Below are positions 1 through 64,000 of a stretch of DNA of 64,000 bases, in pieces. This DNA is from Oculina patagonica (lineage: Eukaryota): assembly GCF_052425735.1 (NCBI RefSeq), contig NC_135761.1, positions 49,166,001 to 49,230,000 on the forward strand, given 5' to 3'. Position numbers and translations under genes: made by a program. Every line of letters starts with the position of its first letter. Positions within the stretch are counted from its first letter, which is position 1. The notes below the pieces were generated by a model. The model saw only the letters and a program-made list of their open reading frames with translations, was not told the origin of the DNA and did not search any database.

Positions 1-219
1 CCCATGCATAGTACTAGTTCTAACACAGAGGGCACGTAGTTGAAATGTACAGTATTTCTTTGGCTTGATAATGTACAGAAAAATATGCAAAACATCGTTG
101 ACAAGTTTCTTAGGCCTTTTTTGCATCAATAGCTAGTATGTGCAAAAATTTAGCTCAAGATATTTCACAGACAATTTATTTAATAATCATCTGTCACCAT
201 GCATTTCACTTGGAAAGAT

Positions 220-418
220 AATTTGCTGGCCGCTTAATGGAGGTAAAAAACAATATAAATAATACACTTGCAACAGCAAAAAGGTGGCCGCAGCCGCTTA
301 ATGGAGGTGGCTGTTGAATAGAGGAATCAAATACAGCAGTTTACTGACAAATAAATCGGAACTTTGGTAAGTGGCCGCTTAATGGAGGGTTGCCGCTTAA
401 TAGAGGTCGCACTGTATA
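220..418. mobile_element. Partial MITE with repeated GTGGCCGCTTAATGGAGG and a terminal ...CACTGTA
   Basis: Four copies of the gccgcttaat motif; only one end recognisable. Confidence 0.5.
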
Positions 419-561
419 TCATTGTAACATCATCTTTTCAAAGTAAAGGTCATTTAGTAGAAAAGGCTGGGTGTGTTGTATTATAACCAAACGTATCTTT
501 GGTTTGGGTGTAAAATTAAGGGAACTAAATCAAATCATCATCAAATGGTACCCTACTGCAG

Positions 562-771
562 AGGGTACCAAAGGGGGGTTCGTGATCCCGTTTCACGCAC
601 AAGTTTTAACCAAATTCACGTGTCACGTATACTTAAACAGCAAAATTCACGGATCACGTTTCTTTTCTAACTATTTTTCACGCGACACGGACTAATTTTT
701 GCCCTATTTTCACGCGTCACGGACTAATTTTTGCCCTTTTCACGTGTCACGCATAAACCCTTTGCCCCCCT
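562..771. mobile_element. Short non-autonomous DNA element with a direct flanking repeat
   Basis: CTACTGCAG at 553-561 and 772-780; imperfect TIR (GAGGG..CAAAGGG / CCCTTTG..CCCTC); internal ttcacgcgtcacggactaatttttgccc repeats. The TSD is 7 or 9 bp depending on where the TIR is placed. Confidence 0.7.
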
Positions 772-799
772 CTACTGCAGGCCTATAGTCAGTAATAGA

Positions 800-1225
800 C
801 CCGGGAGGGGGGGGGGGTACTCCCATATGTGGCCTATAGAGTTATGTGCCGCTCGATAGGGTATGGTTTTTGAGGTTCTCGGTCCTTAAATAGGGTATTA
901 TTTTTGCTCCTTTTGGCAATGTGTTCCTGGTGTGATCCTTAGATAGGGTACCTAAATTCTATTAGCTAAAATAAACGCCCAGCTAAACGAAAAAAAGGTA
1001 TCTAAAAACTGAATTTTCTCTTCAGGTATTAGTAAAGCGATTTTAGAAAGATTTGGTCGTCACGGAACGCTTCTCCTCCCCTTGAATGGGTGTAATTTTT
1101 CCGTTTTGGGCCTTAAAAAGGGTATCAATTTTCACTTTCTTTATCCTTATATAGGGTCAAGGTTTAAGAACCTTGGCGGCACACCCCTATCCGAAATTTA
1201 TGGGAGTACGCCCCCCCCCCCCGGG
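800..1225. mobile_element. MITE with CCCGGG-polyG-TACTCCCATA termini
   Basis: Inverted termini; GTAATAGA duplicated at 792-799 and 1227-1234. Related copies at 1645-2081 and about 58411-58590. Confidence 0.8.
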
Positions 1226-1384
1226 GGTAATAGAGAGTTGATGTTACACATCTACAGGTACACACTATAGGTGCAATTCATCTGTAACTTGGTCAGACAA
1301 GCCAAGTATATGGTGCATGGTTTAAAATTTCTGTTGGTTTATTGGCAGACCAAAGATGTTAAATCTGTCTTATTAATGTTGCAG

Positions 1385-4300
1385 ATCTACGTTGTTGAAA
1401 ATAATCTTGAGATTTATGCAAGGCACCTTTTGCTTTTATCTATCGCACTTGAACCCAGAGACAGACTGGGCCTGCAAGGTGAGCAGAGACAATGTGGGGG
1501 TATGGGTTGGGGGGGGGGGGACAGTGATCAATGCTTAACAATAGCAGTGTATTGCTAAATAGATAGATGAAGAGAATTAGGAAAGTCATCACCTTGTGTA
1601 TGTTACCTTGAGGTGCAGCCGCCTAATGGCTTGTGTGTTGTACACCGGAGGCGGGGGGGGGGGGGGGGGGGGGAGGAATTCCATATATGAGCTATATAGA
1701 TATGTGCCACTGTGAAGGGTTTGGTTTCCAAGTAGCTTTGTCTGAGATTGGGTAAGGAAGTCAGTCGGTTTTGGTTTAGAATAGGGTATCATTTGCTGGA
1801 AAACTGATCAGTAGTATGAGGAATTATGTCCGAAATAGGAATAGAACCTCGAAAGAGAAAGAGGCCATCTTTAACATGAATAAAATCATCAGATGGCTTT
1901 CCTCAAAAAAACACAAATAGTGATACAGTTCTACAAAAGGTCTGGGAGAGGGTACGGATTTTTGATGTCTGGTCTAGTATGGGGTTTCAAAATCAGCTGA
2001 ACATGGTCTAGTATAGGGTAAGGGTTTCAGAGTTTCAGCGGGGCACTCTCTCCCAAAGAAATTATGAGTGCCGTCCCTGGGGTTGAACATTCCCATCCCC
2101 AGAGCCATGCTGTTCTTTTATCAGCACCAAGAATATAAACTGGTCAAGTCCAATTTTTTGAACATGTAAATAGTAAGAGTGTCTTTTTCATAATTTTGTA
2201 GAAAGGACAGAGCTATTCCTTGAACTGTTTGGGAATAGCCTTGTGAGACCACAAGCAAGTGAATATTTACAACAGAAATCAACTGACTTTATCAGGTACC
2301 TTGTTAAATCTTTGGATGTTTTCACTGTAATCAAGAAGGCGACTGGGGACTCCCTTAACCCTTTAACCGTTTTTTTGTTGTGGGCTTTTCTATGAAGGTT
2401 TGTTGTCACTGGCATTAGGAGCATAGCAAACAGTTGAAAGCATGGTAAACTATATACGGTTTTTAAGAGCACAGAATGTGCTTTCCGCTGTTGATGAGAT
2501 TTCGATTGACAGGTGAACCCCTATGGAGTTATGACGTCATAAATGTACATTTTTGGTAATATTTAACCTATGAGAGTTAATTATTTGTAGTTAAACAATC
2601 AAGAGAATAAGTGCTAGGAGCTTTTTGGGGCTAAAATATGTAATAACAGTCTGTAACAGACTGACTGACAAAGTTTCAGTTAAATAGATAAAATTGTTTG
2701 CAAGTATGACAACTTTGAAGTTGGCAGGTTTTCACCCTTTATTTTTCATTTTTCACTAATATGCAAGATCACAAAGTTGGTTTGAACACAATCAGTTAAT
2801 TTTAAATGGTCTCTTCCATATCATAGTTCTTTTGAAAGAGCAATATCTTCTCATTCTTAAGAATACCTGATCAACTTTTAAAACTTCATTATTTTTTCAT
2901 AGCGCGTATGTCAAGTCATCGTTCGCCGGCGAACGATAACTAGAAGAAAAAGCGTAAAACGGTTAAATTAATGATTTACATGTATCTAGTGGTTAACATT
3001 ATGCACCCTTTCTGACAACTGGCCCCTAGCGTATAAATGGTACCAGAGAATAAATGCTTGATGGAGAAGGTGACACTGGGATGGTCTAGCATCCCATCAT
3101 GGGATTATTAGATACAAAATGTAATTTACGCCTAGACACTTGATGCTACTGAAACTTGATAATAATATGCATGTAATAACAAGCCTGATGGGCTACTAGG
3201 CTTGAATGCAGACTTAATCTTCAGTACTGTTGTAGTAACATGAATCTACCCCTGCAAGGCAGAACTGTTACAAATAGTTTAATTATTTTTGCGTTGTCAA
3301 GTTAATGGGAGAATTTTAGCAAGTCAGTTCATGATCATTTGTCACAACATAATTTTAATACTTGGAAATTAGAACAGATTAAATCACTTGTTGTAAAGAT
3401 GGCTCAATGTTAACAGTTTTGTTATGTTTTGAATTAATTTTTCAGGATGATAACAGATCCAGATTATCTTGAAGCTTGTTTGCCTGTGTTCAACTTTTCA
3501 CAGCTAAAGGTTATTAATTCACATGCCACAAAATCCTGCTTATATGTCCCCCTGCAGTGATTATGAGCTCCCCTGGTTATAGGTCCATCCCCACCCAGCC
3601 AGATATAAGTCCCCCCCCCACCTAGATATATGCCCCCTGGGCACTAATTTCTCTTGTTGTTATAATATTAAGCACTCTCACTGAACACTGTAAGTACTTC
3701 AAACAGAAAATTAGGCAACCTTACAAAACAATAGGTTTGTTGCTTTTCCGTTATGTTCTTGTTGTTATAGTTTTAAATTTGTTCCAAGTATTAAATGAAT
3801 TCAGTTGTTGAGACATTTTAATGCTTACAGTAGATCAACATTGCTGTTAGTAGCCCATTTGAAGCATTATTTTATTTCACTTATAACCCACACCCCCCCC
3901 CCCCCCCACCTGATATAAGCCCCTCTATTTATAAGCCCATCCAAAAACCCTTAGGAAGTTGTATTAGCCCAGGCCAGGGATTATAGTAACTGGAATTTTA
4001 TTAAAGAATTAAAGAATTTGGTATACAGTTGAAGCTCTCTTAACGGACACTCTCGAAAGCAGACAGCGCCACTTACGGCTGTCTTGTTTGAAACCCCATT
4101 TTAACTCTCATACAATCTCTGTATTTTTACATTCTCGTAAACAGACATTCCGTAAACGGCCGCAGACACTTTCAAAGATTACGACTTAGACTTTTTCTTT
4201 GTTTTTAAGCTCCTGTAAGCGGACACACCGAAGAGAAACCTGTTAACAACCTCTGTATCTTGTTTTTATCAATCAACTTCACATCATGGTTCATCACAAT

Positions 4301-7300
4301 GATTTTACAGTAATTACAGTACCATATTTTGGTGTTTGTTTTGTCGTCATCCACGTATGCCCGGTTATTGTTAGCTGGGCAAGCTCCCGTTAGCGGCCAT
4401 CTATGCCCTACACATCTAGTGGCCGCTTACGAGAACCATTCTCATAAGCGGTCAGCTCCACTTATGGACACTTTTTGTCGCTTCCTGAGTGTGGCTGCTT
4501 ATGAGAGCTTCAACTGTTCCAAGAAGAAGCAAATGTGGTTAAAATTGGGAAGCATTGAAAAATTAACAAACTGCAAATTCGAAAAAGAAAGCCATTATTT
4601 TCAAGATGAACATGTATGATAGAGTACCTTCAAATAAAGAAATTTCAACAGTGCATCTTTTTCTTCATTTGTTAGAATTGAAAAGGAAAGGATTTTTAGA
4701 ATGTACAAATTTAAAATATTTACTCTTGGCGAGTAACTTGCTGTGTTTTTTTTTAGATGAAGCCTGGTGGAGAGAGTTCTGCCTATTTTGTTAATTCTTA
4801 TAATACAGCATTCAATACATGTCCCAGAATTTCTATTTAATGTCGATGACAGTTTAAACATTTTTTTTTCGGGGCCTGTTTATCTCATCTAGTTTAAGGA
4901 GAGAGATCAGTTGGAGAGCATCTTTAAATTCTGGAGAAATACAGATCCCAAGCTGTTTGATATCTGCAAACACTGGTAAGTGATAGACTTAATAACATTG
5001 TTGCTTGGTATTCACAAATACGAATTGGTAGACCATGAATGGGGAGGTGCAATAGCCCAATGGGTTGCGTGCCAGACTCCCGATTGAGCGGTCTGAGTAT
5101 GAGCCCAGGCCAGGGCACTGTGTTGTGTTCTTGGGCAAGACACTTTACCCTCACAGTGCCTCTCTTCACCCAGGGGTATAAATGGGTACCAGCGAATTTA
5201 CTGCTGGAGGTAACCATGCAACAGACTAGCATCCCATCCAGGGGGGAGTAGCAATACTCCTAGCCGCTCAACGCTACAGAAACTGGGATTAAGCTCTGGT
5301 CCTGATGGGCTACTTGGCTCGACAGCAGGCATTTTAGACCATAGTGGTACCACTTTTCTGCTAGTGCTTTTGAGTGAGAAAGAAAAAGAGGAAAAAAAGA
5401 CTGCAAAACAGTCGTATCTTTTGCGAACACGCTCGGTCTTCGAATGAGAGCAAGAAGTCTGAAGCTCAACGTTCGGCGCTTCACGCCTTCGATAAGCGTT
5501 TTTTCCAATGACTTTAGAGAAAAAACGACTGTTTTGCAGTGTAAGGAAAAATGGCACATACAAACAGTGGTGAGCTGTACAGGAAAGGAGAACAAGAAGC
5601 AAAGCTAGGGAGGACGACCATTTTTGCAGCCAAGTGGTTTTGTTTGGTGAATAACATCATTTGGCACTGCAATCTAACTAGATCTTTACATCTTGTCAAT
5701 TTCCCTAGTTATTGGCAATTACAAAAAAAAGAAACTGGGATAAAGAGGACTCCCGAATTTTCAATCCTCCAGGAGAAAGGAAAATTGGTTTGAGAAATTG
5801 AGGGCAAAATTACAGAGAAGTACTACCCAAAGGAAACAAAAATTGGACTGAGAAATCCGCGGCGGGGGTAAACTTACAGAGAAGTACTACCCAAAAGAAA
5901 CGACAATTGGTTTGAGAAATCGGGATTCTACTGTATTCCGAAAAAGTTAGTTTATTAATACAAAAATTAATGATATTATTATAATTTATTGATTTTACCC
6001 AGGGAGGAGAGACTAAGGCAGTATTTTGCTGTTCGTTATGACTCAAGGCAGAATATTTTTGATTGGGACTACAATATGAAATTGTCAAAAAAGGTAAACA
6101 GTAACATTTTATTTTACTGTGTATCAATCTTACGTACTTAATCCTTGTCTTAGTTTTAGTATTAATTCTAATACTAATTTTATTGTGTAATCTGCAAAAG
6201 GCACAGCCCATGATGACTCCAGTTGTGCAAACGTGCATGTGCTAGTGTTAAAATGTGATACAAGATGCGAGTGCTTGAATGTGTTCGTTCGCTCGAAAGT
6301 TAATCCTGATCAGCATTAGGCGCGGTGCTCTAATGGTTAGCGCTTGGCTCCGAGTTGAACGGCCCCGGTTCGAGACCTGGCCGGGGCGCTGCGTTGTGTT
6401 CTTGGGCAAGACACCTTACTCTCACAGTGCCTCTCTCCACCCAGGTGTATAACTGGGTACCGGCGAAATTACTGCTGGGGGGTAACCCTGCGATGGACAA
6501 GCATCTCATCCAGGGGGGAGTAGCAATACTTCTAGTCGCTTAATGCTACTGAAACCGGGATAAGCTCCGGCTGTATGGGCCACTTAGGCTCGGACACAGA
6601 CTTTACCTTATATAGATTTAAGTCTAAAAGCGGAGCTCCACACTTATTTTCTGGTTCTTAAAATTTTGTCAAAATACCATCATTGAAAATACTGTTATTG
6701 CAGTTATTAAACGTATACTCCTTAAGAAAGATTCATAGCCGAAATAAATGTGCTGAAACATTGTCTCTTGTATTTGATATATCACGTGAAATAAAATCAA
6801 TCTGTTATCTTGGTTTCAGGCATCAATTATCAATAGTCATGAGTACAAGAGCTGGCGTGAACAAGGTTTGGCTTTTGAGCTGCGAAGTGACTCTACATAT
6901 GAAGTATCTAACAGAACTTTGGCCTCTGGTATTATCATCAAGAAGGTAGTTACATATATAACGTTCTTTCCCACAAATTTAATTTTTCTAACAGTTTTTA
7001 ACAAACATTCGGTGATTTGATAGTATGATCTGCCGTAAATCCTATGGGTACTCAATGGAAGGGGTTTGTGAACCCCCAAAAGATCGAAATCGCCAATTTT
7101 AAACCTATCCGTTGCATTTATAATTGAGTGGGCTTCCCCGGGGAGCTTATTCATCACATGGGTTTCGCCCAATCATTTCATAGTGTGTACGCCAATGTCT
7201 GTACCAAATTCACAACATCATCGACACAGAAAAAGAAGACAATATTAATGTTCTTTCATTTATCACTTTCTTTATTTTGTTTGAATTGTGTTAGGAAGGA

Positions 7301-10300
7301 GAGCGAATTGCGCGCCGAGGGTACTGGGGCGACATCATAAACAGCCCGTATTTAGCATTTGGTATTGAGAGCGAGGAGGAGTCACTCTTTAGAACTTCCA
7401 ATGGACAGCATGTAAAGGTGAGTATGCGCCTTCAGATTATTTTGTGTATTTCCCTGATAGTGTAGTATTGTCGAGTGTGAAGCAAAAAAGGCTCGAAATG
7501 GGAATAAGGCTGCGGTCACACTTGATGCCTGGGCACGGTGCCCGAGTACGATTCACGCTGGGCACTAATGTGAACATACTATTTTTTCAAGTACCCACGC
7601 CATAATTCGGGCACGGTCCCCGTGCCTGATTACAAGGTCGAGACCTTTTACTCAGACCTTTAACAAAACACCGCAAAACATACTAAGATATGTGTAATGA
7701 GTGAAGGGTTTTAAGATTCTTTGAAACGCGAACGAGATATTTCCGTTAAACCCATGTTAAGCGTTGAAAAAAAGGACTTCAGGTAACCCCCAGCCGTTGG
7801 TTTGACAGGGTTTGCCTCCTGTAAAGCGCTTTTGGACTTTGAGGATGTTAGCGCTATATAAATATTTTATGATTATTATTATTGTTCATCATCAGAGATG
7901 ATGATGATCTTAGGAGGATTTTCAAAACCATAAAGGATAAAAATTGTCTATAATTTGTTTGTTTCGAAATATTTGTTGTGTCGAAAGGCCTAAACTAGAC
8001 TATTCAAGAAAATTCGCGACTTTCCGATTTTTATTGGGATTCGAAGTAAGTAGAAAGGCTCCGAAAAACTTAGATGAAATGGAAAAGCCATAAGCAGCCA
8101 GTTATAAATTTTAGCCATACTCGACTTATTTGACTTATATTTTGCGATTTGTTTTCGTCTCAGACAGCAACAAATGTATCGGAATATAACGTCACCGCTC
8201 TTATGCACGAAATCATGGCTGGTGAAAAATATGTCCAGCCAAAGATTGACGAGAAGAAAGAAAAGAAAGAGAAGGCGACATTGCAAAAAGTTAAGGAAGA
8301 AGACGAAGAAGAAGAAGCCGAAGAAATTGAAAGTACAAAGAGAAAAGAAGCAGTTAAGGATACCACGCAGCAAACACAAGGTAATCAGTCTGATGTTTCG
8401 CTTCTACGAAGTTACTCCCCCCCCCCTCCATCAGCTCCTTTCCCTTTCTTGAACGGACGATGCCATCATTGGCAATCCTTTAGTGATAGACGATTTCATA
8501 TCTGCCCTTGTTTAGGCCTGGACTAGGTCGAAACTGTGCTCTGATAATAACACGATTTACTGTTACGCTTTGGTAAGGTCTAGGGGTACTGTCCGCTATT
8601 ATAGATGCGACACTTTAAGAACCTTATCTGCAGTTGTGTTGCATTCGTGCGTTTCTTTTTGTCTTTCGGTTTGGTGAGAGGAGAACAAAAAGTGCGACGC
8701 TCAAGTGGGCCAAAAAGCCGGGATCAACGTGGTTGTGTAGTGGTGGGAGAGGGATGCTAACAGGCCAGAAGTTCCGGGTTCGATCCTGGGTGGTGACATG
8801 CATTATTATGGTAGTGCCTCATGCCACATTGCAATCCCTAAAAAAACTGCAATAATTCCGACCCCGAACTGCACTCGGCGCTAATTTATATGCCGTTGTG
8901 ACCGTGTGTGTTTATTATACGACATAACAAATGGTGGACGTTCCTTAAGTCCACCGTTTTGTGTAAATGCTGTATTTTTTTCAGGTTACATGAAGTGTCC
9001 TGGTATCAGGGTCAGCTTCCTCCCTCTGAACTGTGTTCCTGATCTCTCCAAGAAAAGCAAGTACAACAAGCTGTTTGACGTCATTTACTTCTCAAACAGG
9101 TATGCGATCACGTGATAGACACGTTTATGTTATTATTGCGACTGAGTAAGGCAAGGTCCGTTTTCGGAAGATCACTCAACTGTACTGCGCTTACTGAGAG
9201 TATGATCGTTTAACTAACGTCTTGAGGAGAAGAAAGGGCTAAAAAGAGGCCTTTTAAACTGGAAAGAAGAAAAGAACATTTACGCGTCTTTTAGTGAACA
9301 TTAATGAAACTTGTCCTTAGTTGAGACGAGCAAGGCGCTCCCGCATTTATTCGTTTCACGCGTTCTTTTTCTGTAAATCGGCTGGTCAATTATACAGGTT
9401 GTTTCTAAATTAACCATCCGAAGGCAACGACTTCCCAAAAATAGCGATCCCTTTTGCCCCCCTAAATCCAGCGGCTCTTCCTTTCAGAATTCAACGGCAT
9501 TCTATTTCATACTTTTTTCCCACCCAAAAACAGTTCCTTCTAGGACTTTTTTGACTTTCAGGCCTACGGTTTTTGATTAGAAGAGCAATGTGGAAAATGA
9601 ACAGTGCATTGACATATTCATACGCAAACCTTCAATCATTACGTCACAGTGATCGAGTTTCAAAATTTTTTTTAACCAAATCGAGCTGACGCATCCAAAC
9701 TTCCACTGATCTAGAGTTATATCATTTTCAGTATGGTTCATTTATTGACTCCAGAGGTAAAGGAGATATTTGCTGATGAAGCCCTTATCATCACTGAAAC
9801 GACCAAGTAAGTTGTATTGAAGACTTTTTTATTGTTGAAATATAAAATGGCAAGGCTGTTGTGACTTGAGTAATGCTGTGTGCTGTGATTTTTTGTATAA
9901 AGGTTCATGCTGGATCTCAAGCCTGAGCAGATGCAAGAATACCTCAAAAAGATAACATCCATGGCACAGAGTGCTGGCTGTAAGGTATGTTAGTGGTTTT
10001 TAATTTATTGTCGTACAACCAAAACTATTACAACTACAACTGACCAAACACAACTATCGTAAACAACAAAATAAACCAATAGAAACTTTAGGCAAATGTA
10101 CGTAACCGGCGCCAAGGTACGATTTGTTTGGTTGACTAGGTGGCGCAACGAACAAACAAACAAACGAACGACAATCGAGCGAACGAACGACGACGAATGA
10201 ACAACTTCTTCACTGTCAATCGAACTTATTTACTCGTCTACCCATCCTCCAACACACCAAACCCAACAAAGCGGCACAAGTCCCTTGTGACATTGCTGAT

Positions 10301-10456
10301 GGGCTATTCATTTTTCAAAAAGGACTAGAATCTTGTTCACCCTCGTTCCCAAAATGTCACGTGCCTATGTTTAACTATGGTTGCATTCTATTGCAGACGG
10401 CAGTTCCTGCTGATGGAGAGAAAGACGCTCACGCCTTCTTCACTTTTCAAAGATAG
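1385..10456 (+). CDS. DNAAF3: Dynein axonemal assembly factor 3 (PF22) homolog; 5'-partial, 12 coding exons in window
   Basis: Phase-consistent GT-AG exons: 1385-1478, 2202-2295, 3446-3509, 4893-4975, 6003-6093, 6820-6945, 7295-7417, 8164-8380, 8985-9099, 9732-9806, 9903-9984, 10397-10456 (TAG). The translation includes [68 protein letters not shown] and [18 protein letters not shown], which I recognise as DNAAF3 motifs. Candidate AATAAA at 10915-10920. Confidence 0.93.
1645..2081. mobile_element. Degenerate member of the CCCGGG/polyG MITE family
   Basis: Shares the 5' region (ccatat..ctata..tatgtgcc, tagggtat) with 800-1225; flanks GTTGTACA and GTTGAACA. Confidence 0.6.
2355..2971. mobile_element. 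TTAA-flanked non-autonomous element (piggyBac-like)
   Basis: TTAA-CCCTTTAACCGTTTT at the left end and AAAACGGTTAAA-TTAA at the right end; the right TIR lacks the terminal GGG. Confidence 0.45.
4026..4516. mobile_element. Tc1/mariner-type MITE
   Basis: 14-bp TIR CAGTTGAAGCTCTC / GAGAGCTTCAACTG; TA on the left; internal taagcggacac-like repeats. Confidence 0.75.
5041..5335 (+). mobile_element. tRNA-derived SINE with a CORE-like central domain
   Basis: tRNA-like head, then TTGGGCAAGACACTT..CTCACAGTGCCTCTCT..CACCCAGG..TAAATGGGTACC; homologous to 6318-6610 and to a fragment at about 3020-3220. Confidence 0.75.
6318..6610 (+). mobile_element. tRNA-derived SINE (same family as 5041-5335)
   Basis: A-box-like (ctaatggttag) and B-box-like (GGTTCGAGACC) motifs followed by the same core and tail. 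Confidence 0.78.
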
Positions 10457-10626
10457 CATTCACTAAGTGCAATCTCCATGATCTCCTTGAAGTCCGTTTT
10501 TGCGTGACTTGTCTTTCGTGACATAAAACTTTTCGCTTAACTTGTTACATATTTATTTAAAGGTGCGTCGAGTAAATACTAATGCGTCAAACAAGTGCCA
10601 AGAAAAAAATGATGACGGACTAGTCA

Positions 10627-10772
10627 CAGACTCGTACCCAGTCGTTACTCTTTTTTCGTTTTGGCTACGTTCGAAGAGGATGATGGGAAGGACGTAGAAA
10701 GATAAGTTCGTCCTTCCCTTGATGCCTTGCGCGCCGCTTAAAAATCAAGAGAAGCGACTGGGTACGAGTCTG
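10627..10772. mobile_element. 146-bp MITE with 9-bp TSD in the DNAAF3 3' UTR
   Basis: Perfect 18-bp TIR CAGACTCGTACCCAGTCG; TSD GACTAGTCA at 10618-26 and 10773-81. Confidence 0.88.
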
Positions 10773-11672
10773 GACTAGTCATTAGAATCAAAAATATTTC
10801 CGATAAAATTATGTTTGCAATACATTTTGTAACGCAACATCTGGTCACGCAACGATTTTTTTAAAGCTTTGTGTTTCCGTCTTTTCGATCTTTTTTAATA
10901 TTTATTTCAAGCTAAATAAACAAAATAAATATCCTTGTTGTGCAAGTTTCTTGAAGGTTTATTTTGTGTCACATGTTTATTTTATGTAATCTTTAATATT
11001 AGTTCTGATTTTAAGACTACCGAAGAAAAGTCTTAAAATTCTTAACATCAGATTTGAGAATTTTGATAAAAGGGATCTGAATTGCCTTTTAACTGGGAAA
11101 ACATTTGTAACGAATTTTATAATTTGTGCACCAACAGTGTTAAAACGTACGCCTGTGTAGGGTTTCAAGTTTAAGTTCTTGTTTGGCATCATTGCGCTCA
11201 ACTGACACTCCGTAGACTCCGTACGAAATGACTATCTCCTCATTCCCTGCGAGGCTAACTTTCGCTGCAAGCAATTTTCTTGCGTTTTCCAGATTTTTTG
11301 CATATTTTTGGTAGTGGTATTAAATAACTATAATTAGTAGAAACTCAGCTGTGTTCTATTGGAAATCCGCGAATCTGATTGGTTCTCCCACTGTTTTCTA
11401 TTCGCCGTTAGCATAACCACACTGACCTACTATTGGTAATCGCGCAATCTGATTGGCTACACAGGTGCCTACTATCGATCCGTAGAAGGCTCTCGGAGCG
11501 CGCGCGTAGTCTTCGCTGAATTTTATCAATCAAAACCTTCAATAAATCAATTCTAGCGATATTCTGAGTTTAATAGATCGGTCAGTGGGTTATGCTAACA
11601 CAATTAGACGGCTCGCTCTCGGTTTCTACCGGCAGCCGGTAGAAACCTCGAGCTTGCCGTCTAATTGTTAAA

Positions 11673-11707
<35 letters not shown>

Positions 11708-11955
11708 AACAATTTTCTTAGCCAATTCAATATACTTTTGCCAAGCTTTAGAATGAAAAGTGAATAAGGAAATTCTCTTCGCACACTTTTCCGCGCGCAA
11801 ATCTCTCTTTTCGTCACTAATTAATTTATTATGACGTTCATCGCACAACTTAGTTTCGAAAATATTTTCATGCGTAAACTAACACAGTAAAAGTGAGCTA
11901 AGCAGGAAAACAAATCTAGTAAAGAAAAGAAAGCCGTCGAGGCGCTAGTATCAAG

Positions 11956-14900
11956 ATGGACGCCATGGCTTTTATGTTTTCCGTGGCTCGAGAGAATAGC
12001 TCCAACGTGCTGGAATTCGACCCAGAATGTATAATGCAGGAAGATTTAATGAGCTTGAGTAGCAAATTTCCGTTGATTCCTGGTTCGCAGAGGTCCATAA
12101 CATTTTGTACAACCAGTATCTCGCAAAAGGTGAGTGTATGTATTAGAAAATCACCGACTTAGGAAGGGTACGAATTTTGAAGCGCCTTTTGTATTTATTT
12201 TGGAAAGCGCGCGGTGGCAAAGCATTTCGCGGAAAGTTAAGTTTTAGAAAAAAAAAATCGAGGCCTGAAGCTACTTTTTAATAACTTATTTAACAAGAGA
12301 ACGTTTCGGAATGTATACTCAATAATAAGCGAAAGAAATTACGACTCTTCGAAGTAGATGGCGCTAAATCAAATAACTATATTTTTTTACCTTGCGGTCT
12401 TTGTGGTATTCATTTTCTCTTTTTGCAGTTATAAAGTGAGAATAAATTTTCCATTTTGTTTACAATTTCAGCTGCGAGAAATACCAGCCGATGCAGATTT
12501 TGATCTAACAGATCCTTACAATCCTCCGCCACGCTACAACGTGTTACACGATCCTCATCTAAAGGAATACTTTCAGAATCAAGCCATGCGACGAAGACTT
12601 GTTGAAAAAGGTGTGCTACTTGTGTGTTTTTGCTAAAAAATTGACCATCTTTATTATTTACTACGATTCTAGATTCGTTTAACACTTTGCAAATCTTTAG
12701 CCGTGAAGTTCCGGAGGACATGAAAACCTTTAAGAGCTTTGAGAAATTTAGTGTATCTGTAAGTTGTGGTTAAAATTATCTTTGGTAGTTTTTGAAACCA
12801 TATTCATTATCATAATCTAAAACAGTGGGAAGAGGAATCCGCACATTGTACCCCAGACATGCAATAAGAAAGCTATGTTGATTATTTTTGGGACTTACGG
12901 CAAAGAGCCGTCTTAAAGTCCCTCCTGTCGTTTCGTCAAGGTGACTCAATGATGAAATAACTTCAAGTTTTAACGTTTGTTATTTCCTAATAGACAGATG
13001 AAAATAGATAACCACCTTCAAAAATCGCAGTAGACCTCAAAATGATAGTTTCTTAGGATTGAAAAACACCAAAGGGTTAACGATAAACCAAAACTGGAAA
13101 AGATTGGCAAAATTAAGACGAATTACGACCGGTGAGCTTGAAATAAAGGACATAAAGAGAAATCCGCTAAATCTTTTGTATTTGGAGTGTTACCTTGGGC
13201 TTATAATTTATTTCACCCACATAACTTATTTCTTCGTTTCTGCGTTCAAGGTTTTATTACAAATAGCGGCTTCGTCAAATGCACGCTTCTTGAATTCAAC
13301 ATGTTTCGACAATGGATCAGAAAACTTAAATTGGATCGAATACATCAAGACTATCGGAGAGAACGCCAGATGGAATTACAACTCTGGAAAGAGAGACAAG
13401 CTCGTGAACAGCTTCTGCGAGACGAAGAACTGTACAGTATTGTGCGAGAGCGAGAACAGAAAGCCAGAGAGATGAAAGAGCGAGGCGCCAAACGCCGCGC
13501 GGTAGATCGGCGCAAATATCTAAAACTGCAAGAGATAGATCGAAGAAGGAGGGAAAAATACATAGAAGACATGAGGCAAAAAAGAGATCTAAATGAGAGT
13601 AGACGAGATAAGAATCTTGCCGAAAAACAAGTGGCAAAAGCTAAGAAAGAAGAAAAGGTTCGTATGATGTTGTATTTTTATACGTAAAAATTCGATTGTA
13701 TCCAGAGTAAGAGAGACTGAAAGATTGAGAAAAAAATCCATGGTGATGATGTAACTCTATAGAGCTCCATGTGATGTCTTCGATTGGTTGTTGCTCGCTT
13801 TAAAATTTTGGCGGGCAAAAACAACCAATCAGGCAATTTGTTTTCTGCAGCCTCGATCCCAGGCTCTCTCTCCTTTTCCTCCCTCAACGACAAGGGTGGA
13901 AAGGAGAGAGAGCCTGGATCGAGGTTGTGTTTTCTGTAGAGTTGACGTCACCAGTATTCGCCTGCGAACAGGCTTTGCTGGAGAGCGCTCGGCCGGCGGG
14001 GTACGCGCTTCGCGCCGTCGGAGCGCTCTCCGAAATCTCCGGAAAGCCTGTTCGCAAGCTACACCAGTATGGATTTTTTTGGGTCGATTTGAGCGGGGAA
14101 AGAATAAGGCAAACATGTATCCCTCTCTGGCCACGAAACTAAAATTACTTGGCTTTCTTCTTTCTTCTTTGTTTAATGGGCCATTTACAGCTTATTGTCA
14201 CAAAATAACACCTTGCTGGAGGGCAAGCTACGCACTAGGACATTAAAAACAAAGCGACCTGCTTGACATTCGTTTATTTTGAATGTCCCAAAGCGTAGCT
14301 TATCCTCCAGCAAAGTGTTATTTTGTTCCATGTAACTGTACGCTTCAAAGGGCCCATTTTAAGCGCTATGCTAAAAAAATCCTTGCGTTTTGACAAAACA
14401 ACTTTGACCACACTTTGTAAGTGCCAATGAAGAAGCTCTGTATGTTATTGGAAGTCATCGCAATGGTTTAACACCGTTTTCTTTTCTAGGTGAATAAAAT
14501 TAAAATCCGTCTTCTCGTGAAGCGAAGTTCTGAGGACAAAAAGAGAGAAAACATGTTACAGAAGAGGAGACAAACATTAATCGAGGAAAAAGAACGAAAG
14601 GTATCCTGTCTATTTAAGTGATTATATGCAATCGAGCCCGCCATAATGCGATTTTCGATTGAGTGTCGTAAAATCAAAACCAAGGAAATCACTCTGGCCA
14701 ATCACAAAGAACACAGACAATCCAGTGAACCAATCACAACTCGAAGCAAATACCTTTTGGTTCTGATTTTACTTCTGATTGGTTAAGAATCTGGCGCGAG
14801 TTTTTTTTAGCCAATCATTAAGCTTAGTAATGCAAAACGAAAGCAAATGCGAATATCTTTCGACAGTCAAGTGAAATTTGTTCTATTCTACAGGACCCAT

Positions 14901-17900
14901 TTGTTTCGTGGAACAATAACATTTATAATGCGCAAATCTCATGAAATGTTTAAATGCGCACGACAAGATTAAAAACGGAATAAAAAAGCTAAAAAGCTTA
15001 AACAACAGCAAAAGTAAACTTACAATAATTTAAAAACAACTTTGATAAAAATGCTTTTTGAAAAAGGTAAGTTTTTAGCTTGGCTTTAAAAATACAAACA
15101 CTGCTGGTGCTTCTTGATTATGTCAAATGGTAGCGCATTCCATAGTTTTGGTGCGGCACAGGTAAAAGAGCGGTCACCGAGGGGAAGCTTTTGATTTAAA
15201 ACGCAGATAACTAAGTGAAAGTTTAACGCTAAAATTCTTAAGATTACAAAGCTATCAAATGGCGAAACAGTTGATTATCAACTGGAAGTTAAAAAATTTT
15301 AAATAGACTAGCGTGGCGTATTTTGAACAGCTGTCGTTTCGAGCGTTACTCTTTCGTTGCAGCTTTGTAACTTTGCTCCGACAAAACGCTGACGCTCGAA
15401 ATCTCAGCTTTTTAAAATCCACTTCGTCGGTTTATTTACCATTATCAACTTCCAGTTGCCAATTAACTCTCTCTCCTCCGCAGAGACCTCTTTTTTCGTT
15501 GGGAAATGGGGAGAGGCGAAAAGTAAGCGCGCGGAGCCTGGGTGAGAGCAACGAAAGCGCGCGGGGGTTTCGCCTTTCCTGTCGTCCCCGCGCTCCCCCA
15601 TTTTTCATTTTTCGTGTTTTTTCGCCTCCCCCATCCACTGAAAGAGCCTCTGCGGAGAAAAGAGAAATTTTACTGATAATTAATTAACTGATTCTTTTGT
15701 GTGTTTTTCAATTTTTTAGTTAAAAGAGAACTGGAAGCGTCGTTGCTCACTGTCACTGGCCCGACAGGAGGAGAAACGAAAACAAGAGGAAGAAGAAAGA
15801 TTGGAGCACGAAAGAAATGTGGCGAGAAGAACATCTATTGTGGCGCAGCAACGGCGCAAGAGTCGAGGTATCAAATACTGGTCTTATGTCAACTAGTACC
15901 GTAATGATTCGATTTAGCGCCCTCCTTCCAATAAGTGCCCCCTTCCGAATAAGCGCCCCCCTTCGAATGTGTTTTTGTCAATAAGCGCCCCTATTCCAAT
16001 AAGCGCCCCCATTCTAACAAGCGCCCCCATTCTTATAAGTGCCCCTATTCTAATAAGCGCCCCCTATTGTGGATAACTGCCCCTAGTGAAGTCATCGACT
16101 TAAGTAGATAAACGCATGAACATTTACCATACCGTGCATGTATGTATTTACTGCTAAAATGAACAATTCTTTTAAAAGTAGCTGAACTTGCAACAATTTG
16201 CTGCTGTTACAGTTTCTGTTATTGTTAGTTATCTTAATATTTATTAAAGTTTTGTTTTGAACATTTGGTTATTTCTCGAAAAATTAAATAAGCGCCCTGT
16301 CCCGAATAAGCGCCCTGTCCCGAATAAGCGCCCTCTCTTGAGGTGCAAAAAGTAAATAAGCGCCCCGGGCGCTAAATCGAATTATTACGGTACTCTACTT
16401 TAATTCATGCACGCGGGAAGTTGGAAGTTGGAAGAGGACAAGACAAGCTAGCCTGCGAGAACTTTTTTTGCGCCTCGACGGCTCGTTTTTTCGCTTGCGC
16501 GTGAAGCAAATGTGAGCTGCCTTGTAGGCCAAGAGCAGCCAAGGAAACTTAATTCCTTTATTTCAGTGTCTTTAAAGCTTTTACAGTCAAACCGGATGTT
16601 CTTTTGATGGGAACTCTGCAATGTTGCGGCGCAATGTTCCAATATTGATTGACAGTTTGCTCGTCGCAACTTGCAACTTTCAATTCAAATTTGCCTGAGC
16701 AAGTTGCCAAGTTCCGGTTTTCATTTTTCCCGTATGAAACATAATAATTCTACCTGTGTCTCAAAGAAAGATGAAATAATTGTCCTATGGTCGACTGCTT
16801 ATCATCAGACTGCGATAAATTAGCGACAGGCTTAGTTGAAATCGCCAAACTTTGAATTTCGCTTAAAAATTCAAATTTGCTCCGCAAGTTACGGCCTACA
16901 ATTGTAATTTTGAAGCGTAATTCCTAACTTAGCAATGTTAACTAAGCCTGTCGCTTATTTCTCGCATTCTGTTGATGAGCAGTCGAATAAGGGGCAATTA
17001 TTTTCTGTTTCTTTGAAACAAAGGTGGTACAACCTCGTTTTATACGGCAAAATTAAAACCGGAACTTGGTAACTTGCTCAGGCAAATTTGAATTGAAAGT
17101 TGCAAGTTGCGACGAGCTAACTGTCAATCAATATTGGAACACTGCGCCGCAACATTGCAGAGTTCCCATCAAAAGAACATCTGGTTTGACTGTAATGATT
17201 CATGGTAATTGATAATCCCTTACTTTGAACAACCACACGCGGTACGATTATTGCTCACAACGCTCGCATGCCTGCGCAAGGAATTGTTTTAGCTTGCAAT
17301 CAAATTAATCCACAACTTTCTTGCGTTTGTGGCGACCAATCTGTTAGCATGTCGCATCTGACAGTCAGTAAAGCAAAAGTTGCACCACCAGTCTAAAGCA
17401 TGGGCTATACATGCACCTGTATCCTGTATAGGAGATGAGTTAAATGTAGGCTTAAACGAATGTTAGAATCCTACACTCGATTCTGTTTTTTCTTTGCCTT
17501 GTAGTGCATCTTGATATGTGCTTACAAAAGCGACGCAGCACACTGGAAAAACAACATCAACAAGCGGAGAATTTCCTGGAGAAAATAAGAGAGAAGAAGC
17601 TGAAAGACTTGGAGAGATGGAAACAGAAACACGCGCGCATGCGAGAGAGACGTCGGTACCAGGTTAGTTTGGGGTGGGGTGGGGGTACGGGAATCTGAAT
17701 CTACCCCCTTCCGTACTTTGAACTCACGTTACTTCATGTTACTTTGTTGATTCTGTCATAAGACTTTCCTCCTTACCTTATGTGTTCTGGCATAAAAATA
17801 AACCCTTTCACAAGGCAATAAGGCAATTTGTTTGATAAATTTTCAAGTCTTCTTTGCAAATGTTCAGTGCTATCAAAATACTTGCATCTTTAATGTAAGA

Positions 17901-20900
17901 ATTGTAGTTATCGTAAAAATAAGCCATAGTTAGACTTTCTTAAGCCTGGTTTTCACTAGCGACGCAAGCACAAGCGCAAGCACAAGTGCAAGAATAACAG
18001 CTCTTATTTCACCGTGAAAACGGCTTCGACTCAAGCAAAAGCACAAGCGCATTGCAGTTTAATGCTTGTGCTTGTGCTTGCGGAAAGCACAAGAACAAGG
18101 ATCAAAATTTGTCCTTTTTGCGTGATTGCGCTTATGCTTGCGCTTGTGCTTGCGTCACAAGTAGTGAAAACCAGACTTTACAGTTTATGGTTTTCAATTT
18201 GTTAATTAGGACTATTATTCTCCGGGAGTATGATTCTCTAGTTATGAGTTAGGACCATTGCTGAATTATCGTTTGGTGGCAAATAAGACTCGCGCTTGTT
18301 TCGCGATTAGAATTTATTGAGCTCGCGCGTCACACTCGTGTATATCATAGCGTTACCTCTGAGGAACAGTAACATAAAGCATTTGTACAATGACAGTGCT
18401 TCATAGGAAATCAAAACAATCCATTAGGAAAAATTCGAAGCAACAATTTACCTGTGGCAAAAAGCAATGCTTCAGTTTCGACCGGATAAACAACACTTAG
18501 CCGCTGCTAGTCTGCAAATACGCAATCTGTATTCGTAGTCCAAGCAGATGCTTTCCACAGGCTACTTGCAAAGATTTCAGGATCTTTATGCACGCCCCCT
18601 CCCCTAGGCCTTTCTCGATTATGCTAGTAAAACTGGCATTTAATGCTACTAGAAATTCCCGCATAAAGCCAGAAAAATGCTAAAATAATGCCTGATTTCT
18701 TTTAAAAATGCCACTTGAATTCCAAAGAATGCTTTATTTTATTTCAAACAAAACGTACAAACTCTTACATTAAATGCTCATATCAACAACAGGTGATACT
18801 TAATAATTGTTTGTTTATAAAAAAAATATAAAATAAAATAAAATGAAAAAACATATGTAAAAAAAATTAAAAAATATATTTTTTCAAAAAACTAAAAAAA
18901 ACACACACAAGTAACGCAACACAAGTACACAAGTAACACAACGCACAAACAGTCGAAACAGACAGAAAACAATCAAATTAAGTAATCAAAATTGTGAAAC
19001 TTTAGGATTATTTCTCCTTCTGAGTGCTGAAATCTGGATCACTGTCATGAAAAATGACAGAAAATGCTAGAAATTCTTTTTCAAGAAAAAACGAAAAAAA
19101 ATGCTCGTTTTCCCAAAAAATGCCGAAAAAAATGCTAGCATAATCGAGAAAGGCCTACCCTCCCCTCGCCCCCCCCCCCCCCGTCTATCATGTGTTACTT
19201 TTCGTCACATCTGGCGTGGAAACTCCACCGTGTTTCAAGAGCTGTGCTAATTGGTCGCTTGGTGTGCTCCTTAGGTACATAGAGGCTCGTTGCAAAGCAA
19301 GGCAATTGACCTGGACCACCAGGACAGACGCAGGTCTCGTTTGTCAAGCGTCTGGGATTTAGAGTCTTCATTGCGAAGTGAATTTGGAATCGAAGATAAC
19401 GTGGTTTACAGGTAATGGAGTACGAGAGCATTATTGAGTAACATATTGCAAAACTGAGGTAACGAACCTCCTGCGGTGTCAAGAACCTTGTGATAGCACG
19501 TAGCCTGATAAAATTTTCTCTGGTCGATCCCATTTTGTATCAATCTTCTCCATTCCCTCCCCGCGAAGGCGTGTACGAAAACATTTTTTTTATTACGGGG
19601 AGGCTCCGGCCGCACCTCCTCGTTCCAAACCCTTACCCTTTCATATGCCATGTTTGACAGAAAAGGTAACCCGCTCGCATACCCTCAATAAATAAGGTAG
19701 CTCTTACAATACAATACAATACTTTATTTAACCACGCGACACCTAGGAGCGCAAGCGCTCGTTAAAATGTGTGCGTGAACGCAAAATTATATAATTATTA
19801 ATATAATCAAATACCTACAGAAGAGATACTGCTTACTCTTAATTTTTCACTTGAATACCCCTGAATACTTAGATGAATTGACCGTACGGTGGGTGTGTTC
19901 GAGATATTCCCGACTCTTTGCAATACTCCCACTCGTGAAATCCCTACCTTTTTATGCCAACAGCGTGAAAAATGTATCCCTTTTGTGAAGATCCTCCCCG
20001 TATGGTTAACATCGAAGAAGGAAAAGAAATAACCCAAATAATGCATCAACACAATAAATTGAAGTAAAATCTGTCACTCTGGTGCGCGTTATTCCACTAA
20101 ATCTCTTTCACTGGTCTGACTTTCTTCTCTGCTTTTTAGCGGTGTTGTTTTCGCGGGAAGGAAGACCAAACGTGATGCTAGACAAAGTGTCCAGCTTGAA
20201 GCGGTAAGATCAGCTGATGTCTTCTCTTGACCTTTTTTTTATCAAATTCAAGCAGACAGGTTGTGAGAATGAGTAATCTGAACATTTGAGCAAAGTCGTC
20301 TTGACTTGAAGGACGCGAAGAACCATTACCTTTGGACAAGACGTGTTATTTCCTAAAGCTTCAAAATTCTAAAGTTTTCAGCATCGATCACGTTAAAACG
20401 CACAGACGATGAAGGAAGCACCGTGATCAGGAAGATCGTTTACTGACAGATCTGTTTTGTCAGCAATGTTTCAAGATACTAAACAATGTGATTGGAATGA
20501 AACGATTTTATTACGTAGTTGAAAATTATAACCATTTTTGTTACTTGACATAGGTCGATTTGTAATTTCAGTAAGAAGAAGCAAGCACCGATTTCCAGGC
20601 GACCTTAAATTTACAAATTACGTTGAAAGTTCTATCCTTCCAACCTTGCTTTCTTTTTAGTAGTAGCGCATTAGCTTATCTAGATTGTAATTTTTCCTTG
20701 AAATGTTAGGTTGCAGAGGAAGGAACTTATGAAGAAACAGACGAATCAGCCAGGTTTGAGAAACTGTGGTCAAGGCTGGAGGCAGAGCTGGCCTTGCGCG
20801 AGAGAGTTCACTACGTCGTTTTTGGCATAATATCAAACGCTGAAGAGGTTTTGAATCAACGAGAGAGGCAGGAAACCTACAAGAAAATTCCAAAGTACGT

Positions 20901-23900
20901 TCAGGGAATTGTAGACGCCGCGCAGGGTATCTTGGCCAATGAACAGATTAATGACGGCGACGTAAGAGCAAAAGTAAGAAACTATATCCTACAGGTCATT
21001 GAAGACGCGTCTCTTGATATTGATGATTCTGGGTTGTTGCTATCTTCGGACGCGAAAACAAGACGAAAGGCTCGAGAGATCGTTACAAACGCTATTAACA
21101 GTGCTAGAGATGTGTCCTTTCGCAACACTGCCAAAGAAGTTGTAGCAGCTGCTATTAGAGGTGCTGCTCAAAAATCCGCCCAGGACATTTCTAAAGATCT
21201 TGCTGAAAGCGCGAAGGACGTCGTTGCGGCTGCTATTATATCAGCGACGTGCTATAGCAAGGACGCCCATCAGGTGATTGCAGCGAGATCTCTTGCGGTT
21301 GATGCCGCAAAAGCAGCGGAAGCTTCATTAGAACGGTTATACGGCGTTAAGCGTGAGCTAGATGTTGGTAAGCAAAGGGATGCTCGTAAAATCTCGGCAA
21401 GCCTGGATAGGTGCGCAAAAGATGTTGCAGCTGCGTCTATTATTTCTGCTACAAGGTCGTTGGAAAGAGTCATTGATAGGGATAAATGTGATGTGATTGC
21501 GGCGCGAACGTTGGCGACTGACGCACTGACAGCAGCCAAAGCTTCCCTCGAAAGGTTGTACAGCGTTAAATTTGAGGAAGAAGACGATGATCAGGATTAT
21601 TACAAAGCCGTTTCCAAAAGCCTCGTAAAATCGGCAAAAGAGATCGGTCAAGCTGTTATCAGTCCAGCTGCAAGATTACTTGAGAAAACTACTGGAAAGG
21701 ACGATCTTGAAGATTTGACAGCGCAGTGGCTTGCAAATGACGCGATTCAAGCAGCGAGGGCGTCGTTAGAGAACCTTTATGGCATTAAAGTTGAAGAGAA
21801 GGATCAGAACGAGCAAGCCGCTAAGGATATTGCAGCCGTCGCTGTGTTGTCAGCCGCACGTTCTTTGCAAAGAGACTTGATAAGCAACGATCGTGATTTC
21901 GCAATGGCGGCACGAGGTTTGGCTAGCAACGCTTTGGATTCTGCAAAGGCATCTGTCGATTGGATCTACAGTACGAAAGTTGCAACAGAAACCGATATTG
22001 AAGGAAAGGAAAACAAAATGTATCTAGATTTTGACCAGGTTGCAAAAGACATTGCAGAGGTCGCTGTCGATTCGGCAACAAGATCCTTGGAGAGGATCGC
22101 GGATAAACACGAATGGGATTTGACAGCAACAACTCGCAAGCTGGCAAACGATGTGCTTAACTCTGCGAAGGCATCTTTGGAGAAGCTCTATGGAATCAAG
22201 TGCGAGCCTGAAGAGGTACCAATACTGGCATCTCAAGAAACGTCGCAGAGCTCTTTGGAATATCCCATTCCTTCAACAAAGGGTTCGTCGGAAAGTGTGA
22301 AAGGACACGAGCGGGAGTTGTGGACAGCAGCACAAAGTCTTGCTAAGGATGCCTGGAAATCAGCAACAGCATCATTGGAACGCCTGTACAATATTGCAGA
22401 TCAGATGGAAGACAACATCAAGCACACTGCCTTGGACATTTCCAAAACCCTAATGGATTCTTCTGGAAACCTTCGGCAAAAACTCGAGAAGGAAGGCCTC
22501 TCAGTTGCAGCTCGAGATCTTGCATGTAATGCAATTGTGTCGGCCGCCAAAGCCTTCCCGAAACTGCAGGAAGACGAAACGTCTTTGCAGGACATTGCTG
22601 AAAGTGACACGAGCCTGCTGAACTCTGCAGCAAAGGTGTCCACGGTTTCTGCTCGAGCTTCGTTGGGGGAACTCTTTGATCGAGGTTTCATTGGTGGTCT
22701 GGAGTTGGAAGAAGCTACAGGCTACTTGGCAACCCATGCAATGGTATCTGCTGAAAATCTGCTCGACACGTTGCAAGACGAAACTGCAACGTTGGATCTG
22801 GATTTGGAGATTTGCAAAGCCGCCACCGAGCTGGCATCACGTGCAGTTGTGTCAGCCGAGGGGTCAGTAGCTCGCTTGGCAGGGGAACACCAGACTTCAA
22901 ATGACCGTGATACTAACAACGGGAACTTGTTTTGGAAGGTGACCACTTACGTGGAAGGCCTTATTAACGGTGCTTTGAGGCATCTTGGGGCAGATGGATA
23001 CATTGTCGACATCAGTGACGATCAAGAACAATACGACGTCCTTACGCATGATCAGGCTCATTTAGCTGATGCAGAATACGGCACACACGTGGAAGATATT
23101 TACCAGAGAGAAATCCTGGCATTGAAAGCTTCAAGAATTGTGAACGATGTTGTCGAGAATGCCATGGAAATTGTAAAAACCAGGATGACAAATGAGTCGT
23201 TTTTTGCCGGTCAATCCGTTGGAGATGGCGGACCGCGCAATGCCCGATTCGCTCGCCGAAGAAGCAGTTCCGTGCACTTCAACGAAAAGTCAATCTTCCG
23301 TTCTCGCCGGGACAGCTTGAGCATTGCGAATAGGCCTCCTACTCCACGTTTTATGAAGGGTCGTGCCGGCTCCGTTGTTGCACAAGAAATTGACGAACTC
23401 GAGAGAGAATTGGCGATTCCATCGGAAATTGAGGTAACGGCAACTAATGCATCGAGCAGTGGACCTGTTCCACGACGTTCGTCCGACCCTGGGCTAGAGT
23501 TTTACTCTCAAGATGTTGCGTCTTCTCGACCAGACCCATCGGCATCCGACTCCAAGATTGACATCAACGAGCAAGGGACTTCCCTGAACGAGAAACTGTC
23601 CGTGTACGATATCATCAAAAGGCGAGAAGAGACAGCTAGCTGCGAGATCTCCCCATGCGAGTCATATGTGGTCCTCCCACAGCTAAACCCATCGGAACGT
23701 TCCCTGATCGCCGCTCGAGTGGAGTCTTATGAGGTGTTGTGGAAACAGAGGAAGTCAACCCCGTCGGTGACAAGTCTGCCATCTTTGTCCCCCAAAGGCT
23801 CATTTGTTACCAGCGAGAGTGTAGAACAAGCTCATTCTCGTAAAGAATCAAAGAGTCGTTCGGTGCCTTCATCATCTCGTCTACCAGACATTAGTAGCTC

Positions 23901-26900
23901 CACGTCCAAAATCTACAGTAACTCACCGAGTGCAAGTTCACTTAAAGGCACATCTGGGCATCCAAAACGAACTTCATCGCAGAAGCTCAAGAAATCCCCC
24001 AAGGCATCCCCTAAGACTTCGAGGGAATCTGTTAAACTGAATACGAAACCATCGACGGATAAAGGCTTGCAGTCACCCCGTGCCTCGGTGGGGGAGATAA
24101 AAGTGACTTCTGGCACTTCCTTGCGTAAAAACGAGGGCGGCTCTCGACGAAGTTCCTCGAATAATGTGACCGTGGTTACTCCAAAAGGTTCCGTAAAGGA
24201 CATTCCCTTTTCACAGCGTGGCTCAAACACGAAGGTGGTCCTTTCTCCGAGTGGCTCACAGACGAAAGCAACTTTGTCTCAACGTACGTCTACAAAGGAA
24301 GCAACAATGTCCAAAAGTACACCATCTCAAAATGTCATCAAATCGTCTCCACAAAGTTCTAAACTGTTTGCACGCGCTTCTACGGAAAAAGCGATATCTT
24401 CGTCACGCACGTCTTTGGGAAAAGCGTCTCCACGAGGGTCACGGGAGAGGGCAGTGCTGACTCCACGTGAATCGACAGAGAGAGCAGTTTTGGCTCCGCG
24501 TGGTTCAAACCAGAAAGTCACATCATCACCACGCACCTCCAGAGAAAAGGTAGATCTATCATCAAGGACATCGAAAGGAAACGTCACGTTGTCTCCACGT
24601 GCATCTGCTGGTGACACTGCATTGTCTCCACGTGCTTCCAAAGGAAAAATCACGAAGTCTCCACGTGCGTCTACTGAGAACGCGGCATTGTCTCGAAATG
24701 ATCCTAAAGGAAATGCTACGACGGGTAATAAGGATCAATCACCACGCGCATCAACAGAGAACGCAGCATTATCTCCACGTGCCTCCAAAGGAAAAATCAC
24801 GCAGTCTCCACGTGCGTCTACCAACAACGCGGCATTGTCTCCAAGTGTTTCCAAAGGAAAAGCCACGACGGAAAATAACGATCAATCACCACGCGCATCA
24901 ACCGAGAACGCAGCATTGTCTCCACGTGTTTCGAAACAAAAAGTCATTCAGTCTCCACGTGCGTCTACTGAGAACGCAGCATTGTCTCCACGTGTTTCCA
25001 AGGAAGTGTCTGTGCAGTCTGCACGTGCGTCTTCCAAGAACGTGGCAGTATCTCCACGTGCTTCTAAAGGGAAAATTTCGCAGTCTCCACGTGGTTCTTC
25101 TGACAACGCAACACTATCTTCACGTGATTCCAAAGGAAATGTCTTGCAGTCTTCACATGCGTCTACCGAAAACGTAGTATTAACCCCACGTGCTTCTAAC
25201 GAAAACGCCATGCCGTCTCCTTCGCCTTCCAAGGAAAAACTCACGCCATCTCCTCGTGGTTCTGCTGAAAAGGTAGCATTATCTCCACGTGTCTCCCAGG
25301 GAAAAGTCACGCAGTCTCCACGTGCGTCAGCTGAAAGAATCGCACTTTCTTCTCGTGAGTCCAAAGAAAAAGTTGAGGGGCCTTCTTCATTTTCTACAGC
25401 AAATACCACACTATCTTCTAAATCAGAAGAGATTGTACCACCGAAAGCGAAAGACGACAGTGCATCATCTCCGAGTGTAGAACAGCCCGCTTCTTTACAG
25501 CGTATCTCTTTGCATAAAGTCTCGCCGACTGTTACACAATCTGATCAAGAAGTTTCAGCTTCGCCCAAAACAACCAAAAGCATGGTCAAAACACCTTCAA
25601 ATCATTCTGGCAAACCTTTGGATTCGCAAGATACCATGAAGAAAACTGAATCAACTGAGAAATCTAAAACTAATTTGAAAACACTTTCGCATTCTGGTGA
25701 GAAACTGACACAAGAGTTGGCTTCTTCAGCTCAAACGCCTGAGAAAGCAGCTGAACTCGACAGGGGCTCGGCAGAGATAGAGGGTAGACCACCAGCACCA
25801 ATACCGGACGTCCCCCAACCCCAAGAGGCAGGCTCAGAAGGAGATCGCTTTGATGCGAACAAAGGTGAAGCGGGTGGAGAATCCATTGAACCGAAGAACC
25901 TCGAGTTTAACAAGAGCTCAAAGAGAGCTGATTACAGCCTAGAGAGACTTATCCTGGACAAACGATTGACTCCCGAAGGCGCCGAAGCCGATACACGTCC
26001 AGCATCTAGCGCTGATGTTGCAGCCTCAAGAAAGCACACTGATCCATCAGCAGCACATAAAACCATCCCTGCCCAACTCGAGTCAAGCAAGTGCGTGAAA
26101 TCCTCCTTGACGGAAGCACCTGTTTCCATATCGGGTTTGCCGAGATCTTCTCGAGAAAAGACTGCATTGAAGGAAAGCGATGTTGAGAAAGAAGTCTTCA
26201 CTGCAAGGAAAAAACCCGAAGGTGAAGACCGAAGCGAGTTTGAGGGTGTGACGTCTGGTGCTGGGAACGCTTTGTCGAAGAAGGAGGAAGAAAAGAAAGG
26301 GTCAGTTAGCAAAATATCAGATGCCTTGACCAAGGAAAACCAGGTTGTTCAGCGTCCTGCTACAAACCAAAAAGACAAGAAAGATTTTGAAGGCCACCCC
26401 ATTTATAGAAAGGTGAGCGTTTCACGGTCCATTCACGACACAGTTGATGATATCGTACAGAGAATGTTAGATACAGCTGATGAGCCCAACGCAGGTTTCG
26501 AGGATTCCCGTCCTACGGGTTCGGGATCGCGCGAAAGAATGAGGCGGGACAGCGAGATAAACTTTGATGCGCCGAGAGGGTTTGGCAGAGAGAGAATGCT
26601 TCCCACTGGCAAGGTTTCCAGAACAGTGATGGAAACTGTAGATTTTATGGTCCAAAGTGTTTCATCTTCAGATGAGAGGAGACCTCGCCAAAGCTCTGGA
26701 AGACGGTTTAGCGGAGGTGGGTAACACTGAATCAAATTTCAAAACGCAGCACACAAATTGAACTTCTTTCAAACTAATATGCTATACAGTCAACTCTCTT
26801 TTAACAGACACTTCTTAAAGATGCACACCTAGTGTTGGTCCCGTCTCTGACGTTTTTTAGTCATTTTACTGTTACTAAACTTGCTATAAGACGGAAACCA

Positions 26901-27696
26901 CTTTAAGGCAGGTGGTTGGAACCGGTCCCAACGGTGCCCGTAAAAAGAAAGTTGATTGTTCCACTCGGATATGTGCTTACCAGTTTTTTTCGGATGGAGT
27001 GTATATTCCATGCCAATCACAAGGATTAGTAGCCTTATATCCTTTTATTCGGGGAAATATGTAATTTATAGTAAGCAAATTGTCTAAATTCACAGCACAC
27101 CATCAATTATATAAGAGGTTTTAACCATCAAATAAGAGGTTTACACCATTAAATAAGAAGTTGTCATTTCTATTACAAGCTCGATGTCCCTGAAGATGCC
27201 AACCTGAGTTGCATTACGTTATGACTTTTGCCTTTAATCTTTCTTAGGCATTACAAGAACAACCTCTTCAAAGGAAAAACTCCCAAAGGGTGCCACCACC
27301 TCAGGTCAAGATATTTCTTGTGTCTACGGAGTCAGCCCTTCACCTCCTACAGGCCCTCAGCCGAAACTTCCATCTCCCAAACGATCCCGACTGAGGGCCA
27401 CGTCTTCTCAAGACTCCCTGGGGATCCGAGCTACGCAGTCGGATTCAAGCATACTCAGTTCATCCAGTGATAAAGCCGCTGACCTCAGACCTAAGGTGTC
27501 CGGCGCATGGCTTGACAGCGTCATCGGTGCAGGTGGAGACGCGTCTCTCGGGTCCCAGTCCCCAAAGAGACCTTCCTCGAGCCCAACCTTCTCGCAGCAA
27601 AGACGTCGTTCTTCAGAGAGGCTCTTAGTGAAGAATTCTTTGGAGGGAGTTTCCCTTGCAACGGATGGTTCTGTGGGAAATATAATTAACTCCTAA
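11956..27696 (+). CDS. FSIP2: Fibrous sheath-interacting protein 2-like (FSIP2 N-terminal domain, coiled coil, giant repeat exon), about 2530 aa, 8 exons
   Basis: Phase-consistent exons: 11956-12129, 12472-12610, 13251-13657, 14490-14600, 15720-15867, 17505-17662, 20710-26716, 27248-27696 (7593 nt). The N-terminus KFPLIPGS...FCTTSISQKL...FDLTDPY...YNVLHDPHLKEYF...LVEKGFITNSGFVKCTLLEFNMFRQW matches the conserved FSIP2 N-terminal block as I recall it (KLPxIPGS...LSDPY...LHDPHL...GYIT...VxCTLxExNxYRQY). Candidate AATAAA at 27962. Homology is evident only in the N-terminal part. Confidence 0.8.
13848..13927. mobile_element. 80-bp MITE with 9-bp TSD
   Basis: TIR CAGCCTCGATCCCAGGCTCTCTC / GAGAGAGCCTGGATCGAGGTTG; TSD TGTTTTCTG. 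Confidence 0.85.
13958..14061. mobile_element. 104-bp MITE with 9-bp TSD
   Basis: TIR TCGCCTGCGAACAGGCTT / AAGCCTGTTCGCAAGCTA; TSD CACCAGTAT. Confidence 0.85.
14175..14358. repeat. About 180-bp foldback element
   Basis: The arms aatgggcc..acaaaataacaccttgctggagg..aagctacgc..ggacatt and aatgtcc..gcgtagctt..cctccagcaaagtgttattttgt..gggcccatt are reverse complements around a short loop. Confidence 0.7.
15899..16390. mobile_element. Tc1/mariner-type MITE with TA TSD
   Basis: TIR CCGTAATGATTCGATTTAGCGCCC / GGGCGCTAAATCGAATTATTACGG; TA on both sides; about 11 internal AATAAGCGCCC repeats. Confidence 0.88.
16584..17192. mobile_element. 609-bp foldback element (arms about 295 bp) with TA TSD
   Basis: CAGTCAAACC...GGTTTGACTG termini; the whole element is self-complementary around a loop of about 20 nt near 16880-16898. 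Confidence 0.88.
17943..18177. mobile_element. PIF/Harbinger-type (Tourist-like) MITE
   Basis: TIR AGCCTGGTTTTCACTA; TSD TTA on both sides; internal GCAAGCACAAGC repeats. A related, interrupted copy lies at about 59395-60235. Confidence 0.8.
18607..19155. mobile_element. MITE with TA TSD inserted in a C-rich tract
   Basis: Perfect 21-bp TIR GGCCTTTCTCGATTATGCTAG / CTAGCATAATCGAGAAAGGCC; TA at 18605-06 and 19156-57. Confidence 0.88.
20710..26716 (+). CDS. Giant 6007-nt internal exon of the FSIP2-like gene (copy A)
   Basis: Acceptor ttag|GTT at 20710 is in frame with ORF 20794..26724. Donor GGA G|gtgggt at 26716 (phase 1) joins the open frame of exon 27248-27696. Confidence 0.85.
21070..23163 (+). 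repeat. Degenerate coding repeat of about 65-75 aa (AKDxAxxxxxSAxRSLER...AAxxLAxDAxxxAxASLERLY), at least 6 copies plus flanking amphipathic helices
   Basis: ASLERLYG, ASLERLYS, ASLENLYG, ASVDWIYS, ASLEKLYG and ASLERLYN recur at regular spacing in ORF 20794..26724. Confidence 0.8.
24427..25380 (+). repeat. Coding tandem repeat: about 28 units of 11 aa / 33 nt (S-P-R-A-S-x6), two units extended to 16 aa
   Basis: SPRASTENAAL and SPRASKGKITQ-type units alternate; DNA core tctccacgtgc. The counterpart in copy B is at about 34025-34981. Confidence 0.9.
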
Positions 27697-28257
27697 ACGA
27701 GAATGTTTTAATTAAAAATACTTTAACCTTTTTGGGGGAAAGCTCTCGGTTTGAATGAATTTATACATTATAAAAATATCTTGATTGCCAAATTTCTTAT
27801 TTTTTCATCAATGTCATTTCTAACTTTTACTTTGAGTATTTATTGCTAAAAGCAGAATTTTATTGACGATTTTTCTTTTTCATATGCCGCTTGCATTTTT
27901 AATATTTTTCTTTCTTTGTAATCTAAATCTGACAGATATCATTTAAAATAATTTGAAGATAAATAAAATTCATTTAAATGCTCGTCGTTTGCTTATGATT
28001 CCCCATTTAGTTAAAAAACCTATCGAAAGACTGTAGTGGTGATGGGAAAAGATTATGCATTTGCATTTCCAAGGGACTGTAAATGGAAAAAAGGAGTGCA
28101 AATTGCACCAACTGGCGAGACTGCAAATTCAGCCAGATAGTAGCAAAACGGAGGATAAGCTCGAAGGACCTCCAGATTTCAAACCCAGTGTCCTAAACCA
28201 CCGTAAAAGCTCTATTAGACCCACTCTCAAATAAGCTTCCCTATGGAGGTTATTTTT

Positions 28258-28757
28258 NNNNNNNNNNNNNNNNNNNNNNNNNNNNNNNNNNNNNNNNNNN
28301 NNNNNNNNNNNNNNNNNNNNNNNNNNNNNNNNNNNNNNNNNNNNNNNNNNNNNNNNNNNNNNNNNNNNNNNNNNNNNNNNNNNNNNNNNNNNNNNNNNNN
28401 NNNNNNNNNNNNNNNNNNNNNNNNNNNNNNNNNNNNNNNNNNNNNNNNNNNNNNNNNNNNNNNNNNNNNNNNNNNNNNNNNNNNNNNNNNNNNNNNNNNN
28501 NNNNNNNNNNNNNNNNNNNNNNNNNNNNNNNNNNNNNNNNNNNNNNNNNNNNNNNNNNNNNNNNNNNNNNNNNNNNNNNNNNNNNNNNNNNNNNNNNNNN
28601 NNNNNNNNNNNNNNNNNNNNNNNNNNNNNNNNNNNNNNNNNNNNNNNNNNNNNNNNNNNNNNNNNNNNNNNNNNNNNNNNNNNNNNNNNNNNNNNNNNNN
28701 NNNNNNNNNNNNNNNNNNNNNNNNNNNNNNNNNNNNNNNNNNNNNNNNNNNNNNNNN
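28258..28757. other. Assembly gap, 500 N
   Basis: Run of exactly 500 n, probably a fixed-size scaffolding gap. Confidence 0.99.
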
Positions 28758-30307
28758 CCCCCCTCGCCCCCCCCCCCCGTCTATCATGTGTTATTTTTCG
28801 TCCCATCTGGCGTAGAAACTCCACCGTGTTTCAAGAGCTGTGCTAATTGGTCGCTTGGTGTGCTCCTTAGGTACATAGAGGCTCGTTGCAAAGCAAGGCA
28901 ATTGACCTGGACCACCAGGACAGACGCAGGTCTCGTTTGTCAAGCGTCTGGGATTTAGAGTCTTCATTGCGAAGTGAATTTGGAATCGAAGATAACGTGG
29001 TTTACAGGTAATGGAGTACGAGAGCATTATTGAGTAACATATTGCAAAACTGAGGTTACGAACCTCCTGCGGTGTCAAGAACCTTGTGATAGCACGTAGC
29101 CTGATAAAATTTTTTCTGGTCGATCCCATTTTGTATCAATCTTCTCCATTCCCTCCCCGCGAAGGCGTGTACGAAAACATTTTTTTTATTACGGGGAGGC
29201 TCCGCCCGCATCTCCTCGTTCCAAACCCTTACCCTTTCATATGCCATTTTTGACAGAAAAGGTAACCCGCTCGCATACCCTCAATAAATAAGGTAGCTCT
29301 TACAAGACAATACAATACTTTATTTAACCACGCGACACCTAGGAGCGCAAGCGCTCGTTAAAATGTGTGCGTGAACGCAAAATTATATAATTATTAATAT
29401 AATCAAATACCTACAGAAGAGATACTGCTTACTCTTAATTTTTCACTTGAATACCCCTGAATACTTAGATGAATTGACCGTACGGTGGGTGTGTTCGAGA
29501 TATTCCCGACTCTTTGCAATACTCCCACTCGTGAAATCCCTACCTTTTTATGCCAACAGCGTGAAAAATGTATCCCTTTTGTGAAGATCCTCCCCGTATG
29601 GTTAACATCGAAGAAGGAAAAGAAATAACCCAAATAATGCATCAACACAATAAATTGAAGTAAAATCTGTCACTCTGGTGCGCGTTATTCCACTAAATCT
29701 CTTTCACTGGTTTGACTTTCTTGTCTGCTTTTTAGCGGTGTTGTTTTCGGGGGAAGGAAGACCAAACGTGATGCTAGACAAAGTGTCCAGCTTGAAGCGG
29801 TAAGATCAGCTGATGTCTTCTCTTGACCTTTTTTTTTTATCAAATTCAAGCAGACAGGTTGTGAGAATGAGTAATCTGAACATTTGAGCAAAGTCGTCTT
29901 GACTTGAAGGACGCGAAGAACCATTACCTTTGGACAAGACGTGTTATTTCCTAAAGCTTCAAAATTCTAAAGTTTCCAGCATCGATCACGTTAAAACGCA
30001 CAGACGATGAAGGAAGCACCGTGATCAGGAAGATCGTTTACTGACAGATCTGTTTTGTCAGCAATGTTTCAAGATACTAAACAATGTGATTGGAATGAAA
30101 CGATTTTATTACGTAGTTGAAAATTATAACCATTTTTGTTACTTGACATAGGTCGATTTGTAATTTCAGTAAGAAGAAGCAAGCACTGATTTCCAGGCGA
30201 CCTTAAATTTACAAATTACGTTGAAAGTTCTATCCTTCCAACCTTGCTTTCTTTTTAGTAGTAGCGCATTAGCTTATCTAGATTGTAATTGTTCCTTGAA
30301 ATGTTAG

Positions 30308-33300
30308 GTTGCAGAGGAAGGGACTTATGAAGAAACAGACGAATCAGCCAGGTTTGAGAAACTGTGGTCAAGGCTGGAGGCAGAGCTGGCCTTGCGCGAG
30401 AGAGTGCACTACGTCGTGTTTGGCATAATATCAAACGCTGAAGAGGTTTTGAATCAACGAGAGAGGCAGGAAACCTACAAGAAAATTCCAAAGTACGTTC
30501 AGGGAATTGTAGACGCCGCGCAGGGTATCTTGGCCAATGAACAGATTAATGATGGCGACGTACGAGCAAAAGTAAGGAACTATATCCTACAGGTCATTGA
30601 AGACGCGTCTCTTGATATTGATGATTCTGGGTTGTTGCTATCTTCGGACGCGAAAACAAGACGAAAGGCTCGAGAGATCGTTACAAACGCTATTAACACT
30701 GCTAGAGATGTGTCCTTTCGCAACACTGCCAAAGAAGTTGTAGCAGCTGCTATTAGAGGTGCTGCTCAAAAATCCGCCCAGGACATTTCTAAAGATCTTG
30801 CTGAAAGCGCGAAGGACGTCGTGGCGGCTGCTATTATATCAGCGACGTGCTATAACAAGGACGCCCATCAGGTGATTGCAGCGAGATCTCTAGCAGTTGA
30901 TGCCGCGAATGCAGCGAAAGCTTCGTTAGAACGGTTATACGGCGTTAAGCGTGAGCTAGTCGTTTGTAAGCAAAGGGATGCTCGTAAAAGCTCGGTAAGC
31001 CTGGATAGGTGCGCAAAAGATGTTGCAACTGCGTCTATTATTTCTGCTACAAGATCATTGGATAGAGTAATTGATAAGGATAAATGTGATGTGATAGCGG
31101 CGCGAACGTTGGCGACTGACGCACTTACAGCAGCAAAAGCTTCCCTCGAGAGGTTGTATAGCGTGAAATTTGAAGAGGAAGACGATGATCAGGATTATTA
31201 CAAAGCCGTATCCAAAAGCCTTGTAAAATCGGCAAAAGAGATCGGTCAAGCTGTTGTCAGTCCAGCTGCAAGATTACTTGAGAAAACTACTGGAAAGGAC
31301 GATCTTGAAGATTTGACAGCGCAGTGGCTTGCAAATGATGCGATTCAAGAAGCGAGGGCGTCGTTAGAGAACCTTCATGGCATTAAAGTTGAAGAGAAGG
31401 ATCAGAACGAGCAAGCCGCTAAGGATATTGCAGCCGTCGCCGTTTTGTCAGCCGCACGTTCTTTGCAAAGAGACTTGATAAGCAACGATCGTGATTTCGC
31501 AATGGCGGCACGAGGTTTGGCTAGCAACGCTTTGGATTCTGCAAAGGCATCTGTCGATTGGATCTACAGTACGAAAGTTGCAACAGAAACCGAAATTGTA
31601 GGAAAGGACAACAAAATGTATCCAGATTTGGACCAGGTTGCAAAAGACATTGCAGAGGTCGCTGTCGATTCGGCAACAAGATCCTTGGAGAGGATCGCGG
31701 TTAAACACGAATGGGATTTGACAGCAACAACTCGCAAGCTGGCAAACGATGTGCTTAACTCTGCAAAGGAATCTTTGGAGAGGCTCTATGGAATCAAGTG
31801 CGAGCCTGAAGAGGTACCAATACTGGCATCACAAGAAACATCGCAGAGCTCTTTGGAATATCCCATTCCTTCAACGAAAGATTCGTCACAAAGTGTGAAA
31901 GGACACGAGCAAGAGTTGTGGACTGCAGCACAAAGTCTTGCTAAGGATGCCTGGAAATCAGCAACAGCATCATTGGAACGCCTGTACAATATTGCAGATC
32001 AGATGGAAGACAACATCAAGCACACTGCCTTGGACATTTCCAAAACCCTAATGGATTCTTCTGGAAACCTTCGGCAAAAACTCGAGAAGGAAGGCCTCGC
32101 AGTTGCAGCTCGAGATCTTGCATGTAATGCAATTGTGTCGGCCGCCAAAGCCTTCCCGAAACTGCAGGAAGACGAAACGTCTTTGCAGGACATTGCTGGA
32201 AGTGACACAAGCCTGTTAAACGCGGCAGCAAAAGTGTCCACGGTTTCTGCTCGAGCTTCGTTGGGGGAGCTCTTTGATCGAGGTTTTATTGGTAGTCTGG
32301 AGTTGGAAGAAGCTACAGGCTATTTGGCAACCCATGCAGTGGTATCTGCTGAAAATCTGCTCGACACGTTGCAAGACGAAACTGCAACTTTGGATTTGGA
32401 TTTGGAGATTTGCAAAGCCGCCACCGAGCTGGCATCGCGTGCAGTTGTGTCAGCCGAGGGGTCAGTAGCTCGCTTGGCTGGGGAACACCAGACTTCAAAT
32501 GACCGTGATACTAACGACGGGAACTTGTTTTGGAAGGTTACTACTTACGTGGAAGGCCTCATCAACGGTGCTTTGAGGCATCTTGGGGCAGAGGGATACA
32601 TTGTCGATATCAATGACGATCAAGAACAATTCGAAGTCCTTACGCATGACCAGGCTCGTTCAGCCGATGTGGAATACGGTACACATGTTGAAGATATTTA
32701 CCAGAGAGAAATCCTGGCATTGAAAGCTTCAAGAATTGTGAACGATGTTGTTGAGAGTGCCATGGAAATTGTAAAAACCAGGATGACAAATGAGTCGTTT
32801 TTTGCCGGTCAATCCGTTGGAGATGGCGGACCGCGCAATGCCCGATTCGCTCGCCGACGAAGCAGTTCCGTGCACTTCAACGAAAAGTCAATCTTCCGTT
32901 CTCGCCGGGACAGCTTGAGTATTGCGAATAGGCCTCCTACTCCACGTTTTATGAAGGGTCTTGCCGGCTCCGTTGTTACACAAGAAATCGACGAACTCGA
33001 GAAAGAATTGGGGATTCCATCGGAAATTGAGGTAACGGCTACTAATGCATCGAGCAGTGGACCTGTTCCACGACGTTCGTCCGACCCTGGGTTAGAGTTT
33101 CACTCTCGAGATGGTGCATCTTCGCGACCAGACCCGTCGGCATCTGATTCCAAGATTGACGTCAACGAGCAAGGGACTTCCCTGAACGAGAAACTGTCCG
33201 TGTACGAAATCATCAAGAGGCGAGAAGAGACAGCTAGCTGCGAGATCTCCCCATGCGAGTCATATGTGGTACTTCCACAGCTAAACCCATCGGAGCGTTC

Positions 33301-36300
33301 CCTGATCGCCGCTCGAGTGGAGTCTTATGAAGTGTTGTGGAAACAGAGGATGTCAACCCCGTCGGTGACAAGTCTGCCATCCTTGTCCCCCAAAGGCTCA
33401 TTTGTTGCCAGCGAGAGTGCAGAACAAGCTCATCCTCGTAAAGAATCAAAGAGTCGTTCGGTGCCTTCATCATCTCATCTACCAGACATTAGTAGCTCTA
33501 CGTCCAAAATCTACAGTAACTCTGCTAGTGCAAGTTCACTTAAAGGCACATCTGGGCATCCAAAACGAACTTCATCGCAGAAGCTTAAGAAATCCCCCAA
33601 GGCATCCCCTAAGACTTCGAGGGAATCTGTTAAACTGAATGCGAAGCCATCGACGGAAAAAGGCTTGCAGTCACCCCGTGCCTCAGCGGGGGAAATAAAA
33701 GTGACTTCTGGCACTTCCCTGCGTAAAAACGAGGGCGGCTCTCGACGAAGTTCCTCGAATAATGTGACCGTGGTTACTCCAAAAGGTTCCGTAAAGGACA
33801 TGCCTTCTTCACAGCGTGGCTCAAACACGAAGGTGGTCCTTTCTCCAAGTGGCTCACAGACGAAAGCAACTTTGTCTCAACGTACGTCTACAAAGGAAGC
33901 AACAATGTCCAAAAGTACACCATCTCAAAATCTCATCAAATCGTCTCCACAAAGTTCTAAACTGTTTGCACGCGCTTCTGTAGAAAAAACGATATCTTCG
34001 TCACGCACTTCTTTGGGAAAAGCGTCTCCACGAGGGTCACGGGAGAGGGCAGTGCTGACTCCACGTGAATCGACAGAGAGAGCAGTTTTGGCTCCGCGTG
34101 GTTCAAACCAGAAAGTCACATCATCACCACGCACCTCCAGAGAAAAGGTAGATCTATCATCAAGGACATCGAAAGGAAACGTCACGTTGTCTCCACGTGC
34201 ATCTGCTGGTGACACTGCATTGTCTCCACGTGCTTCCAAAGGAAAAATCACGCAGTCTTCACGTGCGTCTACTGAGAACGCGGCATTGTCTCCAAGTGTT
34301 TCTAAAGGAAAAGCCACAACGGAAAATAAAGATCAATCACCACGCGCATCTACCGAGAACGCGGCATTGTCTCCACGTGCCTCCAAAGGAAAAATCACGC
34401 ATACTCCAGGTGCGTCTACCAACAACGCGGCATTGTCTCCAAGTGTTTCCAAAGGAAAAGCCACGGCGGAAAATAACGATCAATCACCACGCGCATCTAC
34501 TGAGAACGCAGCATTGTCTCCACGTGTTTCGAAACAAAAAGTCATTCAGTCTCCACGTGCGTCTACTGAGAACGCAGCATTGTCTCCAAGTGTTTCCAAG
34601 GAAGTGTCTGTGCAGTCTGCACGCGCGTCTTCCAAGAACGTGGCAGTCTCTCCACGTGCTTCTAAAGGAAAAATTTCGCAGTCTAAACGTGGTTCTTCTG
34701 AGAACGCAACACTACGTTCACGTGTTTCCAAAGGAAACGTCATGCAGTCTTCAAATGCGTCTACCGAGAACGTAGTATTAACCCCACGTGCTTCTAACGA
34801 AAATGCCATGCAGTTTCCTCCTTCGCCTTCCAAGGAAAAAATCACGCCATCTCCTCGTGGTTCTGCTGGAAAGGTAGCATTATCTCCACGTGTCTCCAAG
34901 GGAAAAGTCACGCAGTCTCCACGTGCGTCTGCTGAAAAGATGGCACTTTCTTCTCGTGAGTCCAAAGAAAAAGTTGAGGCGCCTTCTTCATTTTCTGCTA
35001 AAAATACCACACCACCTTCTAAATCAAAAGAGATTGTACCACCGAAAGCGAAAGACGCCAGCGCATCATCTCCGAGTGTAGAACAGCCCGCTTCTTTACA
35101 GCGTATCTCTTTGCATAAAGTCACGCCGACTGTTACACAATCTGATCAAGAAGTTTCAGCTTTCCCCAAAACATCCAAAGCTATGGTCAAAACACCTTCA
35201 AGTCATTCTGGCAAACCTTTGGATTCGCAAGATACTGTAAACAAAACTGAATCAACTGAGAAATCTAAAACTGATTTGAAAACACTTTCGCGCTCTGCTG
35301 AAAAACTGACACAAGAGTTGGCTTCTTCAGCTCAAACGCCTGAGAAAGCAGCTGAACTCGACAGGGACTCGGCAGAGGTAGAGGGTAGACCACCAGCACC
35401 AATACCGGACGTCTCCCAGCCCCAAGCGGCAGGCTCAGAAGGAGATCGCTTTGATGCGAACAAAGGTGAAGAGGGTGGAGAATCCATTGAACCGAAGAAC
35501 CTCGAGTTTAACAAGAGCTCAAAGAGAGCTGATCACAGCCTAGAGAGACTTATCCTGGACAAACGATTGACTCCCGAAGGCGCCGAAGCCGATACACGTC
35601 CAGCATCTAGCGCTGATGTTGCAGCCTCAAGAAAGCACACTGATCCATCAGCATCACATAAAACCATCCCTCCTCAACTCGAGTCAAGCAAGTGCGTGAA
35701 ATCCTCGCTGACGGAAGCACCTGCTTCCATATCGGGTTCGCCGAGATCTTCTCGAGAAAAGACTGCATTGAAGGAAAGCGATGTTGAGAAAGAAGTCTTC
35801 ACTGCAAGGAAAAAACCCGAAGGTGAAGACCGAAGCGAGTTTGAGGGTGTGACGTCTGGTGCTGGGACCACTTTGTCGAAGAAGGAGGAAGAAAAGAAAG
35901 GGTCAGTTAGCAAAATATCAAATGCCTTGACCAAGGAAAACCAGGTTGTTCAGCGTCCTGCTACAAACCAAAAAGACAAGAAAGATTTTGAAGGCCACCC
36001 CATTTATAGAAAGGTGAGCGTTTCACGGTCCATTCACGACACAGTTGATGATATCGTACAGAGAATGTTAGATACAGCTGATGAGCCCAACGCAGGTTTC
36101 GAGGATTCCCGTCCTACGGGTTCGGGATCGCGCGAAAGAATGAGGCGGGACAGCGAGATAAACTTTGATGCGCCAAGAGGATTTGTCAGAGAGAGAATGC
36201 TTCCCACTGGCAAGGTTTCCAGAACAGTGATGGAAACTGTAGATTTTATGGTCCAAAGTGTTTCATCTTCAGATGAGAGGAGGCCTCGCCAAAGCTCTGG

Positions 36301-37348
36301 AAGACGGTTTAGCGGAGGTGGGTAAAACGCAGCACACAAATTGAACTTTATTCAAACTGATATGCTATATAGTAAACTCTCTTCTAACTTGTGACAGACA
36401 CCTCTAAAAGACGGACACCTAGTGTCGGTCCCGTCCCAGCAGTTTTTCAGTCATTTTACTGTAACTAGACTTGCTATTAAACGTACACTTCTCTAAGACG
36501 GATAGTTTGAGCCGGTCCCACCGGTACCCGTCTTAGAGAGAGTTGACTGTACCACTCGGAGATGTGCTTACCAGTTTTTTTGGATGGAGTCCATATTCCT
36601 AGCCTGCGTCGCAGCCGGACGTGTCACAAAACCTCGGTATAACTATACCAGGGTTTAGTTCGTCTGCAATGCGGGCTACCATATTCCATAACCATCACAA
36701 GAATTGCTCTTGTAGCCTTATATCCTTTTATTCGAGGAAATATATAGTTTATAGTAAGCAAATTGTCTAAATTCACAGCTCACCATCAACTAAGAGGTTT
36801 ACACCATCAAATAAGAAGTTGTCAATTCTATTACAAGCTCGATGTCCCTGAAGATGCCAACCAGAGTTGCATTACGTTATGAATTTTGTCTTTAATCTTT
36901 CTTAGGCATTACAAGAACAACCTCTTCAAAGGAAAAACTCCCAAAGGGTGCCACCACCTCAGGTCAAGATATTTCTTGTGTCTACGGAGTCAGCCCTTCA
37001 CCTCCTACAGGCCCTCAGCCGAAACTTCCATCTCCCAAACGATCCCGACTGAGGGCCACGTCTTCTCAAGACTCCCTGGGGATCCGAGCTACGCAATCGG
37101 ATTCAAGCATACTCAGTTCATCCAGTGATAAAGCCGCTGACCTCAGACCTAAGGTGTCCGGCGCATGGCTTGACAGCGTCATCGCTGCAGGTGGAGACGC
37201 GTCTCTCGGGTCCCAGTCCCCAAAGAGACCTTCCTCGAGCCCAACTTCCTCGCAGCAAAGACGTCGTTCTTCAGAGAGGCTCTTGGTGAAGAATTCTTTG
37301 GAGGGAGTTTCCCTTGCAACGGATGGTTCTGTGGGGAAAATAAATTAA
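30308..37348 (+). CDS. Second copy (B) of the last two FSIP2-like exons: 30308-36317 and 36906-37348
   Basis: The 1977-aa ORF 30392..36325 is colinear with 20794..26724, with the same splice sites and no frameshift or stop. No duplicated upstream exons are present. Either an uncollapsed allele or a tandem duplication. Confidence 0.75.
36600..36678. mobile_element. 79-bp MITE with 9-bp TSD, present only in copy B
   Basis: TAGCCTGCG...CGGGCTA termini; TSD CCATATTCC at 36591-99 and 36679-87; single empty site at about 27001-27010 in copy A. Confidence 0.85.
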
Positions 37349-39169
37349 CTCCTTATCGAGATTGTTTTAATTATGACGATTTTCACCATTTTTTTGGGGA
37401 AAGCTTTCAGTTTGAATGAATTTATACATTATCCAGACGAAAATATCTTGATTGCTAAATTTCTTATTTTTTCATCGATGTCATTTCTAACATTTACTTT
37501 GAATATTTATTGCCAAAAGCAGAATTTTATTGACGATTTTTCTTTTTCATATGCCGCTTACATTTTTAAGATTTTGCTTTCTTTGTAATCTAAATCTGAC
37601 AGATATCATTAAAAATAATTTGAAGATAAATAAAATTCATTTAAAAACGTGTCGTTTGCTTATGATTTCCCATTCAGTTAAAACACCTATCGAAAGACAG
37701 TAGTGGCGATGAGAAAAAAGATTATGCATTTGCATGTCCGAGGGACTGTAAATGGAAAAAGGAGTGCAAATTGCACCCACTGGTGTGAGGCTTATTTAAT
37801 TACCAGTTGACTATCTACAAAGCCCAGGAGTTAAGCTTGAGACTACAAATTCAGGCAGATAGTAGCAGAACAAAGGATCAGCACCAAGGACCTCCAGATT
37901 GCAAACCCAGTGTCCTAAGCTACCATAAAAGCTCTATTAGACCCACTCTTAAATAAAACAAGATTCTCTACTCTACGTTATTTAAGTTATACATCTACCA
38001 CATTTACGTTTTATAATAAGTATTTTGTGAAAATGTGTTTTTTATAAGTCCCCCCCCCCCGGCCCTTCAAAAGCTTAAAGGTCTTCAAAACAATTTTACT
38101 TTAAAACCCTCGACGAGATTAATACTACTTAAGAGCTTCTATTACGGTGCTTGTCCACGACGGCTTCCTAATGGCGTAGCTGATGCCGTTGCATTGCAGA
38201 AAACTGTGTAGTTTCTCCTTAGTTTGCAACGAGAATTTCTGTCTGAGCACAAGTAGCAGAGAAACTTTATCCCGCGATGCTCAATCGTTAATATATATAG
38301 ATTTTTTTGCCGCGAACTTCAGGCATCTTGGCGTCGTGCACATAAAGCGAGAAATAATTCAGTCAACCTTCAATTGAAAAACTTGCCAGATAGTTTATAT
38401 CATGATGGTTATGACATTTCCCACCCCTCCCTCCCACGCCCAACCCAATATTCCATGTTCTTTTTCCTTCATAGGTGCAGTAAGTTTTCTAGCTTTCGTG
38501 GCCGACGCTCAAAGGGGAAAGGGAGTTCGAGCGCAAAGCGTGATCGACTCCCCTTCTCCTTCCCCTTTGAACGCCGGCCATGCAAGATATTAGTTTTCTA
38601 AATGGGCACTGATTTGTGTCTACCGATAAATCTGCAAAATTGCAAAATTGAAAGGTTCTCCATTTTTTCTGGTCAGCTTCAGTACAATCGATCGCGTTTT
38701 AGTCCGTCTATTGTCAGACTTTTTAGCGAGTTATGCATGAGCGAAATTGTTTGTATTCAGCCGGTTCGCTGACGAAGACAGGCGAAAAATCTGTCTGCCC
38801 TAGAAAGGTTAGAAAAACAAAACAAAACAAAACACTAGCCTTTGGTCGATATGTGAATATGGGATTTATCAGCATGCCAAAATTAAAAGTGAACATTCCT
38901 TACGTGAAGTTCAGACCCGCTACGATAAGCGATATCACAATCGGTGATAGAAGACGGAATTAATAATCCAGACAATATCCTAACATTTCTCGACAAGGTG
39001 ACCGCCTATTGGCTAGTCCTAAGTGAACCATAAAAATAAACGGCTTTATTACGTCGGACTTTTGCATATAATTTCAATAGATTTGCATATTCTGAGTACT
39101 TTACGTCGACAGACCCTGGTTGTCATAACTTTCCTCGTCTGCTTGCGGCGAGGTTTGTATACGTTCCTG

Positions 39170-39352
39170 TAACATTTTGCGGCCATTTTTGTTGGTGTGG
39201 AATTTGCAATCTCGCGGGAAATTTTCGCGCCAAAGTGACATTTACTTCGGCTCGTGGTCATTGCGTGATTCGTGTGACAATCGCCGAGGAATCGAAGCCA
39301 ATGTGAAGGAAATCACGCCATTATAATTCTAACAAGCTTCGAGATTTGCAAG
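39170..39352 (+). promoter_or_regulatory. Probable promoter and non-coding first exon of the catenin gene
   Basis: Locally CpG-rich patch with GCGGCCATTTT (YY1-like) and TCTCGCGGGAA / TTTCGCGCC (E2F-like) motifs, ending at a strong donor caag|gtgagt at 39352. Confidence 0.45.
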
Positions 39353-41571
39353 GTGAGTTTATCACGGCGGTTTTCCTGTCTTTTGTACAGCTTTAGTGTC
39401 GTTAAACTATTGAACAAGGGCTGTTACAATCTGTAAAGATAGAAGTACAAACAGATTCCGGTGAACAGAAAATATCACAAGATTTCGAACGCCTATTTCA
39501 TAGGAGCTATGTTTTGAAAGTGACATTTTCTGTTTTTGGTAAACAACTTGGGTTCTATTTCTTTTGATCGAAGGACTTTAGAAAGCAAACATTTCAAGTA
39601 ATTCATAGCCAAACAAGTAAATCCCTTTCTCTGAATGGGTGTTTGTACATAATATTACGAGAAATATTCCTTGCACGTACCATGCTATTCCATGAGCCCT
39701 ATAATTTTATTCCAAGTTAATAATATCGTGAGTAGCATTCACAAAAGCACCAAAGTGAATTTTCACACTTTAATTCTACAATATTAACTCTTGGTTCGAC
39801 CCGGTGTTTTGAAAAGGCGATCAAACATGTCTCCTCAGTGCATGTTGACGTCAGAAAAAATATATTTCCCTGATCGATTCTACAAGATTTATTCGATCTG
39901 TTCAAGGCCAATATAAAGGTTGCATGCGCATCATATTTCAGTGTACTGATGTTGATTTCAAGGTTTTATTGTAGACCACACTTGGCCCTGCTTTGTTACA
40001 AATATTTATTACTTTTTATATTGGAATTATATATGTGAATATTCATGGATCTTTAGTTTCTGAAATGCCTCACAATACCGCAAAACCAATATTAATATAA
40101 CAGACAATTTTGTCCGTGAATTCTCGTAATAGTTTTGTTCGTGTACTTTTTAGTTCAAAAATAAACCCAGGAAGTCAAATTTAAGCCTCTTTCCGCTACG
40201 ATCGCTGTTAGTCTACTAAACAGCAATTATTATAGCTTTAAAACATCAAAGTACGAAATATGATCGAGGAATTTTAATTTCCACGCTACCCTACCCCGGT
40301 AAATTATGTGTAGTTGCAAAATGCGACATTGCTCGCTTAATGTGATGACTTTTAATGGCTTATTTGATCATTTAGATGAAATAAATCATTTTTATAAGCG
40401 TAAACAGCGTAAACTGAAAGAAATCATGTAGCGAAAATTGTTTGCGTTACCGGCCTCTCCCAAACAAAACATTTGACCTTTTAGCATTTTTACGCCAATT
40501 AGGGCAGTGTCTAGATTAAATTTGGTGATATAAACGCAAAATGAATTCTTTTGTTGCGCACGCATGGCTATATTGCTTAAATTAATTTGTTAGATCTTTC
40601 AATTTCATGATTGGCTGATCGTTAATTTTTTTGCCAACATACAAATTAAAAGAGTCGTCCCTTTCATTAAGTCAAACCTTGGAAAAATTATTTAATATTT
40701 CTTCACATTTTTGTCATACATACGATTAAACAACAAGTTATCTTTTACCCAGAAATCATGTCATAGATCCAAGGCGACATCTTAAATCTGTCGCTGTTCT
40801 TGAAGCTAAACATGTTTGCATGTTTCTCTCTAGTGGGAGAAATGTTTACAGAACTCCGAACGAAAAAAGTTAAGGGTTTTTTTAGTCTGTGTTGAATTAA
40901 TATTATTCAAATCCCTCAGACTGTGACGTATTTTGTCAGAACACTTTTGTTGTCCGCATATTTTCTGGCCACCTAGATGGTCCTGATCATGATTGTGCAT
41001 ATTACCTCACAAGTACTTTGAAGGCCAATAAATATTTTTTTCACGCTTTGAGAAATGTAGCCTTCGCGAAAATAGTCAGCAAAAACTTTGAGAACTTTGC
41101 CGAACAGAAATGAACTAAAGATGAAAAGACAATTTGGAAAAGTAAAATGATCCGTCATTTCTTCTTCTTCTTTAATATTCCTCTTGTTATGTTTACGAGG
41201 ATCGTTAGCTTTGGATGAAAGATTTTTGATGTAATCGATTTTTTATTGCGGAAAAAGAAATATTCGCTGCCATTGTTTCGACCGGCTTTCTTTCCTGTAC
41301 GTGGTCGACGCGGGAAATATTGTCATGGCAACTGGTGATTTGACTGACAAGTTTGAAAACCAGTAAACCCGTGGGAGGGTCAGAAAGACAATTGTTTGTC
41401 ACCGCGCCGGAAAACATCTCGTTCGGAACGGATTCTTTCGAGTTTTTCGGCACTTTAATCTGACTTTTCGGTTCTACTTTTGAAAACACCTTCTTTAAAG
41501 CAGAAGTTAAAAGACACTGGCTTCATTTCGCTGGTAGAAGCGTGTTATTTTGTCAAAGTGAGCTCGTATCG

Positions 41572-44500
41572 ATGATGGCGTTTCGTGGACGCGATTACAG
41601 CGAAGACTCCGCTGCAAACCTCCTTCGTTCTGTTCGTCAACAGGTGAGCTATATTTCGTCGTTTTACGTAATTTTAATGTGATTTAAATCATCAGCATCT
41701 TTTTTTAGTTGATTATAATTCTTGGATTTGTAACTGTCGTCGTTAATTCGTGGAATTTGAGGTCGGATTAGCGTTGTACTTGGTATGATACCCCAACCTT
41801 ACGAACTTAGCTTCCATATTTTGTCGTTCCAGAACTGAACTTAATTAGCGATCTAGAGCTTGTAAACACACTCCACTTTTCTTGTCTTGTTTGACAGGAA
41901 GCTCACTATGAACTGCTTACTCGAGAACTGGAACAAGAACGCCGAAACGTCGCCAATCAGCTAGAAAAGGTAAGGGGAGAATCTGTTTTGATTTGCACAG
42001 AGTCCGGGACAGAGTTCATGCGGGGAAGTTGATCTCGGTCGTTGAAGCATTTCAACTTCAAAGAACGGCTAAATACAGCGCAGAATTTTTTTTAATGGGA
42101 TTTAACGTCACTTGTTGTTATATTGCAGTGTAAATATGGCTCAGAGACAGCTAGTGTGAGTTCCATGGGAAGGTTAGTTTATATTGCACATGAGTTTTGT
42201 ATAATTTGAATTTTATGTGGGACCTTTGCGAGTTCAGCTTGAAGTGCTAGTACAGCCTTCGGCTCACTGCGGTGCGTATAGAATTCGGAGTTGTTTTTGT
42301 GTTTTCTCATTGTTCCTTCTCACGTTCTCTTTCATTCGACTGTTCGTTTAATCATAAAATGCAAATATAATTTGCTTGAAAGTTATGGAAAATACACCAT
42401 TATTAAGGTAGGTCGAAAACCAATGTCATTTGATTTCGCTCACGCACGGCGGCGAAAGGTGAACTTGAATTCATGTTTGATTAAATTAATGTTTATAGCA
42501 GAGATTTCACAAATCAGTGAAGGATACTTTTAGATCTAGATTAGAAACTCTAAATTTTGTTGCTGTTAATTGTTCCAACCGCAGGGATAAGCTAAAATAT
42601 TCACGAGACCTGCAAGTGCACTATCATTCATTCAACCTCCTTACATAAACACGCAAGAGGTTCTAATTTTGAAACGGAACTTCGTGTATCGAGTTTCTAA
42701 ATTTAGTTTACTACTCGTAGTTTGTGGTGGCATTTTTTTATTTCCAATGCTGTATTTTTGCTCGTTCCACGTGCGATCTGTTGTTAATCTCGTGGTGTTT
42801 ATAATATTTCTGTTTTCCAACACCAAGAATTAAACCCAAGAGTTAAGACATATAAATTCTGTGGTGATTGATTTCAACTTCAATATGGAAAACTTAAGCT
42901 TCTTATTAAAAGCTTAGGAGATATGTAAAAACATGATAGTTAGCAGCCCTTTTTAGAACGCAGTTATTTATTTATACTCGCAGATTTCGATGTAAACTTC
43001 GAAATAAAATTCCCCATGCGGTACGCATTTTAAACGAGCAGGTATTGTGTTTACAAATGTGACTGTTCTTGAAAGTAAATTTGCTGTTTCAGTGCCAAGT
43101 TCTTGATAAGTTTATGGAAATCGAATAGCATTTTTCCTGTGGAACTTTTGTTGTAGTTGTAATCTTCGCAAAGCGGCCAAATTTATCTTTTTCCTTTCCC
43201 CGGTCTAAAACGGTAATGAAATCTTTTTGCGGTCTTTTACACATGGAATGTTCGGAAGTGTGAAATATTTTAACTGAGGTGTCAAATTGTTGACAGTTTA
43301 ATAGAACTGACTTTCCAGATGGCTAAAGTACAGTATAGTAAACTAGCTTCAGGATAACTACAGACGATATTAAATATGCTGGATAAAAATCAGTGATAAC
43401 AACAAATTAAATTAACACTATAAACAGCTTAGTAGCCGTTTTGAATGCAAAGGTTAAGAAACAATTGTTTGGTGTAATTCCTTCTTTGTGAATTTTTGAT
43501 AGCATTTTGACCACACAAACTAATTGGGAGAACCGTAAACTTTTACTGAATAGTTATTTCGGACAGCAAATAAAGTTGCGGTGCAAAAAAACTCAATAAA
43601 AAAAATCATTTAAATTGATTGCATCTCATTTACAAGTTTTTCTTTTAAATTGCAAAGTGTCTCAGTGGGCAAGGTGTTTCATGATAAGTCTCCCCCAAAT
43701 CTGTCATCCTTCAATAATTTCTTTTTGATTTAGGTAGGGCAAGCATTAACATCATTATTTATAAAACTTTGATCACAAAAGCTGCATTTTGATTGACCTT
43801 GTACCGGGCTATGTAAATAGGGTTTTAACTTTTGTTGGCTTTCTTTTAAGAAAGATGTTGAAAATGGCTGGTTCTTGTTGACATAGTCTGATAAAATCAC
43901 TCTTATGGTTAGTTTGGGGGCATTCAAAACCTCTTATGTAAACCCAGGCCCCAAGTGAGGGTTTACATAAACTTTTGAAACTTTTTTCTTACCTAGCTAA
44001 TTAGGCCTGGTGAGCATGTGTTTTAAATCTCTTTCTTATAAATATGTTATTGTTATTAAAATTGTATCCTGATACAACTTGAATGTTTGGCCAAATGTTT
44101 CACTTTAAAGCCAGTGTGCATTTTACCAATTTGCTGTTTTCTTATGGTCAGACTATGTAGCTATGATCATGGTGCTTTTATTGTAAAAAGTTGCAGTGTG
44201 GGAAGGGGGGAGGGGGTCTCCCATATGAGAGGCCCTGTTAGGGGGGGGGGGGTCTTTATGTCCCCTGTCTGAATTTCTAATCTTTTCACGTCACTATTTC
44301 AAAAGGTTCGTATGTCGCTGTCGGAATTTTGAATTTGTCCATAGCCACTGTTAATAACGGAAATGTTTGAGTCCGAGGTGCATAATATAAAATAATGTGT
44401 TTTTGTAATTGTGTCTCCAAAATATTTCTATTCTTGGATATGTCAAGTTGATTTGTTGGCACAGAGTGAGTTTTCGACTTTGATTTTGGAGAGCGAATCA

Positions 44501-47500
44501 GTTACATGTGACACCTAAGAAGACACCTTCCTAGGGGGACTGTCTGGGGGCATGCTTCCCCAGAATATTTTAAAAACTGAAGTAGCTAAGACGTGTTTTC
44601 CTTTATTCTGAGCGGGCACAAAGAGAACATGGAGAGAATTATTCTTATTTTGTATTAATTAACTAATTAAAAAAAGTAGCAATTTTCTACCTCAAAATTA
44701 ACTGTCAGAGTGTAAGATTGCATTTGTTCAACGCACGAGAATGGTCTTTACAAAATACAAGATGGGAATACAATGGGTAAATCTACAAACAAGGCTATTT
44801 TGCCTACAAGCCTCTTAAAAAAGCGCCAATGTCACTGTCAATTTTGCTTTTTTCTTAATGTTGCTCTACTTGTAATTTCATGGGAGCATCTTGTCGTTCA
44901 TCAACATTTTAGCTTCATGTCCTGGTTGGAATTTACCCCTAACAGGGCCGCATATGAAAGTGATGGGAATGCTGGTCCTCTCCCTTAGGGGTATTTTGTT
45001 TTTTGTTTCACCTGGGGTGTTCAGGACAGAATGCTAATATTTACAAAGTAGCCGTCAAGGTGCTACATAGAGATACACAAGAAGAAACAAAAAGTTAATA
45101 GGCATGAAAATGGTATCTTTTAAGGGTCAAAAACAGCTTGCTTGAGCTATGTCTAGATTGGTCTCCTTCAGGGATTTAATTTGGAATTTCTAAACAAGCA
45201 TCCCCGAACTTTGTATCATATACGGTATTCTAAATCAGATTGTATTTGCCGGTGTACTGAAACTTAACACCAACGTAAAGGCTGTTACCATGGAAACTGT
45301 ATGATCCTTATCGTAGTTGGAAGCTGTGTGCATCTGTTTTAGTTAAAAAAATTTGAAAGGCAAATGATGTATCATGTTTCATAATAAGGTAGAGAAAAAC
45401 TAATCAGATAAGTAAAGTGAGCTTATCAATGGTTGAGGTCACACTTGGGTTTTTACTGTGGTAAAAGGCGTTAACTATGGTAAAAAAAGGTAAACAAAGT
45501 TTACCAAGGTGAAACCAATTAGTCGACTCTAACACTTTCCATATGGCGCCTTGACATAAGTATGTCACTCAAATCTCGAGTAGACGACAGACGAGAATAC
45601 ATATAGACATTCCTTAAATGTTTCTTTTTCCGTTCGCGTGACAGTAGACGTTTCTCAAATGTTTCTTTTTCCCTTCGCGTGACAAGAAATCCGCCATGGA
45701 TCCCGAACGCGTGATCGCTTCGATTGCAGCTCTTCTTTTCCTGATTATTGCGCTTAGAAAAGTTCAGAGATTTAGGTTTCTGGCACTTTATTTTCACGGC
45801 GAAAGAAAACAACGTAATCTTGCCAATTCCCTACTTGCAACTAGACTGACGGCCAGATTACGAGAACGGAGACAAAGAAGAGCTTTGGCAAGACGCGCGA
45901 GGGCGGCATGGGCTTATCCAAGACCACAGGGATGGTTTGAAGAAATGTACGGCAACCCAGTCTTGTCTACGTTGTGGAAAAATGACTTTCGAGTCGCTAA
46001 GGAGACATTCGATTACATCTGTCAGCTTGTTGGGCCAGAAATGGAAAGGCAAAACACTCGGTTAAGGGCAGCCATTCCTCTGCCCAAACGGGTTGGTATT
46101 GCGTTATGGCGACTGGGAACAGGAAACTCATACAGAACCACTGGAATCACTTTTGGGCAAGGGAAATCAACCGTCATCAAAATAGTTGAAAATTTTATGG
46201 AAGCGTTAATTAGTCATAAGAACGAATTTATTCAGTTCCCTGAGGATATCAGAGACGTCACGCAAGCCATAAGAAAAATGGAGGATATTGCTGGCTTCCC
46301 AAGCACAGTTGGAGCAATAGACGGTTCCCATGTTTCAATTAAAGCACCTCACGTTAACCACGAGGACTACTTTAACAGGAAACAAAACTACTCAATAAAT
46401 CTTCAAGGTGTCGTGGATGCTGATGGTAAATTCATAGATGTTAGTACAGGGTGGCCTGGATCTATTCATGATGCTAGAGTTTTGCGATTGAGTTCTCTAT
46501 ACAGGTTGGCTGAAAACAATTCTATTCTAACGGAACCAGTTAGACGTATCAATGGAGTATCAGTGCGTCCCCTTTTGATAGGCGATTCGGCTTATCCTTT
46601 GCTTCCGTGGCTGGTTGGCCCCTATCCACATTCCAGACAGCTGAATCGTGACCAAAGCAAGTACAACAAGGTCTTAAACAAGACCAGAGTAATCGTTGAA
46701 AGGGCATTTGGAAAACTCAAATGTCGCTGGAGGTGCTTACTAAAGCCGTTAGAAGAAAACACGTCCAAAGTTCCCCGCACCATACTGGCCTGTTGCATTC
46801 TGCATAATATTTGCATTTTGCGCGGCGATGAGCTAGATGACAACGATTATTCTAGTGACGACGACGATGATGATGACGATGGTAATGCACCTGTTGCTGT
46901 CGGACAGGGGAGGATTGTTCGTCAAGCACTGACTGCTTTCCTCTCTGCTTAATGAACTATTTTTAATGTGTTACTGTTGTCAAGACAATTCAGTTACACA
47001 TGGATTCGATCCATTATTTGATTGAAAAATCAAAAACGTAAGATCCAAGAAATTTTGATTTTTTTAATTAATGGTGGCTGAATTATATTCGGATACTAAG
47101 TGCAGTGCATCTACAGTTTGCTTATTTGTTGTCTCCTTGTTTTATTTGGCGTAGGAAGGAAAATAATAAGGCTGAAAAACAATACGAGCGATTCTTTTGT
47201 TGATTTGTATTGATTAATATTTATTCTTCTTGAAATTTTGTTGGACATTTCCCTGATGGTTATTAAGCGCGTTTTACCGAAAAGATATGCTCATTTCTTA
47301 AATTGATTATATATAACCATGTAAACAGGTACACAAGAAAATTGTGTACACTGAAAAGTAACACAGATTAAACCGAAGTTATCATCTCTCGTGTAACATA
47401 TTACATGTCTTGTTTGTGCTAGGTTCATACTTTTCTAGTTTTGTTTTGCAAAAAAAGCAAAGTCCATGCCTTAATAAAATAATGATCAACAAATCAATCC

Positions 47501-50500
47501 ATCTTGTCCAAGTTCTTCTTGGTAAATATGTGACTTCTATCTATAAATCAGCTTTGTCAAACTGGAACTGAACTAGCATGTCTAATTATACAAATTCAAA
47601 AGTCTGGTAAAAGTTACTTCTTCAAAATTTGTCCAAGCTCTCGAATAGCACCCAGGACTAATTCCTGGGTGCGGTTGTCCGACTCCCTCAGGTAGTCAAA
47701 TAATTGCTTTTTTTCTTCATCTGCCTTCTTTAACGCCTCTGTTTGTGCCTTGATCAGTTCGGCGTAGAAATCATCCTCTTTTTGCTCTTCATCTTCTTTA
47801 GCTTTCTTCTCGCGTCTCCGTGATTTTGATTTGTTCTTTTTGTTGGCTTCCGGCTGCTTCCCTTTTTTACTTTTGAAAAATAACCTTTCAGACCTCTCTA
47901 ATGCCTCATCTGATAGGTCAGCCTCAGCTGGCAGACTTCGTTTTCCTTGTGGCTGCTGACAGGGGCCCTTTTCGGTGTTGCTTCTACGCCTGGTGTGTGC
48001 AGAGGATAGTGGAGAATTCTCATTTATTTCGGAACCTTCACTATCGTCTTGGCTGGCAGTAGGACCACTGTCCCCACTGGTAGAAGGACCACTATCCCCA
48101 CTACTTGCGCCAGCCGCAGAGGTGCTGGGACTGGGAGTGGACTGCAGTGTTCCTGCCTCTATAACGTACTTAGGGTTCACAGAATCCCTTGTACCCCAAA
48201 GTTGATCTAATTCGTCAAATTCTGGAAAGGATTTGATGTCGTCACTCCCCTCCCCAGTCATCTTACTTTTGTCCTTTACGGCTTTGTATTTCTTATTCAG
48301 GTTGTTTATTTTATCTCGGCAATTCTTCGCTGACTTGTCGCAAATGAAGTTGTTGAATTCTTTACTTTCAGCAACAAGTCTGGCCGCAATTTTGTCCCAC
48401 ATAGGCTCCAAGCTTCTTCCTTTTTCTCTATTCTTGAATTCTTCACCATAAATCGCTATAAGGAGCTTGACTTCTCCGTCCGTCCAGCGATTGCGTGACT
48501 GCTCGGACGCAGGCTTAGAAGTTTCTCTTGTTTGGCTGCTTGTTCGCCCTGTTGGAAGACTTTCTCTCGGAACCGGGCTCGAAACAAATTCAGCGTGCGA
48601 ATAATAGTTTTGGAATGCTGCTGGAGGGGCCACCGTATTCAGTGAAAATTGTGTTGCTGGTGCCAACTCCGATTCAAATAAGGGATAATTTTGCCTGCCG
48701 AATAGATACGGTCCATTTTGAACCACACGGTCGTTGGGAAAGCCACCAGGAGGTATAACAAAACCATGTGATGGTGGGATTCTGAAATTGTAAGTGAAAC
48801 GGTGGATTTAACATCGTAAACTAGCCCACAGGTAAATTGCGGCTCATCTATTTTAAGGACCGATCGAGCCATTGCATTTTAGTATCTCACATTGCTAGAA
48901 TTGAAGCCCCGTTTAAGAGGACATAAATCTACATTTCCCTTACCTTGAATTGAAGGAGAAGTTGTCAGACATGGCTCACTACGTTTTAAAAAGTCGAAGT
49001 TTGACGAAGGTCGCGTGCTTCGAGTTGAAGATTGCGTGCTTAGAGTTGCTTCAAAGTTGGCGCAATGTTCGCTAAATGAATGTCAAACGACAAGACAAGC
49101 TGTCGGCTAAAACAACAAAGTTCAGATAAACACGCGATAAACCATATCATTTCAGGGAGTCTTACTACAGTAAACTTTGCTTTCATCCTGCCGCCATTGC
49201 CAACGCGACATACTAAACGTACAGTATGGTAAACTAAAAAAAGCTGGTCACATTGCAAAACGCGTTTACTATAGTAAACTTGCCTTTACTATAGTAAAAA
49301 AAGGCTTAGTGTGACCTCAACCAATGTGCTGCATGTTAACTGCACAGAGGTTAACACAACTCTTCAAATCCAACCATCAAAGCAAAAAACCATCTGTGAG
49401 GGAGGTATGAATAATTTGGGAACAGATGGGACACATAGTATTACATACAGGTCCTTATCTCTGCGGTTTGTTTACTGATTTAATTATTTTGACCAATATT
49501 GTAGCTGCTTTCATTCTGTTTCACTCCCTGAATACTGTTTTTATTCGATTAAGCGCGCTGTGTGTTTATTGCATTTTTGGACATTAAGAGTAAGTGCTTA
49601 TTCGAAGTGTGTGCTTATTTGAAGCTTGGCACTTACTAAATTTTCACCATTTCAGCAAGTAGTAAGTTTTGCAAGAAAACATTGTTTTGCAACAAAACAT
49701 GAAACGTGTAAATCCGATAACTTCGCTTTTAAACATTCCGCATGTGTTGCTTACAAGTCCACCTAAACATTGTACACAGCAAGCATAATCTTTGCCAAGG
49801 AATGACAACAACAACAAAATGATTTTGTGTCTTTTTGGTTGACAGTTCTACAGACGATTCCTTTGTGTGGCGGGGAAATCAAGGTCCAGGAAGTATTGGC
49901 GATGAGCAAGATCTGTCAGACAACGAGAGTCAACTTAGTGGATCGGCTCTTGTTGACTCGTGCTTGTGAGTTGGAAAAGCAAAATTTTATGTCAATGTAT
50001 ACTGTCAATGGTCAGTTCCTGGTGTATGAGAGTAAGCTAGAATCTTACTCCCAGTCATGGAATTCATACCATGCTGTAACACAAATGCTAGGCTAGAAGA
50101 TGACAAATTTAAATTAATTAGCATTATTATATTAAGCATTTTACTGTACATGTGAGAATATTATTTTTATAATTGTTTATTTTTTTTCATATGTATGGAT
50201 GCGAGAGTTATAACACTGAATGCCAGTTGATAACCACTTTATCTTTTGATCACAAATTGGCCTTTCTTTATAAATGATTTGTTTTTTATTTGTTTTATTC
50301 ATGGGTGCGATGCAGTGGCTGGATAAGGCCACTTTAATTTATGCCTAAATGGTGTACAGCGTTAAAAATTGTTGTTAGCAGTCGCATAAAACTGCAGCAC
50401 TCAGTGTAAACTTGATTTTCTGCAAGATCCCAGTGGCAACCTCCGAAAATAACTAGAAAGCCATTTAATAAGAGATTTATTACCTGGGTGATATGTTACT

Positions 50501-53500
50501 TTGTCAAAAATTATGCCAATGATGGAATTTTATTTTACTGCACATGGTCCAGGGGACTGAGATAAGTACATATATCAATTATTATTAATAATTACAGATT
50601 GTAATGTGGGTATTTAAACTAGTTTCATGTACCACTGATTACGGTAACAGTTGTACAGTCATTTTAATTTATTGAGCTACGCATCTACAGTTACTGTTAG
50701 TAGTAGTATGTTCAAATTGGTGATAAGGGGAAAATTATTTAGTAATATATCCTCTGGTTCTAGAATTTATGCTGTTTTAAAAAGCTATTATAATAATATT
50801 ATGATACTATAGGCTGTTAAAAATATATCTGAAGAACTTTCCCAGGAGCCAGCTGGTTGTTAAAAATAATTTTAATATTGTTTTGTTTACAGTCATGTGG
50901 ACGTCTCAAAATCCTGTTTTAATCTGTTCTAGAACTTAAAATATACTGTATATTTCTGTGTAAACACGTCCTTAATAATAATACCGGTATGCTAAGTTTT
51001 GATAATATTTTGACCACCTGAGGTGTGGAAAAATGGACATGCTAATTTTTGTACAAAACCAAAAATGCAATCTGATACATGTGTATCTGTAATAAATTAA
51101 ATATTAGTTTTATTCAAATAAGGAAAAACAAAGCAACATACATGTACACTTATATGTAACAACTATGCTTACTCTGATTTTGGACTTGCAGGAAAGATTT
51201 TTGAAGGTAAATGTTACCCTGAGATTGTTTGATTTTAGTTTTAGAATTTATTTGTTTAAATTTTATTCAAAACTCCCTGGAGAGCATAAAACATTTAAAA
51301 TTTCTATCTAAAGAAATTACCTCAAACTGAGAATTTAAAAATCTGATCGTGTTTATATCAGAACTCTTGGAAGGAAATAATTTGAAAAGAGAATTGATTG
51401 AAAATAATGTGGTACTAAACATAGGTCTGAAACCAACTGTATCTCAGTCAGGGATGCAAGGTTTCTTCTGATCATGATTCATGAATGGAATTAAAATAAT
51501 TATGAGCAACAAAGCAACATACACTCATATGTAACAAATATGCTTACTGTGATTTTGGACACACAGGAAAGATTTTTGAAAGTAAATTTTACCCTGAGAT
51601 TATTTGATTTTAGTTTTAGATTTTATTTGTTTAAATTTTATTCAAAACTCCCTGGAGAGCATATAACATTTAAATTTCTATCTAAAGAAATTACCTCACA
51701 GTGAGAATTTAAAAACCTGTTCTTGTTCATATCAGAACTCTTGGAAGGAAATAATTTGAAAAGAGAACATAGATGTGAAACCAACTGTATCTCAGTCAGG
51801 GATGCAAGGTTTCATCTGATCACGATTCATGAATGAAATTAAAATAATTATGAGTTACTAGAGAGAAAAACAGTCTGTAGAATGTTTGATCACCTGTCTG
51901 AGTCCATTGAATGTCAACACAGCAGCGGCACAGTTTTTCAGGTAATATATCAAACACGAGAGACGGTGTTTTATCAGGATATCCAAACACCGAGTCTAAG
52001 AGAGTTGAAAATACGGCACACAGCAGAGTATTTTTGATGAAATTCAAGGTGTTTGGATAGCCGATGAAACACTGTCTCAAGTGTTTGATATATCTTCTCA
52101 ATCGAAACAAAAAACTGCGGAGTAAACAGAGAAATAAAATTGTAAGAATCTAAGTATGCAAATTAGACCTGGGTATCCAAACTTCCTTCACGGTTATGAT
52201 TTTCTTTGTTTTAAATTTTTTTATGAGTTTGAGCAGTTTGAATAATGTTCCTCACAATAATCAGTCTTGTGTTAGTGTGTGTTGATGCCATCTAAAATTT
52301 AGAAACGTTCCTTTGAGCTGTATTCGTTTGTAATTTCGTTTTATTTGCTAGCTGCTAACTTCCATGGCAGCATTTCTTTAGTAGTGGGTAACTGATTGTT
52401 TTAATTTCAAATGGAAGCTAAGCTTAACATAATAAAAAACTCGCTGACTGTGTACTAAGAAAAAAACCTGACAAGTACAAATAACATTGACTAATCATGT
52501 ATGGCACTGTAAGCGTAGAAATTATTTAAAAGAGAGTGATTACACATGGGCAAGTTGATGTCATACATGCATGTACATGTTCATGTATCTGAACTCACTA
52601 ATCTTTTTCTATTTTTGAAATATTGTACTTGTTAGAGCAATAAATATACAGTCATGTTCAATATGTTTTTGGAAATCCATGTAAAATGCTTTAAAGGTAG
52701 CTTAACAAGAAAAAAAGTGCACATGTACATAAAAATTATTGGATTTCAAGTTGTTAGTTTGGTAAAAATACATTTGTAAATGTATATACTTAGTTAGATA
52801 CAAAAATGTAAATAACCCTTAGTTTAAGGAAATGTTTGAATATTAAATATTGGAATTGTTTTAATTAACAATTATTCGCCGAAGGCGAAGTGATTATTCA
52901 ACAATAAACAATGAGCCTGAGGCGAATAATTGTTTTAGTATAATTTTCAGAGGTGAATATCAAAACCTTCTAAATGACAATAGAAAATTAAACACGAAAA
53001 CAACAAACACAAGCTGCCAAATGCTCGCTTGCATACATGTAAACCAGTTTAATTCATCGAATGAAATCGTAATTTACAACAAAGTTTTAGCAATAAAGCG
53101 GAACAAAACAAGCACTACGAAAAAGATAGATATCTGGTACCTTTGTTTGATCGATGGTGACTTCTGAGCAATTGTGTGAATCCTCTTGAAATTACTGGCT
53201 CCAGTGAGAAGTGAGCTAAATAATGTTTTGCCAGTCGATCTGACTGAGTGCATGGCCGCTGCGATCTCCAGAACCAACGTGTTTATGATCAATTCTAATG
53301 CCTTGAAAACCATCTCTTGAAAATATTTTCGGTCCAAAAGCCTTGGCAGTTAATTTGCAAAATTCCCCATGTTTTAAATATCCAGGAGTTGGAGTGATTT
53401 CTTTTAAATGAGAGAAATCTTCATTCAGTAAATGCCGCCATGTTCACTGGTCTTGATGGTAAACGTGGCATAGCTTAGAAGCCAAACCTTGAGATGCAAT

Positions 53501-56500
53501 ATTCACCGCCTAGCGCGGTGAATATCTCACCATAGTCCAAGCTTCTCGACCAATCAGAATTGAATTCACCTCTGGAAATTATACTAATAGCACATATTAT
53601 AGTAACTGAAATCACGGTACTACTTTCTGAGTAACATCTTAGGAGTACAAAAGAAATATTTAAGGTGGTATCCTGATTTCTCAAACCTCCAATTATAATC
53701 ATGAAAATTAGTTTAAAAATTAAGGAGCTCGAGAAATCTGGAGTAAAACTGCAGCAAATATACACCTGAGGGAAGGGTAATGACTTTTGGTTTGAGTTAT
53801 TGGGAGGTTAGAGAAATTGAGGGTTCAAGAAAATGGGATTTCACTGAACTTGTAGGTACACGAACATGTATAAATTCTATGATAATGTACATCTTATGCT
53901 TGGTAATTCAACTGTTTTTGCCTGAGGTGAAACCCTAACAGCTAGTGTGTGACAAAGAAATACATGTAAAATGATACCCTTGTTGTGTGACCAGGTAAAT
54001 TTATGAATCAAAACTATTGATGCATGTACTGTCAACATGTACAATGTACATTTTATGCAATATGCTGTACCGCACAGTCCAAACTTTTAAATCTGTGGAT
54101 GAAACCCTAGTTGTGTGATCGTGCATGAATGTAAATTGATGAATTAAAACTATTGATGTACTGTCTACATGTACATTTTATGCATTATGCTGTACAAGGC
54201 ACAGTCCTAACTTTAAATCTGTGGATGAAACCCTATTTGTGTGACCATGTAAATTAATTTTATGAATCAAAACTATTGATGTATTGCTACATGTACATTT
54301 TATGCATTATGCTGTACAAGGCAGTCCTAACTTTTAAATCTGTGGATGAAACCATAGTATGTGGCCATTTAAATGACAGCTATTGAGCAGTACTTTCATG
54401 TGGTTCTCTTTTATTGTTGTTTTTATTTTAAAACAAGCCCATTCTTGGGAGGAGTGAAAAGATTAATCACAGGGATTAAAGGATTAAGACTTCATGTAAA
54501 TAAAATAATTAATAATTTTGTGTACGAATTTCTAACAAGAGTATTTGTTAAAGTTCACTGCACATGTTTTCACTTTACATAGCTTGTAGCTTTGTCAGAT
54601 GTGTGCATGGCAATTAAAGCTAGTCATTAAGAGAAAAATAAACTAAAGGCGTAGTCATTTGTAGAAGTAGACTATCGTTAAGCTACAAAGTACATGTAAA
54701 CTTACAGTTGACCATTGAAGTGCAAACTTACAGTTTTTTACTGTGTTATTGTAATCAAGCCATTTCCAGGTTGCATGTAATTGTTTCTTGTTTGCAAAAC
54801 CGTACAAGTACAGAGCATGCTAGTGAAGATTTCCTTGTGAAAGAATTTCTTTATATAATAATCAAATTTCCTCAAGATGATCTGCTCTACTAAATGTACT
54901 TATAGAAATCGTTATTAACATTTTTTTGCATACTGTGCTTTTGTCAGTCTGGTTTCTTTATTGTCCAGAGAAGATGCTAATTAATCCACACGGTGGTCTT
55001 TGAATATTTAATATCCTTTGTGTGTTTTGTCATTCTTGTGGGAAGGAAATTATTCCTTGACAACTTGTAGACCATGGTTGATATTTTTGTGGCTTGTTTA
55101 ACAAGGCTATCGAGATGATGAACTGAAAAATAAGATATTATTTTAAGTAACTTCACAGTTAAAGTGATACGTAATCTGACATCTGCAGGCTTACAGATAG
55201 ACACGATAATTTTTGGCAAGTCCTGAGAGAGTATTATGCCCGGCTCTTTTTATTGCTTGAGTCTCCCATGAAAATAATGTATTGGAAGACTACTTTTCTA
55301 TGTTATCATGAGTTGATTGTTAGTGTTTTAATTTTATCATTTATGGCATTTCGAGGACAAGTTAAGTCATAAAATATTGTCAGTGTGTGTTAATATGACA
55401 TGTATGTGGTACAAAACCTTCTACTCTGTGAAAATGTCTGGATGAATGTCGAGCTTGGTTGTCAAACATTAGATGGCATTTTCTTTTTTAAGGTTTGTGT
55501 ACAAAAGATTTTATATTTGTGGGAAAAGAGGAACGTACTTGGGGAATGACTGTTTGTCTTGGTTCAAGTGGTTTTAAGCTCTAGTTAATTACGATATTCA
55601 ATGACATTTACTGTTACATTATTGGTATGTGGTACATGTACGTGCATGTGTACTGGGACTGTTAAACACGACCGAGTTCCAGGTTTTTCACATTCAAAAT
55701 CTTAGTTACACTTGAGAAGATTCTATTTCACAAATTTTATTTGAGGATCATCAATTAATTTTAAGCGCAAAGTGTGAACATATCTGCCATTCTGCGAGAT
55801 TTTTTATGGAATTTCTATTTTCTTTCATCATGAAGTGAACAATAAATTAAAAACATGTATTCTAGGGAGTGAGTTGTTCTAACCTTTGCATATTTTCATT
55901 CTTAGGAAAGTTCTTCAAGAAAGAGGCCTATCTGACTCAAGGTACGTACTGCGGCATTTTCCGCACTCTTTTCCACATCATAAATTTCCAATAGTAGGAA
56001 TTGTACTGAGTTTTAACCATGATTTTTCCTTAATTAACAGTCAGTATTTAAATTGAGCTTACTTGCTAATTAATCTTCAGAAAGATAAACTATAAATTCT
56101 TCTACTGACAGTAGAAATGATGAATGAAATGAATTATTTTTGTAGTCTGAGCATATAAATAATAAAGCAAAATGTTTGGTACCAGTAAAGGCATTGCTTC
56201 TACAGAATCTATTTCAGAGCTTGTAAATTAAACCTAAAAAAAGGTAAACAAAAGACAATTAAACACTCAAGAACAGTCTCCTTTTAAAAGGATTTGGACT
56301 TCAGTGACAGGTGCAAAAATTGCTTCAAAAAAATACACTGTTACTTACATTTCATCACTGCAGCTGGTATTCATTGACTTTCACAGGGGTAATGTTTACT
56401 GTTTTTTGTACTCCTGATCTTAAGTTTTTACCCATGAATGTGTACTGCGGGACTTTAGATTAATATTAGGAAAGCATGGATTTGTGTGGTGTTGAAATCA

Positions 56501-59500
56501 CATTTGGTGAGAAACAAATGAGAGACTTCAAAATATCAATAACATTTTCTCATAGGTGAGATTTTTAATTTAATCTAAGTGGCCATGTTTTCTTTGTATC
56601 AAACTGTGCACAGCCAGTTTTTGAATATATTTTTGTGGAAGCCTTGTTAAGATTAAGCACTTGTCATCTCAGTGGGCAACTGTTTCTTTGGAAATTCATC
56701 AGTTTTCATCCTGATTTTAAAATTTTAAAAGGTAACATACATGTTATCAACTGAAGACTTTCTTGGCAACATTTTAAAAACATGATATTATCGTAGTTCC
56801 AAAAGCTAACAATCAAGAATACTTTGTCTATAGATCTAACATATATTGTAGATGGAAAGACAGACTTGATTGAAACCAAAAAATGTAGACCACAATGTTA
56901 TTTAACAGATAATAAATTAAGAGGAATGGCGCGAGCTCACTGTTGTTGATCATTCAAAATTAACAAACATCATGCAAATGAGTTCAGTTATTTGATGTTT
57001 GTATTGCTATTGATTTATAGGAAAGTGTTGCATGTTGGTCATTGTAGCCTACATGTAAATGAAATTTATTTACATTTAATTTAATTGTATTTGACATGGC
57101 GACTAAAGTAAATGAGAATAATATTATGTGAACATGACATAAATTAGTGCGAGGGGTTGTCCAGCGATGTTATGTTTTATCTTCTCAATTTATGTGTAAT
57201 AGGCAATTTATTAGGTGGAAACATTTCGTTTGTTTTTATTAATACAACAGTCAGAGCAGTTTTGTAGCTGTGTTTTCTTTATTCTATTAATTATTATTAG
57301 ACAGTATTATTATTTAGATGATTTTCACAGTGCTTGTGCTCGTGTGAAAAATTTGTACATTAATTTTATTTTGTGCATTAACTAGAAACCTGGTCCTTAT
57401 CGTTGCACCTGGGGGGGGGGGGGGTGATTTGTCAGAATTCCTCTACCTTACACCTTACACGCAGGGAAATTTGTTGAGCTTTAAGTAGGCATTTGGACAA
57501 ATCTCCCTGGGATGGTCCCTGGGAATGGCCCCCCAGGGAAGCCATTGATTGATGCATAATATCTTGCTCATTTTTCAACCAACCTTCATTCTTTCCAAAT
57601 ATTTGTGCCCTTTAGTACCATGGGAACTCTGAAGCTCAAAAACCAATCTTACCTAATGATTGCATTTTTTATTCCCATCAATCAAATTTTGGTGAACAGC
57701 CAACAGACCTTGAAAAACAGAAACAAAAAACAAAGGATCAAAATCTTCCAATCACAATCAAGAAACATGACCTTTTGGACTGGTTGAAGAGAGCTCGTGT
57801 TTCCTGAGAGGTCTGCTTAGATGATTGACAGCAGCGAAAAATGATAAGCATTGATTGAACGGAGGCAATCTTGCCCCTAGAGGACCAATCCTTCTGCTCC
57901 GCACCAGGGATTGAGACCTATGGGCTACTCTGAAAGCCCGGCCCAAAAAGTCGCTGAATCTGAGTGGCTGTTGAAAACTTGTTCATTTCCCCACAATCTC
58001 TGGCGCACATGCACAATCAAACCGGAACCAGGATTTCCTGGTTCCGGTTTTGGTTTTGTCCAAAGCTGTTGAGTTTCCTGACCTCTGATCAAGGATAACG
58101 CAGGCTCTGGGAACTAGATTGGAACAAAGGTCAACAGAGCTCGCATGTTATTGAAAAGTGCAATAATATGTTTTGTTTTATATTTGCAGGGATGATCAGG
58201 ACCCTCTGTACAGCAGGACAATGGATCACGGAAACCCTGCAGCAGTATCAGGATCACATTCCAATGCAATTATGAATCAAGACTGGGAGAAGGATCTCAT
58301 GGAGGCTGGTCAGTACTAACCGATGGAAATTGTTGTTGATAGATTTAAGATCTGCACGGCCATTTCATTTCATGGAGATAGAAGCTGCTGAGTTAGTGAT
58401 ATAGTTGAAACCCCCCGGGGGGGGACTCCCCCAAATTGCCTGTATGGGTATGTGCCGCCCAACAGAGTCATGATTTTGGGCTCCCAATCTAGAATGGGGC
58501 TATCCATTTTAGAGAGAATTTCCAGAACGGGGTATGGTATTTCAACGTACCAAAATTTAAAGTTATTAGCCCCCCCCCCCCCCCCCCCTCAGAGTCAAAA
58601 CCTCCGCTCCACCCGATAGTTGACAATTTTAAGAGCTGACAGTTGCTGCATACTATTTCTGGTTCTGAGTATCATTATTTTGCTACAACCTGCTGGTTGT
58701 CAAAGCTACTTTTCATGCCTAATTTAGCTCCCGCCATAACTTTCCATAGTTTCTCTGAAACTTTTCATTTCATCACTGATCATTACTTATGATTACTGGA
58801 CACAGAACCACAACAGTTTTTCCCATGCAAATTTGAAATCCTAGGACATGCTTATGGTGTAAGAAGTAGATGAAAAGTAAATGACCAATGTTTTGTTGAT
58901 GTACTATTCAGTTCTCAAAACTAGTACTTTGTAAGAAAATAATGTATGACGTTCTGTAAGGGGTTTGATGTTTTGTGCTTGGGGCTTCTTTTTTCAGACC
59001 TCACTCCAGGGCAAACTGTTAAGAAAGTCGTCACTAGAACAGAGGTTCGCACATTAAGAACATTGGATGGGAAGGTTGTGGAAGATAGCTTTGATCCTGG
59101 CAGCACTCAAACTACGGTAGAAAGATACACATTCGACAATCGAGCCGTCAATGGAAGCACACCTACAGTGCTAACAAAGCAGTATGTTCCAGGCGACGAG
59201 TACCGGTCTGCAAGGCGTGGCCCTGGGTCGCAGTCTTCAGTTGAGGATTATCGGAGACCTTACAGTCCAGGCAGCCAAGGTGGTTATGGTTCAGGGGATG
59301 GCAGACGGACACCCACTGCAAATAATCCAAATGGGCACATGTCAGATGGTTACCAGACACCCACAGGTAACAGGCATGGCTCCTATAATGTCTGAAGCCT
59401 GGTTTCCACTCGTGAGCTAAGCACAAGTGTAAGCTCAAGCCTAACCACAGTGATGTTTACACTTGTGATAAGTACAAGCACAAGATGACATACTCAAGCC

Positions 59501-62500
59501 CACTGAAATTAGAAATTAGAAATTCTGATTAACATTGCACAGGGTTTTCAAAATAAAAAAAATAAAGGGTCTTGAAATAACTGAGGAGAATATGCTGCCT
59601 TTGCAATAACATCTGCAAATGGTTAGATATTCTAGTCTTCTTGGATAAGGACGATAAACCGTAGGCCCCGTCTCCTGCATCTTCAGTGTTATGGTCAGCA
59701 GGGGACGTTAAAAGAACCCACACGCTTATCGTAAAGAGTAGGGCATGGAGTTCCCGGTGTTGTGGTCTGGTCTTTGCCCGTTGTATTGTGCTTACTGTGA
59801 AATGCTCAGAGATATTAGCTGTATAAGCTACTCTTCAAATCCGAGGGTAAACAAAGTGATGATGATGATGAGTGATGATGACAACAAGCCCGCAACTGCC
59901 AGAGCTCTGCCGGCTACTTGATTACATGACACTGGTTAATCAGCTCGGACAAACAAGCTCAGTGTTGTCACAGCCGCCTAGTTGTTGACACCTACTTCAA
60001 AACATTTTGAAACCTCTGATTGCATGACAGAAGCCACATCAACTGCCAAATCTTGCGCATAATTTATGCTTATTTCATGCGGGTTCACACTTGTGAAATA
60101 AGCATAACATGAGTGAAAGCACAAGCATGCAAACGCAAGCACAAGGGAAAGGAACATGTTTTTATCTTGTGCTTATGCTTGTGCTTATTCTGTAGCTGTA
60201 CCTCAGACTTGTGTTTTCTTGTGCGCTTGTGCTTATAATCTTATTTTTGAAACATTTAACAAGGTTTATGAATAATTGTATGTTTTGTTTATATGTTTAC
60301 ATAATGTTTTTTGTTGTTGTTGTTGTTGTTCAGGTTCACGTCATTCATCTCAATCTGGTTCAGTCAGTGCTAAACCTTATGGATTAGCGAGTCAGTCACT
60401 ACCACGCAGTACATCTTCAACACCCAGGGGAACTCCATCGTCATCATCAACCACCATGCCGCGAACATCAAGTGCATCTGGACGGCAAAGCAGTAAGTTA
60501 TACATGCACTGTTCATTGTGTAAATGGCATTTTTATAATGCTTCTCAACAACTTAAATTTATAATCCTGAGTTGTGATGAATTCCTCACTGGAAAAAAAA
60601 ACTTAGGGCAGGTCAATGGCCTAATCATCTCAGAAAGAAACATGTCCTGTTAGAAAGGCAAATTCTCCCAAGGCAAGTAGTAGAAGGTGTGTACATGTAA
60701 AATTGCTATTGAGAATTTTGAATCTGATCCTGAAAAGGTTTAAAATGTACAAAAGCCATGCATAAATATTACTCAAAAGCTAAAAAAGACTCTCCCTCTT
60801 TATCTTCCTTTAAAATTTGGCTTACTGGCAGGGAAGATAAGTTATAGAGAAAGAGAGATTGAGGGGGGGGGGGGGTCTTCTAACATGTTTTACATGTATA
60901 TGGCTGACCTATTGTTGGTAAGCATAAGAAATTTGTGTGTTGTGGTTTGCACTGTGTTGCTGTTGCTTTGGACATCACTGGGCAAATAAACCTTTTTCAA
61001 AATTCTTGTAAGGAATTACAATTATATTTCATATCCTGTCCTAACTTTTAAGCTACATGTACATAGAATGATGCATTTTAATTTCCATTTTGTAATAAAA
61101 TTAATAGAAGTTAATTTGAGAAATTTGAAAGTATCAAATGTGGCTAAAATATTGTAATGTAAATTGAATCACATTGTGCAAAGTATAAGAATTTCATTAT
61201 TTATCAAGAGTTTGCTCACAGTAGGTATTTAAAACAATAATTTAATTATACAGCTAAAGTAATGTCTTTCAAAATGAATATTTATAACTTCATCTCTCAC
61301 TTTTCTAATGGTGGATGTTCTTTATACAAGGAAAACATTCTACATTGTACCGTCTGAAATGTTTTTGTAAAGCACCCATTTAGTTCTTCCTTTGAAAATG
61401 TGGTCTGAATTAGGTTCAAATGCAATTAAAACCATTAACATTAAAACCCTAAGCTGCTTGTTGTTGAAAAGCGAGATGAAATGATAATTTAAAAAGCTCG
61501 AAGACGTTTTGTTTCTTTTGACTTTTGTTTCCATTATTGTCCTATATCAAGGCAGGTGTGCCGTTGAATTAAAGGTGTTTATTTTTTGATCTCATCCGTG
61601 GCTTTTGTTTAATAATTAATCACACTAGAAAATTGTGTTAGAATTTGAATTTAAACTGAAATGGATTTTTGGAATGCCCAGTCACTTTTTATGAGGTTTT
61701 TTCCCTTGGTTGTTCCAGATGATAAACCAAAAGGTATTTTTGTATCGACAATTCAATGTTTTTCTCAGGAATGATCCTATAGGAGTTAGGTTTACACTGT
61801 TCGTTGTCAAGATTTTGCCACCTTCTGACAGCAATTTTGAGTATGCTGATTGATACTACCTTGTTGGTTTTTGTGATCTAGCTATTCAGTTTAAATTTAC
61901 ACTTCAAACATGTTCTTTTCTCTTTAATCAACACCAAATACAATTACATGAATCCAAAGTGGTTTTACAATGTATTGTTACATTGTAAGTTTGGTTTTTG
62001 CAGTTTACCTTTTGTAGAAATTCAACATTGACTTTGCCTCTTGTAAATGTTTCAATTGTGTTTTTTTATTCGCTTTTGATTTTCTCTTACCATTATACGC
62101 TGTACATGTACATGTATACATATACATTTTCATTTTATCGTCACAAAAAGCATTAGAATGTAAAAATAATACAGAATTGTTTTATATTTAGAACTATAAT
62201 TATTTTTCATGCCAGTTTTTTGTGCTTTAAAATTTGTCTGACAAATTAAATGGAAATCTCTTTCACTAATTGAATTTTAAAGCTAACACTGACAGGTGCT
62301 AAGTGACTTTCTATTGTTTTGAAAAGCGAGAATAAAAAAACTCAGTAGTGTAACAGTTCCCGTAAGCTTGTATTTCTACTTGTCCTCTAGTCTAGCTGTT
62401 ACTATTGTTTATGGACCTAGGGGCATTGTTCCTAACAGTTCTTTTAAAGGGTAATGCAAGGCTGCAAATAATTTTTTTCACTTGAAAGGACATATGTCCT

Positions 62501-63844
62501 GCTAAGACACCATCTTGGTCAGACAGACAAAACAAAATTGCACGGTCAGACAGATTTTTATTCATCGTTGCCGTAAAATAATTTACGATCCAAAAATTGT
62601 CCGAACGTAATGTCAGTCAACACTTGGGATCTCGTCGGACATTAGCAAATTTTGCTTGGCCAATGTCCGATAACCAACTGTTATTTGCAGCCCTGGTAAT
62701 GAGCCATTAATGCGATATCTTGCGAGAGCTGCTGCCTGCCCAAAAAACTTATTGTTAATTGTGTCCACTTTACTTCTACATATAGTAAACTTTTTGCCCA
62801 AGAGTTGATCAGATGAATTTTATTTTACAGCCACATACAATCTTAGTATAAAAGTGGGTGACGTCAAAGGCTCTGGGACTGATGGCAATGTTTACATCCA
62901 GTTGTTTGGTGAGCGAGGCAATACAGCAAAGATACAGCTTAGGCAAGCAGGGGATACAAGAAACAAGTTTGAGAAAGGGAGGACTTACAAGTTCACTGTA
63001 GATACTGTGGACATTGGAAAGGTACAATCCATAGGGTGAACATCTTTCTTTTATTATTTAAGGGAGTTTTTAATGCTGATGAGACTACAGTATGTTTTAC
63101 ATAAGAGCAACCTTCTTGGGTCATACAAAATTTTATCATTTCCAGAATTACCAAATAAATTTTAGGATATTCATGAACATTGATTTACAAGAGTTTTCAC
63201 TACAGAGTTAATTTCGATTTTGCTGTCTATGTTGTGTTCAATTTTATCCTTGGTACAATTTGGTAATTGTATCATATATATGTATTACATGTACCTTACG
63301 CAAGAACAAAGGAAAATGCTTAATTGTACCAAGGATAAAATAGAACCACGACATCTTCAAATTCCAGGCATGAAACTGGCAACGAATTTGCGGTCATGCT
63401 GCCAAAGATGTAATTCAGATTGATTATAAGTATTGTTTACATAACAAAATGTAGTGGATTCAAAGTATTTGTGTTGTCGAAAGTTCAGCGAAGAAAGAAA
63501 ATAGACTTTTGGTAGACAAATGCAGTACTGAAGCATCAAAATGTGCATGTTTTGCAAACCAATAAATAGTTCCCCGCTTTAAATATACCATAATCTGGCT
63601 TGTTATTTGCATTAATTTATAAATCTAAGATTTCTTGTTGTGGCATTATTTTTGTGACAGGTTGACAGAATTAAGCTCAGTCATGACCATACAGGTTATG
63701 GCTCAGGCTTCTTTGTGGAAGAAGTTGAGGTTGAGGTTCCAGCACGGCAGGACAGAGTGAAATTTCCTTGTCGATGCTGGCTAGCACAGGATGTCGACGA
63801 TGGTAAAATTGAGAGGGAGATGTTTGCAGTTACACCTTTACCAA
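41572..63844 (+). CDS. CTNND2: p120/delta-catenin family (CTNND2/ARVCF/PKP4-like) N-terminus followed in frame by a PLAT/LH2 domain; 3'-partial
   Basis: Exons 41572-41643, 41898-41969, 42129-42172, 49846-49965, 55906-55941, 58190-58308, 58998-59366, 60334-60492, (61719-61733), 62831-63021, 63661-63844; all phases compatible. [49 protein letters not shown]...ALVDSCLKVLQERG matches delta-catenin [47 protein letters not shown]...LVDSCIRSLQESG. TVKKVVTRTEVR resembles p120 TVKKVVKTVTTR. The armadillo repeats are not in the window. Confidence 0.8.
44231..44949. mobile_element. Non-autonomous DNA element nested in a polyG-type element
   Basis: TIR GGCCCTGTTAGGGG / CCCCTAACAGGGCC; CATATGA repeated near both ends. 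Confidence 0.55.
45696..46952 (+). CDS. Harbinger DDE transposase (HARBI1-like), 418 aa
   Basis: Motifs FRVAKETF, IALWRLGTG, GAIDGSH, GWPGSIHDARVL, GDSAYPL, RVIVERAFGKLKCRWRCL, ACCILHNIC; ORF intact. Confidence 0.95.
   Translation: MDPERVIASIAALLFLIIALRKVQRFRFLALYFHGERKQRNLANSLLATRLTARLRERRQRRALARRARAAWAYPRPQGWFEEMYGNPVLSTLWKNDFRVAKETFDYICQLVGPEMERQNTRLRAAIPLPKRVGIALWRLGTGNSYRTTGITFGQGKSTVIKIVENFMEALISHKNEFIQFPEDIRDVTQAIRKMEDIAGFPSTVGAIDGSHVSIKAPHVNHEDYFNRKQNYSINLQGVVDADGKFIDVSTGWPGSIHDARVLRLSSLYRLAENNSILTEPVRRINGVSVRPLLIGDSAYPLLPWLVGPYPHSRQLNRDQSKYNKVLNKTRVIVERAFGKLKCRWRCLLKPLEENTSKVPRTILACCILHNICILRGDELDDNDYSSDDDDDDDDGNAPVAVGQGRIVRQALTAFLSA
47614..48972 (-). CDS. Harbinger ORF2 Myb/SANT (trihelix-like) DNA-binding protein, about 398 aa, 2 exons
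   Basis: RWTDGEVKLLIAIY...WDKIAARL...KSAKNCRDKINNLNKKYK...FPEFDELDQLWG, plus a C-terminal coiled coil. Exon 1 at 48972-48944 (ATG TCT GAC...TCA AG|gtaag) and exon 2 at 48781-47614 (tttcag|A) are both phase 2, giving 1197 nt in frame. Confidence 0.88.
51128..51853 (+). repeat. Two-copy direct tandem duplication (unit about 350-380 bp)
   Basis: The block aacaaagcaacatac...ggaaagatttttgaa...caaaactccctggagagcata...ttcatgaat.gaattaaaataattatgag occurs twice head-to-tail. Confidence 0.85.
52862..53590 (-). mobile_element. Interspersed repeat with internal inverted repeat and terminal hairpin (unclassified; Crypton- or Helentron/HINE-like)
   Basis: TTAGTATAATTT.CAGAGGTGAAT at 52935 is inverted at about 53563-53588; adjacent AACAATTATTCGCC...GGCGAATAATTGTT hairpin. 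Confidence 0.55.
53925..54410 (+). repeat. Minisatellite, unit about 120 bp, about 4 copies
   Basis: Recurring aaatctgtggatgaaaccct..gtgtgacc..aaaactattgatg..acatgtacattttatgca.tatgctgtac. Confidence 0.8.
59635..59882 (+). mobile_element. 5'-truncated SINE with a Deu/Nin-type central domain and (GAT)n tail
   Basis: GGATAAGGACGATAAACCG..GGACGTTAAAAGAACCCAC..CGTAAAGAGTAGGG..CCCGGTGT resembles the DeuSINE/Nin domain from memory; gatgatgatg tail. Confidence 0.55.
62457..62695. mobile_element. hAT-like MITE with 6-bp TSD
   Basis: TIR CAAGGCTGCAAATAA / TTATTTGCAGCCCTG; GTAATG on both flanks. Confidence 0.7.
62831..63844 (+). CDS. PLAT/LH2 domain (LOXHD1-type) encoded by two exons, 62831-63021 and 63661-63844
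   Basis: TYNLSIKVGDVKGSGTDGNVYIQLFGERG...NKFEKGRTYKF...DIGKVDRIKLSHDHTGYGSGFFVEEVEV...FPCRCWLAQDVDDGKIERE carries the standard PLAT signatures: GTDxNV, FExG, DxG, HDxxG, FPCxxWL, DGxxxR. Confidence 0.92.
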
Positions 63845-64000
63845 GTAGGTCATATGAGTACACAGTGTTTTTCATGTAAATCTATTGCATTTAATATTGC
63901 ATTTATAGTAAGTTTTCGTTAAAGCTATAATGTGAAGCTCCAGAAAATATCCACACCCATCCCATGGACGGTCATTGGAAATACCAAGGGGGTGGGGGGT

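Follow-up and report, generated by a model that had tools for sequence, protein, structure and literature searches.

The window, a 64,000-nucleotide stretch of Oculina patagonica contig NC_135761.1, contains an FSIP2-like gene on the + strand with a giant coding exon at 20710..26724 (2004 codons plus the stop), identified from its open frame, spliced RNA contigs, and tblastn with Acropora millepora XP_044174671.1. The same gene has upstream exons 1 to 4 (11956-12126, 12460-12612, 13193-13663, and 14490-14603, all +), located by tblastn, and exons 5 to 8 (15720-15866, 17504-17647, 19326-19409, and 20138-20202, all +), located by tblastn and, for the last two, by RNA joints. Together, the upstream exons (11956..20202, +) code for the FSIP2-like N-terminus and for a coiled-coil stretch rich in Lys, Arg, and Glu. 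In two RNA runs, contigs carry the GT..AG joints 19409>20138 and 20202>20709, which confirm the giant exon and its transcription and place its start at 20709/20710. The first-pass annotation had recognized a coding exon here but began it at 20794, 84 nt downstream of the start given by the RNA joint. The exon comprises a helical half (20710-23223) followed by a Ser/Pro/Lys-rich half. A second version of the exon, with the same helix array, lies at 30308..36325 (+) and has 94% amino-acid identity to the first; comparison of the two gives a dN/dS of 0.18 across the helical part. An N gap (28258-28757) lies between the two versions, which may be alleles or tandem paralogs. The repeat described below, its conservation, its transcription, and purifying selection on it are established.

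The FSIP2-like label in the first-pass annotation holds for the upstream exons only, where it comes from a language-model look-alike and from NCBI names. ESM Atlas feature matches place the N-terminus with FSIP2 clusters at 0.93 ("Fibrous sheath-interacting protein 2") and 0.91, and NCBI names coral fragments FSIP2 or FSIP2-like. Pfam does not agree: the FSIP2 family (PF15783) matches neither the window protein nor the full-length orthologs from corals, and the Pfam search detects no homology between the repeat and the vertebrate FSIP2 domain.

The helical half is built around a single 18-residue motif, A-[KR]-x-[ILV]-A-x-x-A-[IV]-x-[SA]-A-x-x-S-[LI]-E-[RK], present in about a dozen copies that mostly form A/B helix pairs in 73-residue units separated by acidic linkers. 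Helices at several positions had been quoted previously, and these are present in the translation of 20794-23163, e.g., AREIVTNAINSA at 21070-21105 and ASRIVNDVVENA at 23128-23163. Their proposed pairing within a repeat of about 70 residues is likewise borne out by a profile built from four units (2, 3, 4, and 5), which recovers one half unit and five full units, the latter about 73 residues long with two helices each. All of these features are on the + strand. The helix AREIVTNAINSA (21070..21123), picked out by a BLOSUM62 scan against AKAP-IS, precedes the array. Unit 1 (21169..21357; helix A AKDVVAAAIISA, helix B ARSLAVDAAKAA...ASLERLYG) matches the profile at E=5e-14. Unit 2 (21361..21576) matches at E=2e-36, though it is itself among the four source units; its homologues in other corals match at E of about 1e-18 to 1e-28. 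The remaining source units are unit 3 (21577..21795), whose degenerate helix A carries Gly and Pro within its motif (AKEIGQAVISPAARLLEK), unit 4 (21811..21984), which has a short linker, and unit 5 (21985..22206), the best conserved across species. A half unit with helix B only (AQSLAKDAWKSATASLERLYNI; 22297..22395) matches the profile at E=8e-8. Beyond it, within a conserved single-copy region, are three single degenerate motif copies (ARDLACNAIVSA, TGYLATHAMVSA, and ATELASRAVVSA; 22510..22875), and the coral alignment defines a terminal amphipathic helix (REILALKASRIVNDVVENAMEIVK; 23107..23178) that the distant homolog P0009 retains.

Within its first 838 residues, the exon has 14 matches to the spacing pattern small-xx-hh-xx-hh-xx-A; 2000 composition-preserving shuffles give 1.0 ± 1.0 (maximum, 5), and the 1166-residue C-terminal half gives none. 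A Hundsrucker-type AKAP pattern was also used at this counting step. Two C-terminal helices lie outside the array, at 26428-26472 and 26620-26661. The helix copies are homologous duplicates of one motif and not independent events, so the enrichment shows a repeat rather than 14 separate coincidences.

Stony corals conserve the array, with 5 to 9 units depending on the species, and it was found only in these corals and their close kin; a search of 1.84 billion representative proteins gave only 12 relatives. It belongs to no Pfam family and has no paralog elsewhere in the Oculina patagonica genome. A stretch with AKAP-like helices in an insert of this genome's PARG gene is unrelated to the repeat, as it has a single pattern match and none to the repeat profile. 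The A and B helices align in register, yet each type keeps its specific residues in all units and species. The A-B loop is short and conserved, and the linkers between units are long and acidic. Small residues recur at seven-residue spacing in both helices (A20/A27/S34 in helix A and A49/A56/S63 in helix B), with Ser63 invariant in 94/94 aligned helix-B copies. Several polar positions of the unit are also conserved (K21, D22, R50, D55, K61, and E65); in motif numbering, K/R2, D3/D7, S15, E17, and R18 are conserved, and the A/I/L/V positions share one conserved face. The S-L-E-R tail is conserved even in P0009, which is only 26% identical; to our knowledge, this tail is not part of any AKAP consensus. 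Despite its strong sequence divergence, P0009 has 7 pattern matches where 0.5 are expected.

The first-pass annotation compared these helices to the anchoring helices of AKAPs, which bind the D/D domains of PKA R subunits. The likeness is real at the level of pattern: the spacing agrees, and the pattern count, column conservation, and AlphaFold helices all describe a 14-18 residue amphipathic helix with a single hydrophobic face. It does not extend to Pfam or, for all but one helix, to similarity of the whole peptide. The RII_binding_1 model (PF10522), which is short and insensitive, has no match in the whole protein (E<=1), in ten single helices (E<=10), or in a genome-wide scan. AKAP_110 (PF05716) has no match in the protein, nor any genome-wide, where control genomes are equally silent. 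Neither family matches anywhere in the window. When scanned against AKAP-IS with BLOSUM62, 1 of about 15 helices exceeds the best window of shuffled sequence, namely, AREIVTNAINSA (residues 116-132; score 29, P=0.02, above 95% of shuffled maxima). None of the roughly 15 helices exceeds shuffled maxima against Ht31 (terminal ASRIV helix, P=0.28). The literature yielded nothing usable on FSIP2 acting as an AKAP or on a published AKAP regular expression. On this evidence, the reading that the array is AKAP-like in function is neither supported nor refuted.

If one helix is to be singled out, the best candidate for anchoring, judged from sequence, is the terminal helix at 23107-23178, whose A-S-R-I is invariant in 11/11 aligned coral rows. 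A conserved basic phosphorylation-consensus cluster (RRRSSSVHF...SRRDS; 23254..23316, +) begins 28 residues past the terminal helix part and 41 past the motif core. The exon has 7 RRx[ST] sites, compared to 2.0 ± 1.4 in shuffles, and the cluster indirectly favors the AKAP reading. Six other coral orthologs carry it, P0008 and P0009 have K/R variants of it, and both Acropora/Montipora-type sequences have lost it. RVxF-type PP1 docking at its SVHF was considered and rejected, as the required position has no basic residue. A true kinase-anchoring site, if there is any, would most likely be the terminal helix with these downstream RRxS sites.

Structure prediction gives helices but little about how they pack. 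AlphaFold2 models the 838-residue helical half as helices at a pLDDT of 36.8, and two units modeled from a repeat alignment of 47 rows reach a pLDDT of 56 and a pTM of 0.28 (pTM over both models, 0.19-0.28). A self-contained bundle had been named beforehand as the outcome that would speak against docking; the predicted helices, at pLDDT 37-56, show no confident packing of that kind. A predicted complex of the coral's own RII D/D dimer with repeat unit 5 has ipSAE values of 0.02 and 0.09, which speak neither for nor against docking. Sequence searches of PDB chains returned two chance-level matches for the helical half (E about 0.5-0.65; 40S ribosomal protein S8) and none for unit 5 or the terminal helix, and an ESM Atlas search with the array and the single-copy conserved region returned no usable match. 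Mutual information between helices A and B does not discriminate for or against antiparallel contacts, since the position sums of the pairs gather at values that chance favors too.

We tentatively favor the reading that this is a coral-restricted repeat domain in which the A/B pairs self-pack as hairpins to form a helical scaffold. Each pair would most likely fold on itself as an antiparallel, Ala/Ser-lined hairpin of the Alacoil type, in which Ala or another small residue at each seventh position permits very close helix packing, as in ROP and ferritin. The units could then build a flexible helical scaffold of variable length within a large FSIP2-like phosphoprotein, probably associated with a cilium or flagellum, and the AKAP-like spacing would be a by-product of Ala-rich amphipathic packing. 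Self-packing hairpins account for the small residue at each seventh position, the conserved polar positions, and the strict A/B pairing no less well than AKAP helices do, and the variation from 5 to 9 units is as expected for a modular rod. Further points in favor are the absence of RII_binding_1 and AKAP_110 matches, the chance-level similarity to AKAP-IS and Ht31 in all but one helix, the Gly and Pro in one helix A, the conserved S-L-E-R tail, and the dN/dS of 0.18 between the two versions. However, AlphaFold2 predicts no confident hairpin or bundle, and the low predicted order would also suit helices that fold only on a partner. D/D docking would be equally compatible with the 18-residue motif, its acidic flanks, and hydrophobic pairs spaced four residues apart.

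Such docking is the basis of the proposal that most helices are independent sites for D/D dimers (PKA RI/RII, SPA17, and ropporin-type proteins), concentrating many per molecule, which we consider unlikely. The pattern is enriched 14-fold relative to shuffles and persists in P0009 despite strong divergence, the small residues of the 18-residue motif are central on its hydrophobic face, and AlphaFold offers no confident self-fold. The genome encodes at least 7 RIIa-type D/D exons, among them RI, RII, and SPA17-like domains, conserved RRxS sites are overrepresented immediately downstream of the helices, and coral sperm motility, on which fertilization depends, is switched on by sAC, cAMP, and PKA (PMC8640785). 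The failure of RII_binding_1 to match and the chance-level AKAP-IS/Ht31 similarity outside one helix count against this proposal, as does the Pro within one helix. In addition, the polar face of AKAP helices is described as little conserved, which makes the conserved polar positions and invariant Ser of the array unusual, and the multi-site AKAPs AKAP220 and SKIP have two sites, not ten or more (PMC12083921). The strict form of the idea, a true multivalent anchor with at least 10 helices per molecule each docking a D/D dimer of PKA R subunits, SPA17, or ropporin-like R2D2 proteins, is quite improbable.

A specific common partner, implied by the conserved polar positions, need not be a D/D dimer: the helices may be docking or assembly surfaces for the protein's own copies, in a filament or bundle, or for other flagellar scaffold proteins. 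The low AlphaFold confidence for the monomer is consistent with this, and two sites reportedly mediate the binding of mammalian FSIP2 to AKAP4 (PMC11276731). Yet no partner was identified, AKAP_110 members are not detected in this genome (or in the control genomes), AKAP4 is dated to tetrapods (PMC12083921), and the repeat lacks detectable homology to the vertebrate FSIP2 domain. We regard this alternative as doubtful. Tandem amphipathic helices with flexible linkers also recall the membrane-binding repeats of perilipin or apolipoproteins, but the hydrophobic face here is narrow and lined by Ala/Ser instead of bulky residues, both linkers and flanks are acidic, and the array lacks 11-mer periodicity, basic interfacial residues, and any Pfam match. 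Lipid binding is very improbable.

The distinction matters for coral sperm. The study describing the PKA pathway states that the coral PKA substrates are unidentified and does not mention an anchoring protein (PMC8640785). With its FSIP2-like N-terminus, a dozen AKAP-patterned helices, and conserved RRxS sites, the protein described here is a concrete candidate anchor in that pathway. If it is a multivalent anchor, it may be an organizer of the sAC-cAMP-PKA sperm pathway as well as a substrate, through its RRxS cluster. Docking of D/D domains would also mean kinase anchoring by a lineage-specific protein outside bilaterians. If there is no docking, the array would be a clean case of Ala-rich helical repeats mimicking the AKAP pattern and a negative control for motif-based AKAP prediction.

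Among known systems, vertebrate FSIP2 is likewise a large protein with a giant exon, and the coral N-terminus is placed beside FSIP2 clusters. In contrast, the helix repeat was found only in stony corals and close kin, and the coral protein has about 2400 residues (2383 aa in the Acropora ortholog P0017), compared to 6907 in human FSIP2. Alacoil hairpins share with the array the A/S positions at seven-residue spacing on both helices and the pairing by a short loop, but differ in that AlphaFold models of the array contain no confident hairpin. AKAP helices (AKAP-IS QIEYLAKQIVDNAIQQA; Ht31 of AKAP-Lbc) resemble it as 14-18 residue amphipathic helices with hydrophobic pairs each four residues, small residues mid-face, and acidic surroundings, and the A-K-x-I start and ASRIV string recur in the array. 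Unlike them, with their one or two helices, the array has a dozen copies, a conserved S-L-E-R tail and polar positions, no RII_binding_1 match, and 14 of 15 helices not above shuffled similarity, and its binding is putative. Talin is reportedly a mechanically gated AKAP, with an anchoring helix buried in a helical bundle until force opens it. AKAP220 and SKIP resemble the array in having more than one anchoring helix per protein (PMC12083921). These three proteins have one or two proven sites, whereas the sites in the array are putative; if the array did prove to be a multivalent anchor, its valency would be the highest of any known AKAP and would far exceed that of the two-site cases on record.

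Two spliced junctions, 19409 to 20138 and 20202 to 20709, each with GT..AG ends, appear in contigs from two public RNA runs. Because these contigs splice into the giant exon (20710-26724, plus strand) and place its start at 20709/20710, we conclude that this exon is real and transcribed. It carries one open frame of 2004 codons, whose stop-to-stop start follows a TAG at 20707 and which contains the frame translated from 20794 in the first-pass annotation. With the full-length ortholog from Acropora millepora (XP_044174671.1, 2383 aa) as query, tblastn gives a layout of seven upstream exons (11956-19409), the giant exon, and a last exon (27256-27612); a 65-nt exon at 20138-20202 (plus strand), missed by this protein alignment, is seen in the spliced RNA contigs only.

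All named relatives are from stony corals (Acropora, Montipora, Orbicella, and Pocillopora), and existing annotation calls the gene only "uncharacterized," "FSIP2-like," "futsch-like," or "adhesin-like." The last two names likely stem from a Ser/Pro/Lys-rich low-complexity region in the second half of the giant exon (24073-25373). This region holds 18 SPR motifs, and its tandem DNA repeats (33/66/132-147 nt) code for units of the SPRAS(T/K)ENAALSPR type; these are probably proline-directed phosphorylation sites. The earlier description of an FSIP2-like protein stems from the upstream exons: residues 40-260 of the Acropora ortholog fall beside FSIP2-named arthropod and chordate clusters in a language-model search (0.93 and 0.91), and coral fragments of this region carry the NCBI name "FSIP2-like." However, Pfam FSIP2 (PF15783) has no match in the window protein or the full-length coral orthologs. 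We also presume, as a lead, that a DLTDPY...LHDPHLK...YF motif is common to the coral protein and human FSIP2.

The helices quoted in the first-pass annotation were all found in the translation, correctly placed. The first 838 residues contain 14 instances of the pattern small-xx-hh-xx-hh-xx-A, compared to 1.0 ± 1.0 in 2000 composition-preserving shuffles (highest count, 5), and the 1166-residue Ser/Pro/Lys-rich second half contains none. A repeat profile made from four units of ∼73 residues picks out five full units plus one half unit of the window protein, all on the plus strand, at residues 154-216, 218-289, 290-362, 368-425, 426-499, and 530-562 (numbered from nt 20710). The same profile counts five to nine units in other species, with whole units gained or lost between species. 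Column statistics on 47 two-unit segments (94 units) place the two helices of each unit, A and B, in register as one motif, A-[KR]-x-[ILV]-A-x-x-A-[IV]-x-[SA]-A-x-x-S-[LI]-E-[RK], of which the array has roughly a dozen copies, followed by degenerate single copies downstream. Since A and B share this motif, the enrichment reflects duplication of one motif rather than independent coincidences.

The motif survives strong divergence: the distant homolog P0009, at 26% identity overall, has 7 pattern matches versus 0.5 expected and retains the S-[IL]-E-R tail and the terminal helix. A HMMER search of 1.84 billion representative proteins returned 12 relatives of the helical half, the repeat profile matched nothing in this genome beyond the window's own two versions, and none of Pfam, PDB sequences, or the ESM Atlas recognizes the array. 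The repeat is an undescribed, lineage-restricted helical repeat family.

The gene's last exons (exon 19326-19409, the giant exon, and the last exon) are present twice in the window, in spans 19162-28257 and 28758-37900 flanking a 500-N gap (28258-28757). The two versions diverge unevenly, by ∼1% in the upstream intron versus 3-6% in the giant exon, and RNA contigs carry two variants at 21400-21618. The assembler could have set an allele in tandem, or the second version could reflect a genuine partial duplication combined with gene conversion. Between them, dS is 0.11 in the helical half, and dN/dS ranges from 0.18 to 0.47 across the exon; the value of 0.18 for the helical part indicates purifying selection. 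Elsewhere in the window, a DDE_Tnp_4 transposase open reading frame (45696-46952, plus strand; E=2e-39) adjoins a Myb/SANT-like DNA-binding one on the opposite strand (47614-48726, minus), a PIF/Harbinger-type transposon gene pair.

The most conserved element is the terminal helix (23107-23178), whose A-S-R-I is invariant in 11/11 aligned coral rows; going by sequence, it is the best single candidate for anchoring. A basic cluster, RRRSSSVHF...SRRDS, follows about 30 residues past this helix, or 41 past its motif core. The cluster is conserved in six other coral orthologs and takes the form of K/R variants in the homologs P0008 and P0009, but the two Acropora/Montipora-type sequences have lost it. 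Shuffles of the giant exon average 2.0 ± 1.4 RRx[ST] sites, compared to 7 in the real sequence (P=0.0055). In corals, sAC, cAMP, and PKA drive sperm motility, and sperm activation phosphorylates many RRXS/T substrates of up to ∼250 kDa whose identities are unknown (PMC8640785). Given the conserved cluster and these unnamed substrates, the window protein is a reasonable candidate for a PKA substrate and, with less certainty, for an anchor. Two more conserved amphipathic helices are found toward the end of the giant exon, SIHDTVDDIVQRMLD (26428-26472) and RTVMETVDFMVQSV (26620-26661); they have hydrophobic pairs every four residues, are conserved in Acropora, and lie outside the region first annotated.

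It is tempting to read the array helices as multiple PKA-anchoring sites, as first proposed, and their spacing, 18-residue length, small mid-face residues, and acidic surroundings are all compatible with this. Yet Pfam RII_binding_1, the model suggested for checking the proposal, finds no match in the whole protein, in ten helices taken singly, or in the window (genome-wide scan), nor does AKAP_110 in the protein or genome scan. The AKAP-IS and Ht31 sequences had been quoted correctly. In ungapped BLOSUM62 scans, only residues 116-132 (KTRRKAREIVTNAINSA) beat 95% of the best shuffled-sequence windows for AKAP-IS likeness (P=0.02), and the terminal helix gave P=0.28 against Ht31 despite a common ASRIV. 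Seven RIIa-type D/D exons were recovered from this genome, one of them an intronless full-length RII-like subunit; a complex predicted for unit 5 and a pair of that subunit's D/D domains scored 0.09, a value that speaks neither for nor against docking. This 373-residue subunit (L006 511-1686, minus strand; G000:C3 near 1215514) combines a D/D domain with two cyclic-nucleotide-binding regions within a single open frame, has a pseudosubstrate inhibitor site without Ser (RRRAVAAE), and may be a retrogene. RIIa-domain exons on two different contigs, L002 (G000:C8:33145372) and L005 (C1:46919785), show 1 difference in 48 aligned residues and represent a recently duplicated R2D2-type gene. AKAP helices are described as having a poorly conserved polar face (PMC12083921), whereas the array helices conserve polar positions and the S-L-E-R tail beyond what anchoring needs. 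We consider array-wide anchoring unlikely; docking of another partner, or self-assembly, is somewhat less improbable.

We tentatively favor a third reading, a modular hairpin scaffold, which we judge the likeliest of the three at a little short of even. Small residues recur at seven-residue spacing in helix A (A20/A27/S34) and in helix B (A49/A56/S63), and all 94 aligned helix-B copies carry Ser63. The A and B types stay distinct in every unit and species, a short conserved loop links A to B, long acidic linkers set units apart, and one helix A has Gly and Pro inside its motif. Such features, a small residue every seventh position in paired helices, mark the closely packed antiparallel hairpins called Alacoils, and we favor the scaffold because four features beyond anchoring needs resemble this signature. 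AlphaFold2 places helices where expected, with no confidence in tertiary structure (pLDDT 36.8 for 838 residues; pLDDT 56 and pTM 0.28 for two units with the 47-row repeat alignment), and no self-contained bundle, the outcome named earlier as refuting anchoring, was seen in the models at either pLDDT.

The three readings are mutually compatible; in talin, an anchoring helix can be housed within a bundle (PMC10990152). Scaffold proteins with amphipathic helices in tandem are already known as a kind, and the array helices resemble those of AKAPs in hydrophobic spacing, 18-residue length, small residues mid-face, and acidic surroundings, with AKAP function itself a candidate only.
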